This document shows, piece after piece, positions 1 to 58,341 of a DNA stretch of 58,341 nt; positions within the stretch are counted from its first letter, which is position 1, and each line of letters starts with the position of its first letter. Position numbers and translations under genes: made by a program. The DNA lies in assembly GCA_026396255.1 (NCBI GenBank), contig JAPLXD010000006.1, positions 1-58,341 on the forward strand. The letters run 5' to 3'. This DNA is from Candidatus Moraniibacteriota bacterium (lineage in GTDB: Bacteria; Patescibacteriota; Minisyncoccia; Moranbacterales; UBA11712). Under the pieces are notes generated by a model that was not told where the DNA came from, ran no database searches, and was given only the letters and a program-made list of their open reading frames with translations.

Positions 1-117
1 AGGAGGGAAAAATTGCATCTTTATCTCGGAGAATATGTTTGGATATACAATCACAGAAAATTGAATTTCAAAGAACGAAATAATCTGTTATTTAAACTAA
101 TAATCAACAACCATTAG
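1..117 (+). mobile_element. 3' end of a transposase/integrase-like CDS entering from the left edge (partial)
   Basis: Frame 1 is open from nt 1 to TAG 115-117: RREKLHLYLGEYVWIYNHRKLNFKERNNLLFKLIINNH*. The L..Y...YNH.R pattern resembles the tail of DDE (rve-type) transposases. Only 38 codons are visible. Confidence 0.3.
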
Positions 118-211
118 GTTCAAAAATTGAACTTTACCCTAGATAGATAAGATTGTTTCTAAATGTTCTTATTACAATTCGTGCAACAGCACGCTAGGGG
201 AGGTATTTTCC

Positions 212-445
212 ATGCTTTGGAATATAATAATTTTTTTGGTAAGGGTGATAGTTGTTATTATCTGCATCATTATTGGCATGGATACCATTATTAAATGTAA
301 GAATGCTGCCAAGAAACGCGGTTTAGACATATCTGATATGTCTAATTCTGATGTGCAGCTGCATTGGGCTCTTATAATCATAATGATTAGCGGCCTGTGT
401 ATAGCTCTGGACGCCCTGTCTAAAATGTTTGGGCGGGGAGGTTAA
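212..445 (+). CDS. small hypothetical membrane protein (2 predicted TM helices)
   Basis: GGAGG lies 8 nt upstream of the ATG. Two hydrophobic stretches are present. A hairpin with T-run follows at 489-520. The gene is AT-rich relative to its neighbours. Confidence 0.45.
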   Translation: MLWNIIIFLVRVIVVIICIIIGMDTIIKCKNAAKKRGLDISDMSNSDVQLHWALIIIMISGLCIALDALSKMFGRGG

Positions 446-488
446 GGGCTATATTAGCTGATGCTGAAACATGCCCACTATGTTTGTC

Positions 489-520
489 GGGGTAGTGATT
501 AATTGCTACCCCATTTTATT
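489..520 (+). terminator. intrinsic terminator-like hairpin
   Basis: GGGGTAG-N10-CTACCCC followed by ATTTTATTT. Confidence 0.5.
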
Positions 521-541
521 TCTCCTTCCAATCCAAACGCT

Positions 542-1984
542 TTAGATTTCACGATTTTGACTTTCACGAAACTCCCCACGCACCAATTCCGACGCGTTAT
601 GATGCGGGGCAATGCCGACGGGGATTTTTTTATTGGAGTGAAAAATGACTTTCTTTTGGGTGCGGGTGTGGGCGAGGTATTTTCCCATCCAAGGTTCGAC
701 CTTTCCCTTTCTCGCTGGCGCTCGAAATTCCTCAAGGTCGAACCTTTTGTCAACTAGAACTTCAACGACTTTGCCGATATATTTTTTGTTATTTTCCAGC
801 GCGGTTTTGGAGAGAATGTCCGTAAGCATTTTATCGCGTCTTTCTTTTTCTTTCTTGGAAACATTGTCTTTCATTTTCCAGGCAAGGGTTTGCGGGCGGG
901 GGGAGTATTGGGCGATATAGGCCATATCAAATTTCATCTCGCGAAGAAGCTTGGCCGTGTTTTCAAACTGTTTTTTCGTTTCGCCCGGAAAACCGACGAT
1001 GATATCGGTGGAGATACAAGGTTCAACCTTAGCTGTACAGCTAAGGTTGAACCTTTGAAAAGATCCACGGATTTTTTTGATTAGTCTTTTATAATGTTCA
1101 ATTGAATATTTGCGGTTCATCTTGCGAAGAATTTCGTTGTCTCCAGATTGAGCGGGCAGGGAGATATATTCACAGATTTTTTTGCTTTTGGCGATTATTT
1201 CAATCAGATCGTCAGACATATCTTTCGGGTGCGAGGTGAGAAAAGAGAGCCAGAATTTTCCGGGGATTTTTTCGATGAGGCGGAGAAGTTTTGGAAAATT
1301 TATTTTTTTTTCGCTCCCTCGCCTTGATAAGGAGAGGGTTGGGGTGAGGTTTTTATAGCTGTTCACGTTTTGTCCAAGCAATATAATTTCTTTGCATCCC
1401 TTTTTCACCAAGCTTTTTACTTCTTTCAGGATGTCATCAGCGGGGCGGGAATATTCGCGACCTCTCGCAAAGGGAACGACGCAATAGGCGCAGAAGTTAT
1501 TGCAGCCGGTCATGATTGGTATATATGCTGTGTATGAGTTTGTATATTTGAGTGTTATGTCTAGATAATCAAAGCACTCTCCCTTTACTAAAGGGAGAGT
1601 CGAAGAGAGATTTTTTCTATTGAATTGCTTATTCAAAATCCCCCTTAGTCCCCCTTTAAGAAAGGGGGAGACCGCTTGTGGGAAACTCTTAATTTCGCAA
1701 AACAGATCTACTTTTCCTTTGAGCCTTCGCTGGACGTCTTTTCTATGGGAGAGGCAGCCGGTCAAGACAATTTTTTTATCCAGATATTTTTTCTTTATAT
1801 TATTGATCTGTCCATAAACGCGGTCTTCGGCGGATTGGCGGACGCCGCAAGTGACGAATACGATTAAATTAGCCTCGTCAATTGAAGAGGCTAATTTTAA
1901 TTTATATTTTTCGAGATAAGTGGCGATTCTTTCGGCGTCAGACTGGTTCATTTGACAACCGAAGACTTTGACGAAATATTTCAT
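542..1984 (-). CDS. miaB: MiaB-family tRNA methylthiotransferase (radical SAM), carrying several in-frame inserts
   Basis: N-terminal UPF0004 block VFGCQMNQSDAE..VTCGVRQSAEDR, radical-SAM CNNFCAYCVVP, and a TRAM-like C-terminus. 480 aa. Confidence 0.85.
   Translation of the reverse strand: MKYFVKVFGCQMNQSDAERIATYLEKYKLKLASSIDEANLIVFVTCGVRQSAEDRVYGQINNIKKKYLDKKIVLTGCLSHRKDVQRRLKGKVDLFCEIKSFPQAVSPFLKGGLRGILNKQFNRKNLSSTLPLVKGECFDYLDITLKYTNSYTAYIPIMTGCNNFCAYCVVPFARGREYSRPADDILKEVKSLVKKGCKEIILLGQNVNSYKNLTPTLSLSRRGSEKKINFPKLLRLIEKIPGKFWLSFLTSHPKDMSDDLIEIIAKSKKICEYISLPAQSGDNEILRKMNRKYSIEHYKRLIKKIRGSFQRFNLSCTAKVEPCISTDIIVGFPGETKKQFENTAKLLREMKFDMAYIAQYSPRPQTLAWKMKDNVSKKEKERRDKMLTDILSKTALENNKKYIGKVVEVLVDKRFDLEEFRAPARKGKVEPWMGKYLAHTRTQKKVIFHSNKKIPVGIAPHHNASELVRGEFRESQNREI
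691..746. repeat. 56-bp element with inverted termini AAGGTTCGACCTT/AAGGTCGAACCTT (copy 1, inside miaB)
   Basis: The ends match the copy at 49976-50031 (19 and 20 nt identical) around a 17-nt divergent core. Translated in miaB as FDLEEFRAPARKGKVEPW. Confidence 0.8.
1018..1055. repeat. perfect 38-bp palindrome inside miaB
   Basis: AAGGTTCAACCTTAGCTGT/ACAGCTAAGGTTGAACCTT. Both strands encode FNLSCTAKVEP. Confidence 0.9.
1316..1338. repeat. short interrupted hairpin inside miaB
   Basis: CCCTC-G-CCTT-GAT-AAGG-A-GAGGG, lying in the LSLSRRGSE insert. Confidence 0.5.
1576..1600. repeat. 25-bp palindrome inside miaB
   Basis: ACTCTCCCTTTA-C-TAAAGGGAGAGT. Translated as STLPLVKGE. Confidence 0.8.
1635..1670. 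repeat. C5T3/A3G5 hairpin element inside miaB (antisense to the gene)
   Basis: AAAATCCCCCTTAGTCCCCCTTTAAGAAAGGGGGAG is 33/36 identical to uvrA 50481-50516. Confidence 0.85.
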
Positions 1985-3780
1985 TTTTTATCCTCAATTT
2001 CTTTCTGGATCTTTTCCAAAAACTTCTCAACCTTTATTGCGCCGAGATCGCCTTTTTCGCGGTCGCGAACGGCGACGGATTTGGCTTTCATTTCTTTCTC
2101 GCCGATGATGAGCATATAATTCACTTTCTGGTTCTGGGCGGTGCGGATTCTTTTTCCGAGGGATTCGCCGGTTTTGTTCATCGCGACACGAATATTTTTT
2201 TCTTGGAGTTTTTTCAAAATTTCTTTTCCGAATTTTTCAAACTTTTCCGAAACGGGAATGACTTCAACTTGAACAGGGGAGAGCCAAAGCGGGAAATGGC
2301 CGGCGGTTTGTTCAACTAAAAAGGCGAAAAATCGGTCGAATGATCCCATAATCGCCTTATGGATAATAACCGGCCTTTCTTTCTTTCCTTTTTCGTTTGT
2401 GAACTCGAGATTAAATCGTTCAGGCATATAGAAATCCATTTGAACAGTTGCGATTGAATCTTCTTTTCCGTGGACATTTTTGATTTGAACGTCAATTTTC
2501 GGTCCATAGAAAGCTGCTTCGCCGGCAACTTCTTCGAATTTTACTCCCGATTTTTTCAGGGCTGCGCGGGCAATTCGTGCCGATTCCTCCCAGAGCTTTC
2601 TGTTTTTTATGTCACCATATTTTTCCTTATCATTGAAATCGGGGAGTGATAGTCGAAACCAATAGCCTGTAATGTTGAAATCTTCGTAAACTTTTTTGAA
2701 TAAGCTTAAAACTTTTTCAAGCTCGCTCTGGCTTTGTTCATGCGAGCAATAAATATGAGAGTCATTTTGGGAAAAGCAGCGTGCCCGAATAAGTCCGGTG
2801 AGGACGCCCGATCTTTCAAAGCGATGCAGGAGACTGAAATCAGAATAGCGGACTGGCAAATCGCGATAGCTTTTCGAATCATTGCGAAACATAATGTGAT
2901 GATGGGGGCAATTCATTGGTTTCAAATAATATCTTTCTCCCTCAATATCAATTGGGTTATACATATCATCCTTGTAGTGTGCCAAGTGGCCGGATTTTTT
3001 GTAAAGATTTTCATGCGCGAGAACGGGCGTGTATACAAAATCATAGCCGTTTTGTTTTTCCAATTCGTACATATAATCCTCGAGCTTTTTCCGAATATAA
3101 GCGCCGTTGGGAAGCCAAAGTGGCAATCCTTTTCCCACTTCATCCGAAATCATAAATAGTTTCAGATCTTTCCCGAGTTTTCGATGATCTCTTTTTTCCG
3201 CTTCGGCCATCATGGCAAGATATTGCCGGAGTTCTTTGTCGGTTGCGAAAGCTACGCCATAGATGCGCTGGAGCATCTTGTTTTTTTCGTCGCCCTTCCA
3301 GTAGGCGCCGGAAATCTTGGTGAGCTTGAAAGCCTTCGGGCTTATTTCTCCGGTCGAATCGATGTGAGGACCAGCGCAAAGATCGACAAAATTGCCGGTT
3401 CGATAAATCGAAACAGTTTTTCCGCCAGAGGCGGATCCGCCTTTGGCGGATGCTCTACTACTTTCCTCTTTTGCGATATCTTTGATCAATTCGACCTTCA
3501 GCGGCTGCGCGGCTTTTTTGAAATCTTCCAAAGCTTCGGCAATCGGCAGATTGGCTTTTTCAAATTTGAAATTGGCCTTGATGATGCTCTGCATTTTTTC
3601 TTCGAGGATCGCGAGATCTTCAGGAATCAGTGTACGCGGGAGGTCAAAGTCATAATAGAATCCGTTTTCGATGGCCGGTCCGATGCCAAAGCGGGCGTCG
3701 GGGAACATTTCAAAAACGGCTGCGGCCAGGACGTGGGAGAGGGAGTGCCGAAGAAGCTCTGTTTTTGGTTGTTTTTGCAT
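1981..3780 (-). CDS. thrS: threonyl-tRNA synthetase, short form without the N-terminal TGS domain
   Basis: 599 aa. Starts at the SAD-like block LLRHSLSHVLAAA, with class II core (YLKPMNCPHH, FSLLHRFERSG) and an anticodon-binding C-terminus. Its stop overlaps the miaB start by 4 nt (ATGA). Confidence 0.93.
   Translation of the reverse strand: MQKQPKTELLRHSLSHVLAAAVFEMFPDARFGIGPAIENGFYYDFDLPRTLIPEDLAILEEKMQSIIKANFKFEKANLPIAEALEDFKKAAQPLKVELIKDIAKEESSRASAKGGSASGGKTVSIYRTGNFVDLCAGPHIDSTGEISPKAFKLTKISGAYWKGDEKNKMLQRIYGVAFATDKELRQYLAMMAEAEKRDHRKLGKDLKLFMISDEVGKGLPLWLPNGAYIRKKLEDYMYELEKQNGYDFVYTPVLAHENLYKKSGHLAHYKDDMYNPIDIEGERYYLKPMNCPHHHIMFRNDSKSYRDLPVRYSDFSLLHRFERSGVLTGLIRARCFSQNDSHIYCSHEQSQSELEKVLSLFKKVYEDFNITGYWFRLSLPDFNDKEKYGDIKNRKLWEESARIARAALKKSGVKFEEVAGEAAFYGPKIDVQIKNVHGKEDSIATVQMDFYMPERFNLEFTNEKGKKERPVIIHKAIMGSFDRFFAFLVEQTAGHFPLWLSPVQVEVIPVSEKFEKFGKEILKKLQEKNIRVAMNKTGESLGKRIRTAQNQKVNYMLIIGEKEMKAKSVAVRDREKGDLGAIKVEKFLEKIQKEIEDKK
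3421..3450. repeat. 30-bp near-perfect palindrome in frame in thrS
   Basis: TCCGCCAGAGGCGGATCCGCCTTTGGCGGA, encoding part of SAKGGSASGG. A second copy lies at 13741-13770. Confidence 0.85.
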
Positions 3781-3891
3781 AGAAATAGATTAGTTTTTAC
3801 TCTTGAATAGTACAATTAAACCGCCTAAAAATCAAATCATGAAAGATGACAAAGTAAAAAAAATGATATAGTATAAGGGCATAAATATTAT

Positions 3892-4755
3892 TTGCAAAAT
3901 ATGACGCCTTCAAGCCGTACTATAAAGCGATTGACCATTGTTGTAGCTTACATTGTGATTTTTGGCTTGGTTGGAACGGGATTATATTTTCTTTTCCGGA
4001 CGAAGCCGACCTGCACGGACAAAATTCAAAACCAGGGAGAAACGGGGGTGGATTGTGGCGGATCCTGCTCGGCCTGCGCGGAAATGCCAAAGGCGGAAAG
4101 CCTCAAAGTTGTCGAGAAAGCAATCGTTCCCGGAGAAACGGGAAAATATGACGCGCTGGTGAAGCTCGTGAATCCAAACTCGCTTGTCGGAGCGGCCAAA
4201 TTTGATTATTCCTTCAATCTTCTTGACGGAGCGGGAAAAATAATCGCCAAAAGCGCCGGGTCGAATTTTATTTTGCCGGGGCAGACGAAATATGTCCTTG
4301 CCTTCAATATGTCCTCTGATGCGAAGCCGGAGAGTTTGGACTTTGAAATAAGTTCATTTGAATGGAGCAAGTTTTCCCAATTCGAAGAACCGGATATCAC
4401 GGTCTATGCCAAAGAATTCAGTTTGGCAAGCGGAGGAGAATCCGGATTTGCGCGTCTCACGGCAAAAACAAAAAACCAGAGCGGCTTTGATTTTCATGAG
4501 ATTTCCGCCGTGGTTGTAATCAGAGGGGGAGATGGATCTCCGATCGCGGTCAATGAGACCAACTTCAATGATGTTCGTGCGGGCGAGGAGAGAGAAATCA
4601 ATGTCAGCTGGAACAGCTCGTTTGCGATTGATCCGGTGACAGCAAAAATAGAAATCGTTCCGGAAGTGGATGTTTTCACGAACGACAATTTTATGAAGCA
4701 GCACGGTGTTTCAGGCCAATACGGAACCTATAATGTCAGCGGTGGGCAACAATAA
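3892..4755 (+). CDS. hypothetical N-terminally anchored secreted protein with a Cys-rich neck
   Basis: TM helix (LTIVVAYIVIFGLVGTGLYFLF) followed by CTDKIQNQGETGVDCGGSCSAC. The likely true start is ATG 3901. Confidence 0.6.
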   Translation: MQNMTPSSRTIKRLTIVVAYIVIFGLVGTGLYFLFRTKPTCTDKIQNQGETGVDCGGSCSACAEMPKAESLKVVEKAIVPGETGKYDALVKLVNPNSLVGAAKFDYSFNLLDGAGKIIAKSAGSNFILPGQTKYVLAFNMSSDAKPESLDFEISSFEWSKFSQFEEPDITVYAKEFSLASGGESGFARLTAKTKNQSGFDFHEISAVVVIRGGDGSPIAVNETNFNDVRAGEEREINVSWNSSFAIDPVTAKIEIVPEVDVFTNDNFMKQHGVSGQYGTYNVSGGQQ

Positions 4756-4760
4756 TAAAG

Positions 4761-5867
4761 ATGGTAAAAAATATTTTGAAGATAGATTGGATTTTGCTTG
4801 CAGCCGCTCTCTTGCTTTTGGGGCTGAGCTTAGCCGTCCTTTATCCGATCAGCCATACGGGAAACAGTTTTGTCGGAAATGACACTAGCCATTTTTTCCG
4901 CCAGGCGGCCTTTGCGTTTCTTGGCGTTTTTTTGTTCTTTGCCTTTTCGTTTACCGACTATCGTATTTTTCGATCAATGTCGTCGATATTGTTTCTTGCC
5001 GGAATTTTTCTATTGCTTGCGGTTTTGGTTTTTGGAAAAATCGTCAACGGAACTTCCGGCTGGATCAGCTTCGGAGTTGTCAATTTCCAGCCGGTGGAGA
5101 TTTTCAAGTTGGTCATCGCTGTCGTCCTGGCCAAATATTTTTCTCTCAATGTGAAAACGATCCGGGAGCCGAGGCATATTTTCATTTCACTTGTTCCCGT
5201 TGCTTTTTCGGTTGCGTTGATCATGATTCAGCCTGACTTGGGATCGGCCCTGGTCATCGTCGGGACGTGGGCGGGAGTCCTGCTTCTTTCCGGAGTGCGG
5301 AAAAGCTATTTGGCCGCCCTGGTGATTGCCGGGATGCTGTTGGGAATTTTCAGCTGGCATTTTGTTTTGAAAAATTATCAAAAAGAAAGAATCATGGTGC
5401 TTGTGAGTCCGACGAGCGATCCGCACGGTGCGGGCTACAATGTTCTCCAATCAACCGTGGCGGTCGGTTCGGGCGGCATGTGGGGAAAAGGGTTGGGCCA
5501 CGGCTCGCAAAGCCAGCTCAACTTTCTCCCGGAAAAACACACTGACTTTATTTTCGCGGTGATTGCGGAAGAACTTGGATTCACGGGCGTGGCATTTGTT
5601 CTGATTCTGCTGTTTGTCCTTCTAATGCGGCTTTTTTCCATCGCCCGTGAAAGCCGGGACAATTTCGGAAAACTGCTGGTTGGTGCCGTGGCAATAGTAT
5701 TTTTCATCCAAATTGTCGTAAATATCGGGATGAATATCGGCATAGCGCCGGTGGCGGGAATTCCGCTTCCGCTCCTGAGTTATGGCGGAAGTTCGCTTGT
5801 GGCGACATGCGCAATGCTTGGAATTGCCGAAAGCGTGTACAGAGGCAGTCGGCAAAGGTACGGCTAG
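4761..5867 (+). CDS. SEDS-family peptidoglycan polymerase (RodA/FtsW)
   Basis: 368 aa, polytopic. SEDS blocks QPDLGSALV, FIFAVIAEELGF and GIPLPLLSYGGSS. Confidence 0.88.
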   Translation: MVKNILKIDWILLAAALLLLGLSLAVLYPISHTGNSFVGNDTSHFFRQAAFAFLGVFLFFAFSFTDYRIFRSMSSILFLAGIFLLLAVLVFGKIVNGTSGWISFGVVNFQPVEIFKLVIAVVLAKYFSLNVKTIREPRHIFISLVPVAFSVALIMIQPDLGSALVIVGTWAGVLLLSGVRKSYLAALVIAGMLLGIFSWHFVLKNYQKERIMVLVSPTSDPHGAGYNVLQSTVAVGSGGMWGKGLGHGSQSQLNFLPEKHTDFIFAVIAEELGFTGVAFVLILLFVLLMRLFSIARESRDNFGKLLVGAVAIVFFIQIVVNIGMNIGIAPVAGIPLPLLSYGGSSLVATCAMLGIAESVYRGSRQRYG

Positions 5868-5884
5868 GATTCAACCGGGGTTGA

Positions 5885-5953
5885 CCCCCACACCAATTTT
5901 CGTCACTATTTATTTGAATTCCTATATATTACAAATAGAATTGGTGTAGGGGG
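5885..5953. repeat. CCCC[AG]CACCAATT inverted-repeat element (copy 1)
   Basis: CCCCCACACCAATT ... AATTGGTGTAGGGGG with a ~40-nt AT-rich loop. It abuts the rplY promoter -35. Confidence 0.75.
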
Positions 5954-5982
5954 TTGACGAAAAAAGTTTTTTTTGTTAGATT
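5954..5982 (+). promoter_or_regulatory. sigma70-like promoter for rplY
   Basis: TTGACG-N17-TAGATT, 27 nt upstream of the ATG. Confidence 0.55.
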
Positions 5983-6009
5983 GTATCGGTACTGTTTAAC
6001 TAACCAAAG

Positions 6010-6735
6010 ATGACAAAAAATATCACACTTGATGCGAAAATCAGAACGAAATCCGTCGGCAAGGTTGCGGACAAAGAGAATATTCCGGGCATCCTCTATG
6101 GTCGGGGGATTGAAAATGTGATGGTTTCGCTCGACAAGAAAAAATTCAACCATACATATGAAGAAGTGGGAGAGAGCACGGTTTTCAAATTGGCGCTTGA
6201 CGGCAATGATGAGCGGAATGTGCTGATCAAAGATGTCCAGAAAGACGTCTTGAGCGGACTGGCGCGGCACGTTGATTTCTATCAAGTGCGGATGGATGAG
6301 GAAATCGAAGCCGAAATTGAATTAGTCTTCACAGGCGAGTCAGCCGCAGTGAAAGAGTTGGGCGGTATCCTGGTGAAAAATATGGATGCGATTCAGGTGA
6401 AATGTTTGCCGGGCGATCTGCCGCCGGAAATGGAAGTGGACATCACGCCGATCAAAACCTTTGATGATTATATCTATGTGAAGGATCTTCCGTTCTCTGA
6501 AAAAGTCGAAGTGCTTGTCGATCCGGAAACCGTGGTAGCGATGGTCTCGGAGCCGCGCTCGGAAGAAGAGCTGGCCGATCTTGAAACCGAAGTGAAGGAA
6601 GATGTCACGAAAGTCGAGGGAGTGGTGAAAGAAGAAACTCCGGCTGAAGGGGAGGAAGTCAAGCCCGAATCTGCCTCTACGGCAGACAGGGAGAAAAAAG
6701 AACCTGCCTCTTCGGCAGGCAAGGACAAGAAATAA
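6010..6735 (+). CDS. rplY: 50S ribosomal protein L25, Ctc (long) form with acidic low-complexity tail
   Basis: L25 N-domain (RTKSVGKVADKENIPGILYG) plus a Ctc C-domain. The tail contains two small hairpins at 6670-6686 and 6703-6719. Confidence 0.9.
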   Translation: MTKNITLDAKIRTKSVGKVADKENIPGILYGRGIENVMVSLDKKKFNHTYEEVGESTVFKLALDGNDERNVLIKDVQKDVLSGLARHVDFYQVRMDEEIEAEIELVFTGESAAVKELGGILVKNMDAIQVKCLPGDLPPEMEVDITPIKTFDDYIYVKDLPFSEKVEVLVDPETVVAMVSEPRSEEELADLETEVKEDVTKVEGVVKEETPAEGEEVKPESASTADREKKEPASSAGKDKK

Positions 6736-6750
6736 TCTGAAATATTTCAA

Positions 6751-6782
6751 AACACCCGATGCAAGAGCGTCGGGTGTTTTTA
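6751..6782 (+). terminator. intrinsic terminator after rplY
   Basis: AACACCCGA-N10-TCGGGTGTT followed by a T-run. Confidence 0.7.
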
Positions 6783-6850
6783 ATAATCCCTCTCCATGCT
6801 GCATTATAAAGGTACTTGTAAAAAAATCATAAGAACCTTAGAATTATTTT

Positions 6851-7507
6851 ATGAATAGTATAAAAGCATTGATATTTGATATGGACGGGGTAATTGTTGA
6901 CTCCGAACCTATCCATGAAAAAGCGGAAATAGAAGTTTGTCGCGAATTTGGTATGCTTGTCCCGAAAAGCGAGTGGGATAATTTTCGGGGCAAAAAGATC
7001 GAAGATATTTTTTTATACGCCAGCCAAAAATACGGAACTGGGAGTGAACCTATAGAAAAAATGATTGAGCGAAAAATCAGCATGTATTTGGATTATGCCT
7101 TGAATGATATGGGGCTCGTTGCCGGAGTCTATGATTTCCTGCAAGAATTAAAGAAAAATAAAAAATATCAATACGCTTTGACAACTTCGGGACGGAAAAG
7201 AATGCAAGAGAAAATACTGAAAAAATTCAATCTGGATGATTTTTTCGAAATTATGGTTACGGCCGAAGACGTAACCAATGGGAAACCGCATCCTGAACCG
7301 TACGCGATTACGGTTCAAAAACTTGATGAGCAACCAGGGGATTGTCTGGTTATCGAAGATTCGGATAATGGTATTCTCTCCGCGAGAGCGGCTGGATGCC
7401 AAGCATGCGGTATTACTACGACTTTTTCCGAAGACCGCCTTGAATCAGCTGGCGCAGATGTGGTTGTTTCTGATTTTTTTGAATTGTCAAAATTATTATT
7501 TGTTTGA
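6851..7507 (+). CDS. HAD-superfamily hydrolase (beta-phosphoglucomutase-like subfamily IA)
   Basis: Motif I FDMDGVIVDSEP, KPHPEPY, and motif IV VIEDSDNGILSA. Confidence 0.85.
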   Translation: MNSIKALIFDMDGVIVDSEPIHEKAEIEVCREFGMLVPKSEWDNFRGKKIEDIFLYASQKYGTGSEPIEKMIERKISMYLDYALNDMGLVAGVYDFLQELKKNKKYQYALTTSGRKRMQEKILKKFNLDDFFEIMVTAEDVTNGKPHPEPYAITVQKLDEQPGDCLVIEDSDNGILSARAAGCQACGITTTFSEDRLESAGADVVVSDFFELSKLLFV

Positions 7508-7557
7508 AACCAATAAAAATAGCAATTTGCGAAAGGATGCGTGATCCACGTGTTTTT

Positions 7558-7586
7558 TTGACTAAAATCATCCGATGATATAGAAT
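7558..7586 (+). promoter_or_regulatory. sigma70-like promoter for the radical SAM gene
   Basis: TTGACT-N17-TAGAAT. GGAGGAGG RBS lies just before ATG 7658. Confidence 0.6.
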
Positions 7587-7657
7587 GTTCATACAGCTGT
7601 TTAACAATAAAATCACATATAAATACTATCGGATTAATAGAGTCGGAGGAGGACAAG

Positions 7658-9040
7658 ATGCGTAAAAACTGGAATTCTAGAACGTTTTCTTTCAGGATTG
7701 ATGACTTCTTTCACCTTTTCATTAACACCACAACTGGGGCTATCGATATTGTCCCCGAGAGGGTAGCCTATGGAGTTATGAGTCAGGACGAGAGGCAAAT
7801 CTTGATCCAGCGTGGCCACATAGGAAACAGGAGAGGTGAGCAAACGGCTCTTACCCTCCTCCGTGAGGCGAATCTCAATCATAGTGAACACATGCCTTAC
7901 TGGTTTTATGTCTCGACTACGCTCAACTGCAACTTCGCCTGTACCATTTGTTACGAGAGAAAGATTTTGGGAAGCGGTGAAATTTCTCCCGAAGTACTGC
8001 ATGGTTCACTCCAAGCTATCAAGGGTTTGCAGGAAAAATGGGCGATACCCCCGAGTAAAATGAACCTGGTTCTGTTTGGGGGAGAACCACTTCTTGTATC
8101 CAATCCCGAAATCCTCCGCACGGCTTTAAAATTCGCCGAGCGGAACAGATGGAAGTGCGTCATCATCACTAATGGTACGAGAGCAATAAGTTTTTCGGAT
8201 CTGTTCGATGAGTTTCGGGAAATCATCTCGGATTTTCGGATTACCATTGACGGGCCGCCCCGAATCCACGATTCCCGACGACCCTATAGAGGAGGCAAGG
8301 GATCTTTCGCGGACGTGGTATCCGCCATTGAGCATCTGCTCCAAAAGGGTCATCAGGTGAAGATGCAAACTATCCTCGGGGCGGGGAATATCCTAAAGCT
8401 CGAAGCGCTCCTAAAAATCGTCAGGCAAAAAGGATGGCTGGAGCTCTCGAACTTCCAGTGGCGGATCGAAGCCTCCCACGACTATGCTAATCTAGACAAC
8501 GCCGAAGATGAGTATTCCGAAGCGGCAATCGTGAAAACCCTTGTTGATCTTTTCCAAAAATATCCGATACTGATGGGGAAGATGAAATTCGAGAGTTTCA
8601 AGTATCTCGCTCATCTCACCAACAGCTTCGGGTGGCTGGGAAACTTCAAGACATATTGGGGGCCGAAGTTCAACTTCTGCGAACCGCAAAAGGGTTTTCA
8701 ATATATCTTCTCGATTGACGGGAAAATTTACCACTGTCCCAGGACAATCGGCAAATCTGAATTTTGCGTGGGAGACATAACTCAAGGTCTCTCCGGGAGA
8801 GATGCGGAGTTGAAAAGGACTTCGATGCTCGATAGGGACAAATGCAAAGCCTGCATAGTCAACACTCTATGCGGGGGAGGGTGTCCCGTTCAGGCGAAAA
8901 ATTTCCCGAAGATGGACTGCCAAAATGCCGTTCTCTTCAAAATCGATGCTTTCATCGAACTTTTGCAGGGCAGAATCCTAGAACAAGCAACGCCCGACAG
9001 GATCACTTCGGTGAATGAATTATGGCTGCCGGAAATGTAA
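7658..9040 (+). CDS. radical SAM / SPASM-domain enzyme (peptide-maturase-like)
   Basis: CNFACTICY (CxxxCxxC) at aa 91-98 follows an ~85-aa N-terminal extension. The C-terminal Cys-rich SPASM-like region reads HCPRT..FCVGD..DKCKACIVNTLCGGGCP. Confidence 0.85.
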   Translation: MRKNWNSRTFSFRIDDFFHLFINTTTGAIDIVPERVAYGVMSQDERQILIQRGHIGNRRGEQTALTLLREANLNHSEHMPYWFYVSTTLNCNFACTICYERKILGSGEISPEVLHGSLQAIKGLQEKWAIPPSKMNLVLFGGEPLLVSNPEILRTALKFAERNRWKCVIITNGTRAISFSDLFDEFREIISDFRITIDGPPRIHDSRRPYRGGKGSFADVVSAIEHLLQKGHQVKMQTILGAGNILKLEALLKIVRQKGWLELSNFQWRIEASHDYANLDNAEDEYSEAAIVKTLVDLFQKYPILMGKMKFESFKYLAHLTNSFGWLGNFKTYWGPKFNFCEPQKGFQYIFSIDGKIYHCPRTIGKSEFCVGDITQGLSGRDAELKRTSMLDRDKCKACIVNTLCGGGCPVQAKNFPKMDCQNAVLFKIDAFIELLQGRILEQATPDRITSVNELWLPEM

Positions 9041-9059
9041 CCACAGGAGGCGAACATAG

Positions 9060-9100
9060 AGACCTCATTCGGGTGCGAACTCGCGTGAGGTCTTTTTCTT
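9060..9100 (+). terminator. intrinsic terminator after the radical SAM gene
   Basis: AGACCTCA-N18-TGAGGTCT followed by TTTTTCTTTT. Confidence 0.65.
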
Positions 9101-9201
9101 TTCCTCTAAGTAAAAGCATGATAGTTCCTGTACAAATAAGCGTCGGGTGTTTTTTTGTAGGGAATAAAGTATAATAAAAATAGAATTGAAAAGAATATAA
9201 A

Positions 9202-10479
9202 ATGAAAGGTTATATTTCGAAAATAACAATATATTTTTGTTTGCTTGTTTTGTTTTTGGCGTCCGATGTATCTTTGGCTGCCCAGAATGATGCCCAGCAG
9301 CAGGATTTGAAAATGAAAATAAATATTCTGCGGAACCAGATCCAGGAATATCAAAAAGAAATTGATGTCAAAAATAACCAAGCAGAAACTCTTCAGGGCG
9401 ATATCGACGCTATCGAAAAAGACATTGCAAAAATAAAGCTTGAAATGCAGGAGACTCAGTTGGTGATCCAAGGCCTTGATCTTGAGATCGCGGACAAAGA
9501 AGCGGGCATAGCCGCGATGCAGAAAGAGGTGGAGGCCAAAAAGAAAGTCCTCGCGCAATTTATGCAGGAATTGTATGAAAACGGCAATGCTACGTCCGTG
9601 GAATTGGCCCTGGGAAACAATACTTTTTCAGACTACTTTTTTCAGGCGGACAGCCTCGAATCATTTGAGGAGAGGACGAGGGAGATATATGACCGGTTCG
9701 TTTTTCTTCGTGAAGGTATCCAGAAAGAAAAGGATGATCTACTCTCTCAAAAAGAAGAACAGATGAATCTCAGAGCGATGCAAAACGACCAGCAAAATAC
9801 TTTGGATTCGCAAGAGCAGGCAAAAAATTCTCTTTTGGGCAAAACAAAGAATGACAAGCAGGCGCTTTCGGATCAGATGGGAAAATTGCAAGATCAGCTG
9901 AACGCTTTGCAGGCGCTCGGTGAGCCGATCAATATTGATGAAGCAATCAGCGCCGCCAAATATGCATCCGGTTTCACGCATGTTGCGCCGGAATTTTTGC
10001 TCGGCGTCTTGCGCGTCGAATCGGGACTTGGAACGAATGTCGGGGGAGGGAGATATAAAACTGACATGAATCCGGCCCAGTGGGACACTTTCAAAAAAAT
10101 TTGCGGTGAACTCGGAGTTGATCCGAACAGCGTGCCGGTGTCGCGCCGGGCTTGCTACAATTCAAATTCGAAGGACGGATGCGGGGGATGGGGAGGAGCG
10201 ATGGGGCCGGGACAATTCATGCCGACCACCTGGCTCGGATACAAAAGCAAGGTGGAAAAACTCACAGGGAATAGTCCGGCGAACCCGTGGGATCTCAAGG
10301 ACTCCCTTGTCGCGATGGGTCTCAAGCTGGTGGCGGTGAACGGCGTGACGGCGGGCGACCGGTCGGCTTGGGCGAAAGCGGCGGCGATGTATCTCGCGGG
10401 CGGCAACTGGGAAAACTATTCGTGGTATTCGGATCGGGTGTTGTCTTATGCCGACGGATTCAAAAAAATAATGAAATAA
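9202..10479 (+). CDS. secreted coiled-coil protein with C-terminal SLT_2-type lytic transglycosylase domain
   Basis: Signal/anchor sequence, a ~200-aa Q/E/K-rich coiled coil, then ESGLG...GAMGPGQFMPTTW. Confidence 0.75.
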   Translation: MKGYISKITIYFCLLVLFLASDVSLAAQNDAQQQDLKMKINILRNQIQEYQKEIDVKNNQAETLQGDIDAIEKDIAKIKLEMQETQLVIQGLDLEIADKEAGIAAMQKEVEAKKKVLAQFMQELYENGNATSVELALGNNTFSDYFFQADSLESFEERTREIYDRFVFLREGIQKEKDDLLSQKEEQMNLRAMQNDQQNTLDSQEQAKNSLLGKTKNDKQALSDQMGKLQDQLNALQALGEPINIDEAISAAKYASGFTHVAPEFLLGVLRVESGLGTNVGGGRYKTDMNPAQWDTFKKICGELGVDPNSVPVSRRACYNSNSKDGCGGWGGAMGPGQFMPTTWLGYKSKVEKLTGNSPANPWDLKDSLVAMGLKLVAVNGVTAGDRSAWAKAAAMYLAGGNWENYSWYSDRVLSYADGFKKIMK

Positions 10480-10480
10480 A

Positions 10481-10558
10481 TCCCCGCACTAAATTTTAGC
10501 AAAACTATTTTATTATAATGGTCATAATTGCCTTCGGGTATTGAATTTAGTGCGGAGA
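10481..10558. repeat. CCCCGCAC-type inverted-repeat element (copy 2)
   Basis: TCCCCGCACTAAATT ... AATTTAGTGCGGA, starting 2 nt after the stop codon. Confidence 0.7.
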
Positions 10559-10600
10559 TAAATTTGTCAAGTCTTTTTGGAAAAATATTCCTTCGCATCA

Positions 10601-10629
10601 TTGACTAATGCAAAAAATAGTTATATAAT
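10601..10629 (+). promoter_or_regulatory. consensus sigma70-like promoter
   Basis: TTGACT-N17-TATAAT. Confidence 0.65.
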
Positions 10630-10672
10630 AAGAAAGTAAGATCCATAAAGAAGGGGGTTTTGCGCAAGTAAG

Positions 10673-10710
10673 GGTGATTTATACATGGGTGTAAATCGCC
10701 TTTTGTTTTT
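10673..10710 (+). terminator. terminator/attenuator hairpin ~40 nt downstream of the predicted start site
   Basis: GGTGATTTA-N10-TAAATCGCC followed by TTTTGTTTTT. Confidence 0.55.
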
Positions 10711-10721
10711 CTGTCTTTCTC

Positions 10722-10753
10722 TACGAATTACGAATCTGTACGAATATACGAAT
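10722..10753 (+). repeat. four TACGAAT heptamers
   Basis: TACGAAT TACGAAT ctg TACGAAT a TACGAAT. An inverted counterpart lies at 23868-23898. Confidence 0.8.
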
Positions 10754-10805
10754 ATTATAAAACGCCTTTGAGGCGTTACTGAAGAATAAATTATTTCGAG
10801 TCAGG

Positions 10806-12122
10806 GTGAGCTCAATTCAAGAAATGCAAATACCTGCTAAATGGGTGGCAGAACGAATAGGGGTGAGCTCAAGAGGAAGAACGAAAATATTTTCGCTGGT
10901 TTTTGTTTCGGTGATAATTTCGGCAAGCGCGCTTGTTGTCTCCTCATCCGGAAAAACGGTTGCTTCCGACATTACCGTGGAAAAAGTGATCGAGCTTACC
11001 AATGCATCAAGGGCGGAGGCGGGCGAGAGCGCGCTTACTGTGAACTCGAAATTGTCCCAGGCGGCCGAAACGAAAGCTTCGGATATGGTTGCCAACAATT
11101 ATTTTTCGCATACTTCTCCGGCCGGGGCGACGCCCTGGAGCTGGATCCAAAAAGAAAACTACGACTATATCTATGCCGGAGAGAACCTGGCAATGGATTT
11201 TCATGCAGCGGAAAATATGGAAGAGGCTTGGATGGCCAGTCCCACGCATCGGGCGAACATACTTAACCAGAATTATCACGAGATGGGAACGGCAGTGAAA
11301 GAGGGGATTATAAACGGCCACGATACAATTCTGGTCGTTGTGATGTTCGGCTCGGGAGACAAAAATTCGTCAAGCTTGAATGACGTAAACAAGAAAACAT
11401 TGAATCCGGAAAAGCGTGTGGACAGCGGGAAAAATTTCCCAACGCTGTCCGTGGGAGAAGAGGGGAGGAGCCAAAGCCTTTTCGAACAGCCGACGATCAC
11501 CAGTCCGCAATCGGGGGAAATATTTTCCGGTAGCGAGGTCAAAATCACTGGACGGGCTAAGCCGGAAGAAACTGTCGCAATTTTCGACAATGGAAATTTT
11601 GTCGGTTCAGCGGTTGCAGATCCGGATGGATGGTTTTCTTTTTCGGAGACAGGATTGGCTGAAGGGACACATGGCCTTGCTCTGCAAAATAAAAACGTAT
11701 TCGCGGATGCAACAACCAATTTCTTTGTTGACCGGGAAAAGCCGAATGTCGATTTCCGCCTCTATGCCGACCAAAACGATCCAAGCCGATTTTTTCTTGA
11801 AGCAAGCGCTGACAAAAACAATTGTACGTTCCAGTTCAACGGAGAGTCGAGGCCTGTTCTGGGAGAAGATAAGGCTTTGTTTTCCGTTGACGCGGAAAAG
11901 TCATCCATCATTCTGCGAGTGTCGGATCAGGCAGGAAACAAAAATTTCCGACAGATCAATCTGGCCAACTACTATCCGGGCAGCGGCAACAGTGGAAACA
12001 ATATTTCAGACAAGCTGGCAGCGCTTATGTCCGCGCCAGAAAATATCTTCGCGAATGATCCAGGGAGAGACGCGATGAAGAACAATTTGGGACTAGCGAT
12101 GGGAGGGATAAATAATTATTAA
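10806..12122 (+). CDS. membrane-anchored CAP/SCP (PR-1-like) domain protein with Ig-like C-terminal region
   Basis: CAP blocks YFSHTSPAG..W, GENLA and SPTHRANIL. An alternative GTG start at 10863 follows a 12-nt direct repeat GGGTGAGCTCAA. Confidence 0.8.
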   Translation: MSSIQEMQIPAKWVAERIGVSSRGRTKIFSLVFVSVIISASALVVSSSGKTVASDITVEKVIELTNASRAEAGESALTVNSKLSQAAETKASDMVANNYFSHTSPAGATPWSWIQKENYDYIYAGENLAMDFHAAENMEEAWMASPTHRANILNQNYHEMGTAVKEGIINGHDTILVVVMFGSGDKNSSSLNDVNKKTLNPEKRVDSGKNFPTLSVGEEGRSQSLFEQPTITSPQSGEIFSGSEVKITGRAKPEETVAIFDNGNFVGSAVADPDGWFSFSETGLAEGTHGLALQNKNVFADATTNFFVDREKPNVDFRLYADQNDPSRFFLEASADKNNCTFQFNGESRPVLGEDKALFSVDAEKSSIILRVSDQAGNKNFRQINLANYYPGSGNSGNNISDKLAALMSAPENIFANDPGRDAMKNNLGLAMGGINNY

Positions 12123-12385
12123 TTTTTAATAAATGTGATGTAAAAGAAAAACGAAAATCAAAAATCAAAAAGTTCCTTAAAAAAACAAAATAAAAAAATT
12201 GGGTGATCTAAACACCAAAAAAGTGTTTTATCAAAAAAGTAAGTGTCCTTTCTTTTTGTCCTTCGGGGCAGTCTGGCAAACCATCCGCCTGAGTTTTTTC
12301 AAAAAACTTGGGCGGATTTTGTTTACCCTGTTAAATAATTTCGCAAGACGAAATTACTGTCTCGCAGTATTTAACAGGGTGAAGG

Positions 12386-12414
12386 TTGATTATATTATCA
12401 ATTTCAGATATAAT
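12386..12414 (+). promoter_or_regulatory. sigma70-like promoter for murA
   Basis: TTGATT-N17-TATAAT. Confidence 0.55.
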
Positions 12415-12438
12415 AGCAATGCTTGTAATTCGATATTC

Positions 12439-13695
12439 ATGTCATATTTTGAAATAATCGGGGGAAAAAAGTTGAACGGGGAAATTGAAGTAAAAGGAGC
12501 GAAAAACGCGGCTTTGAAGGCAGTGGCGGCGGCTCTTTTGTCACGGGAAAAATGGACGATCACAAATTTTCCTTTCATTGAGGATACGAAAAGAATTTTG
12601 GAGCTGATTGAGGATCTTGGGGTGAGAGTGAAAAGGTTTAGCAACAAAGTCGAAATCCAGGCCGATCAGATCAAAAAAAGCCAGCTTGACGACGAGCTCG
12701 CGAAAAAATTGCGCGCGTCGATCATCCTGGCGGGGCCGGTCTTGGCGCGGAAAGGCGAAGTGCGGATGCATCATCCGGGCGGGTGCGTGATCGGCAAGCG
12801 ACCGATCGATATGTTTCTCGACGGCTTTCAGAAATTCGGAGCTGTCGTGAAATGGGAGAACGACCATTTCCGGATGAGCGCGAAGAAGCTGAAAGGCGCG
12901 AAAATATTTTTTCCGCGTATCACCGTGACCGGGACGGAAACAATGATGATCACGGCGGTTCTGGCTGAAGGGGAAACCGTTCTTTCCAATGCGGCGATGG
13001 AGCCGGAAATTCCGGCGCTGGCAGAATTTTTGAACAAGTGCGGAGCGAAAATATCCGGCGCAGGAACGCCAACAATCAAGATACGCGGAGTGAAGAGCAT
13101 AAAAGGCGGAAAATTGGAATTGATTCCCGACCGGATTGAAGCGGGAACATTTGCAATTCTTGGGGCGCTTGCGGGCGGAAAAGTAAGGATCAAGAATTGC
13201 GTTCCCGACCATGTTCGGGCGCTTCTCACGTATCTCGAAAAAGCGGGAGTGAAGATTGAAGAGAAAAAAAATGAGTTGATCGTCTGGGGCGCGAAAAAAT
13301 TGAAACCGGTGAATATCGCGACGCATGAGTATCCGGGATTCGCAACGGACATACAACCTCCGTTTACGCTCTTGATGACACAAGCCAAGGGATCAAGCCT
13401 CATTCATGATTCAATTTTTGAGAGCCGTCTGATGTTCACGGATGCGCTCAATTTGATGGGCGCTCATATTGCGATGAATGATCCGCACCGAGCGACAGTC
13501 AACGGACCGACGAAATTGACCGGAAGAAAAATTGCCAGTCCTGATCTTCGGGCCGGCATCACCTTGGTTCTGGCCGGTCTTATTGCCAATGGAAAAACCA
13601 AGATTGAAAATATTTATCAGATTGACCGGGGATATGAGAAAATTGAAGAGCGTCTTCAAAAATTGGGAGCGGACATCCGGAGAGTGAAAAAATAA
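12439..13695 (+). CDS. murA: UDP-N-acetylglucosamine 1-carboxyvinyltransferase
   Basis: Starts MSYFEIIGGKKLNGEIEVKGAKNAALK. Active-site loop is HHPGGCVIGKRPID. The ORF-track start at 12199 is a spurious 5' extension. Confidence 0.92.
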   Translation: MSYFEIIGGKKLNGEIEVKGAKNAALKAVAAALLSREKWTITNFPFIEDTKRILELIEDLGVRVKRFSNKVEIQADQIKKSQLDDELAKKLRASIILAGPVLARKGEVRMHHPGGCVIGKRPIDMFLDGFQKFGAVVKWENDHFRMSAKKLKGAKIFFPRITVTGTETMMITAVLAEGETVLSNAAMEPEIPALAEFLNKCGAKISGAGTPTIKIRGVKSIKGGKLELIPDRIEAGTFAILGALAGGKVRIKNCVPDHVRALLTYLEKAGVKIEEKKNELIVWGAKKLKPVNIATHEYPGFATDIQPPFTLLMTQAKGSSLIHDSIFESRLMFTDALNLMGAHIAMNDPHRATVNGPTKLTGRKIASPDLRAGITLVLAGLIANGKTKIENIYQIDRGYEKIEERLQKLGADIRRVKK

Positions 13696-13740
13696 AAACA
13701 AAAAGCTCAAAGCGCAAAAATAAAAACAACAAGAGTTTTG

Positions 13741-13770
13741 TCAGCCAGAGGCTGATCCGCCTTTGGCGGA
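13741..13770. repeat. 30-bp palindrome, intergenic copy
   Basis: TCAGCCAGAGGCTGATCCGCCTTTGGCGGA is 28/30 identical to the thrS copy. The two changes are a compensatory pair. Confidence 0.85.
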
Positions 13771-13797
13771 AATTTTAAGTTTTGAGTTTTTATTATC

Positions 13798-14805
13798 GTG
13801 TTTATCAAAAAAATTGGAATTGATCTTGGGACGGCCAATACTTTGGTATTTCTGCCGGGTGAAGGAATTGTTGTCAATGAGCCGTCGGTTGTGGCAATTT
13901 CACTCGTGGACAACAAGATTATGGCGGTCGGCAACGAAGCCAAAGAGATGCTTGGCCGCACCCCGGAAGCAATCACGGCCATGAGGCCACTAAAAGACGG
14001 TGTGATTGCGGATTATCGGATCACGGAAGCGATGCTTCGCTATTTTATCAACAAGGTGGCGGGCGGTTTTCGGCTGTTCCGTCCCGAGGTGATGGTTTCC
14101 ATTCCGGCCGGTGTCACTTCAACGGAACGGCGGGCCGTTGTCGACGCAACCGTGAAGGCGGGGGCGAAGACCGCCTATGTTGTCAAAGAGCCGATCCTGG
14201 CGGCGATTGGGGCGGGTATTCCGATCAACAGTGCAGCGGGGAATATGATTGTTGATATTGGCGGCGGGACCAGCGAAGTGGCGATTATCTCTTTGGGGGG
14301 AGTCGTGGCGGCGCACAGCGCGCGAGTTGGCGGAAACAAGATTGACCAAGCGATTGCCGATTTCATCAAAAAGAAACACGGGCTTGCCATCGGGGAACGG
14401 ACGGCGGAAGAAATCAAGATCACAATCGGCAGCGCGATTCCGCAGATGAAGGACGAATATATGGAAGTGCGCGGACGCGATCTCATCGCGGGCTTGCCGA
14501 AAACGATCCGGGTTTCGGCCAACGAAATCACGGAAGCGATCCAGGATGAGTTGCGCGAAATCATCAATGCGATCAAAAAGGTTTTGCAGGAAACTCCGCC
14601 GGAGCTCGCCGCTGATGTGATCGACAAAGGGATGATCCTTTCGGGCGGCGGCGCTTTGCTTCGCCATCTTGACCAGCTGATCTCGAAGACTACAGGTGTG
14701 CCGTGCTATGTCGCGGATGATCCTCTTTTCTGCGTGGTGAAGGGAACGGGAATCGCGCTCGAGAATTTGGATATGTACAAAAGAACGATAATGCTGACAA
14801 AATAA
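13798..14805 (+). CDS. mreB: rod-shape actin homologue MreB (paralogue 1)
   Basis: IGIDLGTANTLV, DIGGGTSEVAIISLGG and GGGALL. GTG start. Confidence 0.92.
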   Translation: MFIKKIGIDLGTANTLVFLPGEGIVVNEPSVVAISLVDNKIMAVGNEAKEMLGRTPEAITAMRPLKDGVIADYRITEAMLRYFINKVAGGFRLFRPEVMVSIPAGVTSTERRAVVDATVKAGAKTAYVVKEPILAAIGAGIPINSAAGNMIVDIGGGTSEVAIISLGGVVAAHSARVGGNKIDQAIADFIKKKHGLAIGERTAEEIKITIGSAIPQMKDEYMEVRGRDLIAGLPKTIRVSANEITEAIQDELREIINAIKKVLQETPPELAADVIDKGMILSGGGALLRHLDQLISKTTGVPCYVADDPLFCVVKGTGIALENLDMYKRTIMLTK

Positions 14806-14882
14806 TTCACAAAACATATAACATGTAACACAAAACACAAGATTATTTTTCAAAATGTTACATGTTACATGCTTCGTGTTAT

Positions 14883-16004
14883 ATGACAATAGGGATTGAC
14901 GCTTCGCGAGCGTTCGTGAAAACAAAAACCGGAATTGAGGAATACGCTTATCGGGTGATCAAGCATTTGCGGGATTGTTTGGGTGACCGGTCCGTTGTTT
15001 TGTATTTGGATCCGAGAGTGAATGAAAAAAAATATATCGACTTCAAACTTCCCGAAAATTGGGAAGTGAAATTTCTGCGCGCGCCGATTTTTTGGACGCA
15101 GGCGCGGTTGTCGCTTGAGATGCTTTTTCGTCCGGTGGACGTGCTGTTCATCCCGGCGCATACGGTACCCCTCATTCATCCGAAAAATACCATTGTCACA
15201 ATTCATGGACTGGAATATGAATTCTGCCCCAAAGCTTATTCTTTGTTTGAAAGGCTTTATATGCGCTGGTCGATCCGGAATTCATGCCGGTCTGCCAGGC
15301 GAATTATTACGGTGAGCAAGAACACAAAGAATGATTTGGTGAGATTGTACAAAGTGCCGGAAAGGAAGATTGAAGTGATTTACGAAGGAATTGGTGATTT
15401 TGAGGATAAAGCGCAAAGTGAAAAGATCAAAAATACAACTCAAAAATTACAACTTTTGGGTTGTGGCTATTTTTTGTTCATTGGAAGGCTGGAAGACAGG
15501 AAAAATATTCTGGGAATAATCGAGGCTTTTGAAATATTGAAGAAAAAATATAAAATTTCGCAAAAATTGATTTTGGTCGGCAAGTTTGGTTTCGGAGGAG
15601 AAAAAATAAAGGGCAAAATTGATAGCAGTGCGTGCAAAAGCGATATGATCCTGACCGGTTATGTGAGCGATGAGGATAAGTTTTATTTACTCTCAAACGC
15701 GGATGTGTTTTTGTTCCCGACTTTCTATGAAGGTTTTGGTCTGCCGATTCTTGAGGCCCAGAGTGTCGGTACGCCGGTGATTGCTTCCGACACTTCTTCA
15801 ATGCCCGAAGTTGCGAATGATAGTGCGGTTTTAGTTGATCCAAAGGACGCCAATGCTATCGCCGAAGCGGCGCATAAACTGATCTCGGACGAATCCTATA
15901 AAAATGATATAATAGAAAAAGGATTGGAGAATGTGAAAAGATTCAGCTGGGAGAAGTGCGCGTTGGAGGTAAGTAGCTTGTTACGTAACAAGGTTAGTAA
16001 TTAA
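14883..16004 (+). CDS. GT4-family glycosyltransferase
   Basis: Starts MTIGIDASRAF. C-terminal signature is FPTFYEGFGLPILEAQSVGTPVIAS. The ORF-track start 14862 lies inside a repeat. Confidence 0.85.
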   Translation: MTIGIDASRAFVKTKTGIEEYAYRVIKHLRDCLGDRSVVLYLDPRVNEKKYIDFKLPENWEVKFLRAPIFWTQARLSLEMLFRPVDVLFIPAHTVPLIHPKNTIVTIHGLEYEFCPKAYSLFERLYMRWSIRNSCRSARRIITVSKNTKNDLVRLYKVPERKIEVIYEGIGDFEDKAQSEKIKNTTQKLQLLGCGYFLFIGRLEDRKNILGIIEAFEILKKKYKISQKLILVGKFGFGGEKIKGKIDSSACKSDMILTGYVSDEDKFYLLSNADVFLFPTFYEGFGLPILEAQSVGTPVIASDTSSMPEVANDSAVLVDPKDANAIAEAAHKLISDESYKNDIIEKGLENVKRFSWEKCALEVSSLLRNKVSN

Positions 16005-16030
16005 TTATGTAATTTGCAATGTTATTTTGC

Positions 16031-16161
16031 TTGTCATTCCGACCGAAGCGAAGCGGAGTGGAGGAATCTGCGTGTGTACGCAATGGCTAGTTATTTGCTA
16101 ATGGACGCAGATCCCTCGGCTTCGTCTCGACTATTCGTCGAGACTCCGCTCGGGATGACAA
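16031..16161. repeat. 131-bp imperfect inverted-repeat element
   Basis: Ends are TTGTCATTCCGA...GGAATCTGCG and CGCAGATCCC...TCGGGATGACAA, with an inner hairpin GTCTCGAC-N5-GTCGAGAC. Confidence 0.6.
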
Positions 16162-16229
16162 ATTAAAGTTTCCCAAATAAAAAAAGCCGGACCGGCTCGG
16201 TAGTTTGAGCGGATCCGGCAAACAGACGA

Positions 16230-16463
16230 TTAAACAATCTGTTTGAGACAAGTGATAATTCCTATTGCCAATAATATGGCGGAAAGAACGAAAAAACATT
16301 TATACTCTGATTCGGTCAGTGCAGTTTCATCTGTAGTTGGCAACTTTTTAGCTCTTTCGCGCTCCCTGTTGATAAAAATAAAAGTAGCTACGCTAAAGAG
16401 AATAAAAATTATGCCCTCTATGATAAGTTTTTGAGCCTGGGATAATTCCATATTTTCCTCCAA
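16230..16463 (-). CDS. small hypothetical membrane protein (2 TM)
   Basis: GGAGG RBS. A terminator hairpin AGCCGGTCCGGCT with T-run lies downstream on the minus strand. Confidence 0.55.
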   Translation of the reverse strand: MEENMELSQAQKLIIEGIIFILFSVATFIFINRERERAKKLPTTDETALTESEYKCFFVLSAILLAIGIITCLKQIV

Positions 16464-16495
16464 AATACAGGATATTCAGGACATAATATTGTACT

Positions 16496-17656
16496 ATGGA
16501 TAATAATTTTAGTCAATTAAAAGTCGCGCTTGTCCATGATTTTCTGAACCAATATGGCGGGGCGGAGAGAGTTTTGAAGTCGCTCACGGAAATTTTTCCC
16601 GAGGCGCCGATCTATACGATGCTGTATGACCCGAAAAAGATGCGGGGGAAATTCAAAAATGCGGATATTCGACCGTCGTTTCTCCAGAAATTTCCGAAGC
16701 TTTTGAAAAAACGGCCCAAGTGGCTTTTGCCTTTTTTGCCGACTGCGCCGGAGACTTTCAATTTGAGAGACTATGATCTCGTGATTTCGTCTTCAGGCGC
16801 CTGGTCGAAAGGCATCATTGTGAAACCGAAAACGATTCATATCTGCTATTGCCACAGTCCGATGCGTTTTGCCTGGGACTGGAACGAAAAATATCTGGGC
16901 GAACAGAATCTCGGAAAAGGGCGGAGAATTTTCGCGCGGCTCCTTCTTAATTATGTCCGGATGTGGGACAAAGCGGCGGCGGACCGGCCGGACTTTTTCA
17001 TCGCAAATTCGAAGACTACGCAGACGCGGATCAAAAAATATTACGGCCGGGAAAGCGAAGTTGTTTATCCCCCGGTAGAAGTTGGGGGCGATCAGGGAAA
17101 TTTGGATGATAAGGGAGATAGGGGTAAAAAGGAAGATTACTTTTTGATCGTTTCCCGGCTTTCGCCCTACAAAAAAATCGAAGTGGCGATTGAAGCAATG
17201 AATAAATTGAATTTGCCGCTCGTGGTGATCGGGGAGGGCGCGCCGAAATATGTGAAATATCTGAAAACGATTACCGGACCCAAGACGAAGTTTTTGGGCT
17301 GGAAATCAGACGAGGAGACGAAAAAATATTTTGCCGCTTGTCGGGCGTTCATTTTTCCGGGCGAGGATGATTTTGGGATCGCGCCGGTTGAAGCGATGAG
17401 CTTTGGAAAACCGGTGATCACGCTTCGCAAAGGCGGGGCGACGGAAACGGTCATCGAAGGCGAGACGGGTGAATTCTTCGATGAATCGGCCGTTGAAGTG
17501 GTGGCCGATGCCGTGCGCCGGTTCCAGGAAAACGAAAAAAACTATGACCCCGCCAAAATCCGCGCCCAAGCTGAAAAGTTTTCGAAAGAAAAATTTGTGG
17601 AGAATATCGAAAAAATGATTGGGGAGATGGTGGGGGATTATAAAAATAATTTTTAG
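16496..17656 (+). CDS. GT4-family glycosyltransferase
   Basis: LKVALVHDFLNQYGGAERV and FIFPGEDDFGIAPVEAMSFGKPVI. Confidence 0.85.
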   Translation: MDNNFSQLKVALVHDFLNQYGGAERVLKSLTEIFPEAPIYTMLYDPKKMRGKFKNADIRPSFLQKFPKLLKKRPKWLLPFLPTAPETFNLRDYDLVISSSGAWSKGIIVKPKTIHICYCHSPMRFAWDWNEKYLGEQNLGKGRRIFARLLLNYVRMWDKAAADRPDFFIANSKTTQTRIKKYYGRESEVVYPPVEVGGDQGNLDDKGDRGKKEDYFLIVSRLSPYKKIEVAIEAMNKLNLPLVVIGEGAPKYVKYLKTITGPKTKFLGWKSDEETKKYFAACRAFIFPGEDDFGIAPVEAMSFGKPVITLRKGGATETVIEGETGEFFDESAVEVVADAVRRFQENEKNYDPAKIRAQAEKFSKEKFVENIEKMIGEMVGDYKNNF

Positions 17657-17676
17657 GTAATAAAAGCTCTGATGAG

Positions 17677-18342
17677 TTGCTTATGTATAATTATGCTTAT
17701 TTAACAGGTGCCTTAATAATTCTGCCAGTCTGGTTAATATTATTTTTTTTCGGAGCGAAGGGTAGAAAAGGCATGATATCCGTTGGACTGTATGTTGCTT
17801 TTTTAGCAATACCTCTGGAATTTATTTGGTTTTTGAAAGATTATTGGTACCCATTGAAGTATGTTTCGGCATCGATGTTCGTTTCTCAAGAACTTATTTT
17901 TGGATTTTTTGTGGGAGGGATTGTATCAGTTATTTTCTCTGATAAAAATAATAAAAAGAGTAAGGAAAATTTTAATGTAATAAGGTTTTTGATTCCCCTA
18001 GGGGTCTTATTTTCTTCAATGATTGTTTTTTCAAATTTAATCGGATTTAATTCCATATACGCTTGCGATATTGGTTTCGCAATTACTGCATGTATGATTT
18101 TATATCTAGAGCCGGACTTAATAAAAAAATCTTTTATAAGCGGCTTTCTCATGGTTGCAACATCAGTTATTGGATATTTAATTCTGCTCACGATATATCC
18201 CAATATCGTTCGTGACTGGTGGTTGCTACGAAACATTTCAGGTATACTTGCTTTCGGAATTCCCATTGAAGAAATTTTATTTTTTTTATTGTTTGGTTTA
18301 TCTTTCGGACCTATTTATAATTTTTGGCAGGAAACGCAGTAG
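17677..18342 (+). CDS. polytopic membrane protein, possibly lycopene-cyclase-domain-like
   Basis: About 6-7 TM helices with two P-x-E-(E/F) motifs (IPLEFIWF, IPIEEILFF). AT-rich. The likely start is ATG 17683. Confidence 0.5.
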   Translation: MLMYNYAYLTGALIILPVWLILFFFGAKGRKGMISVGLYVAFLAIPLEFIWFLKDYWYPLKYVSASMFVSQELIFGFFVGGIVSVIFSDKNNKKSKENFNVIRFLIPLGVLFSSMIVFSNLIGFNSIYACDIGFAITACMILYLEPDLIKKSFISGFLMVATSVIGYLILLTIYPNIVRDWWLLRNISGILAFGIPIEEILFFLLFGLSFGPIYNFWQETQ

Positions 18343-18352
18343 ATTAAATCTT

Positions 18353-19168
18353 ATGAATTCATTAATCAATCCCAAAATAAAATCCTATCTTGATCGTTTG
18401 GTCGATTCCACTAGTCGGCCGGGATCATATATTTTTGCTGGATCGAGTGAAGCGGAAAAGGATAAGGCGGCGCTCTATTTCGTTTCGAAAATTGCCGGAA
18501 AATTCGGCAATGCGGATTTTTTGGCCAGAATAAAGGCAAAAAACCATCCCGACGTGGTGATCATCGAGCCGGAAATTGAGGAGAAAAAGGGAAAAACAAG
18601 AGAAAAGGAAATCAGCATCTCCCAAGTCCGGGAGGCGCTCGAAAGGCTGAAATTTTTTCCGTACGAACTTAAGACAAAATTCTGCATCGTCAAAAGATCC
18701 CAAAAAATGAACGCCGAAGCCGCGAATGCCTTGCTCAAATCTCTGGAAGAGCCGTCCGAAAAAGCGGTATTTCTGCTTCTTGTGGATAATATGGATTCGC
18801 TTTTGCCCACGATTGCTTCCCGCTGCGCTGTTCTTCGCTTTCCGCAAACAAATTTTCCGGAATGGAGCGAAGAGAATAGGGGGCAGCTGAAAAATATTTT
18901 TCGGCAGGAAATTTTTGAGAGGTTTGATTATATTGAAAAGATTTCAAAAAACAAAAATGAAATGACTTCGGTCTTGAAAGACTGGGAGCTGGTGATGGCG
19001 GAAAGTTTGCGAAAGTTGGTTGTTAGTCAGGGAAATTTGGATAATCTGGCTAAAATCAGAAAAGTTGTCGAGCTTGTTGAAAATACAAGAAAAGCAATCA
19101 ACCGGCTCGAGCGCACAAACGCGAACGCGAGAGGGGTGGGAGAAGTATTGGCCTTGAGGATGAGCTAG
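18353..19168 (+). CDS. holB: DNA polymerase III delta' subunit
   Basis: HPDVVIIEP, ISISQVREA, NAEAANALLKSLEEP and TIASRC. The ORF-track start 18212 is a spurious extension. Confidence 0.8.
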   Translation: MNSLINPKIKSYLDRLVDSTSRPGSYIFAGSSEAEKDKAALYFVSKIAGKFGNADFLARIKAKNHPDVVIIEPEIEEKKGKTREKEISISQVREALERLKFFPYELKTKFCIVKRSQKMNAEAANALLKSLEEPSEKAVFLLLVDNMDSLLPTIASRCAVLRFPQTNFPEWSEENRGQLKNIFRQEIFERFDYIEKISKNKNEMTSVLKDWELVMAESLRKLVVSQGNLDNLAKIRKVVELVENTRKAINRLERTNANARGVGEVLALRMS

Positions 19169-19214
19169 TTTTTGCGAAAATGACAAGTATAAGAGTTCAA
19201 GTTATAATAGAAAT

Positions 19215-20264
19215 ATGAACAAAACAAAAATATTAGGCTTGTTTGTTTCAGTATTTCTTCTCACCGGCTGTTCTCTCGTCTCCAGTTCCTCTGATGGCGG
19301 GGTTTTTTGCTCGGATGATGGCGGAAAAAATTTCACGCAAAAAGTGATGATCGATGACAAGACAAAAATCGGCTCTGTTGATGTCTTGAGTCTCGCCGTG
19401 AATCCCCAAAACGGAAACGAAGTTTATATCGGCACCGTTTCAAGCGGCATATTCAAAACGACCGATGCCGGTGAAAAATGGCAAGTGCTCAAGGTTTCGA
19501 CGAGCGCGGTGACAAAAGCCTATGCGATGGCGGTTGATCCGACCAACGCGAATACGGTCTATGCGGCGGCGATCGTGGATGGCCTGGGAAAAATTTTGAA
19601 ATCAACGGACGCGGGCGCGAATTGGAAAGACATCTATACCGAGCCGTCGAGCGGGTCGTTTGTTTTGGCCCTGGCAATTGATCCGGCGGGGTCGGGAAAG
19701 ATTTTCGGCGGGACGACGGAAGGCCAGATCATTTTTTCGGACAATAGCGGCGATACTTGGAAAAATCTGTATAAGACCCAGGGCGGCGTTTTCAAGATAG
19801 CGGTTGATTCAATGAACTCGAATCTGGCCTATTTTGCGGTGAGTCAAGGCGGATTGCTCAGGACTCGGGACGGGGGGAAAAATTTTGAAGATCTTGGAGA
19901 AAAGAGCAATTTGAACGGCCAGCAGCAGTTCGGAAGTCCGACGGCGATTGCGGCTGACCCAAACAGGACGAATTGGGTCTATGCCGGAACGACCACGGGA
20001 TTGTTTCGAAGCAAAAACGGCGGGGATGATTGGGAATCCGTGAAAGTACTCAATAGCCTCAAAGAAAACGCAATCCGGGGAATTGCGATCAATTCTCAAA
20101 ATTCGGACGAGATAATATATGGGGCGGCGCAGGCTTTTTATAAATCCGTGGATGGCGGGCAAAGCTGGGCGACGACGCAACTTGGCGGAAGCCGGACAGC
20201 CGAGGCGGTTGCGTACAACCGACAGAACCCGGGCGTGATATACGTAGGAATGAACAAGCGGTAA
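19215..20264 (+). CDS. lipoprotein with BNR/Asp-box repeats (Ycf48/sialidase-like beta-propeller)
   Basis: Lipobox LLTGCS and six SxDxGxxW-type boxes (TTDAGEKW, STDAGANW, SDNSGDTW, SKNGGDDW, SVDGGQSW and others). Confidence 0.75.
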   Translation: MNKTKILGLFVSVFLLTGCSLVSSSSDGGVFCSDDGGKNFTQKVMIDDKTKIGSVDVLSLAVNPQNGNEVYIGTVSSGIFKTTDAGEKWQVLKVSTSAVTKAYAMAVDPTNANTVYAAAIVDGLGKILKSTDAGANWKDIYTEPSSGSFVLALAIDPAGSGKIFGGTTEGQIIFSDNSGDTWKNLYKTQGGVFKIAVDSMNSNLAYFAVSQGGLLRTRDGGKNFEDLGEKSNLNGQQQFGSPTAIAADPNRTNWVYAGTTTGLFRSKNGGDDWESVKVLNSLKENAIRGIAINSQNSDEIIYGAAQAFYKSVDGGQSWATTQLGGSRTAEAVAYNRQNPGVIYVGMNKR

Positions 20265-20338
20265 TATCGAATATTCTGAAAAAATAAATTTCTGCGAAAA
20301 TTCATATTTTTCAGAATTTAATATTTTTTGTTAAACAT

Positions 20339-20896
20339 ATGCTCGAGCAAATTGTTTCCAATGCAAAACCAAAAATGGAAAAAGGAGTCGAACGCTTCAG
20401 AGAAGAAATAAACAAATTGAGGACGGGGCGGGCCAATCCGGCGATGGTGGAAGGCCTGACTGTTGAATACTATGGCGCAAAAACTCCTTTGAAGCAGGTG
20501 GCAAGCATCAATGTTCCCGAGCCGCGGCTCATCGTTGTCCAGCCGTGGGACAAAGACAGTCTGGTGAACATTGAAAAAGCGATCAATGAGGCGCAACTCG
20601 GATTCAATCCGGTGAACGACGGCCAAGTGATCCGTCTGGCCATACCGCCGCTCAATGAAGAGCGCCGCACGGAGCTGGTGAAAACTCTCGGAAAATATGC
20701 GGAAGAGTCAAAAGTGGCAGTCCGGAAGGCACGGGAAGAGGCTTGGGACGAGATCCAGGAAATGGTCAAGGATGGGAAATTGGCCGAGGATGACAAATTC
20801 CGCGGAAAGGATATGCTTCAGAAGAGCGTAGATGAATACAATGGAAAAATCGAAGAAATCCGAGGGAAAAAAGAGAAAGAAATGATGGAAATCTAA
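20339..20896 (+). CDS. frr: ribosome recycling factor
   Basis: 185 aa with RTGRANPAMVEGLTVEYYG and INVPEPRLIVVQPWD. Confidence 0.95.
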   Translation: MLEQIVSNAKPKMEKGVERFREEINKLRTGRANPAMVEGLTVEYYGAKTPLKQVASINVPEPRLIVVQPWDKDSLVNIEKAINEAQLGFNPVNDGQVIRLAIPPLNEERRTELVKTLGKYAEESKVAVRKAREEAWDEIQEMVKDGKLAEDDKFRGKDMLQKSVDEYNGKIEEIRGKKEKEMMEI

Positions 20897-20901
20897 TTTT
20901 T

Positions 20902-22068
20902 ATGTTTACAGTCTTAATCTTCATAATAATTCTTGGCCTTCTTGTTTTCGTCCACGAACTGGGACATTTTTTGGTTGCGCGGCGAAATGGAGTGATGGCG
21001 GAAGAGTTTGGCTTTGGTTTTCCACCAAGGATTTTTGGCTTGTTTAAAACGAAAAATGGCAAGAGAAAACTGGTTTGGGGATCGAAAGAAGTGGTATCGA
21101 CCGATACGATATATTCCGTCAATTGGATCCCTCTCGGGGGATTTGTGAAGATCATGGGCGAAGACGGGGAGGAAAAAAGGGATCCGAAAAGTTTTGCTTC
21201 GAAATCGGCTTTCACGCGGACGAGAATTTTGGCGGCCGGTGTGGCCATGAATTTTTTGCTGGCGGCGGTTCTTTTGTCAATTGGATATTTTGTCGGTATT
21301 CCGCAGGCGGTGGATGACACGGTGGCCGGGAATCTCAAAAACGAAAAAATCCAGATCATTGAAACAATTCCCGGAACGCCCGCTTCGCAGATGGGAATCC
21401 AAGTTGGCGACCAGATTGTCGGGGCGGTTGAAGAAAACGATCAGGTTGCGCGCTTCAACACTATTGAAGATGTCCAGAATTATATCAACGCCAAAAAAGG
21501 ACAGGAAATCAGATTGGACGTGAAGAGGGGAAACGAGACACTTGATCTCACCGGCACTCCGCGGACCGATTTTCCGGCGAGCGAAGGCGCGCTTGGGATT
21601 AGTCTCGTGAAAACCGCCATCGTTTCCTATCCCTGGTATGAATCAATTTGGCGAGGAGTGCAGACGACGGTTGATCTCGCTGGAATGATCATTGTCGCTT
21701 TCGGGAATTTGCTTTGGAAACTCATCACCGGCCATTCTGTGGGGATGGATGTTTCCGGTCCGGTGGGTATCGCAGTTTTTACCGGGCAAGTGGCCAAACT
21801 CGGTTTCATCTATATTTTGCAATTCACCGCCTTGCTCTCGGTTAACTTAGCCATTATAAATATCCTGCCCATTCCGGCCCTTGACGGCGGGCGGATTTTG
21901 TTTATAATTATCGAGAAGCTCAAGGGCAAGCCCGTGAGCCAAAAATTCGAGGCACGCGCCCACAACATTGGGTTTGCGCTTCTCATCACCTTGATGGTGG
22001 CTGTCACCTTCCGGGACGTGGCGAGGCTTGAAGTTCTTCAAAAATTGAAAAACTTACTGGGGAGATAA
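20902..22068 (+). CDS. rseP: RIP metalloprotease RseP (site-2 protease, M50)
   Basis: HELGHF, a PDZ segment, and NILPIPALDGG. Confidence 0.88.
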   Translation: MFTVLIFIIILGLLVFVHELGHFLVARRNGVMAEEFGFGFPPRIFGLFKTKNGKRKLVWGSKEVVSTDTIYSVNWIPLGGFVKIMGEDGEEKRDPKSFASKSAFTRTRILAAGVAMNFLLAAVLLSIGYFVGIPQAVDDTVAGNLKNEKIQIIETIPGTPASQMGIQVGDQIVGAVEENDQVARFNTIEDVQNYINAKKGQEIRLDVKRGNETLDLTGTPRTDFPASEGALGISLVKTAIVSYPWYESIWRGVQTTVDLAGMIIVAFGNLLWKLITGHSVGMDVSGPVGIAVFTGQVAKLGFIYILQFTALLSVNLAIINILPIPALDGGRILFIIIEKLKGKPVSQKFEARAHNIGFALLITLMVAVTFRDVARLEVLQKLKNLLGR

Positions 22069-22208
22069 GAGAGTGTCGGAATTTATTTCGAAGTGGTCGG
22101 CGAAGATTATTTTTTTCGCGCTGGTAAAAGGCATCGGGTTATTGGATGCTTGGGCGGCTTTCAAAAGATGGCTCTCAGATAGCCTGAAAGCTAAAGGGGG
22201 AAATACAA

Positions 22209-22469
22209 ATGGCGGACATAATTCCTGAAATTGGTCAGTGGCTTACCGTGAATACAGATATGCCGTGGTGTAGTACGCCTGGAAAAGTGGTTTCCGTCGA
22301 TTTGGACAAAAAAACATTTCAGGCGGAATTTGTATGTGACCCGGACCAAGGTGAATATCCAAGCTTTGAAGCGGCCACAACGCATGAATTTCATGCCATA
22401 AATGAGATTATCCGTAACCCGAAAATGATTGAGGATTTCGAAATTTGGCATCGAGAGTCTAACGGATAA
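22209..22469 (+). CDS. hypothetical 86-aa protein
   Basis: AAAGGGGGA RBS and a strong terminator at 22492-22519. No recognisable motif. Confidence 0.5.
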   Translation: MADIIPEIGQWLTVNTDMPWCSTPGKVVSVDLDKKTFQAEFVCDPDQGEYPSFEAATTHEFHAINEIIRNPKMIEDFEIWHRESNG

Positions 22470-22491
22470 TTTTGAAGGAAATTTTTAAGAC

Positions 22492-22519
22492 GGGCGATGT
22501 TGCGACATCGCCCTTTTTT
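22492..22519 (+). terminator. intrinsic terminator
   Basis: GGGCGATGT-TGCG-ACATCGCCC followed by TTTTTT. Confidence 0.75.
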
Positions 22520-22535
22520 CTTGGCAAAGCGAACT

Positions 22536-22564
22536 TTGACACAATATGTGTTTTCAAGTAAGAT
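22536..22564 (+). promoter_or_regulatory. sigma70-like promoter upstream of mreB-2
   Basis: TTGACA-N17-TAAGAT. Confidence 0.55.
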
Positions 22565-22687
22565 TAGGTACTAGGAACAGGAAAATAAATATAAAAATGG
22601 CTTCAAATTCACCTATCGTTGAAATGCTTTTTTAAGTTTGTTTAGCTCTTGTGTTTTGTGTTGCGTGTTACATGATTTCGTGAAATT

Positions 22688-23740
22688 ATGCTTTCAAGAA
22701 TTTTTGGAAGATTTTCAAAGGATATCGGGATTGACCTGGGGACGGCCAATACTCTTGTGTATGTCGCCGGACGAGGAATTGTGATCAATGAGCCATCGGT
22801 CGTGGCCGTCAACCAGAAAACCGGGCAAATTCTGGCCATCGGTGTGGAGGCCAAAAAAATGGTCGGCAAAACTCCCGCTCATATTGTCGCGACCCGGCCG
22901 CTCGTGGACGGAGTCATTTCGGACTTCGAAGTGACGGAGCAGATGCTTCGCTATTTCATTGAAAAAGTCCACAAAGACAGTTTTGCTCTGATGCCGCGGC
23001 CACAAGTGGTCATCGGAATTCCTTCAGGCGTGACGGAAGTGGAAAAGCGGGCGGTAGTGGACGCGGCGATGAGCGCCGGCGCCCGGCGGGCGTACCTTGT
23101 TGATGAGCCGATGGCGGCCGCGATCGGAGCGCGTCTCCCGATCCAGGAAGCGTCCGGGAATATGATCGTTGATATCGGCGGAGGGACGACGGAAATCGCC
23201 GTGATTTCTCTTGGCGGGGTGGTCGTTTGCCGGAGTTTGCGTATTGCCGGGGATGAAATGAATGAAGACATCATCCGCTATGCCCGCGATGAATTCAACC
23301 TTCTCCTGGGACTGAAGACCGCCGAAGACATCAAAATCGGGATCGGAAGCGCCTATGAGCTCGATGAAGTTTTGGAAATGCCGATGCGCGGACGCGATCT
23401 GGTGACGGGTCTGCCGAAAGAAGTGATCGTGAATGATTCACAGATCCGGGAAGCCATTTTCCGTTCCATAAAAATAATCGTCAACAACATCAAATCGACG
23501 GTCGAAGAAACTCCGCCGGAACTTCTTTCCGACATTATGCAAAGAGGCATCATTCTGGCGGGCGGGGGCAGCTTGATCCGGGGGCTCGAAAAATTGATCG
23601 CCGAGCAGACCGATATCCCCACGCGGGTGATGGACGATCCCTTGACGGCGGTGGCGCGGGGAACGGGAATCATCCTGGAACATCTCGATGAGCTGAAAAA
23701 CGTTTTGGCCGAAACGCAGTATGACAAAGTTTCTTTTTAA
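22688..23740 (+). CDS. mreB: rod-shape actin homologue MreB (paralogue 2, heads mreBCD-mrdA)
   Basis: IGIDLGTANTLVYV, DIGGGTTEIAVISLGG and GGGSLI. Confidence 0.92.
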   Translation: MLSRIFGRFSKDIGIDLGTANTLVYVAGRGIVINEPSVVAVNQKTGQILAIGVEAKKMVGKTPAHIVATRPLVDGVISDFEVTEQMLRYFIEKVHKDSFALMPRPQVVIGIPSGVTEVEKRAVVDAAMSAGARRAYLVDEPMAAAIGARLPIQEASGNMIVDIGGGTTEIAVISLGGVVVCRSLRIAGDEMNEDIIRYARDEFNLLLGLKTAEDIKIGIGSAYELDEVLEMPMRGRDLVTGLPKEVIVNDSQIREAIFRSIKIIVNNIKSTVEETPPELLSDIMQRGIILAGGGSLIRGLEKLIAEQTDIPTRVMDDPLTAVARGTGIILEHLDELKNVLAETQYDKVSF

Positions 23741-23764
23741 TTTAATCCGATTTATGTGAAGCTC

Positions 23765-23857
23765 GCGAAAAAATGATTTCTCGAGTAGGCTATCCGTCCC
23801 AACTAAAGATCAGGGACGGATACACGCAATACTCTCGAAATTCATTTTTTCACTCGC
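23765..23857. repeat. 93-bp nested inverted repeat between mreB-2 and mreC
   Basis: The outer arms are GCGAAAAAATGATTTCTCGAGTA and TACTCTCGAAATTCATTTTTTCAC. The inner arms are TATCCGTCCC and GGGACGGATA. Confidence 0.6.
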
Positions 23858-23867
23858 TAGAATAAAT

Positions 23868-23898
23868 TTCGTATATTCGTAAAGTTTCGTAGTTCGTA
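23868..23898 (-). repeat. four TACGAA(A/T) units, inverted counterpart of 10722-10753
   Basis: The plus strand reads TTCGTA t ATTCGTA aag TTTCGTA g TTCGTA, ending 5 nt before the mreC start. Confidence 0.75.
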
Positions 23899-23902
23899 GA
23901 GA

Positions 23903-24703
23903 ATGCCCATGTTTTCCCGCAAAAACCTAAAATATCTTTCAATAACAGGCGTATTGCTGATCGTCATCTTTGCCAGTCTTCGCTCTGACAACAATCCGTT
24001 GAAGGGAGCCATTTTGACTGTTTCCAGTCCGTTTCTCAAAACTTTCCGAATTTTTTCCGGGGGAGTGTCGGGTTTTTTTCAATTTATGGGATCGATCGGA
24101 GATCTCAAAAGTGAAAATGAAAAATTGGTCGGGGAAAACCAAAGCTTGCTTGCCCAAAACAACCGGCTCAAGGATGCGGAGAAAGAAAATCAAACTTTGC
24201 GGCAGCAGCTGGATCTTGCTCCCAGAAAAAATTTTGACCTTGAGGCCAGTTTTGTCATCGCCCAAGACCCGCAAGGGCTTGGCAATTATTTTCTCATTGA
24301 CAAAGGAGAAAATTCCGGGATCAAAACGGGAATGGCAGCCATAGTTTCAAACGGAATTTTGATCGGACAGGTCACTGAATCATATTCGAGCTCGGCGAAA
24401 GTCACACTTATCACCGATCCCTCGAGTGCCGTCAACGCCGAGGTGCAAAGCTCCGGGGCGAAGGGAATTGTGAATGGAGAATACGGCTTGGGACTCAAAA
24501 TGGGCATGATCTCGCAAACGGATGTTTTGAGCGAAGGCGACACGGTGATTACATCAGGTCTTGGCGGGAAAATTCCGCGAGGACTAACAGTCGGAAAGAT
24601 CGGCCAGGTCGGACAATCGCCCGACAAACTCTTTCAGGCGGCCTCGGTTGTTCCGGCCATCGATGTGTCGGACTTGAGAATGGTATTTATCATAAAGAAA
24701 TGA
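23903..24703 (+). CDS. mreC: rod shape-determining protein MreC
   Basis: N-terminal TM helix, a coiled coil (ENEKLVGENQSLLAQNNRLKDAEKENQTLRQQL), and a beta-rich C-domain. Confidence 0.85.
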   Translation: MPMFSRKNLKYLSITGVLLIVIFASLRSDNNPLKGAILTVSSPFLKTFRIFSGGVSGFFQFMGSIGDLKSENEKLVGENQSLLAQNNRLKDAEKENQTLRQQLDLAPRKNFDLEASFVIAQDPQGLGNYFLIDKGENSGIKTGMAAIVSNGILIGQVTESYSSSAKVTLITDPSSAVNAEVQSSGAKGIVNGEYGLGLKMGMISQTDVLSEGDTVITSGLGGKIPRGLTVGKIGQVGQSPDKLFQAASVVPAIDVSDLRMVFIIKK

Positions 24704-25245
24704 AAAATTTCGCGTTGTTCATCCTTTGCGTGGCTACGGTTTTTCTGCAGTTCTCCGTTGAAGGTGTCTTTTTTTCCGCGCGGAGGATTCCGGATCTGGC
24801 ATTGGCGCTCGTGATCACTCTGGTGTTGGCCATGGGTTTCAAGGAATCTCTCAAATGGATATTGCTCACGGGAATGTTGATCGATGCCGGGTCAAGCACT
24901 GTTTTCGGAACGGCGGCTCTGGCGTATTTTCTGGTCGGATGGATGGTTGCCGGTCTCATCGATGTGGCGGACATAAGGTCGCGGAAAACATTTTTTCTGG
25001 CAGTTTTTGCGGCGGCTGTCCTGGTTTCGGAGATTGCGAAGGATATATTTATTTTTGCCATTTTGAAAATAAAGGCAAATTTTCTCCACGAACCGTTCGG
25101 CGTTTCTTTGAACATTTTCAGCGCGGACTATTTTTTCAAGATCCTATATTCAATCATTGCGGCTTATGCCATTTATTATATTTTTAGAAGAATCAGCCGA
25201 GCATTGTTTTTGGAACCGGTGAGATTGGCGAAAAGGAACTACTGA
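24700..25245 (+). CDS. mreD: rod shape-determining protein MreD
   Basis: About 5 TM helices. It overlaps mreC by 4 nt and sits between mreC and mrdA. Confidence 0.65.
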   Translation: MKNFALFILCVATVFLQFSVEGVFFSARRIPDLALALVITLVLAMGFKESLKWILLTGMLIDAGSSTVFGTAALAYFLVGWMVAGLIDVADIRSRKTFFLAVFAAAVLVSEIAKDIFIFAILKIKANFLHEPFGVSLNIFSADYFFKILYSIIAAYAIYYIFRRISRALFLEPVRLAKRNY

Positions 25246-25256
25246 TAAATATTGCC

Positions 25257-27134
25257 ATGTTTGAAAATTATTTCAATAAAAAAAGACAGTTGCGAGGAGC
25301 CGAAATCGACGAGATCACGGAAAATTCTTCCGATCTTGATGAAACACGGGTTGTTGGGAGTGCTGTTTCGGGAAACAGGCTCAAAATTTTTCGCGTGATC
25401 GTTTTTGTGATATTTCTGCTCCTTGGGGCAAGGGTTTTTTATCTTCAAATAGCGAGAGGTGGATATTATAGCGAACTGTCGCGGGAAAACCGGGTGCGCT
25501 CGATTGTCATCAAGGCGCCGCGGGGGATCATATATGACCGGAACGGAGAAAAGCTTGTAAACAACGTCCCGAGTTTCGACCTGATCGCCATTCCGGTGGA
25601 TATTCCGAAAGATCAAAATTTGAAAAAACAGGAGATGGCGGATATTGCCGAGATGTTTGGCATGAACAGTCAAAACATTGAAGTGATCGTTGGCTCGCAA
25701 AATGAGAGCTCGATGAATCCCGTTTTGATCAAAGAAAACGTGAGCCAGGATGAATCTCTCATTTTTACCGAAAAATACCTGAATCTCAAGGGCTTCGCTC
25801 TCGATCAGACGGCGGTGCGCCAGTATGAAGACGGCCCGTACTTTTCTTCCTTCATCGGATACAGCGGAAAAATATCAAAGGACGATCTGGCCGCCCATCC
25901 GGACTATCTGATGACGGACTATATCGGAAAAACCGGCGTGGAATATAGCTATGAAAAAAATCTGCGGGGAGTGAACGGAAAACAGGAAGTCGAGGTGGAT
26001 TCGGCCGGGAATATCCAAAAGGACTTCGGCGTCACGGAGCCGGTCCCGGGTAGCGATTTGGTTTTGGGGATTGACGCTGATCTTCAGAAAAAGCTCGAAG
26101 ACTCCCTGCAGGCAAAGCTCAACGAGACGGGGACGAAAACAGCGGCAGCGGTCGCGATCGATCCGAGAAACGGCGAAATTTTGGCGATGGTCAATCTTCC
26201 CAGTTATGACAACAATCTTTTCGCCAAAGGAATTTCAGCGGACGACTATCAAAAATTGATGTCCGATCCGGACAAGCCGATGTTCAACCGTTCGATTTCC
26301 GGGGAGTATCCGCCCGGTTCAACTTTCAAACCGCTTGTGGCGGCGGCGGCGCTGCAAGAGGGGACGATCACGCCGAGCACGACGCTTGACTGTCCGGCAG
26401 CAATCAATATCGGGAGCTACAGTTTTCCGGACTGGAAAACGCACGGCCTCACGGATGTCCGCAAAGCGATCGCAGAAAGCGTGGACATCTTTTTTTATGC
26501 GGTGGGCGGAGGCTGGGGAGATATCACAGGACTTGGTATAGACAAAATTCAGCAATACGCCGACAAGTTCGGTCTCGGCCGCAAGCTCGGGATTGATATT
26601 CCGGGAGAAGTTTCGGGGCTCATTCCGACCGAGCAGTGGAAACAGGACAAACTCGGCGAGAGGTGGTACCTGGGAGACGATTATCACTGCGCTATCGGGC
26701 AAGGGTTTGTGACGGTCACGCCGCTTCAGCTCGCGAACTATATTGCGGCGATTGCCAACGGCGGAACAGTTTTCCAGCCGCACCTTGTCGACTCGATCAA
26801 AAAAATTGACGGATCGGTGGAAAAATTGAACAAAAATTTTGTTTCTGCAGCCAACTTGCAAGTCGTGCGGGAAGGAATGCGCCAGACGGTGCTTTCCGGA
26901 ACAGCGCAGCCTTTGAAAGACTTGCCGGTCGAAGTGGCGGGAAAAACAGGAACAGCCCAATTCGGCAGCGGCAACGAGCGCGAGCATGGTTGGTTCGTCT
27001 CTTTCGCGCCCTACAACAACCCGACGATCGCCATGGCGGTTCTGGTGGAAGGCGGGGGGGAAGGCTTCTCGACGGCCGAACCGGTGACCCACGATGTCTA
27101 TCAGTGGTATTTCGGAGATAGAAATAAGCAGTAG
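25257..27134 (+). CDS. mrdA: penicillin-binding protein 2 (elongation transpeptidase)
   Basis: PBP dimerisation domain, GSTFKP (SxxK), and GKTGTAQ (KTG). Confidence 0.9.
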   Translation: MFENYFNKKRQLRGAEIDEITENSSDLDETRVVGSAVSGNRLKIFRVIVFVIFLLLGARVFYLQIARGGYYSELSRENRVRSIVIKAPRGIIYDRNGEKLVNNVPSFDLIAIPVDIPKDQNLKKQEMADIAEMFGMNSQNIEVIVGSQNESSMNPVLIKENVSQDESLIFTEKYLNLKGFALDQTAVRQYEDGPYFSSFIGYSGKISKDDLAAHPDYLMTDYIGKTGVEYSYEKNLRGVNGKQEVEVDSAGNIQKDFGVTEPVPGSDLVLGIDADLQKKLEDSLQAKLNETGTKTAAAVAIDPRNGEILAMVNLPSYDNNLFAKGISADDYQKLMSDPDKPMFNRSISGEYPPGSTFKPLVAAAALQEGTITPSTTLDCPAAINIGSYSFPDWKTHGLTDVRKAIAESVDIFFYAVGGGWGDITGLGIDKIQQYADKFGLGRKLGIDIPGEVSGLIPTEQWKQDKLGERWYLGDDYHCAIGQGFVTVTPLQLANYIAAIANGGTVFQPHLVDSIKKIDGSVEKLNKNFVSAANLQVVREGMRQTVLSGTAQPLKDLPVEVAGKTGTAQFGSGNEREHGWFVSFAPYNNPTIAMAVLVEGGGEGFSTAEPVTHDVYQWYFGDRNKQ

Positions 27135-27190
27135 AGACGCGATTTATCGCGTCTTTCGTGTTTCGAGACGCAATAAATTGCCGTCTCTAC
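27131..27190. repeat. composite double hairpin overlapping the mrdA stop codon
   Basis: AGACGCGAT-TTA-TCGCGTCT and GAGACG-N11-CGTCTC sit within the outer inverted repeat GTAGAGACG/CGTCTCTAC. Confidence 0.6.
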
Positions 27191-27245
27191 TTAATTCAGA
27201 AATAACCCTTATACAAGCCATTATTCCCCAAATGTTTCACGACCA

Positions 27246-27274
27246 TTGACGCGGTCCGTTTTTGGGTGTATAAT
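27246..27274 (+). promoter_or_regulatory. sigma70-like promoter
   Basis: TTGACG-N17-TATAAT. Confidence 0.6.
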
Positions 27275-27352
27275 TCGAAATTAAGGATGAAGGTACATTC
27301 TTCCCTTAATAATTTATTTTTTTATTAAACCAATCCAAGCAAGAAGGAGGAG

Positions 27353-27613
27353 GTGAATATGTTCGGTCCCCTGGAAAGAGATGATAAAAATGGCGGGGAG
27401 GAGCTGAAGTTGGATAAGGATTTTAAGGGCATACTAATCGTCCTGTTGGTGTACGTTGTGGGCTTCGTCATAACTTATTTCCTGCCACATAATGGCTTGG
27501 AGAGCGAGGAGCTTGATCTGATCACACTGGCGATGACTACCTTCGGATTTTTCGGGGGCGTATGTCTCTACATCACTATGCTCTTTATGGCCGCGGAGCA
27601 ATGTTTTGAATAG
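27353..27613 (+). CDS. small hypothetical membrane protein (2 TM)
   Basis: AAGGAGGAGG RBS. ATG 27359 is the likely start. Confidence 0.55.
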   Translation: MNMFGPLERDDKNGGEELKLDKDFKGILIVLLVYVVGFVITYFLPHNGLESEELDLITLAMTTFGFFGGVCLYITMLFMAAEQCFE

Positions 27614-27742
27614 GTTCAATGCTCCGTTCGTCAAAGTGCCGCTTTTCGGGAAACCGGGAAGTGGCATTTTTCTTTTTACCATCATTGACAACACTTTCTT
27701 TTTCGACTATCATTCTAATCGTTATCGTTATTAGGAATAAAA

Positions 27743-27842
27743 CCCCGCACCAATTTTTTTCGCAATATTCATCTTGTTCAAACTTAAATATATTTTTCTG
27801 TATTTATGTCTACATGATGTTGCGATGAGAATTTGTGCGGGG
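27743..27842. repeat. CCCCGCACCAATT inverted-repeat element (copy 3)
   Basis: CCCCGCACCAATT ... AATTTGTGCGGGG followed by CAAGC. It ends 12 nt before the greA ATG. Confidence 0.7.
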
Positions 27843-27854
27843 CAAGCAAATCAT

Positions 27855-28322
27855 ATGACAAAATTTCTCACCCCGGAAGGACGCAAAAAACTTGAAGAAG
27901 AGCTGGCGATGCGCAAGACCGAAATGCGCCAGAAGATCGCCGAGATCATCAAAGAAGCCAAGGAGCAGGGCGACTTGAGCGAGAACGCGGAATATTCGGA
28001 AGCGAAGCGTCAGCAATCCGACAATGAACGGCGAATAATGGAAATTGAAAATGACGTGCGCACTTCCCAAGTGGCCAGTTTCAACCAGGAAAGCAATGTT
28101 GTCCAAATGGGATCCAAAGTCAAAGTGAAATGCTCCGCCAATGGCGGAGGCGATGAGCAGGCTTTTTGCATTGTCGGTTCAAACGAATCCGATCCTTTGG
28201 GCGGAAAAATTTCCAACGAATCGCCGATCGGTCAGGCTTTGATGGGCAAAAGCGCGGGCGAAAAGATGAAAGTGAACACGCCAGCGGGAGAAAAAGAATA
28301 TACGGTGATGGAAGTGAAATAG
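27855..28322 (+). CDS. greA: transcription elongation factor GreA
   Basis: Starts MTKFLTPEGRKKLEEEL. Contains GDLSENAEYSEAK. The ORF-track start 27774 is a spurious extension. Confidence 0.92.
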   Translation: MTKFLTPEGRKKLEEELAMRKTEMRQKIAEIIKEAKEQGDLSENAEYSEAKRQQSDNERRIMEIENDVRTSQVASFNQESNVVQMGSKVKVKCSANGGGDEQAFCIVGSNESDPLGGKISNESPIGQALMGKSAGEKMKVNTPAGEKEYTVMEVK

Positions 28323-28339
28323 ATTATTGCATATACAGG

Positions 28340-28376
28340 CAACCCTGCCCTTCGCGAAAGGCAGGGTTGTTTTTTT
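28340..28376 (+). terminator. intrinsic terminator after greA
   Basis: CAACCCTGCC-N10-GGCAGGGTTG followed by TTTTTTT. Confidence 0.8.
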
Positions 28377-28426
28377 GTGGGAAAAAGCTATAATAGAAAA
28401 GGATAGAATCGTGAATCTATATAAAT

Positions 28427-29902
28427 ATGCTTGACGAAATAAAGGAAATAAAACTGAAAAAACTGGAAAATCTGCGAAAAGCGGGTCTTGATCCGTATCC
28501 GGAAAAAACCAGCCGGACGATGGTGAACAAAGAAGCGTTGGAAAAATTTGATGAATTGCAGAGCAAAGAAATAATCTTGGTTGGAAGAGTGAAGTCTCTC
28601 CGTCCGATGGGCGGGTCGGCTTTTGCCCACATTGAGAATGAATCAGGGAAAATCCAGATTTTTTTGAGCAAAAAAAACATTGATCCGGAAAAATATAAGC
28701 TTTTTGTCGATTCGATCGAGCTTGGCGATTTTGTCGAGGTCAAGGGGAAATTATTCAAGACCAAAACGGAAGAAATCACCCTTGAAGTGTCGGATTGGAA
28801 AATATTGAGCAAAAGTCTGGCACCCGTGCCGACGGAACATTTTGGGGTGAAAGATACGGAAGAACTTCTGCGCCGGCGCTATCTGGATCTCATGATGAAT
28901 TCCGAAACGCGCGAGCTTTTCCGCAAGAAAAACATTTTTTGGCAAACAGCCCGAACTTTTCTCGCTAAAAAAGGCTTTTTGGAAGTGCAGACTCCCGTTC
29001 TTGAAAATATTCCCGGCGGAGCCGAAGCGGAGCCGTTCGTCACGCATCACAACGCGCTTGATCGCGACTATTTCATGCGCATTTCGCTGGAATTGCCGCT
29101 CAAAAGGCTGCTGGTCGGCGGATACGAAAGAGTCTTCGAGATCGGCCGGGTTTTTCGCAACGAGGGCATTGACAGAGAGCATTTGCAGGAATATGACACG
29201 CTCGAATATTATGAAGCCTATGCGGATCTGAAAAAGGGGATGAAGCTGGTTGAAAAATTGTTCAAGGAAATTGTGAGGAATATCTTGGAGATCGAATCTC
29301 CAAGGGGAGATTCGATCTCCCTTGCAACGGAATACGAGGGAAACAAAATCAATTGGGGAGAAAAATGGGAAACAAAAGACTATTTCAAGCTTCTCAAGCA
29401 AGAGACGGGAATCGATCTCGATAAAGAAATTTCTGTCGCCGATCTCCAGAAGAAAGCGGACGAGTTGGGGATCAAATATGAAAAAAACTATGGCAAGGGG
29501 CGGATGATCGATACGATATACAAAAAAACCGTGCGGCCGAAATTGATCCAACCTTGTTTTTTGGTCGGCCATCCGGTCGAAGTATCGCCGCTGGCCAAAA
29601 AAGATCCCAAAGACCCCCGAAAAGTTTTGCGCCTTCAGGTAATTGCCTGCGCCTCGGAGCTTGGAAACGGTTTTGCGGAGCTGAACGACCCGGTTGACCA
29701 GCGCGCCAGATTTTCCGACCAAATGAAACTTCGCGCCGAAGGGGACACAGAAGCGCAAATGCTCGATGAAGATTTTGTCGAAGCGCTTGAATATGGCATG
29801 CCTCCAGCGTTTGGTTTCGGCTTTTCGGAAAGATTGTTTGCGCTTTTGATGAACAAATCGGTGCGAGAAACAGTCATCTTCCCGCCGATGAAAGAGAAAT
29901 AA
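28427..29902 (+). CDS. lysS: lysyl-tRNA synthetase, class II
   Basis: OB-fold N-domain, RVFRNEGIDREHLQEYDTLEYYEAY, and GFGFSERL. Confidence 0.95.
   Translation: MLDEIKEIKLKKLENLRKAGLDPYPEKTSRTMVNKEALEKFDELQSKEIILVGRVKSLRPMGGSAFAHIENESGKIQIFLSKKNIDPEKYKLFVDSIELGDFVEVKGKLFKTKTEEITLEVSDWKILSKSLAPVPTEHFGVKDTEELLRRRYLDLMMNSETRELFRKKNIFWQTARTFLAKKGFLEVQTPVLENIPGGAEAEPFVTHHNALDRDYFMRISLELPLKRLLVGGYERVFEIGRVFRNEGIDREHLQEYDTLEYYEAYADLKKGMKLVEKLFKEIVRNILEIESPRGDSISLATEYEGNKINWGEKWETKDYFKLLKQETGIDLDKEISVADLQKKADELGIKYEKNYGKGRMIDTIYKKTVRPKLIQPCFLVGHPVEVSPLAKKDPKDPRKVLRLQVIACASELGNGFAELNDPVDQRARFSDQMKLRAEGDTEAQMLDEDFVEALEYGMPPAFGFGFSERLFALLMNKSVRETVIFPPMKEK
29287..29320. repeat. twin-palindrome element in frame in lysS
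   Basis: GGAGATCGAATCTCC-aagg-GGAGATTCGATCTCC. Translated as EIESPRGDSIS. Confidence 0.9.
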
Positions 29903-29920
29903 TAATTATTTTTATTGAGA

Positions 29921-30148
29921 ATGACTAGAATTGAAGGCGAAAAAAAAATATCAGAAATAAGGCGTCTTGAAAATATTAAGCAAAAGGCAGTGCAAGAATT
30001 AGCCAGTCTTTCTGATGCGAAATTAGCTGAAAGAGAAAAAGTGCTGAGAGAAGAACGTCCTGCGCTAATAGAAAGAATAGAAGTTTTAGATCAAGAGCTG
30101 AAGGCAATAAGTGAAATTAAATTAATTAAGAAGCCTGAAAAGCCATAA
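29921..30148 (+). CDS. small coiled-coil hypothetical protein
   Basis: 75 aa, K/E-rich. About 28% GC in a hand-counted 60-nt line. No clear SD sequence. Confidence 0.4.
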   Translation: MTRIEGEKKISEIRRLENIKQKAVQELASLSDAKLAEREKVLREERPALIERIEVLDQELKAISEIKLIKKPEKP

Positions 30149-30153
30149 CTTTT

Positions 30154-31422
30154 ATGTTAGACATCAAATACATTCGGGAAAACAAGGACGCTGTGAAGAA
30201 AAATTGCGAACTGCGCAACATCAAGTGCGATGTTGGCCGGCTTTTGGAATTGGATGAGAAAAGGCGAAAACTGATCGTCGAAATAGGGGAACTAAAAGAA
30301 AAGAAGAATGAAATTAACGATAAAATGAAATCGGGCGAGGATAAAGAAAATTTGATTGTCGAAGGGAAAAAAATAAAAGAAGATTTGGACAAGCTTAATC
30401 CGGAATTTGAGGAAACTGAAAAAGAATACAAAAAACTGATTATCCAGATTCCCAATATGACGCATCCGGATTCGCCGATCGGGAAAGATGATTCGGAAAA
30501 CAAAGAAATCGAGAGATATGGCGAACCGGCAAAATTCAATTTCGAACCGAAAGGACACGAGGAGTTGATGAAAAATTTGGATCTGATTGACTTTGAGCGC
30601 GGGGCGAAAGTGGCCGGAGCCAAATTCTATTTTCTCAAAAACGAGGGAGTACTTCTTGAACAAGCTTTGATAAATTATGCCTTGGATACGTGCATTCAGG
30701 AAAAATTCACGCCTTTCACAACTCCAGATCTCGCCAAAGACAAAATTCTGCTTGGAGTCGGTTTCAATCCGCGGGGGCAGGAATCGCAAATATATTCCGT
30801 GGAAGATACTGATCTGAATTTGGTTGGAACGGCCGAAATCACGATGGGCGGATATCATATGGACGAAATTATTAATGAGGAAAAATTGCCCTTGAGGTAT
30901 GTCGCTCTTTCGCATTGTTTTCGGACAGAAGCGGGGAGCTATGGACGGCACAGCGCGGGTTTGTATCGCGTGCATCAATTTTCGAAAGTGGAAATGTTTG
31001 CCTATACTTTGCCGGAAAAATCGGAAGAAATGCATACCTATTTCAAAGAAATGGAAGTGAAAATTTTCAAAGGACTTGGGATTCCGTTTCGAGTGGTGGA
31101 TATTTGCACGGGAGATCTGGGCGGACCGGCGTATCGCAAATATGACCTCGAAGCTTGGATGACTAGTCGCAACGGGTGGGGCGAGGTGACATCAACATCA
31201 GACACGACGGATTATCAAGCAAGAAGATTGAACATCAAAGTCGAAAGAGAAGATGGCAAAAAAGAATATCTGCATATGCTCAACGGAACCGCGATTGCTG
31301 TTTCACGAACCCTGATCGCCATCATCGAAAACGGGCAGCAAGCCGACGGGTCGGTCGTCATTCCGGAAGTTTTGCGCAAGTGGATGCCGGGGAATATGGA
31401 AGTTATCAAGAAGAATGGATAA
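30154..31422 (+). CDS. serS: seryl-tRNA synthetase
   Basis: Coiled-coil arm, FRTEAGSYGR, and GTAIAVSRTLIAIIEN. Confidence 0.95.
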   Translation: MLDIKYIRENKDAVKKNCELRNIKCDVGRLLELDEKRRKLIVEIGELKEKKNEINDKMKSGEDKENLIVEGKKIKEDLDKLNPEFEETEKEYKKLIIQIPNMTHPDSPIGKDDSENKEIERYGEPAKFNFEPKGHEELMKNLDLIDFERGAKVAGAKFYFLKNEGVLLEQALINYALDTCIQEKFTPFTTPDLAKDKILLGVGFNPRGQESQIYSVEDTDLNLVGTAEITMGGYHMDEIINEEKLPLRYVALSHCFRTEAGSYGRHSAGLYRVHQFSKVEMFAYTLPEKSEEMHTYFKEMEVKIFKGLGIPFRVVDICTGDLGGPAYRKYDLEAWMTSRNGWGEVTSTSDTTDYQARRLNIKVEREDGKKEYLHMLNGTAIAVSRTLIAIIENGQQADGSVVIPEVLRKWMPGNMEVIKKNG

Positions 31423-32614
31423 GAAAATCAATCTTTCACCAATAAAAGAAATGGAACTCCGGGCATCGCGCATTCCCGGAGTTGTTTCGCTCGCCCAAGG
31501 CGTGCCGTCTTTTGACACGCCCGAGCCGATCAAGCGGGCGGCCATCGAGGCAATCGAGAAGGGAAAAGTGGCCAAATATTCACTCTCACCCGGCCTTCTG
31601 GAGTTACGCGAGGTGATCGCGCACAATCTTGAAAAAGAAAACAAGTTTTATGACTTTGAAGAAGAAGTTATCGTGACGGCCGGGTCGATCGAAGCGATCA
31701 CGGCGACGATGCTGGCAATTCTTTCTCCGGGAGATGAAGTTTTGATTCCCGATCCGACATATACATCCTATCAGCCGGCTATCAAGGTGGCGGGTGGGGT
31801 GCCGGTCTTTGTCCCGCTGGATGAAAAGAAGCACTGGGCGTTTGATATTGCGGAATTGGAAAAAAGAATCACTCCAAAAACGAAAGCCCTGCTTTTTTGC
31901 AATCCGAACAATCCGACGGGGACGATTTTCACGCGCAATCAGCTTCACGCGGTGGCGCAGCTCGCGATCAAGCACAATTTCTATATTCTGAGCGATGAAG
32001 TTTACAAAGATTTTGTTTTTGAGGAAAATGGAGGTTCGACCTCCACGGGGAGGTCGAACCTCCAACGTTTGTACTCCCTCGCCCAGATGCGCGGGATTCG
32101 GGACAGATTGATCTATATCTTCTCTTTTTCCAAAGCCTACGCGATGACGGGCTGGCGGATTGCGTATCTTGCAACTCATCACGATCTCGCGAAGAAGATC
32201 CTCGGCGTGCACGACGCGCTGGTCACGTGCGCTCCCGTAGTCTCACAGTATGCAGCTCTTGCGGCTCTCGAAATGGCGGACGAGGAACTGGCGAAATATC
32301 ACGCGATATATAAAAACAGGCGGGATCTGATCTGCCGGCGGCTCGATAAGCTGAAAAATATATTTGAATATCAAAAACCGGACAGTGCCTATTTCGTTTT
32401 TCCGCGCATCAAAGAAGATATTTTGCAAAAAATCACTCCAAGTGGCGGTTCAAAGGAATTTGCGATAGAATTGCTGGAGAAGGCCAAAGTGGCGACGGTT
32501 CCCGGATCAGCCTTCGGTCCGGTCGGGGAGAATCATATCCGGATGTGTTTTGGGCGCAGTGAAGAGGATATCAACTTGGCGTTTGATCGGATGGAAAAAT
32601 TTTTCTCAAAATAA
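31415..32614 (+). CDS. class I/II PLP-dependent aminotransferase (aspartate-aminotransferase-like)
   Basis: NPNNPTG and SFSKAYAMTGWRIAY (PLP lysine). Overlaps the serS stop by 8 nt. Confidence 0.88.
   Translation: MDKKINLSPIKEMELRASRIPGVVSLAQGVPSFDTPEPIKRAAIEAIEKGKVAKYSLSPGLLELREVIAHNLEKENKFYDFEEEVIVTAGSIEAITATMLAILSPGDEVLIPDPTYTSYQPAIKVAGGVPVFVPLDEKKHWAFDIAELEKRITPKTKALLFCNPNNPTGTIFTRNQLHAVAQLAIKHNFYILSDEVYKDFVFEENGGSTSTGRSNLQRLYSLAQMRGIRDRLIYIFSFSKAYAMTGWRIAYLATHHDLAKKILGVHDALVTCAPVVSQYAALAALEMADEELAKYHAIYKNRRDLICRRLDKLKNIFEYQKPDSAYFVFPRIKEDILQKITPSGGSKEFAIELLEKAKVATVPGSAFGPVGENHIRMCFGRSEEDINLAFDRMEKFFSK
32030..32063. repeat. twin-palindrome element in frame in the aminotransferase gene
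   Basis: GGAGGTTCGACCTCC-acgg-GGAGGTCGAACCTCC. Translated as GGSTSTGRSNLQ. Confidence 0.9.
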
Positions 32615-32621
32615 TTTCAAT

Positions 32622-33365
32622 ATGAAGCCTTTTTTCAAGAAAATCGTCCAGTTTTATCTCAAACTTTTCACAAAGATTATTCTCTGGAGAAAAAAACCCT
32701 TTATCATTGCCGTCGCCGGAACAACCAACAAAACGACGGTCAAAGAATATATTTTGAAGTTCTTGCGCGAAAAATATGGTGAGCAGGAAGTGCGGGGAAA
32801 TCCACGGAGCTACAACACGGAAATCGGCTTGCCGCTCGCGATATTGTACCTCGAGTCGGGAGAGTCTTCGTTCTGGAAATGGTGGAAAATTTTGATTCAG
32901 GCCAAATTGAGGGCGCTATTCTCGAGAAAATTTCCCTCGAAACTGGTTTTGGAATTGGGTGTGGAAAAGAAAGGCGATATGGAATATCTGCTTGAGATGG
33001 TTCGTCCAACTTGGGCAGTTGTGACGAATATTGAAGGCAGCTATTCGGACGCGGAATCGAACTTGGATGAGATCTTTGAGGAAATGAAATTGCTGGCGGA
33101 AAAACTGCCCAAAAATGGCAAATTGATTCTCAATTTCGACGATGAACGGGTAAGAGAACTGGCCGATTTTTCGAAGACGGAAAAGATCAGTTATGGCTTT
33201 TCTGACGGTGCGGAAGCGCGGACGACGAACCTCAAAACAACCGTTCAGGGACAAACGTTCGATTTTTCTTTTCGAGACAAGCATGAATCCGTTGAGATCA
33301 AGAAATATGGCCGGCACAACGTGTATGCCTGGATGATCGCGAAGATTGTGAAAGAAGTTATGTAA
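32622..33365 (+). CDS. truncated Mur-ligase-family protein (MurF-like central domain only)
   Basis: IIAVAGTTNKTT sits at the P-loop position, with VVTNIEGSY and ILNFDDERV. 247 aa with no C-terminal domain. Confidence 0.55.
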   Translation: MKPFFKKIVQFYLKLFTKIILWRKKPFIIAVAGTTNKTTVKEYILKFLREKYGEQEVRGNPRSYNTEIGLPLAILYLESGESSFWKWWKILIQAKLRALFSRKFPSKLVLELGVEKKGDMEYLLEMVRPTWAVVTNIEGSYSDAESNLDEIFEEMKLLAEKLPKNGKLILNFDDERVRELADFSKTEKISYGFSDGAEARTTNLKTTVQGQTFDFSFRDKHESVEIKKYGRHNVYAWMIAKIVKEVM

Positions 33366-33374
33366 GGGTTTTTC

Positions 33375-34256
33375 ATGGGAATATTTTCCAAAAAAAAGAA
33401 AAACAAAACTATCCAAAAATCCTGGCAAAGAAAAGAGACGAAGGCGTATCCCGGAGCGCCGAAAAAAGAAAAACCGAAAAAGGGCGGGTTTTTTTCTCGC
33501 TTCCTTTTTTGGTTGCTTTTGGTCGGTTTTCTCGGGATTTGCGTTTTTTTGCTTTTTTTCTCGACTTTTTTGGATATCAGCAAAATAACTATTCAGGGGA
33601 ATCAGGATATTTCGAGCGTGGAGATTTCGAAAGTGGTGGAAAAATCACTCGAAGGGAATTATTTGAAGTATTTGCCGAAAAAAAATTTCTTTCTGGCGAG
33701 CGAGGCGAATATTGGCAATGCGGTGAAAAACAATTTTAATCGTCTGGAGGTTGCGTCGATCGGGAAAAAATTTCCTGATACGATTGTCGCGAAAGTGGTT
33801 GAGCGGAAAGCGGAATTGGCCTGGTGCAGCGCGGGTGTGTGCTATTTCGTCGACGGCAGCGGTTTGGTATATGGAGGAGCGGCGGGTAGCGAAGATGATT
33901 TGCGGGTCGGCAATTTCTTGGTGGTGGTCGACGACAGCGCCATCCCGGTGGAGATCGGCAAAACAAAAATAAGCCCGGATTTTATCGGATATGTTGAAGG
34001 AGCGAATGCAATGATGCGGGACGATTTGAAGATTGAACCTGTGGCGAGCTACCATACTCCCGGGATAGCTTCGCAGGAGGTCAGCGTGATGACCAGTGAG
34101 GGCTGGATCCTCAAAATCAGTTCGGAATATTCAATCGATGAAGCAAAAAATATCATCCAGACCCTTTTCGAGAAAGATTTGAACGGAGAAACAAGAAAAA
34201 ATATGGACTATTTGGACTTGAGAGTGAAGGGGAAAGTTTATTATAAAACGAAATAG
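33375..34256 (+). CDS. FtsQ/DivIB-like cell division protein
   Basis: Basic N-terminus, one TM helix, POTRA-like ITIQGNQDISSVEI, and a beta-rich C-domain. Confidence 0.55.
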   Translation: MGIFSKKKKNKTIQKSWQRKETKAYPGAPKKEKPKKGGFFSRFLFWLLLVGFLGICVFLLFFSTFLDISKITIQGNQDISSVEISKVVEKSLEGNYLKYLPKKNFFLASEANIGNAVKNNFNRLEVASIGKKFPDTIVAKVVERKAELAWCSAGVCYFVDGSGLVYGGAAGSEDDLRVGNFLVVVDDSAIPVEIGKTKISPDFIGYVEGANAMMRDDLKIEPVASYHTPGIASQEVSVMTSEGWILKISSEYSIDEAKNIIQTLFEKDLNGETRKNMDYLDLRVKGKVYYKTK

Positions 34257-34258
34257 TT

Positions 34259-36055
34259 TCAATCAATTTTGTAGATCAATATCGACCCGCCGATCTCGAC
34301 CGTGGGAGTTCGCTCCCGCAGCCATTCATAGTCCGGTTTTCCTTCCGTGATCTTGTAGTAGAGGGAATTTTGGAGAAAGGTCGCCGAAATTGCGTACCAG
34401 CCCGGCTCCTGACCCAAATCGGAGTGCCACATAATGGCCTTGTCTCCGAGATAATGTACCACATCTCCGCCGCCGAAATAATCGACGCGGATTTTTTGAA
34501 TATTGTTGTCCTCAACAAATTTTTCCAGCCGCTTCAGATCCTGACCCCAATCCACGTTTGAATCCGTCACATACTTGTAGCCATTTTTTGGTCCGCCGAC
34601 AGTTTCGTTGAAGTAGGCCAGATAGTTCGGATAGGCGAAAGCGACTTCAGCTACAAGCCAAGTGACCAGCAAAAGCACAATTGTCCAAAAATATTTTTGG
34701 TATTTTTTTGCCGCTCTATTTCCAAAAATAGTCACTTCTTTGGCGATCAGGATATACATGAACGGCAGGGTCGGGAAGAGATGGCGGAGGCCGATGTTGA
34801 GATTCCCAGTGATGCTCACATACCAATATAAAGCGATGAAAGAAAGCATCGAGAACTCGGCGATGTGGCCATCAAAATAATCCTGGATGTTGGTCCAAAT
34901 TCTTTTGGGGAAACTCGGCAAATTTTTTTTCAGAAGCATTGTCAAGCCCACGGCGATCGAGAAAAAAAGCAGGATCAAAAGCGGTAAACTCTCTTTTATC
35001 AAGAAAACAAGTGGGAAATAGGCTCGGAAGCTCTGGTTGGTCACTTGGCCGAAGAAATAGGTCGTATTTCCGCCTTCGACGCGGCCGAAAACCATGAAGA
35101 ACCCGGTGAGATATTGGGCATAGGGGCGGAGGACGGCGTTGTTGACCATTTTGTGAAGATAGGGAATGGCTATTTTCTGCAACCCATTGGGAGAAAGCTG
35201 GGTATCAATCAGCTGATGGATTTTTTCGGTCGGCATTTTATATGTGTTGGCCTCATAAACAAGCCCGATCAACAGTCCGTGGATAGCCAGAATGACAACG
35301 AAAGTCGCGATATACAACCATAATTTTTGCAGCCAAAATATTTTCACTTTCCCGGATCCCAAAAAAGAAAAATTGAGCTTGTCTTTTCGGAAAATCGCAT
35401 AAAGAACGAGCGCGATGCCAAAAATTGGAAAAAGCAAAACGGAGGAAAATTTGGCGAGAGCCGCCAGTCCCAAAAATATCCCGGCCAGAGTGATCGTTTT
35501 CCAATTGGGATTTTTGAGATATTTGATAAAAGTGAAAAAAGCAAAAAGAGAAAAAGCGGCGATGCCGAGGTCGGTTGTCACATAGTGGTCGTGTCCCAAA
35601 ATATTCGGATCAAAAGCAAAGAGGGTGAGCGCCAAAAGGCCGGCTTTGGTGCCGAACAGCTCTTTGGCCCACTTGAAGATCATAAATCCGAAAGCCAGAG
35701 CGATCAGGATGATTGGAAAGCGGGACCAAAAAAGAATGGCTTCGGTATTGTTTCCCGGAAAGTACAAAAATGTCGATCCGGCGTCCCATTGGCCGTTGGC
35801 GTCGGTTGTCCAATAGTTTTCATCTGTCGGAAAAGTGACTTTCAAAAATTGCAGGGGAATTCCGGCGAGGTCTTTGAGAAGGGGCGGATGCTCGGGATTG
35901 AGGCGATAATCGTGAAAGTGGATATATGAATATCCCGACGGAATATGGGCCACTTCGTCCATGATGGCCGCATCGCCGAGGGCAACGCTGATGGACAGGA
36001 TCAACATAATGCCAAGAATCCCGCCAACGATCCAATATTGGTACTTTTCGAGCAT
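34259..36055 (-). CDS. GT39/PMT_2-type (ArnT-like) lipid-carrier-dependent glycosyltransferase
   Basis: 598 aa with more than 10 TM helices. N-terminal loop motif is DEVAHIPSGYSY. Confidence 0.8.
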   Translation of the reverse strand: MLEKYQYWIVGGILGIMLILSISVALGDAAIMDEVAHIPSGYSYIHFHDYRLNPEHPPLLKDLAGIPLQFLKVTFPTDENYWTTDANGQWDAGSTFLYFPGNNTEAILFWSRFPIILIALAFGFMIFKWAKELFGTKAGLLALTLFAFDPNILGHDHYVTTDLGIAAFSLFAFFTFIKYLKNPNWKTITLAGIFLGLAALAKFSSVLLFPIFGIALVLYAIFRKDKLNFSFLGSGKVKIFWLQKLWLYIATFVVILAIHGLLIGLVYEANTYKMPTEKIHQLIDTQLSPNGLQKIAIPYLHKMVNNAVLRPYAQYLTGFFMVFGRVEGGNTTYFFGQVTNQSFRAYFPLVFLIKESLPLLILLFFSIAVGLTMLLKKNLPSFPKRIWTNIQDYFDGHIAEFSMLSFIALYWYVSITGNLNIGLRHLFPTLPFMYILIAKEVTIFGNRAAKKYQKYFWTIVLLLVTWLVAEVAFAYPNYLAYFNETVGGPKNGYKYVTDSNVDWGQDLKRLEKFVEDNNIQKIRVDYFGGGDVVHYLGDKAIMWHSDLGQEPGWYAISATFLQNSLYYKITEGKPDYEWLRERTPTVEIGGSILIYKID

Positions 36056-36173
36056 AGATTTTTGTTTATTTTTTATTTATCTCAAGAGTGCTTACGCCCA
36101 CATTATACAACAACCAAGAAAAGTTATCCACAAGATACTATTGCACTAGTTTTTGTGGTATAATTTCAGTACA

Positions 36174-36253
36174 CCCCCACACCAATTCTAATTATGAATC
36201 AGATTTTTTCAATTATTCAACGAAGAAGATGATAACTGGAATTGGTGTGGGGG
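36174..36253. repeat. CCCCCACACCAATTC inverted-repeat element (copy 4, perfect 15-bp arms)
   Basis: CCCCCACACCAATTC-N50-GAATTGGTGTGGGGG. An extended -10-like TGGTATAAT at 36156-36164 lies just upstream. Confidence 0.8.
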
Positions 36254-36332
36254 TAAAAGACAAAAAGAAAATCCGGAAAAAGCTGAAGCGTATTCAAAGC
36301 GCCGGTTTTGTTTGAGTTAAAAAAAATTAAAA

Positions 36333-39300
36333 ATGGAAAAAGGAAGAGGAAATTTTATAGAAGCAATGGGAGAAGAAGGCTATATCAGCAGAGATGCCGG
36401 AAAGAAAAAACCGCATGCGCGGAAAAGGAAATCGACGGACGCTAAATATAGGGAAGCTAGAGAATCTTTTGAAGAAAGCGCGGTTGAGGAAGCACCACCT
36501 CCAGCCAGAAATTTGCATGTAGTTGCAAGAATACCGGATAAAAAAGCGGCATATCGCGTCGAGCCAACACGAGAAGCGGCAGTACGAGAACTCTTACTGC
36601 CTGAAAGCGGTGAAGAAGGATTGGAAGGGCTTGAGGAGAAAATCAACAGCGAACTCACGGAGCTGGAGCAGGGATTTGCCAAATCCTGCATAGATGAATA
36701 TCCGAAAGAACTTGAAAAAGCCATAAGCAAAATTGAAAGCAAGGGTTCGACGGTTGTTGAAAAGCAAATTTCAGCAATTCGGACAAGTTATATAAGTGAT
36801 GCAAAAAGATGGGGTCTTGGCAGACAGCTTGCGCCGGAAAAGGCGGAGCTTATCGGAAAATATCTTGAACTGAAATTGCCGGTCGGAATTCCGGAGGAAA
36901 AATTGAAGGAAACACCGAAAAATACAGTGGAGACAAGTGGCGAGTCTTTAAAAGATTTAAATAAAAAAGATAAACATATGGAAATACCCGTAAAGGAAAT
37001 AACAAATATAAATATAAGAGAACAGCTCAAGCAAGATAAGGAAGAGCTAGGGGCGGCTGGGATGATGTCAAATTCCGCCGATCCGAAAAATAATGTAAAT
37101 ATTTCTTCAGGTGGGAAAAAGGTGGAGGAGACTGTAAGTGATCAAGCAGTGATAAATCAACGCAAAATAAATAGAGCGAGAGAATTTGCGCCGAAAGGGA
37201 TGAGAAACATTGCCAAAGTGAGCACGGACGGGCTCGCGCCTGAATTTTCTGACGTTCCCCTGGCGCCGGGAGAAAAGGCTAATTTAGAAAGGGTTGAACA
37301 GGCGCCGGTTGCTCCAGAGTCGAAATCGGATGCGGAGCCTAAGAAGGGCGAAAAAACTCTCGAAGAATTAAAAGCGGATTTGGACGCGAAAAGAGCAGTT
37401 TATGCGAAGGTAGATCTAGACGCGTTCAGAAAATGGTCAAGGTTAAAAAATCTGCTTGGTGCGAGCATAAAAGAGGTTTCAGACGAAGATTACTCTAAAG
37501 CATTTCATGATTATAACGGAGCGTGGCAAGACTACCTGGAAGCTAAGCGTGGAGATGTATTGAAAAAAGGCAATAAAGAAGATGCACGGGAATTTTTGCG
37601 GGAATTTGAGGGAGCAGAAGAAGCGGCCAAATTTTTGAATTTAAAATACGATTTGAAAAAGGAGCAGTCAGGCTATCCGGCAAAAATTCTCTATGGATTC
37701 GAAAAAATGGCCAATGGCTGGAAAGAAATGAATTGGAAGAAAAAGATAGCAATATCAGCAGCTATATTCGGAGTCGGAGCATTGGCGGGCGTAACCGGCG
37801 GTGCGAGTTTTGGCCTAATTGGAGCGACTGCGTTCACTCTCCGGACAGTTCAGAGGACATTGGGGGCGGGTGCGATGTATATTGGAGCGAAAAGATTTCA
37901 AGACCAACGTTTCCTTGGAAAAATGAATAAAGAATTGGAACATAAGCTTGATACATTTCTTGGTTCTGATGAATGGCTCGAGAGAATAAAGAATCTTGAA
38001 TCTGGATTTACAATGAAATCGACGGAAAATCTTTTTAAAAGCAAGGAACGGATTGAGGAGATGGACAGCAAACACAAGCGAAGAGCGCTTGCTCTCGCTG
38101 GATTGGTTGGCGTCGGGGGAACAGCTTTCGACATGTATCGGCATGGAGTTTTTAATGGGCTAGGTGGAGCTATTAAAGAAAAAATGGTTAATTCCTCTAT
38201 TTTAGCATCTTCAATATCCGCGGAAGGTATGGGAGGCGGAGCTGCGGCGATGCAGGCGCATGAAGTTCTTACTGCCCACACTCCCGAAATAAAAAGCGGC
38301 GGGTCATTGCTTAATTGGGCCGAAAGTACTAATGCGGCAGGAGCTGATGCTAATGTTTCCGATCAATTTCACAAACCTTCTAGTTTGGTAGCAACTCCGC
38401 TTGACCAGTCGATGAGACCGGGTGTCCATCCAGGTGCGTCGGCTTCGGATGTGCATTCCGGACAGCCGCATCCGACGGAATATCCAGGCAAAGCGCCGGT
38501 AAATATGAATGATCAGGGCGGGAATTTTTCCGAGCATGTGCCAGCGGACAATGCGAGCCCTCGGATACTGGGATCTCATGAGGTTGTGCGGAACGGTGGA
38601 ATTGAAAGATCGGCACAGGATATAATAAAAGCCAACCCAAAAGCCTTTGGGCTTGATCCCGAAAATCCGCGATTTCACAGTCAGGTTGGGGCAAAGGCGC
38701 ATGAACTGGCAGAAGACCTTCGTGGCAGATTGGGGCTGAAAAAGGGTGTATTTGATAATTTTGCAAGTCATCGGGTTCAGCCGGGGGATCATATAAAAAT
38801 ATTCGAAGATTCATCCACGGGAAAGCCCAAGCTGTCATATGAAGGGAAAGCCTTCGGCAATAGAATTCCAGTGGGCGATCTTCATCATGGCAGCGCGGCC
38901 GAAGATTTAGCGACCAGCCATCCGGCGAAGGTCATGGGAGGACACGCCGGTGCATCCCAAGAAATTGCTCCGAGCAAGGGAGGTATGCCCGTTGAAGATG
39001 TGAAACCAAAAATGGGCGTTAATCCCGAGGATATAAAACCAAGAACGGGGGCGGTGCCTGAAAATACCTTAAGTAAGCCACATTTTACGCCCGAAAATGC
39101 TGTGGAGCCAAGGGCGGGAGCCGGTGAGGGCGCAGCCAACGCAGAAAAGTTGGCCAATATCAATCATCGCGTGTATCTGGCAAATCGTCCTCTTTTGGGA
39201 AATATATTCCACAAATTTGGAATAAGCGAATACTACAATATCTATGATCAGCCGATGAGTAAATGGGACGACCTGATCGGAACCGGTCCCAATGTCGCCC

Positions 39301-39527
39301 AAGATGTTTCACAGGCCGACGTAGTCAATGTTTCGAATGAGAGCTGGAAGAAATTGAATGATTTGCGCAGTATTTTGAAATATTACAATACAAGCGGCCA
39401 TGAAAACATCGGTGAATGTTTGAGGCGGGCTTTGGCGGATTCGAGGATTGCCCCAATTGGGCATGGAGAATCAATTGGAGCCAAGGTTCAACAGGCTATC
39501 AACGAGATATTAAATAATAAAAAATAA
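36333..39527 (+). CDS. 1064-aa hypothetical membrane protein
   Basis: Long uninterrupted ORF. It has a charged coiled-coil-like N-half, central hydrophobic helices (AISAAIFGVGALAGVTGGASFGLIGATAF; ALALAGLVGVGGTAF), and a P/G/E-rich C-half. No motif recognised. Confidence 0.7.
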   Translation: MEKGRGNFIEAMGEEGYISRDAGKKKPHARKRKSTDAKYREARESFEESAVEEAPPPARNLHVVARIPDKKAAYRVEPTREAAVRELLLPESGEEGLEGLEEKINSELTELEQGFAKSCIDEYPKELEKAISKIESKGSTVVEKQISAIRTSYISDAKRWGLGRQLAPEKAELIGKYLELKLPVGIPEEKLKETPKNTVETSGESLKDLNKKDKHMEIPVKEITNINIREQLKQDKEELGAAGMMSNSADPKNNVNISSGGKKVEETVSDQAVINQRKINRAREFAPKGMRNIAKVSTDGLAPEFSDVPLAPGEKANLERVEQAPVAPESKSDAEPKKGEKTLEELKADLDAKRAVYAKVDLDAFRKWSRLKNLLGASIKEVSDEDYSKAFHDYNGAWQDYLEAKRGDVLKKGNKEDAREFLREFEGAEEAAKFLNLKYDLKKEQSGYPAKILYGFEKMANGWKEMNWKKKIAISAAIFGVGALAGVTGGASFGLIGATAFTLRTVQRTLGAGAMYIGAKRFQDQRFLGKMNKELEHKLDTFLGSDEWLERIKNLESGFTMKSTENLFKSKERIEEMDSKHKRRALALAGLVGVGGTAFDMYRHGVFNGLGGAIKEKMVNSSILASSISAEGMGGGAAAMQAHEVLTAHTPEIKSGGSLLNWAESTNAAGADANVSDQFHKPSSLVATPLDQSMRPGVHPGASASDVHSGQPHPTEYPGKAPVNMNDQGGNFSEHVPADNASPRILGSHEVVRNGGIERSAQDIIKANPKAFGLDPENPRFHSQVGAKAHELAEDLRGRLGLKKGVFDNFASHRVQPGDHIKIFEDSSTGKPKLSYEGKAFGNRIPVGDLHHGSAAEDLATSHPAKVMGGHAGASQEIAPSKGGMPVEDVKPKMGVNPEDIKPRTGAVPENTLSKPHFTPENAVEPRAGAGEGAANAEKLANINHRVYLANRPLLGNIFHKFGISEYYNIYDQPMSKWDDLIGTGPNVAQDVSQADVVNVSNESWKKLNDLRSILKYYNTSGHENIGECLRRALADSRIAPIGHGESIGAKVQQAINEILNNKK

Positions 39528-39536
39528 ATAAAAATT

Positions 39537-39893
39537 ATGCCAAACGACACAATCCTCCAGCAGTCGATCATTGAAGAGTTGGGACTGCAGAGTCTTCCCA
39601 AAGAAAAGCAGGAAGAAATTCTTGTCAAAATGACGGAAGTGCTTCTCAAAAAAATATATCTTGAGACTTTCGAGAAGCTTGCCGATCCGGACCGCGAGGA
39701 ACTGGCCAAGATGCTCGACACCGAAGAGGCGGAACCGGAAAAAGTGGAAGCGTATCTGCGCACGAAAATTGAAGACTATGACGGATTCGTCAAAAAAATC
39801 GTTGAAGATTTCACGGATGAGATGAAAAAAACAACGGGCGATTTGGGAAAGATCAAGGAAGAAGAATTGGCGAAAGCGGGCGGGGAAGTCTAA
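39537..39893 (+). CDS. hypothetical acidic helical protein (118 aa)
   Basis: Tightly spaced after the large ORF (9-nt gap). No motif recognised. Confidence 0.55.
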   Translation: MPNDTILQQSIIEELGLQSLPKEKQEEILVKMTEVLLKKIYLETFEKLADPDREELAKMLDTEEAEPEKVEAYLRTKIEDYDGFVKKIVEDFTDEMKKTTGDLGKIKEEELAKAGGEV

Positions 39894-39906
39894 TTTTCTG
39901 AAAATT

Positions 39907-40527
39907 ATGAAGTCAGTACACATCTGTGTTTTTGGAGCCAGCATAACTTGGGGCGCGTACGACGCTGAAAAAGGCGGCTGGGTGGAGCGGCTGAAAATTC
40001 ATTTTTTCAACCAAGAGGATGAAAATTTTGCCAGTGTCTATAATCTCGCGGTTTCAGGCGCGACGGCAGAATATTTACTGAAAAGATTCGATGTCGAATG
40101 CGAAGCGCGAAGGCCGGATATTATTGTTTTTTCGATTGGAAATAATGATTCTCAGTTTTTAAAATCAGAGGATAGGAATCTAACTCCAATCGAAAAATTT
40201 CAGAAAAATATTGAAAAGCTGTACGAAAAATCCCTGAAATTCGCTGAAAAAATAGTTTTCATAGGATTAACCGGAGTTGATGAGGAGAAAACGAAGCCTG
40301 TCTATTGGAATGAAGATAGTTGGTATACAAATGAAGAGATAACGAAATACGATTCAGCTATTGAAAAATTTTGTCAGGAGAAAAATTTGAAATATGTCAG
40401 CTTGAAAGGAGTTTTGAAACCCGGCGATTGGGAAGATGGTCTGCATCCCAATGCAAAAGGGCACGAAAAAATATTCGAGAAAATAAAACCGGAAGTTTTG
40501 AGTATTTTTCAGGAAATTAAAGATTAA
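39907..40527 (+). CDS. SGNH/GDSL-type hydrolase
   Basis: Block I VFGASITWG, block III SIGNND, block V DGLHPN. Confidence 0.75.
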   Translation: MKSVHICVFGASITWGAYDAEKGGWVERLKIHFFNQEDENFASVYNLAVSGATAEYLLKRFDVECEARRPDIIVFSIGNNDSQFLKSEDRNLTPIEKFQKNIEKLYEKSLKFAEKIVFIGLTGVDEEKTKPVYWNEDSWYTNEEITKYDSAIEKFCQEKNLKYVSLKGVLKPGDWEDGLHPNAKGHEKIFEKIKPEVLSIFQEIKD

Positions 40528-40538
40528 ATCAAGAAAAA

Positions 40539-41009
40539 ATGGCGCAAAGCAATTATCAAGAGCCGATCGAGCAAAAGGATCTGGATCTGGCGAAAAAACT
40601 GAGAGAAGCGAATATTGACGCTGGGGAAAAAGAAACTATTCCGACCCCGGAAGTATCAAAAGAAGTCCAAGTTGAAACAATTGCGGAATCACCCGAAGAA
40701 AAAGTTTCCGAAAAAATTGAGACAGCCAGGCAGACCATTGGAACGCAGCAAGCGGCTCCGGCTGCAAATATTGCGAGCGATGCTCAGTCCGTCTCCGGAA
40801 TTGAAGAATTTGAGAAAAAGGTGGAAAAATTGGTCGAAATTGCCGGGAAATATGGACCGGAACACGCGATCCAGGTGGCGCAGCATATGGACAAAGGAAA
40901 AGATTCGGCGGCGGCCGACAACTATACTCTTGATGAGATTCATGATCGTTTGATGGAAGATGAACTCCGAAGTCAACTGATGCAGAAGGGACTTTTGACG
41001 GAATTATAA
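40539..41009 (+). CDS. hypothetical acidic protein (156 aa)
   Basis: ORF in the operon-like series. No motif recognised. Confidence 0.5.
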   Translation: MAQSNYQEPIEQKDLDLAKKLREANIDAGEKETIPTPEVSKEVQVETIAESPEEKVSEKIETARQTIGTQQAAPAANIASDAQSVSGIEEFEKKVEKLVEIAGKYGPEHAIQVAQHMDKGKDSAAADNYTLDEIHDRLMEDELRSQLMQKGLLTEL

Positions 41010-41032
41010 ATTTTCCAAAAACAAAAATAAAA

Positions 41033-43564
41033 ATGGATGCTTATAGTTTAAATTTAATATTATACCCTCTGGCCGGGCTGGCCGCGATTGTCTGTTTTGC
41101 CTCGGGCGCTCTTTTGGTATTCAAAAGTTTCATGGGTTTTCGCGGTCTGGTCACGCGGTCGCTCAATATGGATCTCGACGTGGTGAAAGTGAGCCGGCCG
41201 ATGAAGCGGGAAGCGCAAGGCGAACAGCAGCAACAGCCCAAATCGGAAAAAGAATTGATCTCGGTGATGGAGCATCTTTTCGCGAGTCTCGGGAACATCA
41301 AAGAAAAATCAAACATTTGGCATCGAATTATATATGGAGACGCGGTCGTAGCGCTCGAAATGGCCAATCCCGCCGACAATGACGAAATTTCCTTCTACGT
41401 CGGGGCGCCGAAAAAATTCATCAACATTGTCGAGCGGCAGATTCACAGCTTTTATCCCAAGGCCTCGATTGAACGGGTGAAAGACTACAATATTTTTTCT
41501 CCCGGCAGTTTCACAGCGGCTTCAAGCCTCACTCTCAAGGATAAGCATCATTTTCCGATCCGGACATATCAGACACTGGAAGCCGATCCTCTCAACAACA
41601 TCACGAACGTGCTTGGAAAGTTCGACGAGAAAAAGGAAGGGGCGGCCATCCAGCTTCTCATGAAACCGGCGCGGAGCGGCTGGCGGCAAAAAGGGAAGCA
41701 AGTCGCCCACAAAATGCAGCAGGGCCGGCAACTTTCGGATGTCAAAAGGGATACGATCGTGCGCCAGGTCGGCCGCGGACTGTTGAGCCTTTTTCATCAG
41801 AAAAAAGACAAACAGGAAGATATTTTGAAGCAAAACAAAGATGTCATCCAACTTACACCGGAAGAGCAGGAGGTGGTGAAAAAAATCGAAGGCAAAGCCG
41901 GAAAATCCGGTTTCAGCGTGAATATCCGTCTGGTGGCTTCGGCGCTCACTCAGGAGCGCTCGGAAGTGATTCTTTCCGAGCTCGAAAATGGCTTTATACA
42001 ATATGAAAATCCGGGACTAAACAGCTTCAAGGTTTTGCGCGAAGACAAGCGGCGTCCGAAGAATATCGCTTTTGATTTCATCTTCCGCAACTTTCGGAGC
42101 GACCAAAGTTTTGTTCTGTCTTCAGAGGAAATTGCCAGCGTTTTTCATTTTCCGCTGTTCTCGACCGAAACGCCTAAGATCGCCTGGCTCAAGGCCCGCA
42201 CGGCCGCCCCGCCTTCAAACATTTCGAAAGATGGCATCACGCTCGGCTTCAACGACTATCGCGGAGTGGAAACGGTGATTCGGCACGCAGAGGACGATCG
42301 ACGGCGCCACTTCTATGTCGTCGGACAAACCGGAACCGGAAAATCAACGATGATGGAAGAAATGGTGAAACAGGACATCAAAAACGGAAAAGGCGTGTGC
42401 GTTATCGATCCCCACGGAGAGTTTGTTGATCATGTGCTTGAATGTGTTCCGAAAGAACGGGCGGAGGACGTGATCTATTTCGATCCGGCGGACATGGAGC
42501 GGCCGTATGGGCTCAATATGCTTGAATTTGACCAAAACAAGCCGGAGCAAAAAACTTTTGTCATCAATGAAATGATCAATATCTTTGACAAGCTCTATGA
42601 TCTGCGCCAGACGGGCGGCCCGATGTTTGAACAATATATGCGCAACGCGGCCCTGCTCGTGATGGAACACCCGGATTCCGGTTCGACCTTGATGGAGATT
42701 CCGCGAGTCCTGGCCGATGAAGAATTTCGGCATTTGAAACTGTCGCATTGCACCAATCCGGTCGTCAAAAATTTCTGGGAAAAAGAAGCGGAAAAGGCGG
42801 GCGGGGAAGCGGCTCTCGCCAATATGGTCCCGTATATCACTTCGAAACTCACCCAGTTTATTTCGAACGATATGATGCGGCCGATCATCGCTCAGGAGAA
42901 ATCGACAATCAACTTTCGCCAGGCGATGGACAACCAGCAAATTATTCTAGTGAACCTTTCAAAGGGAAAGATTGGCGAAATCAACGCCAATCTCCTGGGA
43001 ATGATCATCGTTGGAAAAATATTAATCTCGGCACTTTCGCGGGTGGATATTTCAGAAAGCGAGCGCAAAGATTTTTATCTCTATATCGATGAATTTCAAA
43101 ACTTCACGACCGATTCGATCGCCCAGATTCTTTCGGAAGCACGAAAATATCGGCTGGCTCTAGTCATTGCTCATCAATTCATCGCCCAACTCAAAGAAGA
43201 AATTTCCAAGGCGGTTTTTGGAAACGTGGGATCGATTTGCTCATTTCGGGTGGGGGCGGAAGACGCGGAATTTCTGCAAAAGCAGTTTGAGCCGGTATTC
43301 GATGCGAATGATCTCATGAACGTGGACAATCACAACTGTTTCATGAAACTTTTGATCGCGAGCCAGGTCGCTTCGCCCTTCAATATGAAAACCTATCCGC
43401 CGACGGCCGGCTCGAAAGAGATCGCGGAAGCCATCAAGGAGCTTTCCAAATTGAAGTACGGGCGCAATCGTGATATAGTGAATGAAGAGATCTTGAAAAA
43501 ATCAAGTTTTGTTTCCGCTCCCGCTTCGGCTGACGCTTTTGATATGGGAGAAAAACCGATGTAA
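41033..43564 (+). CDS. membrane-anchored FtsK/HerA-superfamily ATPase, TraD/VirD4 (coupling-protein)-like
   Basis: N-terminal TM helix, Walker A VVGQTGTGKST, IDPHGEF, Walker B LYIDEFQNF, and ARKYRLALVIAHQFIAQL (TraG-D_C-like). Confidence 0.75.
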   Translation: MDAYSLNLILYPLAGLAAIVCFASGALLVFKSFMGFRGLVTRSLNMDLDVVKVSRPMKREAQGEQQQQPKSEKELISVMEHLFASLGNIKEKSNIWHRIIYGDAVVALEMANPADNDEISFYVGAPKKFINIVERQIHSFYPKASIERVKDYNIFSPGSFTAASSLTLKDKHHFPIRTYQTLEADPLNNITNVLGKFDEKKEGAAIQLLMKPARSGWRQKGKQVAHKMQQGRQLSDVKRDTIVRQVGRGLLSLFHQKKDKQEDILKQNKDVIQLTPEEQEVVKKIEGKAGKSGFSVNIRLVASALTQERSEVILSELENGFIQYENPGLNSFKVLREDKRRPKNIAFDFIFRNFRSDQSFVLSSEEIASVFHFPLFSTETPKIAWLKARTAAPPSNISKDGITLGFNDYRGVETVIRHAEDDRRRHFYVVGQTGTGKSTMMEEMVKQDIKNGKGVCVIDPHGEFVDHVLECVPKERAEDVIYFDPADMERPYGLNMLEFDQNKPEQKTFVINEMINIFDKLYDLRQTGGPMFEQYMRNAALLVMEHPDSGSTLMEIPRVLADEEFRHLKLSHCTNPVVKNFWEKEAEKAGGEAALANMVPYITSKLTQFISNDMMRPIIAQEKSTINFRQAMDNQQIILVNLSKGKIGEINANLLGMIIVGKILISALSRVDISESERKDFYLYIDEFQNFTTDSIAQILSEARKYRLALVIAHQFIAQLKEEISKAVFGNVGSICSFRVGAEDAEFLQKQFEPVFDANDLMNVDNHNCFMKLLIASQVASPFNMKTYPPTAGSKEIAEAIKELSKLKYGRNRDIVNEEILKKSSFVSAPASADAFDMGEKPM

Positions 43565-43587
43565 ATATAATTTTTGATATTTCTATT

Positions 43588-43761
43588 ATGGACCAGCACG
43601 ATATGCAGACGGAAAAAACAGATGAAGAAGAAACGCTCGATCCGCATTGCGCAACTTGCAATATGCCATTGAGAAAAGCGGAGGATTTCGGGACGGATTC
43701 CGAGGGCGAGAAGAGCGAAAAATATTGCTGCCATTGTATGCAGGGCGGAAATATGCTTTGA
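43588..43761 (+). CDS. 57-aa zinc-ribbon protein
   Basis: CATCNMPL..DFGTDSEG..KYCCHC matches the 'putative zinc ribbon' pattern CxxCgMPL...G.....YCxxC. Below the ORF-track size cut-off. Confidence 0.55.
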   Translation: MDQHDMQTEKTDEEETLDPHCATCNMPLRKAEDFGTDSEGEKSEKYCCHCMQGGNML

Positions 43762-43812
43762 GTGATAGATAATATTTTATATTACTCTAAAAACTAGAAA
43801 GAGAGGTGTACT

Positions 43813-43947
43813 ATGACTGACGATATGAATCCAGTGACTCCCGTTGAGCCGATGGCTCCGGAAGCTCCGGTCGAACCAGTAATGCCGGCGGAACCAACTC
43901 CGGAAGCTCCGGTTGAGCCTATGACTCCGCCGCCAGCAGCCGAGTAA
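43813..43947 (+). CDS. 44-aa proline-rich acidic peptide
   Basis: AGAGAGG RBS. Sequence is MTDDMNPVTPVEPMAPEAPVEPVMPAEPTPEAPVEPMTPPPAAE. A weak hairpin with T-run follows. Confidence 0.4.
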   Translation: MTDDMNPVTPVEPMAPEAPVEPVMPAEPTPEAPVEPMTPPPAAE

Positions 43948-44042
43948 TTTTTCGAAATTTCTCATCAAAAAAGCCAGCCGAGAGGGACCGGCTTTTTTGT
44001 TTGCATAAAAAAAATAACCGCCGGGGCAGTGCCAAGGCGGGG

Positions 44043-44357
44043 TTAAGCTGCTGATTTTCTTTCTCCCCGCATTTTTGCGAGTCCGCGGCGGATAAGGGGA
44101 TCCACCTCATTGATCAAGTCGTCAAGATTTTCGAAATCGAGTTGTCTAACCAACTTGTCATTGAAATCAATTTCATTGTCCGTAATTTTGCGAAGAACCT
44201 CTGCAATTTCCGAATTGGGAATACCGTCTTCGAGATTCGGGCTGCTAGCGAGAACATTCAAAACTCGAGCGGCTATCGTATTCGCAATAGCAGAACGGTT
44301 TTCGGCCCGAATTTTTGCCATATTATCCGTTATTCTTTTCTTTTCCAATCGGCTCAT
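44043..44357 (-). CDS. hypothetical 104-aa protein downstream of DUF763
   Basis: Its start lies 1 nt after the DUF763 stop. A hairpin with T-run follows on the minus strand. Confidence 0.55.
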   Translation of the reverse strand: MSRLEKKRITDNMAKIRAENRSAIANTIAARVLNVLASSPNLEDGIPNSEIAEVLRKITDNEIDFNDKLVRQLDFENLDDLINEVDPLIRRGLAKMRGERKSAA

Positions 44358-44358
44358 A

Positions 44359-45564
44359 TTATTTCAGTCTCCCAATTATCTTATTTTTCTCACTATATCC
44401 AATTTTCATCTTGGACGCAAGCGTTTGCATAGTGGCAATTGTTTGGTCATATGTCGGGCGATCGACGGGGTAGGGGATGAAATCTTTTCCGCCGTGGGCG
44501 AAGGAATAACGGGCCGGATCTTCATAGGAAGCTTTCGCGCCGTAAATAACTTCCGCTGTCAGCGCCAAAGCTCTGATGGTCTTTGGCCCGACGCCTTTCA
44601 AAGATAAAAGCTGTTCATAATTTTTCGGCTTGACTACATTCACTTCGTATAATATTTTTTCCAAATACTTGCTTTTGGTGAAATCCTCCGTGATGACGGG
44701 CAACACCTTGAAATCGCGGTCATGCAGGTGTATTTTGGTGAGTTCTTGATTCTCGTTTCCAACCGAGATCACTTCGCTTTGAGCTGTTGAGTGGTCGCGC
44801 AGAATGGAGATCGGATCTCCATCGGGGAGATCCGATCTCCGAGGAGTCGCGTATTTGCTCAATAATGCTAGATCTTTCATGAGAGTATTATAGCTTCCTT
44901 GAACGAGCTCTGTGCTGATTTTTTGGGTGTTTTCGCTTTCTCTGGCGGTCATATTGAGCCCGGTGTGCTGGCCGTCCGAAATAATCCCGCTGTGCGGTTC
45001 AATCACTAGGTTCTTTACTTCGTCCGAGAACCAGTGATAGCGTCGCGCCGTCACCTCTTTTTCGTTCATGCCTTGTTGAACGACGGCCCACGTGCCGTTG
45101 CGTGAGAAAAAGAAGCAGTGATGATAAATCTGGAACCCGTCCTGGACGAGGGAAGAATCGACTTTCGCCGCCATCCGGGAATTGTATTCGAGCGAATTTA
45201 TTTTTTCCTGCGAGAGTTCGGCTCGCGCGCCGAAGAGTGAAATTTGCTCCGGAGTTTTGAGCGACGCTTTGCCTTTCCCGCCACAAATATATATTCCCAA
45301 ATCTCTTTCCTCGCCGCGGATAGCCTCTTTCAAAGCCGCGGTTAAAATAGTGATGAGTCCCGACGCGTTCCAGTCAAAAGCGAGCACCGTTCCGAGCGCC
45401 TGAAACCAGACCGGATCGGCGATCCGTTTCACAAACTCATCCGGCCCATATTCGGCAATGATGACCCGTGACATCTCCCGTCCCAGTTTCACCATCCGTT
45501 CGAACAGCCATTTGGGGCACTTGCCATAGTCAAGAGTGAAGGTGGCAATTCCGCGCTTGAACAT
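44359..45564 (-). CDS. DUF763-family protein with helix-hairpin-helix-like C-terminal motif
   Basis: N-terminus GKCPKWLFERMVKLG...DPVWFQALGTVLAFDWNASG is typical of DUF763 as I recall it. LLSLKGVGPKTIRALAL is HhH-like. Confidence 0.7.
   Translation of the reverse strand: MFKRGIATFTLDYGKCPKWLFERMVKLGREMSRVIIAEYGPDEFVKRIADPVWFQALGTVLAFDWNASGLITILTAALKEAIRGEERDLGIYICGGKGKASLKTPEQISLFGARAELSQEKINSLEYNSRMAAKVDSSLVQDGFQIYHHCFFFSRNGTWAVVQQGMNEKEVTARRYHWFSDEVKNLVIEPHSGIISDGQHTGLNMTARESENTQKISTELVQGSYNTLMKDLALLSKYATPRRSDLPDGDPISILRDHSTAQSEVISVGNENQELTKIHLHDRDFKVLPVITEDFTKSKYLEKILYEVNVVKPKNYEQLLSLKGVGPKTIRALALTAEVIYGAKASYEDPARYSFAHGGKDFIPYPVDRPTYDQTIATMQTLASKMKIGYSEKNKIIGRLK
44816..44850. repeat. twin-palindrome element in frame in the DUF763 gene
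   Basis: GGAGATCGGATCTCC-atcgg-GGAGATCCGATCTCC. Translated on the minus strand as RRSDLPDGDPIS. Confidence 0.9.
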
Positions 45565-45608
45565 ACTATCACTATATCACTATATTATGAATTATGCTAG
45601 TCTGTATA

Positions 45609-45637
45609 TGGACATTTCAATTTTCTGCGTATATAAT
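45609..45637 (+). promoter_or_regulatory. sigma70-like promoter ending 8 nt before the uvrB ATG
   Basis: TGGACA-N17-TATAAT. There is no SD sequence in the 8-nt gap. Confidence 0.5.
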
Positions 45638-45645
45638 AATTGAAC

Positions 45646-47685
45646 ATGAAATTTCAAATATCTTCCAAGTTTAAACCCGATGGAGACCAACCGCGTGCGA
45701 TCAAGCAATTGACCGCGGGTCTTCGGCGTGGGGATAAGTTTCAGACGCTTCTCGGTGTGACCGGGTCGGGAAAGACTTTTACTATTGCCAACGTCATTGA
45801 AAATGTGCGAAAACCCACGCTGGTGATTGCGCCGAACAAGACGCTGGCGGCGCAACTCGCGCAGGAATTTCGGACATTTTTCCCCAAAAACGCGGTGGAA
45901 TATTTTGTTTCCTATTATGATTACTATCAGCCGGAAGCGTATATTTCTTCATCCGACACATATATCGAAAAAGAATCCCAGATCAACGACGAGATTGACC
46001 GGCTACGCCACGCGGCCACGGTGGCGGTGATGTCGCGGCGTGACGTGGTCATTGTTGCTTCGGTATCGTGCATATACGGTCTCGGTTCACCCGAATACTA
46101 TTCCGAAATTTCTTTGAGCCTCAAAATCGGCGAAGCGATTGACCGGCAAAAGCTCATCAAAGACCTCACGGAGATGCATTTTCTCCGCTCGGAGCATTTG
46201 TCCCGCGGAAAATTTCGCTCTCACGGAGAGACGGTTGAAATAATGTCTCCATCCCGGGAAATCGTGACAAGAATAGAACTCAAGAATGATAAAATAGCGA
46301 AAATCAGCGAATATGATTTTTTGACCGGCGAAGCGCTGGGAAACCTGGAAAAAGCTTTGATCTATCCGGCGAAGCACTTTGTTGTTCCGGAGCCGGTGAT
46401 GCAGGACGCTCTCCTGGAAATTGAAAAAGAACTCGACGAGCGCGTGGTATATTTCAAAAAGAACAATAAATTGCTCGAAGCCGAGAGGATATACCGCCGG
46501 ACAAAGCAGGATCTCGAAATGATGCGGGAAATCGGATACTGCAACGGAATTGAAAACTATTCCCGATATCTGACCGGCCGCGCGCCGGGTGAAGCGCCGT
46601 ATACCTTGATCGATTATTTTGCCCGCCTCGACTCGCCGTCTCGGCGAGGCTGGGCCAAAAATTTCCTCATTGTTATTGACGAATCACACGTGACCGTTCC
46701 CCAGCTCAACGGGATGTATAACGGCGACCACGCGCGCAAATATGCGCTGATTGACAACGGTTTCCGCCTTCCGAGCGCTTATGACAACCGGCCATTAAAG
46801 TTTAAAGAGTTTGAGGATAAGATTAGTCAAGTGATATTTACATCCGCTACACCGGGAAATTATGAATTAGTGCAAAGTGCAAAGTGCAAAGTGCAAAATT
46901 ACAGTTCAAAATTAAAAGTTGATGAAAGATGCGTAGTCGAGCAGATAATTAGACCTACAGGGTTAGTAGATCCAGAGTTAGTGATTAAACCAGCGAAGGG
47001 GCAAGTTAAAGATGTAATAAATGAAGTGAAAAAAGTAATTGAAAAGAAAGAAAGAGTATTAATCACGACGCTCACCAAAAAAATGTCCGAAGATCTTTCG
47101 GATTTTCTCAAAGAAAGCCAGATAAAAGCCGAATATTTGCATTCAGGAGTGGATACGATGGAGCGGGTGCGCATTTTGGAAAGTTTACGCCGAGGAAAAT
47201 TCGATGTGCTTGTAGGCGTGAACTTGCTCCGCGAAGGCTTGGATTTGCCGGAAGTTTCGCTCGTCGCTATTCTTGACGCGGACAAAGAAGGGTTTTTGCG
47301 CAGTGAAACTTCACTCATCCAGACCATCGGCCGGGCGGCGCGGAATATTTCCGGACGGGTGATTTTATACGCCGACCATATCACCGGCTCGATGAAACGG
47401 GCGATTGACGAGACAAATCGCCGGCGCGAAACGCAGACGAAATACAATAAAAAACATCACATCACGCCGCAAACGATCAAGAAAAAAATCGAATCAATCA
47501 TCGATCACGAACTGAAACCCGAAATCCCGCGCGAATTTGTGAAATTGGAATCGCTTGAGGATATCGCCGGCTATATCAAGCAAAAAGAAACCGAAATGAA
47601 AACCGTCGCCCGGAATATGGAATTCGAAAAAGCGGCGGTGATTCGGGATGAGATAATTCAGCTCCGGAAGTTGCAGATGAAGTAA
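45646..47685 (+). CDS. uvrB: excinuclease ABC subunit B
   Basis: FKPDGDQPRAI, GVTGSGKT, helicase motifs, and a C-terminal UVR domain EFEKAAVIRDEIIQLRK. Confidence 0.95.
   Translation: MKFQISSKFKPDGDQPRAIKQLTAGLRRGDKFQTLLGVTGSGKTFTIANVIENVRKPTLVIAPNKTLAAQLAQEFRTFFPKNAVEYFVSYYDYYQPEAYISSSDTYIEKESQINDEIDRLRHAATVAVMSRRDVVIVASVSCIYGLGSPEYYSEISLSLKIGEAIDRQKLIKDLTEMHFLRSEHLSRGKFRSHGETVEIMSPSREIVTRIELKNDKIAKISEYDFLTGEALGNLEKALIYPAKHFVVPEPVMQDALLEIEKELDERVVYFKKNNKLLEAERIYRRTKQDLEMMREIGYCNGIENYSRYLTGRAPGEAPYTLIDYFARLDSPSRRGWAKNFLIVIDESHVTVPQLNGMYNGDHARKYALIDNGFRLPSAYDNRPLKFKEFEDKISQVIFTSATPGNYELVQSAKCKVQNYSSKLKVDERCVVEQIIRPTGLVDPELVIKPAKGQVKDVINEVKKVIEKKERVLITTLTKKMSEDLSDFLKESQIKAEYLHSGVDTMERVRILESLRRGKFDVLVGVNLLREGLDLPEVSLVAILDADKEGFLRSETSLIQTIGRAARNISGRVILYADHITGSMKRAIDETNRRRETQTKYNKKHHITPQTIKKKIESIIDHELKPEIPREFVKLESLEDIAGYIKQKETEMKTVARNMEFEKAAVIRDEIIQLRKLQMK
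46869..46896 (+). repeat. AGTGCAA x4 heptanucleotide tandem repeat in frame in uvrB
   Basis: Four perfect tandem copies lie within an AT-rich patch (46793-47063). Confidence 0.9.
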
Positions 47686-47698
47686 CAGTTCAAACTTC

Positions 47699-47727
47699 TT
47701 GATTCACTTGGCTGAAAATGTTATAAT
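47699..47727 (+). promoter_or_regulatory. consensus sigma70-like promoter for the flavoprotein-cupredoxin cluster
   Basis: TTGATT-N17-TATAAT. Confidence 0.6.
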
Positions 47728-47753
47728 TAAAGTAGTTTTGTAAGGTTAAATTA

Positions 47754-48449
47754 ATGGCGAAATTGAAACTTTTGGGAATTTCCACTTCCGCCAGGGGCCG
47801 GGAATCAAATAGCTATCACCTGCTCAACAGAGCCTTTGAGAAACTGGCAGACGGGGAAATCGAAAAAGAAATCATCGTCGCCTCCGAACTTAAGCTTCTC
47901 CCGTGCCGTCATCACTATTCAATCAACGCCAAAATGTGCGTTCATCCTTGTTTGATTACCCAGACGGACAAAAGCGACGAGATGAAGAAAATATACGATG
48001 GGATATTGTCAGCTGACATGGTGATTTTTTCCACTCCCATTTATTGGGGAAACCATTCGCAACTCATGCAGCTTATTATCGAACGCCTCAATTCGTTGGA
48101 AAATTCAAATTCGGTTCATAAAAAAGTGTTGGTGAAAAACAAAGTGGCCGGAATGATGATTTTGGGACACGAAGACGGGTATCAGCATGTGGCGGGAGGA
48201 CTCATGAATTTTCTGACAGAACTGGGAATGATTTTTCCGCCTCAAGCCTACGCTGCTTGGGTCGGAGAGAGCAATGAAGATACCAAATCAGATCGAAAAA
48301 GAATAGAAACTGATTCTACGATTTTCGAGCAGTTTGACGATTTGGTGAATAATGTCGTCAATTTTTCCAAAAAAATTCTTATTTGCTCCGATTGCGGCGA
48401 AAAGCTTGATTATGAGCATCTTTCCAAGAAGAAACTTTATAAAAAATAA
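47754..48449 (+). CDS. flavodoxin-fold NAD(P)H-dependent FMN reductase / iron-sulfur flavoprotein-like
   Basis: LLGISTSARGRESNSY, Cys cluster PCRHH..CVHPC, and VIFSTPIYWGN. Confidence 0.7.
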   Translation: MAKLKLLGISTSARGRESNSYHLLNRAFEKLADGEIEKEIIVASELKLLPCRHHYSINAKMCVHPCLITQTDKSDEMKKIYDGILSADMVIFSTPIYWGNHSQLMQLIIERLNSLENSNSVHKKVLVKNKVAGMMILGHEDGYQHVAGGLMNFLTELGMIFPPQAYAAWVGESNEDTKSDRKRIETDSTIFEQFDDLVNNVVNFSKKILICSDCGEKLDYEHLSKKKLYKK

Positions 48450-48463
48450 TTTTGCGTCCAGAA

Positions 48464-48700
48464 ATGAAAAAACCCGAAAATAATCAAGACAATTTTTCCG
48501 GGTGTATTTGCCTCGATTGCTCCCTTTTCACTTCTTGCAATCAAAAAAAGAACGAGAAATTATTCTGCGCCCGGAAGAAATCAGATTGCGAAATGGACTC
48601 TCAGAAAATGTGCATTTGCGGAATGTGCCCGATATACAGCGAGAACGAACTTTCCGGAGGGTATTTTTGCATCAATGAAATAGTTGAAGAAAAAGCCTAG
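48464..48700 (+). CDS. small Cys-rich protein, DUF2769-like
   Basis: CICLDCSLFTSC..LFCARKKSDC..CICGMCP..YFC pattern. Confidence 0.55.
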   Translation: MKKPENNQDNFSGCICLDCSLFTSCNQKKNEKLFCARKKSDCEMDSQKMCICGMCPIYSENELSGGYFCINEIVEEKA

Positions 48701-48724
48701 CCTAATTCAATAAGCGCAAATCAA

Positions 48725-49105
48725 ATGAAAAAAAGTGCAAGTCTGATCCTGGCCGTCTCGGCCGTCTTCTTTTTGGGCGGCTGTGGATATCAAGCCAGCA
48801 AACAAATACCGCCGGTTCAAATTCCAGGCCAATCGGCGCAAACAGGCGCAAGCACTGTCGGAGAGGCAAGCACGGTGGCTATCAAGAATTTTTCTTTCAG
48901 TCCCAGTACGCTCACTGTGAAAGCGGGGACGACGGTAACTTGGACCAATGAGGATAGCGCGGCGCATACGATAAAATCGGACACTTTTGGTTCGGGAGAG
49001 TTGAGCAACGGCCAACAATTTGATTTCAAATTTGAAAAGGCCGGAAGTTTTGATTATAGCTGCGCGATTCATCCATCAATGACAGGCAAGATAATTGTTG
49101 AATAA
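48725..49105 (+). CDS. cupredoxin-fold (plastocyanin/amicyanin-like) lipoprotein
   Basis: Lipobox FLGGCG, VTWTNEDSAAHT, and YSCAIHPSMTGKIIV (His/Cys/His/Met copper ligands). Confidence 0.75.
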   Translation: MKKSASLILAVSAVFFLGGCGYQASKQIPPVQIPGQSAQTGASTVGEASTVAIKNFSFSPSTLTVKAGTTVTWTNEDSAAHTIKSDTFGSGELSNGQQFDFKFEKAGSFDYSCAIHPSMTGKIIVE

Positions 49106-49116
49106 TTTTGCAAACA

Positions 49117-49341
49117 ATGAATATATTGGCACATTTGGCCTATTATCAAATTTTGGGCAAGCCCGTTTTGATGTATTCGGGAATTTTGACTTTGACTTCT
49201 TTCATGTTCACCGCCTTGATTCCGATTCTCAATCAAAAGGGCATTCACAAGATTCCCTTTTCGTGGCACTCGCGAATGGCAAAATTGTCATTTGCTTTGG
49301 TAATTATCCACGCCGTGCTGGGATTGTCGGTTTATTTTTGA
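49117..49341 (+). CDS. small membrane protein (2-3 TM)
   Basis: Directly follows the cupredoxin gene and is hydrophobic throughout. Confidence 0.5.
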   Translation: MNILAHLAYYQILGKPVLMYSGILTLTSFMFTALIPILNQKGIHKIPFSWHSRMAKLSFALVIIHAVLGLSVYF

Positions 49342-49344
49342 GGA

Positions 49345-49416
49345 ATGGAAAAATTCGAAAAAGCAGCGGTGATTCGAGATGAAATTGTGCAATTGAGGAA
49401 AGTGCAGATGGGGTAA
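49345..49416 (+). pseudogene. relic of a uvrB 3' end (UVR-domain tail)
   Basis: MEKFEKAAVIRDEIVQLRKVQMG* compares with the uvrB tail MEFEKAAVIRDEIIQLRKLQMK* (47617-47685). That is 19/22 aa identical, with many synonymous nucleotide differences. Confidence 0.65.
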
Positions 49417-49485
49417 GAAAAGTTGCAAATTACGTTTAAGTTTGCTAGGTTTATTTTATCAAATACGAGAGAGGAGGCACATTAT

Positions 49486-49730
49486 ATGTGTCAGATGATG
49501 AAGCCGAAAGAATTAGACGAGAAGATTTTCGCCATCGTAACCGAAGCCTGTGGCAAAGATAATCTTCTAAAGTACATGGATGTGCAGAAAAAGTCTTAAA
49601 AAGCCACCCCGACCAGGTTGGAAAAAATGACGTAAAATTTTCGGTCAAACGACTGATGGACAGCGGTCGGCTGAAGTATGCCTATCTCGGTGGCAGCTTC
49701 CTGGTAACGCCAGAGTGGAGGGATCGGTAA
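49486..49730 (+). pseudogene. small winged-helix-like gene split by a -1 frame change at G AAA AAG
   Basis: GAGAGGAGG RBS. Frame 0 gives MCQMMKPKELDEKIFAIVTEACGKDNLLKYMDVQKKS*. The -1 frame continues VLKSHPDQVGKNDVKFSVKRLMDSGRLKYAYLGGSFLVTPEWRDR*. Confidence 0.45.
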
Positions 49731-49838
49731 AATTTTCCCAGAGACTTGTTCTCTGGTGGGGCATTCCTGGTTGGGATGCCTCTTTTTTTATAACAACTGA
49801 AATTGATTTATTAACTCAATAGTATTATATTGAAGAAA

Positions 49839-49920
49839 CCCCCGCACCGAAATAGGTCGGTGTGTATAAGTGCCAATTTGGGGTAAGTTTTTGTATTTGC
49901 GAAATAAATTTGGTGCGGGG
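49839..49920. repeat. CCCCGCACC inverted-repeat element (copy 5)
   Basis: CCCCGCACCGAAAT ... AATTTGGTGCGGGG followed by CAAGC. TTGATT-N17-TATATT (49803-49831) lies directly upstream. Confidence 0.7.
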
Positions 49921-49975
49921 CAAGCCTTAAATGGGGCATTTTTGTGTTAGGTAAAGAATCATTCAGGGAAAATCA

Positions 49976-50031
49976 AAGGTTCGACCTTTCCCTTGTCGGC
50001 TGTCACCTCCAATTCCTCAAGGTCGAACCTT
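49976..50031. repeat. 56-bp element with inverted termini (copy 2), 10 nt upstream of the uvrA ATG
   Basis: Same ends and same length as 691-746, with a different 17-nt core. Confidence 0.8.
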
Positions 50032-50041
50032 GAAGAAATCT

Positions 50042-53020
50042 ATGGATAAAATAATCATAAAAGGCGCCAGGGAGCACAACCTGAAGAACATCGACCTCGA
50101 ACTTCCGCGGGGGAAGTTTATTGTGTTCACGGGGATCAGCGGGTCAGGGAAATCGACTTTGGCTTTTGATACCATTTTTGCCGAAGGTCAACGTCGTTAT
50201 CTCGAAAGTCTTTCGAGCTATGCCCGGCAGTTTTTGGGTCAGATGGAAAAACCGGACGTTGATTCGATCGAGGGCTTGAGCCCGGCGATTTCCATTGACC
50301 AGAAAGCGTCGTCGCACAATCCGCGCTCGACGGTGGGGACGGTGACGGAAATTCATGACTACTTGCGGCTTCTCTATGCCAAAATTGGCCGGCCGCATTG
50401 TCCGGTTTGCGGAAAAGAAATTTCGAAACTGTCGATTGATGAGATTGTGGATCGGATTATCGATATGTGCGCGAGTTGCAAAAATCCCCCTCAATCCCCC
50501 TTTAAAAAAGGGGGAGGAGCGAGTTCTTCTCCTTTGAAAAAGGAGGGGTTAGGGGAGGATTTTAAAATTGAAATTCTTTCACCGGTGGTGCGGGAGCGAA
50601 AAGGCGACTATGCGACCTTGCTCGCGGAGATGTGGAAACGCGGATTTGCCGAAGCCTATGTGGACGGGAAAAAAGTGATTCTGGAGGAAGAAGCCAAAAA
50701 AGGCAAGATATTGGCGAGATACAAAAAACACAGCATTGATATTTTGATTGACACGGTGGAGGTAAACGACAAAAATATCAGCCGAATTTTTGAAAGCACG
50801 GAAAGCGCGCTCAAGCTTTCAAAAGGACTTGTTAAGATAAAATCCCAATTTCAAAATCCAAATGTCAAATCAAATCCAAAATCCAAAATCCAAAAAAGTG
50901 ATGAGTATAAAGAAGTTATTTATAATCAGAATTTAGCTTGCGCAGAGCACGAAGAAGCTATTTTTCCCGAGCTTGAGCCGCGGCTGTTTTCTTTCAACAG
51001 TCCGCAGGGGGCGTGTCCGGCTTGCGAAGGACTGGGGACAAAAAAAGAAATTGATCCCGGTCTCATCATTCCGGACAAAACCCGGACGATTGCCGAAGGG
51101 GCGATCATGCCTTGGAGCTACAAGCCGAACAACTATCAAGGCTCGATCTTGCGCGCGGTGACAAACTATTATCGCATACCGGACAATGTGCGTTTCCGGG
51201 ATCTCTCCGAGAAGCAGCAAAATATTCTGCTTCACGGCGATGAAGAGCCGGATGATATCGAAGTTCGCTTTCGGACCAAAACCGGGGCAGTTTGGAGATT
51301 TAATGTTGAGTGGAACGGGATTTTGGGTTTCATGCGCGACCGCTATTTCAAGACCGAATCCGAAAACGTGCGGCAGGACATCGAAAAATATATGTCACCG
51401 AGCAAATGTCCGGCCTGCAAAGGTTCACGGTATAAGCCGGAAGCATTGCTTATCACAGTGGGAAATAAAAATATTTCTGAAATTTCGGAGGTGAGCGTGA
51501 ATAAAACACTGAAATTTTTCGAGGGTATCAAATTAAACGAACGGGAAAAAATAATTGCGGACAAGATTTTGAAAGAAGTGAAAAATCGCCTGAAATTTTT
51601 GGAAGATGTGGGTTTGGGATATCTCACTCTGGCTCGTTCGGCGAATACGCTCGCGGGCGGAGAAACACAGAGAATTCGCCTGGCTTCTCAAATCGGCTCG
51701 CAACTGGTCGGAGTCCTCTATATTCTCGACGAGCCATCAGTCGGTCTTCACGCAAGAGATAATAAAAAATTGCTGGAAACATTGTTGAAATTGAGAGATA
51801 TCGGCAACACGGTGATTGTCATTGAACACGATGAAGAGACGATCCGAGCGGCCGATCATTTGGTGGATATCGGCCCCGGAGCCGGGCGTCTTGGCGGAGA
51901 AATCGTAGCCGAGGGGACGGTAAAAGATATTGAAAAAGAGAAAAAATCCATCACAGGAAAATATTTGCGGGGAGACTCAAAAATAGAAATTCCCAAATTT
52001 CGCCGTCCGGTTAAAAACAAAAAATGGCTCACCGTCAAAGGAGCGACAGAACACAATCTCAAAAGCATAACCGTTGAATTTCCTTTGAAAACATTGACTT
52101 GCGTGACAGGTGTTTCGGGGTCAGGGAAATCAACGCTAGTTGAAGATATTCTGGGAAAAGGTTTATCGGTGAAGATTATGAGAAGCCTTGAGCGGCCGGG
52201 CCGGCACAAAGAAATTCTTGGAACGCAATATGTGGACAAAGTGATCCACATCGACCAGTCTCCGATCGGGCGCACGCCGCGCTCGAACCCGGCAACTTAT
52301 GTCGGATTTTTCACACTGATCCGCGAACTTTTCGCGATGACGAAAGACGCGCGGGGGCACGGCTATGGCCCGGGACGTTTTTCTTTCAATGTGAATGGGG
52401 GACGGTGCGACAATTGTCGAGGAGAGGGATTTTTGAAAGTGGAAATGCAGTTTATGCCGGACGTTTTTTTGCCGTGCGATGTTTGCAAAGGAAAAAGATA
52501 CAACCGCGAAACGCTGGAAGTGAAGTATAAAGGCAAGAATATCGCCGATGTGCTCGCGATGACGGTTTCGGAGGGAAAAGAATTTTTTGAAAACTATCCG
52601 CGGATCTTCGAACCGCTGAAAGTCCTGGAAGAAGTGGGGCTGGGGTATATCAATCTTGGACAGGCGGCGACGACGCTTTCCGGCGGAGAAGCGCAGAGGA
52701 TCAAATTGGCGTCGGAACTTTCGCGGCGGATGACGGGGAACACTTTATATATTCTCGACGAGCCGACCACCGGGCTGCACTTCGATGATGTGAAAAAACT
52801 TTTGAACGTCCTGCATCGCCTGGTGGACGCGGGGAACACGGTGATTGTGATTGAGCACAATATGGATGTCATCAAAACCGCCGATTGGATCATCGACCTC
52901 GGTCCCGAAGGGGGAGACCTCGGCGGCCGCGTGATTGTCACCGGTCCGCCGGAAGAAGTGGTGAAATATCATCAGGAAAGCTATACGGGGAAGTTTTTGA
53001 GGGAAGTGTTGAAAAAATGA
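50042..53020 (+). CDS. uvrA: excinuclease ABC subunit A
   Basis: Starts MDKIIIKGAREHNLKNI. Two ABC modules (GISGSGKST, GVSGSGKST, LSGGE x2). The ORF-track TTG 50030 lies inside the repeat. Confidence 0.95.
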   Translation: MDKIIIKGAREHNLKNIDLELPRGKFIVFTGISGSGKSTLAFDTIFAEGQRRYLESLSSYARQFLGQMEKPDVDSIEGLSPAISIDQKASSHNPRSTVGTVTEIHDYLRLLYAKIGRPHCPVCGKEISKLSIDEIVDRIIDMCASCKNPPQSPFKKGGGASSSPLKKEGLGEDFKIEILSPVVRERKGDYATLLAEMWKRGFAEAYVDGKKVILEEEAKKGKILARYKKHSIDILIDTVEVNDKNISRIFESTESALKLSKGLVKIKSQFQNPNVKSNPKSKIQKSDEYKEVIYNQNLACAEHEEAIFPELEPRLFSFNSPQGACPACEGLGTKKEIDPGLIIPDKTRTIAEGAIMPWSYKPNNYQGSILRAVTNYYRIPDNVRFRDLSEKQQNILLHGDEEPDDIEVRFRTKTGAVWRFNVEWNGILGFMRDRYFKTESENVRQDIEKYMSPSKCPACKGSRYKPEALLITVGNKNISEISEVSVNKTLKFFEGIKLNEREKIIADKILKEVKNRLKFLEDVGLGYLTLARSANTLAGGETQRIRLASQIGSQLVGVLYILDEPSVGLHARDNKKLLETLLKLRDIGNTVIVIEHDEETIRAADHLVDIGPGAGRLGGEIVAEGTVKDIEKEKKSITGKYLRGDSKIEIPKFRRPVKNKKWLTVKGATEHNLKSITVEFPLKTLTCVTGVSGSGKSTLVEDILGKGLSVKIMRSLERPGRHKEILGTQYVDKVIHIDQSPIGRTPRSNPATYVGFFTLIRELFAMTKDARGHGYGPGRFSFNVNGGRCDNCRGEGFLKVEMQFMPDVFLPCDVCKGKRYNRETLEVKYKGKNIADVLAMTVSEGKEFFENYPRIFEPLKVLEEVGLGYINLGQAATTLSGGEAQRIKLASELSRRMTGNTLYILDEPTTGLHFDDVKKLLNVLHRLVDAGNTVIVIEHNMDVIKTADWIIDLGPEGGDLGGRVIVTGPPEEVVKYHQESYTGKFLREVLKK
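50481..50563. repeat. 83-bp composite hairpin element in frame in uvrA
   Basis: Outer inverted repeat AAAATCC/GGATTTT, with inner hairpins TCCCCCTTT-AAA-AAAGGGGGA and CTCCTTT-GAA-AAAGGAG. Translated as NPPQSPFKKGGGASSSPLKKEGLGEDF. Confidence 0.85.
50854..50892 (+). repeat. AAATCCA heptanucleotide tract in frame in uvrA
   Basis: Three perfect tandem copies lie at 50872-50892, preceded by degenerate copies. Translated as QNPNVKSNPKSKIQK. Confidence 0.85.
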
Positions 53021-53023
53021 TTT

Positions 53024-54307
53024 ATGAATTACGATTTAAGAATTAAGAATAAAATATTCAACCTTCCCAAATCTCCCGGCGTGTACGAATTTCGTGATAA
53101 ACAAGGGAAAATTCTTTATATCGGGAAAGCGACATCGCTCAAGGATCGGGTAGGGAGTTATTTTCGCTCCCAAAGTTCAACTTTAGGAGCGCCTAAAGTT
53201 GAACTTTTAGTGTCCCAAATCGCCGACATCAAAATTCATGAAACGGATTCGGTGCTGGAAGCTTTGATCTTGGAATCCAATCTCATCAAAAAGCACCAGC
53301 CGAAATATAATGTGATGGCGAAAGACGACAAGAGTTTCGGCTATTTCGTGATCACCCGCGCACCAAAGCACAGCTTGGTGCGGGGCAAGGCTTCAGAAGA
53401 ATTTCCGCGAGTTGTTATTCTGAGAAAAACAAACTTAGGAACTGTATCGGCAAAAAGAATTTATGGTCCGTATTTATCAAAGCGACAGATGGAGATCGCA
53501 TTAAAAATAATTCGTAAAATATTTCCCTTTCACTCCATCAAAGCCAAAACGGAAAAGGGTTGTCTTGATTTCCAGATCGGGCGGTGTCCGGGACCGTACG
53601 CGGATGCGATCAGCAAAAAAGACTATCTTAAAAATATCCACGGGATAGAGATGATTTTACAGGGGAAAAAGAAAGGCTTGCTCACCGAGCTCAAAAAACA
53701 GATGAGAACATATTCAAAGAATAGCGAATTTGAAAAGGCGGCCGAAGCGCGGAATCGGATCTTCGCGCTTGAGCATATTCGGGACGTGGCGTTGATATCA
53801 AAAGATATGGCTGGAGATTCGATCTCCACAAGGGAGATCGAATCTCCATTACGTATCGAAGCGTATGATATTTCAAACATCGGCGGAGATTTTGCCGTAG
53901 GCTCCATGGCAGTCTTTAAAAACAACCATCCGAACAAGAGCCAGTACCGGAAATTCAAGATAAAAAACGTGTCCGGAGTTGATGATGTGGCAATGATGCG
54001 CGAAATGCTGCGACGGCGTTTCCAAAACGATTGGCCTTTGCCGGATATCATTTTTGTCGATGGGGGAAAGGGACATCTCAATATGGCGGAGAATGTCGTC
54101 AGCGAGTTCGGCCATAATATCCCCGTTGTCGGCGTCGCCAAAGGGCCGACGCGCAAAAAACTGGATATGTATCACGGCAAAGAAGCTTTGATTTTCCAAA
54201 ACATCATCAGCGATGAAAAATTGGTCGAAAGAATTCGCAACGAAGCCCACCGCTTTGCGATCAGCTATCACAAGAAACTACGGAGAAAAAATTGGAAAGA
54301 CAAATAA
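53024..54307 (+). CDS. uvrC: excinuclease ABC subunit C, short form lacking the C-terminal (HhH)2 domain
   Basis: GIY-YIG (GVYEFRDKQGKILYIGKA), UVR (EFEKAAEARNRIFALEHI), and endonuclease-domain block IEAYDISNIGG. 427 aa. Confidence 0.85.
   Translation: MNYDLRIKNKIFNLPKSPGVYEFRDKQGKILYIGKATSLKDRVGSYFRSQSSTLGAPKVELLVSQIADIKIHETDSVLEALILESNLIKKHQPKYNVMAKDDKSFGYFVITRAPKHSLVRGKASEEFPRVVILRKTNLGTVSAKRIYGPYLSKRQMEIALKIIRKIFPFHSIKAKTEKGCLDFQIGRCPGPYADAISKKDYLKNIHGIEMILQGKKKGLLTELKKQMRTYSKNSEFEKAAEARNRIFALEHIRDVALISKDMAGDSISTREIESPLRIEAYDISNIGGDFAVGSMAVFKNNHPNKSQYRKFKIKNVSGVDDVAMMREMLRRRFQNDWPLPDIIFVDGGKGHLNMAENVVSEFGHNIPVVGVAKGPTRKKLDMYHGKEALIFQNIISDEKLVERIRNEAHRFAISYHKKLRRKNWKDK
53172..53207. repeat. 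36-bp palindrome in frame in uvrC
   Basis: AAAGTTCAACTTTAGG-agcg-CCTAAAGTTGAACTTT. Confidence 0.9.
53355..53385. repeat. miniature CCCGCGCACCAA/TTGGTGCGGGG inverted repeat in frame in uvrC
   Basis: It shares the right arm plus flank TTGGTGCGGGGCAAG with the intergenic CCCCGCACC elements. Confidence 0.7.
53813..53847. repeat. twin-palindrome element in frame in uvrC
   Basis: GGAGATTCGATCTCC-acaag-GGAGATCGAATCTCC. Translated as GDSISTREIESP. Confidence 0.9.
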
Positions 54308-54327
54308 CAGCCATATAAATAAAAACA

Positions 54328-54357
54328 AAACCTCTCAAAGCCTTTCGGGAGGTTTTT
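54328..54357. terminator. bidirectional terminator between uvrC and the DUF378 gene
   Basis: AAACCTC-N14-GAGGTTT, flanked by an A-run and a T-run. Confidence 0.65.
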
Positions 54358-54391
54358 AAAATTGATATTTATTTTTTATTCTTTTGTTTTC

Positions 54392-54607
54392 CTATTCGCC
54401 TTTGTCACCGGCCATCGAAAACTTCCAGAAAACCATGTAGAGAGCGGAGAGTCCAACAAGGGCATAGATCACTCTCGTCAGTCCGGACATGGCGCCGAAA
54501 ATGGCCGCGACCAGATTATAGTTGAAAAATCCGATCAAGCCCCAATTCAAACCGCCGATGATCACGAGGATCACTGCAATCCAGCTCACGGGATTCATTT
54601 TCTTCAT
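54392..54607 (-). CDS. DUF378-family small membrane protein
   Basis: IGGLNWGLIGFFNYNLVAAIFG..RVIYALVGLSA, with a GGGAGGTG RBS. Confidence 0.75.
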   Translation of the reverse strand: MKKMNPVSWIAVILVIIGGLNWGLIGFFNYNLVAAIFGAMSGLTRVIYALVGLSALYMVFWKFSMAGDKGE

Positions 54608-54682
54608 TTCTATTTCACCTCCCTTCTTTGCGCATATACTAGCATAAAAAAAGCACCCATGTAAGGGCGCTTTTTTCAGAAA

Positions 54683-54805
54683 CTATTCTTTATCCGGGCC
54701 GCAGGGATGGCCGCAGTGGGAGCAACCACAGTGGGACTCTTTTTCGTCCGAACCGCACTTGCAGTTTTCCATCGGCTGACCGCAGCCGGGGCATTTCTCG
54801 TCCAT
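54683..54805 (-). CDS. 40-aa Cys/His-rich peptide (metallothionein-like)
   Basis: MDEKCPGCGQPMENCKCGSDEKESHCGCSHCGHPCGPDKE* has 9 Cys and 3 His. GC-rich relative to its flanks. No clear SD sequence. Below the ORF-track cut-off. Confidence 0.4.
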   Translation of the reverse strand: MDEKCPGCGQPMENCKCGSDEKESHCGCSHCGHPCGPDKE

Positions 54806-54866
54806 ATAAAATTATTTAATTCTTAAGCGCAACAGCTATTACGAATTTTTTTATTTCGTCTTTCAA

Positions 54867-55064
54867 CTATATCCCCAGTGTTGAATTCAGGGTTTTCAGG
54901 AAGTAAGGGATCACAAAAGCCAGAGCGATGAGCGGCAAGACAAACAACACAACCGTGCCAACCATCGTCCAAAAAAACAGACTCCAGGTTTTTTGAGCCA
55001 AAACACGGGTTTCTTCAACTTTTTGTTCCAGTCGATTTAATTTTTCAAGAAGATCTTGATCCAT
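54867..55064 (-). CDS. small hypothetical protein with C-terminal TM hairpin
   Basis: N-terminal coiled segment followed by WSLFFWTMVGTVVLFVLPLIALAFVIPYF. Confidence 0.5.
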   Translation of the reverse strand: MDQDLLEKLNRLEQKVEETRVLAQKTWSLFFWTMVGTVVLFVLPLIALAFVIPYFLKTLNSTLGI

Positions 55065-55161
55065 ATATTTTTAATTTATTTACGATACGTGTGCAAATTA
55101 TAGCATTTTCTGATATAATGGGACAAATTTACTCTAAAAATAAAAATTAAGCCAAAACAAA

Positions 55162-56001
55162 ATGCAAATGACAAAAACAAAAATTATCGTCGGCCTTCTT
55201 GTGCTGTCTTTCTGTCTTCCAGTTTTTGCGTCTTCCGAAAATAAATTGGGTTTTGGCAACAGTGTTCGGCCGGTGGTGGGAGTACTGGGCGGGAAAAGCA
55301 AAAAATATAGCGTCCCGCTCAATAATTCGACATATCAAGCTCTTTTCAATCTGCCGAACTATACTTGTAGCCAGTATGGCTATACGGACGCGACCCTCGG
55401 AGCCTGCCACAATTTTTTGAACTATGACCGGCCTGACCAGAAAGTGGCAATGCAGCCGCTCGTCGATTGGATCAAGAAAAAAATAAAAAAATCCGACGAC
55501 CAGATGCGGGTGGCGGCGAGCATCGTCCAAAACATGGAGTATGATTACGACAAATACTACAATAATAATATCGAAACCAACGGCCGTGGGCACGGGTCTC
55601 GTTATCCCTATGAAACACTTTATGAAAACAAAGGAATCTGCGGGGAAAAGGCAAATGTTATTGTATATCTGCTCAAGCAATTCGGCTACGGAACGGCCGA
55701 AATCACTTTCATTTCGCCCGGGCTTCACGAAGTGGCGGGAGTGAAATGCGCCGACGCATATGATTTTCAAAACACGGGCTATTGTTTCATCGATCCGGTC
55801 GCGAGACATATGATCACCTTCGCCGGATCATATGCAAACAGTACGCCTTATCTCGTCACTCCGATTTCGGACGGAAAAACTTTCGATGCGGGAAGTGATT
55901 TCCAGGATTCGCAAAACTGGTGGAAAGTGTTGTTGGAAGGGACAGGAAACAAGGCAAATTACAAGCTTTATAAAAAATTGGTGAAGAAATACGGGATGTA
56001 A
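55162..56001 (+). CDS. secreted transglutaminase-like cysteine-protease-fold protein
   Basis: Signal peptide, then a Cys..His..Asp arrangement: GICGEKANVIVYLLKQFG, GLHEVAGV, CFIDP. Confidence 0.5.
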   Translation: MQMTKTKIIVGLLVLSFCLPVFASSENKLGFGNSVRPVVGVLGGKSKKYSVPLNNSTYQALFNLPNYTCSQYGYTDATLGACHNFLNYDRPDQKVAMQPLVDWIKKKIKKSDDQMRVAASIVQNMEYDYDKYYNNNIETNGRGHGSRYPYETLYENKGICGEKANVIVYLLKQFGYGTAEITFISPGLHEVAGVKCADAYDFQNTGYCFIDPVARHMITFAGSYANSTPYLVTPISDGKTFDAGSDFQDSQNWWKVLLEGTGNKANYKLYKKLVKKYGM

Positions 56002-56167
56002 AAATAGTATTTGGTATTTTGTATAAAGTATTAAGTATTTTTTTGTGTCTAAAACAATTATCGAAAATATAAAAAGGCCTAAAAAAGCCCTAAAAACTGT
56101 TGCTCGGGTAGGGATTCGAACGTCTCCGCCCGGGGCGGACAGGCGCCGGCCGCTGTTCAAAACAATG

Positions 56168-56239
56168 CTGGGGCGGTAGGATTCGAACCCACGAATGGGG
56201 GCTTCAAAGGCCCCTGCCTTACCACTTGGCGACGCCCCA
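56168..56239 (-). tRNA. tRNA-Gln (anticodon UUG)
   Basis: The minus strand reads TGGGGCGTCGCCAAGTGGTAAGGCAGGGGCCTTTGAAGCCCCCATTCGTGGGTTCGAATCCTACCGCCCCAG. It folds as a cloverleaf with the U1:A72 pair typical of bacterial tRNA-Gln. CCA is not encoded. Confidence 0.9.
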
Positions 56240-56247
56240 ATGATTCC

Positions 56248-57846
56248 TCATACTATTTTTCCTCCGAAGATATCCACCGCCTCTTGCATCAGGCTTTTTT
56301 TCTCTTTGAAATTAGGATACTCCTCGGAAAGTTCTTTTTCGGTGACAGGCTTCAGTTTCAAGACAACGCCCGTTATCTTATCAATCGCTTTCTCGATTGT
56401 CAATCGGTTGGTCATTTCAACAAGCTTTTCTTTATAAAAATCGTATTTCGTCTTGAGAATGAGGTAATTTCCGTCAATGAGCGCGGGGCTCGACATCTTG
56501 AGAACGGAGGAAAGAGAATGGTTGTAGCTTTTGAGCGATTCGATGATTTCGGACCAATTGGAGGTGATGAGGTCGATATCGGCAGATGTATTTTTGCTTG
56601 CTGATTTATTTTTTTCGGCTGCAGGCGGAATATTTTGGACTTGGCTATCTTTGGACATCCGATGTCCAAAAACATCGCTTGAAGCATTTTTTTGAACGAT
56701 TTCTTTTTTTACTGGAGGATCATCTTTCACGGGTATTATGGACATCGGATGTCCTGATTGTTTGGCGGCAAGTTTCGCAATGCTGACTTCAAGAAAAAGC
56801 TGAGGGATTGGGCTGGATTTGAATTTTTCCGTATTTTCTTGGAGGATATTGATAAAATTCAGAATTTCTTCGGTTTCGATGTTTGTGATTTGCTTTTTGA
56901 TCTGCTCGAGGCGTTCTTTGGTGATTTCATAGGAAAGTTTTTGGCCGAGGTCGGGGTTTATTTTCAAAACCAGCATTTGGCGCAGATAGTTCAGCAAAGA
57001 TTTCGCAAAATTTTTGAAATCGATTCCCATTTCCCGCAGCTCGCCGATTTTCGCAAATACCTCGGCGTATTTTTTTTGGATCGCAAGATCGACAAACTCG
57101 GCCGTGAATTTTTCCGAAACGGTTCCCAAAATGAATTCCACTTCTTTGACGGTTATTTTTTTGTCTTCAAGGGCAATGACTTGACCGAGCAGGCTTTCGG
57201 CATTGCGCATTCCGCCTTCTGAAGAAGAGGCGATGATCTCGAGCGCCTCGCGGTCGACTTTCACTTTTTCGAGCTTGGCGATTTCTTCGAGGCGGTTGAT
57301 GATTTCTTCAATCGTGAGACGGGTGAAATCAAAACGCTGGACGCGGGACAAAATCGTCTCCGGAATTTTGTGAACCTCGGTTGTGGCCAAAATGAAAACG
57401 ACATTCGTGGGCGGTTCTTCGAGGGTCTTTAGTAGAGCATTAAATGCACCACCCGAGAGCATATGAACTTCGTCGATGATATAGACCTTGTATTTAAGGG
57501 ATGAAGGTGGCAATTTGACTGTTTCGCGCAGTTCGCGGATATTGTCCACGCCCGTGTTGGAAGCCGCGTCGATCTCGATGATATCTAGCGCGCGATTGTC
57601 GAGAATATTCTGGCACGAATCGCATTTGAGGCAGGGCTCGCCGTTTTTGAGATGCTGACAATTGATCGTCTTCGCAAAAATCCTCGCAATCGAAGTTTTT
57701 CCCGTCCCGCGGGGTCCGGCAAAAAGATAGGCTTGCCCAATCCGCCCCGTTTTCACGGCGTTTTTGAGCGTCTGGACAACGTGCTTTTGTCCGATCAATT
57801 CGGAAAAAGTGACTGGACGATATTTTCGATAGAGAGTGGTGCTCAT
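56248..57846 (-). CDS. dnaX: DNA polymerase III gamma/tau subunit
   Basis: GPRGTGKTS, a zinc module CQHLKNGEPCLKCDSC, DEVHML and SRVQRF. Confidence 0.92.
   Translation of the reverse strand: MSTTLYRKYRPVTFSELIGQKHVVQTLKNAVKTGRIGQAYLFAGPRGTGKTSIARIFAKTINCQHLKNGEPCLKCDSCQNILDNRALDIIEIDAASNTGVDNIRELRETVKLPPSSLKYKVYIIDEVHMLSGGAFNALLKTLEEPPTNVVFILATTEVHKIPETILSRVQRFDFTRLTIEEIINRLEEIAKLEKVKVDREALEIIASSSEGGMRNAESLLGQVIALEDKKITVKEVEFILGTVSEKFTAEFVDLAIQKKYAEVFAKIGELREMGIDFKNFAKSLLNYLRQMLVLKINPDLGQKLSYEITKERLEQIKKQITNIETEEILNFINILQENTEKFKSSPIPQLFLEVSIAKLAAKQSGHPMSIIPVKDDPPVKKEIVQKNASSDVFGHRMSKDSQVQNIPPAAEKNKSASKNTSADIDLITSNWSEIIESLKSYNHSLSSVLKMSSPALIDGNYLILKTKYDFYKEKLVEMTNRLTIEKAIDKITGVVLKLKPVTEKELSEEYPNFKEKKSLMQEAVDIFGGKIV
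56651..56754. repeat. pair of GGACATC(C/G)GATGTCC palindromes bracketing ~70 bp in the dnaX linker region
   Basis: TTGGACATCCGATGTCCAA at 56651-56669 and GGACATCGGATGTCC at 56740-56754 are reverse complements of each other. Confidence 0.8.
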
Positions 57847-57854
57847 ACTTGGTT

Positions 57855-57883
57855 ATTATAGAGAATTGGGGTTGGGAAATCAA
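57855..57883 (-). promoter_or_regulatory. sigma70-like promoter ending 8 nt before the dnaX ATG
   Basis: The minus strand reads TTGATT-N17-TATAAT, then AACCAAGT-ATG. Confidence 0.5.
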
Positions 57884-58241
57884 ATACTTGACAGTATTTG
57901 ATGAAGTGATAGTATAAGACTGAAGATTGAAGGGGAAGAAAAAAGCAATTGCGATTCCCAATGCTAGCAAAAGGGAAGAGTTCAAACCGCAGTGGTGCAA
58001 AAGCCGGCAAGCGTTGCCATTTGCGGGGTTGTGGGAACAGCTTGGAGAAATTTGCCGATTTCTCGGAAAGCTGAAGCGTATGCTTTCTGGAGCTGATTCC
58101 CGAGTACTGCCTAATACAGGTAGGAAACTGGCTGATCGATACACCAATCAACAGCCAAAACTAAACTTGCCATCAATCTTCTTCAAAAAGGGGCGATCCA
58201 CTTGAAGTGTACCCTCTGAAGTAGACACAAGTAAAAAAGGT

Positions 58242-58341
58242 CAGACGCAAGTCAAAAGATGATTTCTGTAGTTCACAGGGGTCATCTTTTTTAAATTCCA
58301 CTGCTGTCTTTCTTGATTGTAGTATTTCACATATTCAGTGA
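58242..58341 (-). mobile_element. 3' end of an IS3-family transposase (OrfB) entering from the right edge (partial)
   Basis: The minus strand reads TEYVKYYNQERQQWNLKKMTPVNYRNHLLTCV*, the characteristic Y.NxER...L....P..YR tail of IS3/IS150-type integrase-fold transposases. A possible terminal repeat TGTACCCTCTGAAGTAGACAC starts near 58208. Confidence 0.6.

Follow-up and report, generated by a model that had tools for sequence, protein, structure and literature searches.

A chromosomal DUF8128 ATPase and its lineage-specific partner genes in Moraniibacteriota

Patescibacteria account for a large share of bacterial diversity and depend on other cells, and their exchange with hosts is poorly understood. 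A coupling-type ATPase that is kept near-universally in these bacteria, detached from secretion genes, is a candidate for part of this exchange. The locus described here comes from a freshwater ultra-small bacterium of the Patescibacteria and carries such an ATPase in a cassette that sits amid housekeeping genes. An initial annotation had read the block as five linked genes that might form a minimal, uncharacterised apparatus for translocation of DNA or protein or for surface remodelling.

Gene content and conservation of the block

The window (the whole stretch of 58,341 nucleotides that was analysed) contains the following features of the block and its flanks:

36172..36255, no strand assigned, palindromic hairpin element in the 5' leader of the block (RNA fold)
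36333..39527, + strand, 1064-aa hypervariable membrane protein (ORF, hydropathy, composition, jackhmmer)
39537..39893, + strand, probable DUF5663-family protein of 118 aa, acidic and helical (ORF, Pfam, precomputed orthologue hits)
39907..40527, + strand, 206-aa cytoplasmic-type GDSL/SGNH hydrolase (Lipase_GDSL_2; lineage-specific insertion)
40539..41009, + strand, 156-aa acidic partner of the ATPase (alignment, gene linkage)
41033..43564, + strand, 843-aa membrane-anchored ATPase (family hits, hydropathy, AF2 models, Foldseek)
43588..43761, + strand, 57-aa zinc-ribbon-like ORF, possible sixth gene of uncertain status (ORF)
43976..43993, + strand, terminator-like hairpin with T-run, the first one 3' of the block (consensus scan)

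The five ORFs lie on the + strand exactly where they had been placed, with gaps of 9, 13, 11 and 23 nt. Because the gaps are this short (9-23 nt) and starts and stops frequently overlap in Moraniibacteriota, the block is probably co-transcribed in this group; the ATPase start also overlaps or closely follows an upstream small gene in other lineages. None of the block's sampled words was present in metatranscriptome runs from the same lakes. The 57-aa ORF, which begins 23 nt past the ATPase stop codon and carries CxxC...CCHC, is kept solely in the closest relative (locus L005, 58% identity) and is possibly a sixth gene of the block. Terminator-like matches in the consensus scan were no more numerous than expected by chance, and the hairpin at 43976-43993 is suggestive at most. 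Elsewhere the window encodes housekeeping functions (RodA, two MreB, MreC, PBP2, a MurA-like protein, FtsQ, tRNA synthetases, UvrABC and DnaX), its GC content is uniform, and an Rfam scan over its whole length returned tRNA-Gln only. As the initial annotation had it, VirB4, VirB6, relaxase, pilin and integrase are absent from the ORFs scanned, which were all but a few of those in the window.

The inverted repeat that had been reported in front of the block is real, with an 18-bp stem and a loop of about 48 nt at 36172-36255, and the RNA fold of 36165-36335 reaches -50.1 kcal/mol (z = -5.95). It is not specific to the block, however. Its arms recur at 5883-5899/5938-5954, between rodA and the L25 gene, and the arms have four matches in the window against 0.14 expected; given this second copy, the palindrome is a dispersed element and no feature of the block. 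It has no Rfam match and so belongs to no known RNA family, and among the related loci it was found as a single match in L123. Just 5' of the hairpin, an extended -10-like TGGTATAAT at 36156-36164, read by eye, is a putative promoter element.

Co-occurrence was counted over 85 Moraniibacteriota loci, the window included (84 related loci). The 156-aa protein is encoded directly upstream of the ATPase in 82/85 loci, DUF5663 is found in 70/85, straight after the large protein, and the large protein itself, traced by jackhmmer, in 60/85, always upstream of DUF5663. A reverse test on 69 metagenome loci, chosen through the 156-aa protein alone with a narrowed alignment, found a same-strand ATPase following the 156-aa gene in 67. 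Roughly 15-25 of the 85 loci are without the large protein and DUF5663, though the ATPase and its 156-aa partner remain; both are absent from other classes, and two loci (L066 and L161) have extra pairs of them. The proposed co-occurrence of five genes consequently stood for four and failed for the SGNH hydrolase gene, present in 0/84 related loci, and the conserved cassette, as these counts define it, is one of four genes with the SGNH gene excluded.

The 206-aa protein is indeed an SGNH hydrolase (Pfam Lipase_GDSL_2, 3.5e-21). The window holds the sole match to its gene among the 85 loci, and the gene is absent even where the ATPase is 91-92% identical. At its position the related loci L005 and L006 contain non-coding DNA, some 165-180 nt long. 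Since none of the 84 related loci contains it, the gene is a strain-level insertion, and this comparison identifies it as a recent arrival in the operon with no conserved role. The surface-remodelling idea has thereby lost its sole enzymatic support, the hydrolase being strain-specific.

The 118-aa and 156-aa proteins are acidic, as had been noted, with net charges of -13 and -15. The former scores 23.5 bits against Pfam DUF5663 (PF18908; gathering cut-off 23.7), and its orthologues in L003 and L004 are DUF5663 in precomputed hits. The latter combines a motif of the LEPIEExDLDL type at its N-terminus with a low-complexity, acidic linker and, at the C-terminus, a conserved helical domain (A..A..Y.LD..HD...G) about 70 aa long; it has no Pfam or PDB relative. 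Searches of Pfam, NCBIfam, PHROG and PDB returned nothing usable for the large protein, DUF5663 or the 156-aa protein. The partner proteins are confined to this order, with unrelated small ATPase partners in other lineages. Homology between the 156-aa protein and the upstream partner of about 160 aa in ABY1-type lineages was considered and rejected, as jackhmmer returned nothing and hhalign gave a probability of 0.2%.

The 1064-aa protein has the charged N-half and the G/P/A-rich C-half that had been described. In contrast, the claimed central TM helices come down to one clear hydrophobic segment (470-501) and a second, weak stretch at about residues 590-610, and the 'PE(D/N) repeats' dissolve into four loosely similar short peptide motifs with no tandem repeat in the DNA. 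Among orthologues only a core at about residues 260-620, including a charged helical region, is common, the N- and C-terminal regions being variable. The protein has no Pfam, NCBIfam, PADLOC, PHROG or PDB match, and a word-indexed search of 5.8 billion proteins retrieved just 6 homologues, too few for useful structure prediction. Its L006 orthologue is 26% identical, whereas the ATPase there is 91% identical; judged by such alignments the large protein is hypervariable and diverges far faster than its neighbours. Surface or host-contact proteins are often hypervariable.

Domains and relatives of the ATPase

The ATPase begins with one strong N-terminal hydrophobic/TM helix (hydrophobic over residues 2-37, TM helix at ~7-37, by hydropathy) that is kept in most of 150 representatives. 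The DUF8128/VirB4-NTD-like domain comes next and spans residues ~44-400 (nt 41162-42232), followed at residues ~411-770 by a P-loop motor of the type IV coupling protein (T4CP) kind that carries an all-alpha insertion. In the AF2 model the insertion contains helices only, at ~504-633 between Walker A and B, with moderate confidence in this region. By the positive-inside rule we infer that everything beyond the TM helix is cytoplasmic. The motifs named in the initial annotation, GQTGTGKST (431-439), IDPHGEF (458-464), DEFQNF (686-691) and ARKYRLALVIAHQFIAQL (703-720), are all present and their positions are invariant across 49 homologues. Walker A lies at nt 42323-42349 and Walker B (LYIDEFQNF) at nt 43079-43105, and these and other motor residues are invariant over 36 sequences of 28-40% identity. 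Across the order the ATPase is 57-92% identical with all motifs intact, and it is under strong purifying selection.

The roughly 400 aa in front of the core, formerly called unassigned, are now covered by Pfam DUF8128 (PF26449), which together with PF10412 is listed in precomputed hits for the ATPase and almost all listed homologues. Relatives are publicly named 'type IV secretion system DNA-binding domain-containing protein', and a literature search found no papers on DUF8128 or DUF5663. Among Pfam models the ATPase matches TrwB_AAD_bind (4.6e-12, residues 422-736), DUF87 (1.9e-12), T4SS-DNA_transf (1.4e-5) and TraG-D_C, with PF10412, PF02534 and PF01935 passing their cut-offs, and NCBIfam gives local TraD/VirD4-type matches. 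A PDB sequence profile retrieved TrwB (1.5e-8), DotL (5.8e-6) and HerA (1e-3), and VirB4 and FtsK are absent from its matches. The description as TraD/VirD4-like is upheld by TrwB and DotL as best PDB sequence relatives, and on the question whether the protein groups instead with FtsK/SpoIIIE, it is closer to T4CPs by this sequence profile.

Family-level sequence tests also ruled out that the ATPase is FtsK, HerA or VirB4 proper. The VirB4 motor model AAA_10 gave E = 0.018 and 14.5 bits (cut-off 27.5), CagE was absent, and BLASTP against the Bacillus plasmid VirB4 gave 0.089. FtsK_SpoIIIE (PF01580) matched locally with E = 0.055 and 13.3 bits against a cut-off of 24, and neither a gamma (winged-helix) domain, searched in Pfam and NCBIfam, nor the multi-span N-terminal domain of FtsK was found. 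HerA models gave local P-loop matches only (NCBIfam, PADLOC), and no HAS-barrel, NurA partner or nuclease neighbour was detected. A defence-system reading was likewise discarded, PADLOC having matched the ATPase only to generic HerA/mad8 P-loop models and the partners to none.

The AF2 model of the full-length ATPase is of modest quality (pLDDT 61). In a Foldseek comparison with the PDB its best match was TrwK/VirB4 (1.4e-11), followed by HerA, Cagbeta, DotL and TrwB. As these full-length matches gave low TM-scores, the N-domain was modelled separately (pLDDT 74, pTM 0.74), and its top 14 matches were all TrwK/VirB4, down to 1.7e-6 with probability 1.00; at TMq 0.38-0.43 the likeness is one of fold only. 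The predicted structure of DUF8128 thus matches the fold of the VirB4 N-terminal domain, not that of a HAS barrel.

Full-length homologues are encoded on Bacillus, Streptomyces, Clostridium and archaeal plasmids and in Bacillus phages, and phrog_5156 matches the whole ATPase at 7e-89. A 'DUF87' protein of a B. subtilis plasmid is aligned by BLASTP over residues ~96-821 (2e-40, 22% identity). Downstream of its gene come Replic_Relax, TcpC/D/E-like genes and an AAA_10 VirB4 (3e-116); the homologue stands first in a Tcp-like conjugation operon with a VirB4 of its own. Replic_Relax is the MOB_C relaxase class (PMC5357655), and in phage CP-51 a ParM-like partition gene and a Replic_Relax gene flank that of the homologue gp91. 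VirB2-like pilin genes abut the homologues on C. botulinum plasmids, and a Kerfeldbacteria homologue is followed by a weak T4SS_pilin gene. These conjugative relatives beside MOB_C relaxases anchor the ancestry of the family: as the Bacillus homologues lie beside a MOB_C relaxase-like gene and, on the plasmids, in a conjugation operon, the ancestral job would have been to couple a processed substrate to a channel.

Among Patescibacteria this very large family is chromosomal and stands apart from other T4SS genes; in all it comprises 22,533 clusters at 50% identity. Its neighbours are housekeeping genes, both in the window and across more than 170 loci, and the synteny of ftsQ, a PMT glycosyltransferase, DUF763 and uvrB is repeated in dozens of related genomes. 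This recurrence shows that the ATPase is no part of a conjugative element lying just beyond the window, an explanation that the initial annotation had held out against its own reading. Neither a relaxase nor a T4SS mating-pair-formation locus was found beside the ATPase among the window's scanned ORFs or in related Patescibacteria loci, and neither there nor in the window is VirB3, VirB6 or VirB8 a neighbour; the only T4SS-like neighbour among the related loci is a weak T4SS_pilin gene in L091.

A published survey agrees with this: of the 3,035 Patescibacteria genomes it covered, 2,918 had T4CP homologues, just 148 of them near virB4, where T4CP homologues are that survey's HMM hits and may not all be of the DUF8128 type (PMC12102498). 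They occur in 96% of genomes compared with 80% for VirB4, VirB4-type T4SS loci lie elsewhere in most Patescibacteria genomes, and exaptation of the solitary homologues has already been suggested (PMC12102498). In Ca. Southlakia epibionticum the T4CP homologue is non-essential for epibiotic growth whereas T4SS genes are essential (PMC12102498). Together with the difference in occurrence, this argues for a role that is at least partly independent of the T4SS. The solitary ATPase class is therefore already known phylum-wide, and the block was 'not characterised' in two respects only, both of them new: which partners accompany the ATPase and what its N-terminal domain is. The idea of a minimal apparatus is weakened by the VirB4-type loci elsewhere in most of these genomes.

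Candidate roles of the block

Starting from the domain identity, family relationships and gene linkage demonstrated above, we favour the reading that the block is built around a domesticated coupling or translocation motor with lineage-specific adaptors, a member of a monoderm T4CP family that has become fixed in the chromosome, and we see the chances of this being right as evenly balanced. An ancestral DUF8128 ATPase would have coupled a processed substrate to a translocation channel, and its conjugation context would later have been lost in Patescibacteria. The present ATPase may form a hexameric ring at the membrane and use ATP to pass a substrate, presumably protein or DNA, to a channel that would most likely be a chromosomal T4SS whose genes lie at another site in the genome. 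Some T4CPs are regulated or adapted by small partner proteins such as CagZ and IcmS/IcmW (cf. PDB titles 8dol, 6sz9). By analogy with CagZ-Cagbeta and IcmS/IcmW-DotL, the 156-aa protein could bind the motor or its all-alpha domain and serve as adaptor or regulator. The large protein and DUF5663 could form one or more units of a client or membrane partner with a small chaperone-like protein. Since no T4SS channel gene, relaxase or pilin is present in the window or most related loci, the use of a distant T4SS is an assumption; the adaptor and client roles are analogies, because the partners are without relatives of known function and are replaced by unrelated proteins elsewhere. Work on interactions and localisation would most naturally begin with the tightly linked 156-aa protein and the hypervariable membrane protein.

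The same motor could also act without any T4SS, as a phylum-wide stand-alone translocase exapted from a coupling protein, with interchangeable lineage-specific adaptors, that exports or inserts fast-evolving host-contact proteins or moves DNA. We think this unlikely, though if true it would make the ATPase a core machine of the episymbiotic lifestyle that had so far gone unrecognised. A role outside secretion altogether, in which the membrane-anchored hexamer would pump DNA autonomously in the manner of FtsK, as a core housekeeping function that moves or clears DNA at the division site or takes part in replication and segregation, likewise seems improbable without being far-fetched. It would fit the near-universal, chromosomal distribution of the family (also PMC12102498) and the position of the gene, which adjoins ftsQ in about 36/85 Moraniibacteriota loci, precedes dnaX by 1-4 genes in Doudna-, Buchanan- and Kerfeldbacteria and two further lineages, and adjoins dnaE in a Peregrinibacteria locus. 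ParM-type partition genes beside plasmid and phage homologues point the same way, as does the dispensability of the T4CP homologue for epibiotic growth where the T4SS is essential (PMC12102498). However, replication-gene synteny may be inherited gene order in reduced genomes, and the closest characterised contexts of the family are conjugation operons. Moreover, the match to FtsK_SpoIIIE is local with E = 0.055 only, FtsK is missing from PDB sequence and fold matches alike, neither a multi-span N-terminal domain nor a gamma-domain match is present, and the literature reportedly discusses an ftsK gene for Saccharibacteria strain TM7x.

The VirB4-NTD fold of the N-domain, and VirB4 as the best full-length fold match, would agree with a stand-alone VirB4-like assembly or export ATPase that, with its partners, would insert or export the large protein as a self-contained surface-display module free of other T4SS parts, a reading near to the minimal apparatus of the initial annotation. 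The hypervariability of that protein, its linkage to the ATPase in 60/85 loci, the duplication of its units with DUF5663 and the lack of any other secretion gene close by would suit such a module. Yet the large protein and DUF5663 are missing from other classes and from about 15-25 of 85 loci with the ATPase and the 156-aa gene, the motor has no sequence likeness to that of VirB4 (AAA_10 0.018; plasmid VirB4 0.089), no channel-forming polytopic protein is present, and 'remodelling' had been suggested by an SGNH enzyme whose gene is a strain-specific insertion; we regard this module as distinctly unlikely. The occurrence of full-length homologues on plasmids and in Bacillus phages (phrog_5156, 7e-89) could further suggest a decaying remnant of an integrated conjugative element or prophage. 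Here the evidence comes close to refutation, and we judge such a remnant most improbable: integrase, relaxase, att-like repeats and a shift in composition are all lacking, the chromosomal position and neighbours are constant across an order, and the ATPase has intact motifs under strong purifying selection; on its synteny and composition the remnant was dismissed.

Likeness to known systems

For the domesticated motor that we favour, the nearest published counterparts are the T4CP homologues of Quinonero-Coronel et al. 2025 (PMC12102498), which like the ATPase of the window are chromosomal, near-universal, mostly far from virB4 and without a relaxase. The DUF8128/VirB4-NTD-like domain, the conserved partners and the link to Bacillus plasmids and phages are undescribed there. 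The same full-length architecture is found in the Bacillus plasmid protein WP_121549396 (NZ_CP032854), CP-51 gp91, phage G gp156 and D6E ORF23 (phrog_5156), and the N-domain fold of these plasmid and phage proteins matches that of the window's ATPase at TMq 0.60. They adjoin MOB_C Replic_Relax and ParM genes, whereas the ATPase of the window has neither neighbour; and where the plasmid homologues have a Tcp-like conjugation operon with VirB4, it has different partner genes instead.

Classical T4CPs are anchored by two TM helices at the N-terminus and lack a VirB4-like domain. TrwB (R388), VirD4, TraD, DotL and Cagbeta share with the ATPase a P-loop motor, an all-alpha insertion and a membrane anchor. 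In contrast to them, it has one TM helix and not two, an extra domain of about 360 aa between anchor and motor, no linked relaxase or T4SS, and very low identity outside the Walker regions. FtsK/SpoIIIE and HerA belong with it to the ASCE P-loop superfamily, and HerA is among its fold matches; it differs from them in having no family-level match, HAS-barrel, NurA, multi-span N-terminus or gamma domain. VirB4/TrwK/TcpF are, like the ATPase, two-domain proteins of about 800 aa, although its motor fails the AAA_10 and CagE models and VirB3, VirB6 and VirB8 are not its neighbours, and their N-domain is the only significant PDB match for DUF8128.

Gene content of the block and its conservation in Moraniibacteriota

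The five forward-strand ORFs of the block were found exactly where the initial annotation had placed them, separated by gaps of 9, 13, 11 and 23 nt. In Pfam, the 206-aa product is a GDSL/SGNH hydrolase (3.5e-21), the 118-aa product a borderline match to DUF5663, and the 843-aa ATPase a match to TrwB_AAD_bind (4.6e-12), DUF87 (1.9e-12), T4SS-DNA_transf and TraG-D_C; no Pfam match was obtained for the 1064-aa product (the large protein) or the 156-aa product, and NCBIfam returned local P-loop matches alone for the block (TraD/VirD4/CedD/HerA). All ATPase motifs named at the outset were present and are invariant across an alignment of 49 homologues. The large protein indeed has a charged N-half and a G/P/A-rich C-half, but its central TM region comprises one clear hydrophobic stretch (470-501) and a weaker one at ~590-610, and what were taken for "PE(D/N) repeats" amount to a few short peptide motifs, without a tandem repeat at the DNA level. 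A 57-aa ORF (43588-43761, forward strand) with a CxxC...CCHC spacing like that of small zinc-ribbon proteins begins 23 nt past the ATPase stop, and is kept solely in the closest relative, L005 (58% identity).

The nearest relatives of the ATPase are encoded in freshwater and groundwater Moraniibacteriota ("Moranbacteria") genomes. We fetched 84 related loci (n=85 with the window) and applied iterative profile searches to all their ORFs. In 82 of the 85 loci the 156-aa protein was encoded directly ahead of the ATPase; the DUF5663 protein was found in 70/85 and the large protein in 60/85, always in the order large protein, DUF5663, 156-aa protein, ATPase (the cassette). The proposed five-gene block thus stands as an ATPase with conserved partners, but not for the SGNH gene, which is incidental. 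Since this gene occurs in the window alone (0 of the 84 related loci), and relatives with 91-92% identical ATPases carry a short non-coding gap at its position, it is a recent insertion. In the reverse direction, 80 metagenome loci were chosen by the 156-aa protein alone; in 67 of the 69 whose downstream sequence was long enough the ATPase gene followed directly on the same strand, and the two exceptions had additional genes inserted behind the 156-aa gene.

The Moraniibacteriota ATPase accordingly has one near-obligate partner, the 156-aa protein, and is frequently accompanied upstream by a two-gene unit that evolves fast. Some genomes dispense with the large protein and DUF5663, and extra pairs of a large variable protein and a DUF5663-like small protein adjoin the cassette in two loci (L066, 12647-14920; L161, 6466-8361), which hints at a two-gene module open to duplication. 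Compared with the closest genome, L006, identity was 91% for the ATPase, 85% for DUF5663, 82% for the PMT glycosyltransferase, 76% for the 156-aa protein, 58% for FtsQ and 26% for the large protein, whose order-wide sharing is limited to residues ~260-620, including the hydrophobic segments. In one subclade (L003/L004, 4901-6352) an 875-aa form of the large protein comes after a 483-aa protein that weakly matches DnaJ; lineages appear to differ in how this gene is split or extended. Many public contigs bearing the cassette, among them L005, L008, L010, L012 and L066, go by the names "uncultured Bdellovibrionales", "Bathyarchaeia archaeon" or "Micavibrio sp.", probably through wrong binning or labelling.

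Setting of the cassette in the window

Outside the block the window encodes housekeeping functions, including a PMT-type glycosyltransferase, several tRNA synthetases, UvrA/B/C, DnaX and HolB in addition to the genes below, and its GC content is uniform. The ftsQ and PMT genes lie upstream of the cassette in ~36-40 of the 85 loci.

Housekeeping genes and palindromic elements of the window
4761-5867, RodA gene, part of a full rod-shape set
5883-5954, palindromic intergenic element between rodA and the L25 gene
12199-13695, MurA-like gene
within 13798-27134, two MreB paralogues, MreC and PBP2 (rod-shape set)
33375-34256, ftsQ
36172-36255, palindromic intergenic element in the leader of the block

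The inverted repeat first described upstream of the block is a strong hairpin, but it is not block-specific: both copies have the arms CACCCCCACACCAATTC with loops of ~40-50 nt, and the recurrence of these arms at the rodA copy therefore identifies a dispersed palindromic element rather than a regulator specific to the block. It had no match in Rfam and was essentially absent from the related loci, with one half-site in L123.

Several other features of the window were observed. A full rod-shape gene set is present in this Patescibacteria genome. A lycopene-cyclase-domain protein (17677-18342, 3.7e-12), unexpected given the minimal metabolism, follows two GT4 glycosyltransferases. A CAP/SCP-domain protein (10806-12122) and a BNR/sortilin-repeat protein (19215-20264), which may be secreted or at the surface, lie amid housekeeping genes. 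On the reverse strand at 44043-45564, a DUF763 gene (3.4e-121) with the small gene upstream of it is kept beside uvrB in the related genomes L003, L005, L007, L009 and L010.

Fold and relatives of the ATPase

The ATPase family comprises 22,533 clusters at 50% identity (E <= 1e-3; 5,890 at E <= 1e-30), and most of the best 150 members share an N-terminal TM helix, ~380 aa and a Walker A near residue 400-450. By sequence, the closest PDB structures were TrwB (1.5e-8), DotL (5.8e-6) and then HerA, in agreement with the initial T4CP-like reading, and VirB4 and FtsK gave no match in this search. The full-length AF2 model was of moderate quality (pLDDT 61); its best fold match in the PDB was TrwK/VirB4, over the full length (1.4e-11), followed for the motor domain by HerA, Cagbeta, DotL and TrwB. 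When residues 44-400 were modelled alone (pLDDT 74, pTM 0.74), the top 14 matches were all TrwK/VirB4 (E down to 1.7e-6, TMq ~0.4) and the next had E = 0.013. Together, the sequence and fold matches show a VirB4-like N-terminal domain joined to a T4CP-like motor with a predicted all-alpha insertion.

Over its whole length the ATPase matches phrog_5156 (PHROG, 7e-89), and full-length homologues occur in Bacillus phages (G gp156, CP-51 gp91, JL, Shanette and others), in the deep-sea phage D6E, and on plasmids of Bacillus, Streptomyces, Clostridium, haloarchaea and Sulfolobus; the N-domain model resembles the predicted structure of gp156 (TMq 0.60). Behind the homologue on B. subtilis plasmids come a gene of Replic_Relax, the MOB_C relaxase class (PMC5357655), then TcpC/TcpD/TcpE-like genes and then a true VirB4 (AAA_10, 3e-116). 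Residues 96 to 821 of the window ATPase align with the "DUF87" protein of such a plasmid (2e-40), but no alignment was obtained with the VirB4 of the same plasmid (0.089). VirD4-like and VirB4-like genes were reported for a Bacillaceae plasmid of the same arrangement (PMC3756968). In phage CP-51 the homologue lies between a ParM-like and a Replic_Relax gene, and in C. botulinum plasmids a TrbC/VirB2 gene overlaps its start. The mobile-element relatives thus hold the coupling-protein position in a monoderm conjugation system.

A profile of distant members retrieved Doudna-, Kerfeld-, Jackson-, Falkow-, Buchanan-, Uhr- and Peregrinibacteria proteins, nearly all annotated PF26449 (DUF8128) plus PF10412. 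In Uhr-, Buchanan- and Kerfeldbacteria and two further lineages, another acidic protein of ~160 aa (31-54% mutual identity) is encoded ahead of the ATPase, its gene in many cases overlapping or abutting the start codon of the latter; no relationship between this protein and the Moraniibacteriota 156-aa protein was detectable. Downstream in these five lineages, and in a Doudnabacteria locus, is a well-conserved ~200-aa protein (motif VEGVFDGQxMxGxDGKxYxVPxNYASKSKLVEGD; 45-67% identity between classes) with no Pfam family on record, followed by dnaX in all these loci except that of Uhrbacteria. It was seen between the ATPase and dnaX in L087, L089, L090, L091, L093 and L094 (no dnaX after it in L089). 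In a Peregrinibacteria locus dnaE and aspS precede the ATPase and a gene for a peptidoglycan-binding protein follows it; in a Kerfeldbacteria locus a weak VirB2-type pilin gene comes directly after the ATPase.

Proposed role of a solitary coupling-protein-like ATPase

The ATPase belongs to a coupling-protein family of monoderm conjugation systems, with a VirB4-like N-domain; in Patescibacteria it is conserved, encoded on the chromosome and solitary. As initially claimed, no VirB4, VirB6, relaxase, pilin or integrase was present among the window ORFs scanned. The ATPase would act as a membrane-anchored hexamer, with the small acidic proteins as putative adaptors or regulators, by analogy to CagZ-Cagbeta and IcmS/IcmW-DotL, and the large protein as a candidate client or membrane partner; the channel would be the T4SS whose genes lie elsewhere in the genome. 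The main rival to this coupling role is an FtsK-like role in DNA handling, which is suggested by the near-universality of the family, by replication and division genes as neighbours, and by the ParM genes beside phage and plasmid homologues. Second among the alternatives comes an export module that stands alone. A decaying mobile element is essentially excluded, and the ATPase does not belong to a mobile element.

The initial observation was largely correct and its interpretation partly supported, but the apparatus cannot be called uncharacterised as a whole, since its central ATPase is of a known, published class (PMC12102498). Our literature search found no paper on DUF8128 or DUF5663. Among 3,035 Patescibacteria genomes, Quinonero-Coronel et al. 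(2025; PMC12102498) counted 5,713 VirD4-type T4CP homologues in 2,918 genomes, only 148 of them near virB4, and found VirB4 in 2,417 genomes; the solitary chromosomal ATPase is thus already published. Relaxases were rare and most often of class MOB_C, and 39 of their genes were close to t4cp (PMC12102498). In Ca. Southlakia epibionticum the T4CP homologue is non-essential for epibiotic growth and the T4SS genes are essential, and the survey authors raised exaptation of the T4CP as a possibility (PMC12102498).

Follow-up and report, generated by a model that had tools for sequence, protein, structure and literature searches.

How a second copy of the uvrB 3' end came to lie between uvrB and uvrA, behind a cluster of four genes, is the question raised by this locus in the window, a stretch of 58,341 nucleotides from a Candidatus Moraniibacteriota contig. 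The last 22 uvrB codons are found at 47617-47685 and the second copy at 49345-49416. The features of the locus are as follows.

45640-47685, plus strand: intact uvrB (681 aa), an ORF with Pfam matches to UvrB, UvrB_inter, Helicase_C and UVR
47617-47685, plus strand: tail copy 1 (tail 1), the functional uvrB 3' end, with the 'ATA ATT' haplotype
47699-47727, plus strand: cassette promoter TTGATT-17-TATAAT with extended TG, 13 nt past the uvrB stop
47754-48449, plus strand: cassette gene 1, flavodoxin-like NADPH-dependent FMN reductase, 231 aa (Pfam FMN_red, E 4e-17)
48452-48700, plus strand: cassette gene 2, Cys-rich DUF2769 protein, 82 aa (Pfam DUF2769, E 5e-14)
48725-49105, plus strand: cassette gene 3, cupredoxin-like protein with N-terminal signal, 126 aa (Pfam Cupredoxin_1, Copper-bind)
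49108-49341, plus strand: cassette gene 4, His-rich two-helix membrane (2-TM) protein, 77 aa (ORF)
49345-49416, plus strand: relic, the displaced resident uvrB tail, ATG-to-TAA (uvrB-tail profile; colinearity with L086 and L087)
49417-49485, plus strand: resident intergenic DNA, ordinarily located right behind the uvrB stop (aligns with L086 and L087)
49486-49730, plus strand: resident small gene, frameshifted (reconstructed; homologues P0121 and P0122)
49758-49782, plus strand: intrinsic-terminator-like hairpin and T run, the first terminator past the cassette promoter
49796-50029, plus strand: uvrA promoter and leader ('P element'; promoter scan, TTGATT-17-TATATT at 49803-49831)
50030-53020, plus strand: uvrA, 996 aa

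The sequence-only reading had described a diverged second uvrB tail, and its coordinates and translations were reproduced. Tail 1, which closes uvrB, encodes MEFEKAAVIRDEIIQLRKLQMK and the relic encodes MEKFEKAAVIRDEIVQLRKVQMG, each followed by a stop codon; 19/22 amino acids are identical and the relic has one codon more (AAA). The two copies lie 1731 nt apart, start to start, and without the extra codon they are identical at 55/69 nt and differ at 14/69. A repeat search paired 47621-47685 with 49352-49416 (65 nt, 51/65 identical, 78% ungapped identity), the longest exact stretch common to both copies being 13 nt. This match is well above chance, as the next-best site on both strands of the 58-kb window reached 36/65 and the best match in a shuffle control (n=100) also reached 36/65. 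When compared with a nucleotide profile made from 28 Moranbacteria uvrB tails, the relic scored 46.3 bits (E 1.6e-12), far above the UVR motifs internal to uvrC (19 bits or less) and the uvrC motif of the window itself (7.3 bits, E 2.5), indicating that it is specifically a uvrB tail and no generic UVR motif. The relic also gave a Pfam UVR match of 23 bits. Divergence counted by the Nei-Gojobori method amounted to 8.5 synonymous and 5.5 non-synonymous changes (pS 0.66, pN 0.10), in agreement with the earlier remark that the differences are mostly synonymous. The UvrB of the window showed 87-90% amino acid identity to other Moranbacteria UvrB proteins. Six Logan contigs from other sequencing runs were 99.9-100% identical to pieces of window 47418-49587, and one of them, L080, covers tail 1, the cassette and the relic; since these independent assemblies agree, the arrangement is no assembly artefact.

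The cassette is a block of about 1.7 kb made up of the replacement tail, a promoter and four redox genes. The consensus promoter ascribed to the cluster was confirmed at 47699-47727, and this region is kept in the contigs L041 and L038. Cassette gene 1 has more than 120 homologues in Patescibacteria (65-97% identity), and in nearly all related loci a DUF2769 gene adjoins FMN_red. The cupredoxin is a putative lipoprotein, judging from a lipobox-like LGGC in its translation. A Pfam search gave no family for the 2-TM protein, whose gene accompanies the cupredoxin gene in many loci. The four-gene module is widespread in Patescibacteria and occurs in many contexts outside uvrB without uvrB tails.

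An uninterrupted form of the locus was found in relatives. The 139-kb contig L087 is syntenic with window 40345-55830 (78-82% nucleotide identity), and in both L087 and L086 an intact uvrB is directly followed by the small gene that stands behind the relic in the window, and then by uvrA. Both tail copies of the window align to the single tail of L087 (7862-7921). In L001 and L007, the gap between uvrB and uvrA is only 74 bp. The cassette is an insertion, as had been proposed, and L087 and L086 represent its empty site. The relic and the DNA downstream of it are colinear base for base with the uvrB tail and downstream DNA of L086 and L087, so that the relic is contiguous with resident DNA and is probably the displaced resident tail. 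Colinearity alone cannot tell the imported copy, because tail 1 abuts a resident-like uvrB upstream while the relic abuts the downstream DNA. Sliding-window identity within uvrB resolved no recombination breakpoint, the relatives being 13-25% diverged and too distant for this test.

The origin of the two copies was indicated by their haplotypes. The relic shares its states (ATT GTG .. TTG AGG AAA) with functional tails in L087, L041 and L023, and tail 1 shares its own (ATA ATT) with functional tails in L086, L009 and L007. Nearly every state of the relic recurs in functional uvrB tails of other species; private to it are the AAA insertion and one L-to-V change and nothing else. A foreign haplotype is present at the locus, and the earlier description of the relic as a tail that was once functional and had evolved independently was borne out. 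In L041, uvrB with its attached tail is followed by the cassette. In L038, a Big_13-domain gene is followed by a 36-codon uvrB tail and then by the cassette, without an upstream uvrB. Since the cassette of L038 thus keeps a uvrB tail at its 5' side, tail 1 is probably the imported copy, which came with the cassette. The relatives L041 and L070 show the arrangement of the window, but in neither does the relic belong to a longer ORF.

We consider it rather likely that the insertion arose by one-sided homologous, i.e. homology-facilitated illegitimate, recombination anchored in uvrB. In Candidatus Moranbacteria (Patescibacteria), the ancestral locus would have had the order uvrB, small gene, uvrA. 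The incoming segment, from a related lineage, would have carried the 3' part of uvrB with its own last 22 codons, the promoter and the four-gene redox module. Its left end would have paired homologously within the highly conserved uvrB, the anchor, and its right end, at the stop of the 2-TM gene, would have been joined illegitimately just before the recipient's own last 22 codons. The outcome would be an intact uvrB with an imported tail, the cassette, and then the original tail as a non-functional 72-nt relic on native downstream DNA. Such a geometry would not require an integrase. In keeping with the earlier statement, none was found among the four genes of the block, in roughly 10 kb of the window to each side, or in the visible parts of the same cassette in L038, L041 and L070; neighbouring genes encode DUF763, a TraG-like ATPase, a GDSL lipase, UvrA/UvrC and DnaX. 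Some observations weigh against one-sided recombination. L038, a lone metagenome contig of 2.3 kb, could be a chimera. Three independent junctions all fall within the final 110 nt of a 2-kb gene, so that an additional assumption is needed, namely that longer duplications are unstable and that joints past the stop leave no trace. That the relic of the window is so well preserved could instead reflect selection on a micro-ORF.

The left boundary of the relic differs from event to event: counted back from the stop codon, it lies at 72 nt in the window, at about 85 nt in L003 and at about 108 nt in L038. The piece inserted in L003 ends in a second uvrA promoter element (86% identical), indicating that it came from another uvrB-uvrA spacer allele. 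Across about 25 relatives, the spacer ranged from 74 bp to 5.2 kb and its cargo differed, including thioredoxins, DsbA-like proteins, LexA and a YafQ toxin. The site between uvrB and uvrA is a recurrent recombination hotspot. After insertion, the cassette would be flanked by uvrB homology, with gene body and tail at its left and the relic at its right. Related genomes could thereby exchange it through ordinary homologous recombination, crossing over in the relic, and this would explain the presence of the same cassette and junction before displaced tails in two resident backgrounds. The junction of 2-TM gene and relic is at one and the same place in the window and in L070. In L089 and L090, the uvrB tail and the DNA behind it are colinear with the L070 relic and its downstream gene. 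The same cassette thus lies upstream of displaced tails in two resident backgrounds, L070 compared with L089 being the second. Between the window and L070, dS of the cassette genes was 0.6-0.8, and the relics differed in a coding-type pattern (pS 0.75, pN 0.05), in which 2 of 39 non-synonymous sites had changed where neutrality would predict about 17. In L070, both start and stop codon of the relic are lost. We infer that later homologous exchanges used the relic as a short arm of homology. Such exchanges and the recurrent hotspot go beyond the sequence-only reading.

The direct repeats might also have arisen in other ways. A circle carrying one uvrB tail and the cassette could have integrated in Campbell fashion, through one RecA-dependent crossover somewhere in the 70 nt of tail homology; both copies would then be hybrids and excision would be the reverse reaction. 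This is unlikely, although the topology fits, with direct repeats around the cargo and no integrase, and although the haplotypes of both tails are seen in functional genes. It would also suit the L070 relic, the 3' part of which looks freshly derived from a functional tail while the 5' part looks older. However, a circle arising when tail 1 and relic recombine would carry the 23-codon relic, whereas the tail of L038 is longer, at 36 codons, and the uvrA promoter copy at the end of the L003 insert suggests a linear piece that stems from another spacer allele. Moreover, one crossover between stretches of 70 nt that are about 80% identical should be very inefficient, and no circular junction was seen among the contigs in searches that were not designed for such junctions. 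Many integrative elements insert at the 3' end of a conserved gene and rebuild it, leaving att repeats. A degenerate or cis-mobilisable element (CIME- or IMEX-like) with its attachment site in the uvrB 3' end, bringing along a new gene end and relying for its movement on a recombinase from another locus, would follow this general habit; the tail accompanies the cassette in L038, and tail-duplicating insertions recur at uvrB (window, L003). We regard such an element as quite improbable, as the boundaries of the repeat vary by event (-72, -85, -108), the longest exact match of the copies is only 13 nt, the L003 cargo is unrelated and has a uvrA promoter copy at its end, and a search of viral contigs gave no tail matches. 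The lack of an integrase and the tail-free occurrence of the module outside uvrB likewise argue against it.

That the relic is a functional 23-aa half-UVR peptide, kept by selection rather than by youth, and made by re-initiation after the 2-TM gene or added to the 2-TM protein by TGA read-through, is highly improbable. The relic of the window is indeed an intact ATG-to-TAA ORF, starting 3 nt past the TGA of the 2-TM gene and in the same frame; the relics of L003 and L038 are likewise intact ORFs, and relics and tails diverge in a coding-type manner. The L070 relic, however, besides having neither start nor stop, differs in frame from the 2-TM gene and is closed off by an upstream TAA. The GAGGA motif touches the relic ATG with zero spacing, of the two UVR hairpin helices the peptide has just the second (Pfam positions 18-35 of 36), and RNA structure was not significant (z -0.31). 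Full-length UvrA, UvrB and UvrC without in-frame TGA indicate the standard code 11, which also counts against a read-through product. Least credible is divergence in place after the uvrB end had been duplicated locally in tandem, or after insertion had produced a long target-site duplication, a reading to which we assign next to no probability. It would give same-orientation direct repeats around the insert, but the 14/69 differences occur in blocks matching two alternative functional tail haplotypes of other species, and the presence of both haplotypes in functional uvrB elsewhere excludes duplication in situ followed by drift. Also, pS between the copies (0.66) is higher than between cassette-bearing lineages (0.41-0.50) while pN is only 0.10, and a relic drifting for so long would be unrecognisable. 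Local duplication is effectively refuted by the haplotype pattern.

The favoured route, with one homologous end and an illegitimate join at the other, is a known one (PMC3240628). Homology-facilitated illegitimate recombination (HFIR) is described for natural transformation or conjugation in Acinetobacter, S. pneumoniae, P. stutzeri and E. coli (PMC3240628; works cited in PMC5361080). The uvrB locus resembles it in having one homologous anchor and one illegitimate join, no need of mobility genes, junctions that vary by event and cargo unrelated to the anchor. It differs in that the process is deduced from scars in uncultivated Patescibacteria rather than observed, and in that the join inside the anchor gene's own 3' end duplicates 51-108 nt instead of removing recipient DNA. 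An HFIR-like route has been proposed for old 3' ends displaced into 'orphan' arrays at T6SS and Rhs loci (PMC5361080). In the orphan 3' ends and immunity-gene arrays of Rhs, CDI and T6SS effector loci (Kirchberger et al. 2017, PMC5361080), too, a conserved upstream part arrives with new cargo and the old 3' end is pushed downstream as an orphan without an integrase, and successive events can stack. Unlike these loci, uvrB is a housekeeping repair gene with an invariant tail and no polymorphic toxin, the cargo is redox-related, and the relic has no matching immunity gene or obvious selective value.

Genomic islands, ICEs and CIMEs specific for tRNA, tmRNA or protein genes share with the uvrB locus a direct repeat of the target 3' end flanking the insert and an element-supplied replacement end that keeps the gene intact. 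In contrast to them, the uvrB locus has neither an integrase nor a constant core or boundary, its cargo amounts to only 1.7 kb, and the second event at uvrB brought unrelated cargo. Gene-gain hotspots are also known between core genes, e.g. capsule loci that are exchanged via conserved flanking genes. As in these, the cargo of the spacer depends on the lineage and the conserved flanks permit homologous exchange, but the uvrB-uvrA hotspot, located in reduced CPR genomes, is very small at 0.07-5 kb and contains the internal relic as a third homology segment. The scar is thus of a known, ordinary kind and of modest interest, yet unusually well documented.

In the resident DNA downstream of the relic, the small gene is frameshifted by a 1-nt deletion at about 49589/49590, seen in the alignment with relatives. 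Its homologues there are intact (78-81 aa), P0121 and P0122 lying directly 3' of uvrB in L086 and L087. The P element contains two hairpin inserts and is homologous to the DNA right before uvrA in L001, L002, L003, L005, L007, L009, L023 and L026. A putative promoter (TTGCAA-17-TAGGTT, 49423-49451), followed by a GGAGG ribosome-binding site, was also noticed ahead of the small gene.

The uvrB gene (45640-47685, forward strand) encodes the C-terminal end MEFEKAAVIRDEIIQLRKLQMK before its stop codon. Its last 22 codons (47617-47685, here called tail 1) recur at 49345-49416 with one additional AAA codon, and this second copy, the relic, reads MEKFEKAAVIRDEIVQLRKVQMG to its own stop. A repeat search of the window recovered the two copies as 65 nt with 78% ungapped identity and a start-to-start spacing of 1731 nt; in a nucleotide alignment without the additional codon, 55/69 nt were identical. 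The relic match of 51/65 compares with 36/65 at the runner-up position in the window, and the top of 100 shuffles also reached 36/65. With a nucleotide profile made from 28 Moranbacteria uvrB tails the relic scored 46.3 bits (E 1.6e-12), whereas UVR motifs internal to uvrC stayed at or below 19 bits, with 7.3 bits for the one in the window's uvrC. The relic is thus of uvrB-tail origin rather than a generic UVR motif. The relic also showed the UVR domain of the uvrB C-terminal type, with 23.0 bits against Pfam UVR (PF02151; gathering score 21.5), covering only model positions 18-35 of 36. Parts of window 47418-49587 recur at 100% or 99.9% identity in six contigs from other sequencing runs, one of which covers both tail copies, so that an assembly artefact is ruled out. 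The diverged copy of the uvrB 3' end that a sequence-only reading had noticed is thus real.

Two in-frame insertions were also observed within uvrB, at 46618-46655 (11 aa, RLDSPSRRGWA) and at about 46870-46920 (16 aa, KCKVQNYSSKLKVDER). Both are missing from the comparison loci L087, L003 and L007 (loci and metagenome contigs from relatives carry L numbers), and the shorter one coincides with a 14-nt hairpin. Exact-sequence look-up of the window UvrB, and of the membrane protein listed below, gave no match.

Four closely packed genes (the cassette) with a promoter of their own lie between the two copies, as the sequence-only reading had described. The features from the promoter onwards are as follows.

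47699-47727, promoter 13 nt 3' of the uvrB stop, near-consensus TTGATT-17-TATAAT with extended TG
47754-48449, FMN reductase, flavodoxin-like (Pfam)
48452-48700, Cys-rich DUF2769 protein (Pfam)
48725-49105, cupredoxin with a lipoprotein-like signal
49108-49341, two-helix membrane protein (2-TM), 77 aa
49486-49730, small post-relic gene, frameshifted; homologues intact at 78-81 aa; no Pfam family

The ATG of the relic begins 3 nt past the TGA stop of the 2-TM gene (TGA followed by GGAATGGAA at 49339-49350). A terminator scan revealed no terminator-like site between cassette and relic, the earliest one past the last cassette gene being at 49758-49782. Read-through of the TGA or an alternative genetic code was rejected, since translation table 11 gives complete UvrA, UvrB and UvrC proteins and, in the related locus L070, the 2-TM homologue stops at a TAA and the relic lies in another frame. 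The idea that the relic region acts as a structured RNA or a terminator was likewise rejected, as its RNA fold was no better than that of shuffled sequence. The four cassette genes form a genuine, conserved module. FMN reductase homologues are plentiful in Patescibacteria (65-97% identity), and across 39 metagenome loci the reductase gene almost always has the DUF2769 gene as its neighbour, often accompanied by the cupredoxin and 2-TM genes in varying order. Elsewhere the four-gene module lies in other contexts and has no uvrB tail, except in the window and in the loci L041, L038 and L070.

The window uvrB matches genomes of Candidatus Moranbacteria/Moraniibacteriota with 70-87% aa identity, and in these relatives the uninterrupted site was found. 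In L001 and L007 uvrB and uvrA are separated by 74 bp, comprising the uvrA promoter and leader, and in L087 and L086 the order is uvrB, small gene, uvrA, with an intact homologue of the small gene directly 3' of an intact uvrB. The L087 contig (139 kb) shares synteny with window 40345-55830, where nt identity is 78-82%. The relic, a promoter-like site (TTGCAA-17-TAGGTT), the ribosome-binding site and the small gene are base-for-base colinear with the intact uvrB tails of L086 and L087 and the DNA 3' of them; this colinearity, together with the profile score, places the origin of the relic specifically in a uvrB tail. In blastn, window 47680 and 49352 both aligned to the single L087 tail at 7862-7921. 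The window therefore corresponds to an L087-like locus plus 1.73 kb, i.e. one extra uvrB tail and the cassette, in agreement with the insertion between uvrB and uvrA that had been proposed. The small gene carries a 1-nt deletion at about 49589/49590 relative to the homologous proteins P0121 (88% identity) and P0122 (84%), and might have been inactivated after the insertion altered its transcriptional context. A TraG/VirD4-like coupling ATPase of 843 aa, typical of CPR genomes, is encoded at 41033-43564, 2 kb 5' of uvrB, with a syntenic counterpart in L087, and may have a bearing on the uptake or transfer of DNA.

Tail 1 and the relic differ at 14/69 positions, of which 8.5 are synonymous and 5.5 non-synonymous (pS 0.66, pN 0.10, Nei-Gojobori). 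The tail 1 haplotype (ATA ATT) was also found in the functional tails of L086, L009, L007 and L026, and the relic haplotype (ATT GTG .. TTG AGG AAA) in those of L087, L041 and L023; the only states private to the relic are the AAA insertion and one L-to-V change. Since both haplotypes occur in functional uvrB genes elsewhere and relic-only states are few, duplication in place followed by drift is excluded, and the relic can have been non-functional only briefly. Judged from these sequences, one of the two window tails is foreign, and the proposal that the relic is a once-functional, independently evolved tail holds.

Colinearity by itself does not distinguish the imported from the resident copy. 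Both L041 and L038 have a uvrB tail 5' of the cassette, the L041 one being joined to uvrB. We accordingly take tail 1 as the copy that came in with the cassette and the relic as the recipient's own, displaced tail. The L038 locus is a single short contig. It carries, at 2-724, a 36-codon uvrB tail (AQKEAEMKTAARNMEFEKAAVIRDEIIQLRKLQMG, then a stop), called as a UVR-domain gene, between an unrelated Big_13-domain gene and the cassette. It could represent another displaced tail stacked on the first, what is left of a deleted uvrB, or part of a chimeric contig; the Big_13-domain gene has no counterpart in the window or in any other locus compared. Short UVR 'genes' called 3' of uvrB, such as this 36-aa call, are scars, which should be borne in mind in annotation.

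Pfam scans detected no integrase or transposase among the four cassette genes or the neighbours DUF763, TraG-like ATPase, GDSL lipase, uvrA, uvrC and dnaX, in keeping with the lack of an integrase noted from the sequence, nor did gene calls for the visible parts of this cassette in L038, L041 and L070 include a recombinase. The element thus encodes no recombinase or transposase of its own. The left boundaries of the displaced tails lie 72 nt (window), about 85 nt (L003) and about 108 nt (L038) before the stop, so that junction positions differ between independent events. L003 represents a second, independent event, in which a 130-aa ORF and then a copy of the uvrA promoter element were inserted, with a uvrB-tail duplication of 98 nt (90% identical). 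The inserted promoter copy (66 nt) is 86% identical to the resident one, which identifies the insert as a piece of another uvrB-uvrA spacer allele. For the nativeness of the L003 relic, the post-relic DNA was aligned with the post-tail DNA of L002; this intergenic DNA is too diverged to decide. A degenerate uvrB-tail pattern had no match among IMG/VR viral contigs, and there is thus no sign of a phage attP.

The lack of a recombinase, the varying boundaries, the L003 event and the variable uvrB-uvrA spacer fit insertion of the cassette by one-sided homologous recombination anchored in uvrB. Conserved uvrB would have served as the homologous anchor for the incoming DNA, the far end of which would have been joined illegitimately, here by chance just within the end of the recipient's uvrB. 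The combination of one homologous anchor with illegitimate joining of the other end defines homology-facilitated illegitimate recombination (HFIR; PMC3240628), and a recombination geometry of this kind has been suggested to underlie the orphan 3' ends of T6SS and Rhs loci (PMC5361080). As regards the imported anchor of HFIR, the tail 1 haplotype differs from that of the relic, and identity in sliding windows along uvrB, first against 10 relatives and then against 6, resolved no recombination breakpoint upstream. The orphan 3'-end arrays of Rhs, CDI and T6SS loci share with the window the recombination geometry alone: such arrays comprise a polymorphic toxin gene whose 5' core is conserved and whose 3' ends vary, along with cognate immunity genes, whereas in the window the anchor is uvrB and the cargo redox genes. 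We regard the locus as a known kind of recombination scar, well documented here for a CPR bacterium, whose proposed mechanism matches HFIR and the orphan 3' ends of toxin loci, and not as a new genetic system; the earlier view of a cassette recombined into the uvrB 3' end, with the tail replaced or displaced, is supported. An uncultivated CPR bacterium would in this way have gained a promoter-equipped four-gene redox module by uvrB-anchored recombination without mobile-element machinery.

The search for the cassette elsewhere next to uvrB-like tails was successful in L041 and L038, which have the 5' tail, and in L070, which has a relic. Together with the window these are four carrier lineages with 82-87.5% nt identity among them, and dS of the cassette genes between window and L070 is 0.6-0.8. 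The relic of L070, directly 3' of the 2-TM gene, is scrambled over roughly its first 20 nt and lacks a start codon as well as its former stop. Over the 51 nt common to both relics the differences from the window are of coding type (pS 0.75, pN 0.05), with 2 changes at 39 non-synonymous sites where about 17 are expected under neutral decay over this divergence. The DNA 3' of the L070 relic (ORF106) is unrelated to that of the window and colinear with the post-tail DNA of L089 and L090; L089 has at least 50 uvrB codons. The same cassette and junction therefore occur 5' of displaced tails in two resident backgrounds.

The rival explanations are less probable. Campbell-type integration of a circle through the uvrB tail yields the same topology and is considered unlikely. 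Site-specific integration by a recombinase acting in trans is a slightly poorer candidate still, in view of the missing integrase, the varying boundaries and the unrelated cargo in L003. The locus lacks the marks of an integrase-mediated integrative element (GI, ICE or CIME), as no tyrosine or serine recombinase was found in the element or consistently linked to it in the loci scanned. Instead of an identical att core with constant boundaries, the longest exact run common to tail 1 and relic is 13 nt within a repeat of 78% identity, and the window, L003 and L038 boundaries differ. Nor is this an integron gene cassette: the cassette end and relic have no significant fold of the kind an attC-like imperfect palindrome would give (z -0.31), there is no integrase such as intI, and the region has no Rfam match. 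That the relic is a functional, selected micro-ORF is very improbable and hard to square with the L070 copy, which lacks a start codon and has lost its stop. Tandem duplication of the uvrB end followed by drift is effectively refuted by the haplotype pattern.

On the reading of uvrB-anchored recombination, the most economical history starts from one illegitimate event and then needs at least one ordinary homologous crossover in which a relic paired with a functional tail. Such a crossover would from one side bring the cassette into a new genome and from the other bring in new downstream DNA, and it would make relics look young though the cassette lineages are old. The displaced tail of a housekeeping gene thus seems to have served as a portable homology arm, which is the one mildly novel aspect. 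The unit of tail, cassette and relic could even be an integrase-free mobile island with its own homology arms to a universally conserved gene, although we regard this as doubtful. The left arm would be the 3' part of uvrB and the right arm a displaced uvrB tail of 50-70 nt, and related cells taking up the DNA would insert the cassette precisely at their own uvrB end by RecA, creating a fresh relic from the recipient tail each time. If this mode were general in Patescibacteria, displaced gene ends would be both footprints and vehicles of cassette spread in reduced genomes. The empty site, the filled site in several lineages and the two resident backgrounds together document the insertion, and provide direct genomic evidence of recombination-driven gene flow among Moranbacteria lineages 13-20% diverged.

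A GC-rich stretch of about 300 nt was observed 3' of ORF106 in L070 (1880-2200), following a promoter-like site and ending in a terminator-like hairpin. No ORF was found in it, Rfam gave no match at gathering thresholds and ARAGORN no tmRNA; it may be an undescribed CPR non-coding RNA. At the same thresholds Rfam identified only tRNAs in the window, L003, L038 and L070.

Among lineages the uvrB-uvrA spacer ranges from 74 bp to 5.2 kb, with thioredoxins, DsbA-like proteins, LexA, YafQ toxin or unknown genes as cargo, and is a small hotspot for stress- and redox-related genes. In L002, L003, L008, L011-L014, L020, L022 and L031 the cargo was enriched for thiol/redox functions, i.e. thioredoxins, DsbA-like proteins of 355-379 aa and the FMN reductase/cupredoxin module; the L008 spacer also encodes a LexA-like repressor and that of L022 a YafQ/ParE toxin pair. 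Such cargo may indicate that stress genes are co-regulated with nucleotide excision repair.

Palindromic inserts were also found in and near uvrA. An imperfect in-frame palindrome of about 83 nt within the gene (50481-50563; AAAATCCCCCTCAATCCCC ... GGGGTTAGGGGAGGATTTT) adds about 28 residues (..KNPPQSPFKKGGGASSSPLKKEGLGEDF..) that are missing from the L003 UvrA, and resembles the in-frame palindromic elements known from Rickettsia. The uvrA promoter/leader contains two hairpin inserts, neither of which is present in the empty-site relatives L001 and L007. The first (49833-49925; arms CCCCGCACCGAA/TTTGGTGCGGGG) is common to L005 and L023. The second (49972-50031; arms AAGGTTCGACCTT/AAGGTCGAACCTT) recurs in L023, and a further copy of it, 82% identical, lies at window 687-746; both look like small MITE- or REP-like elements.
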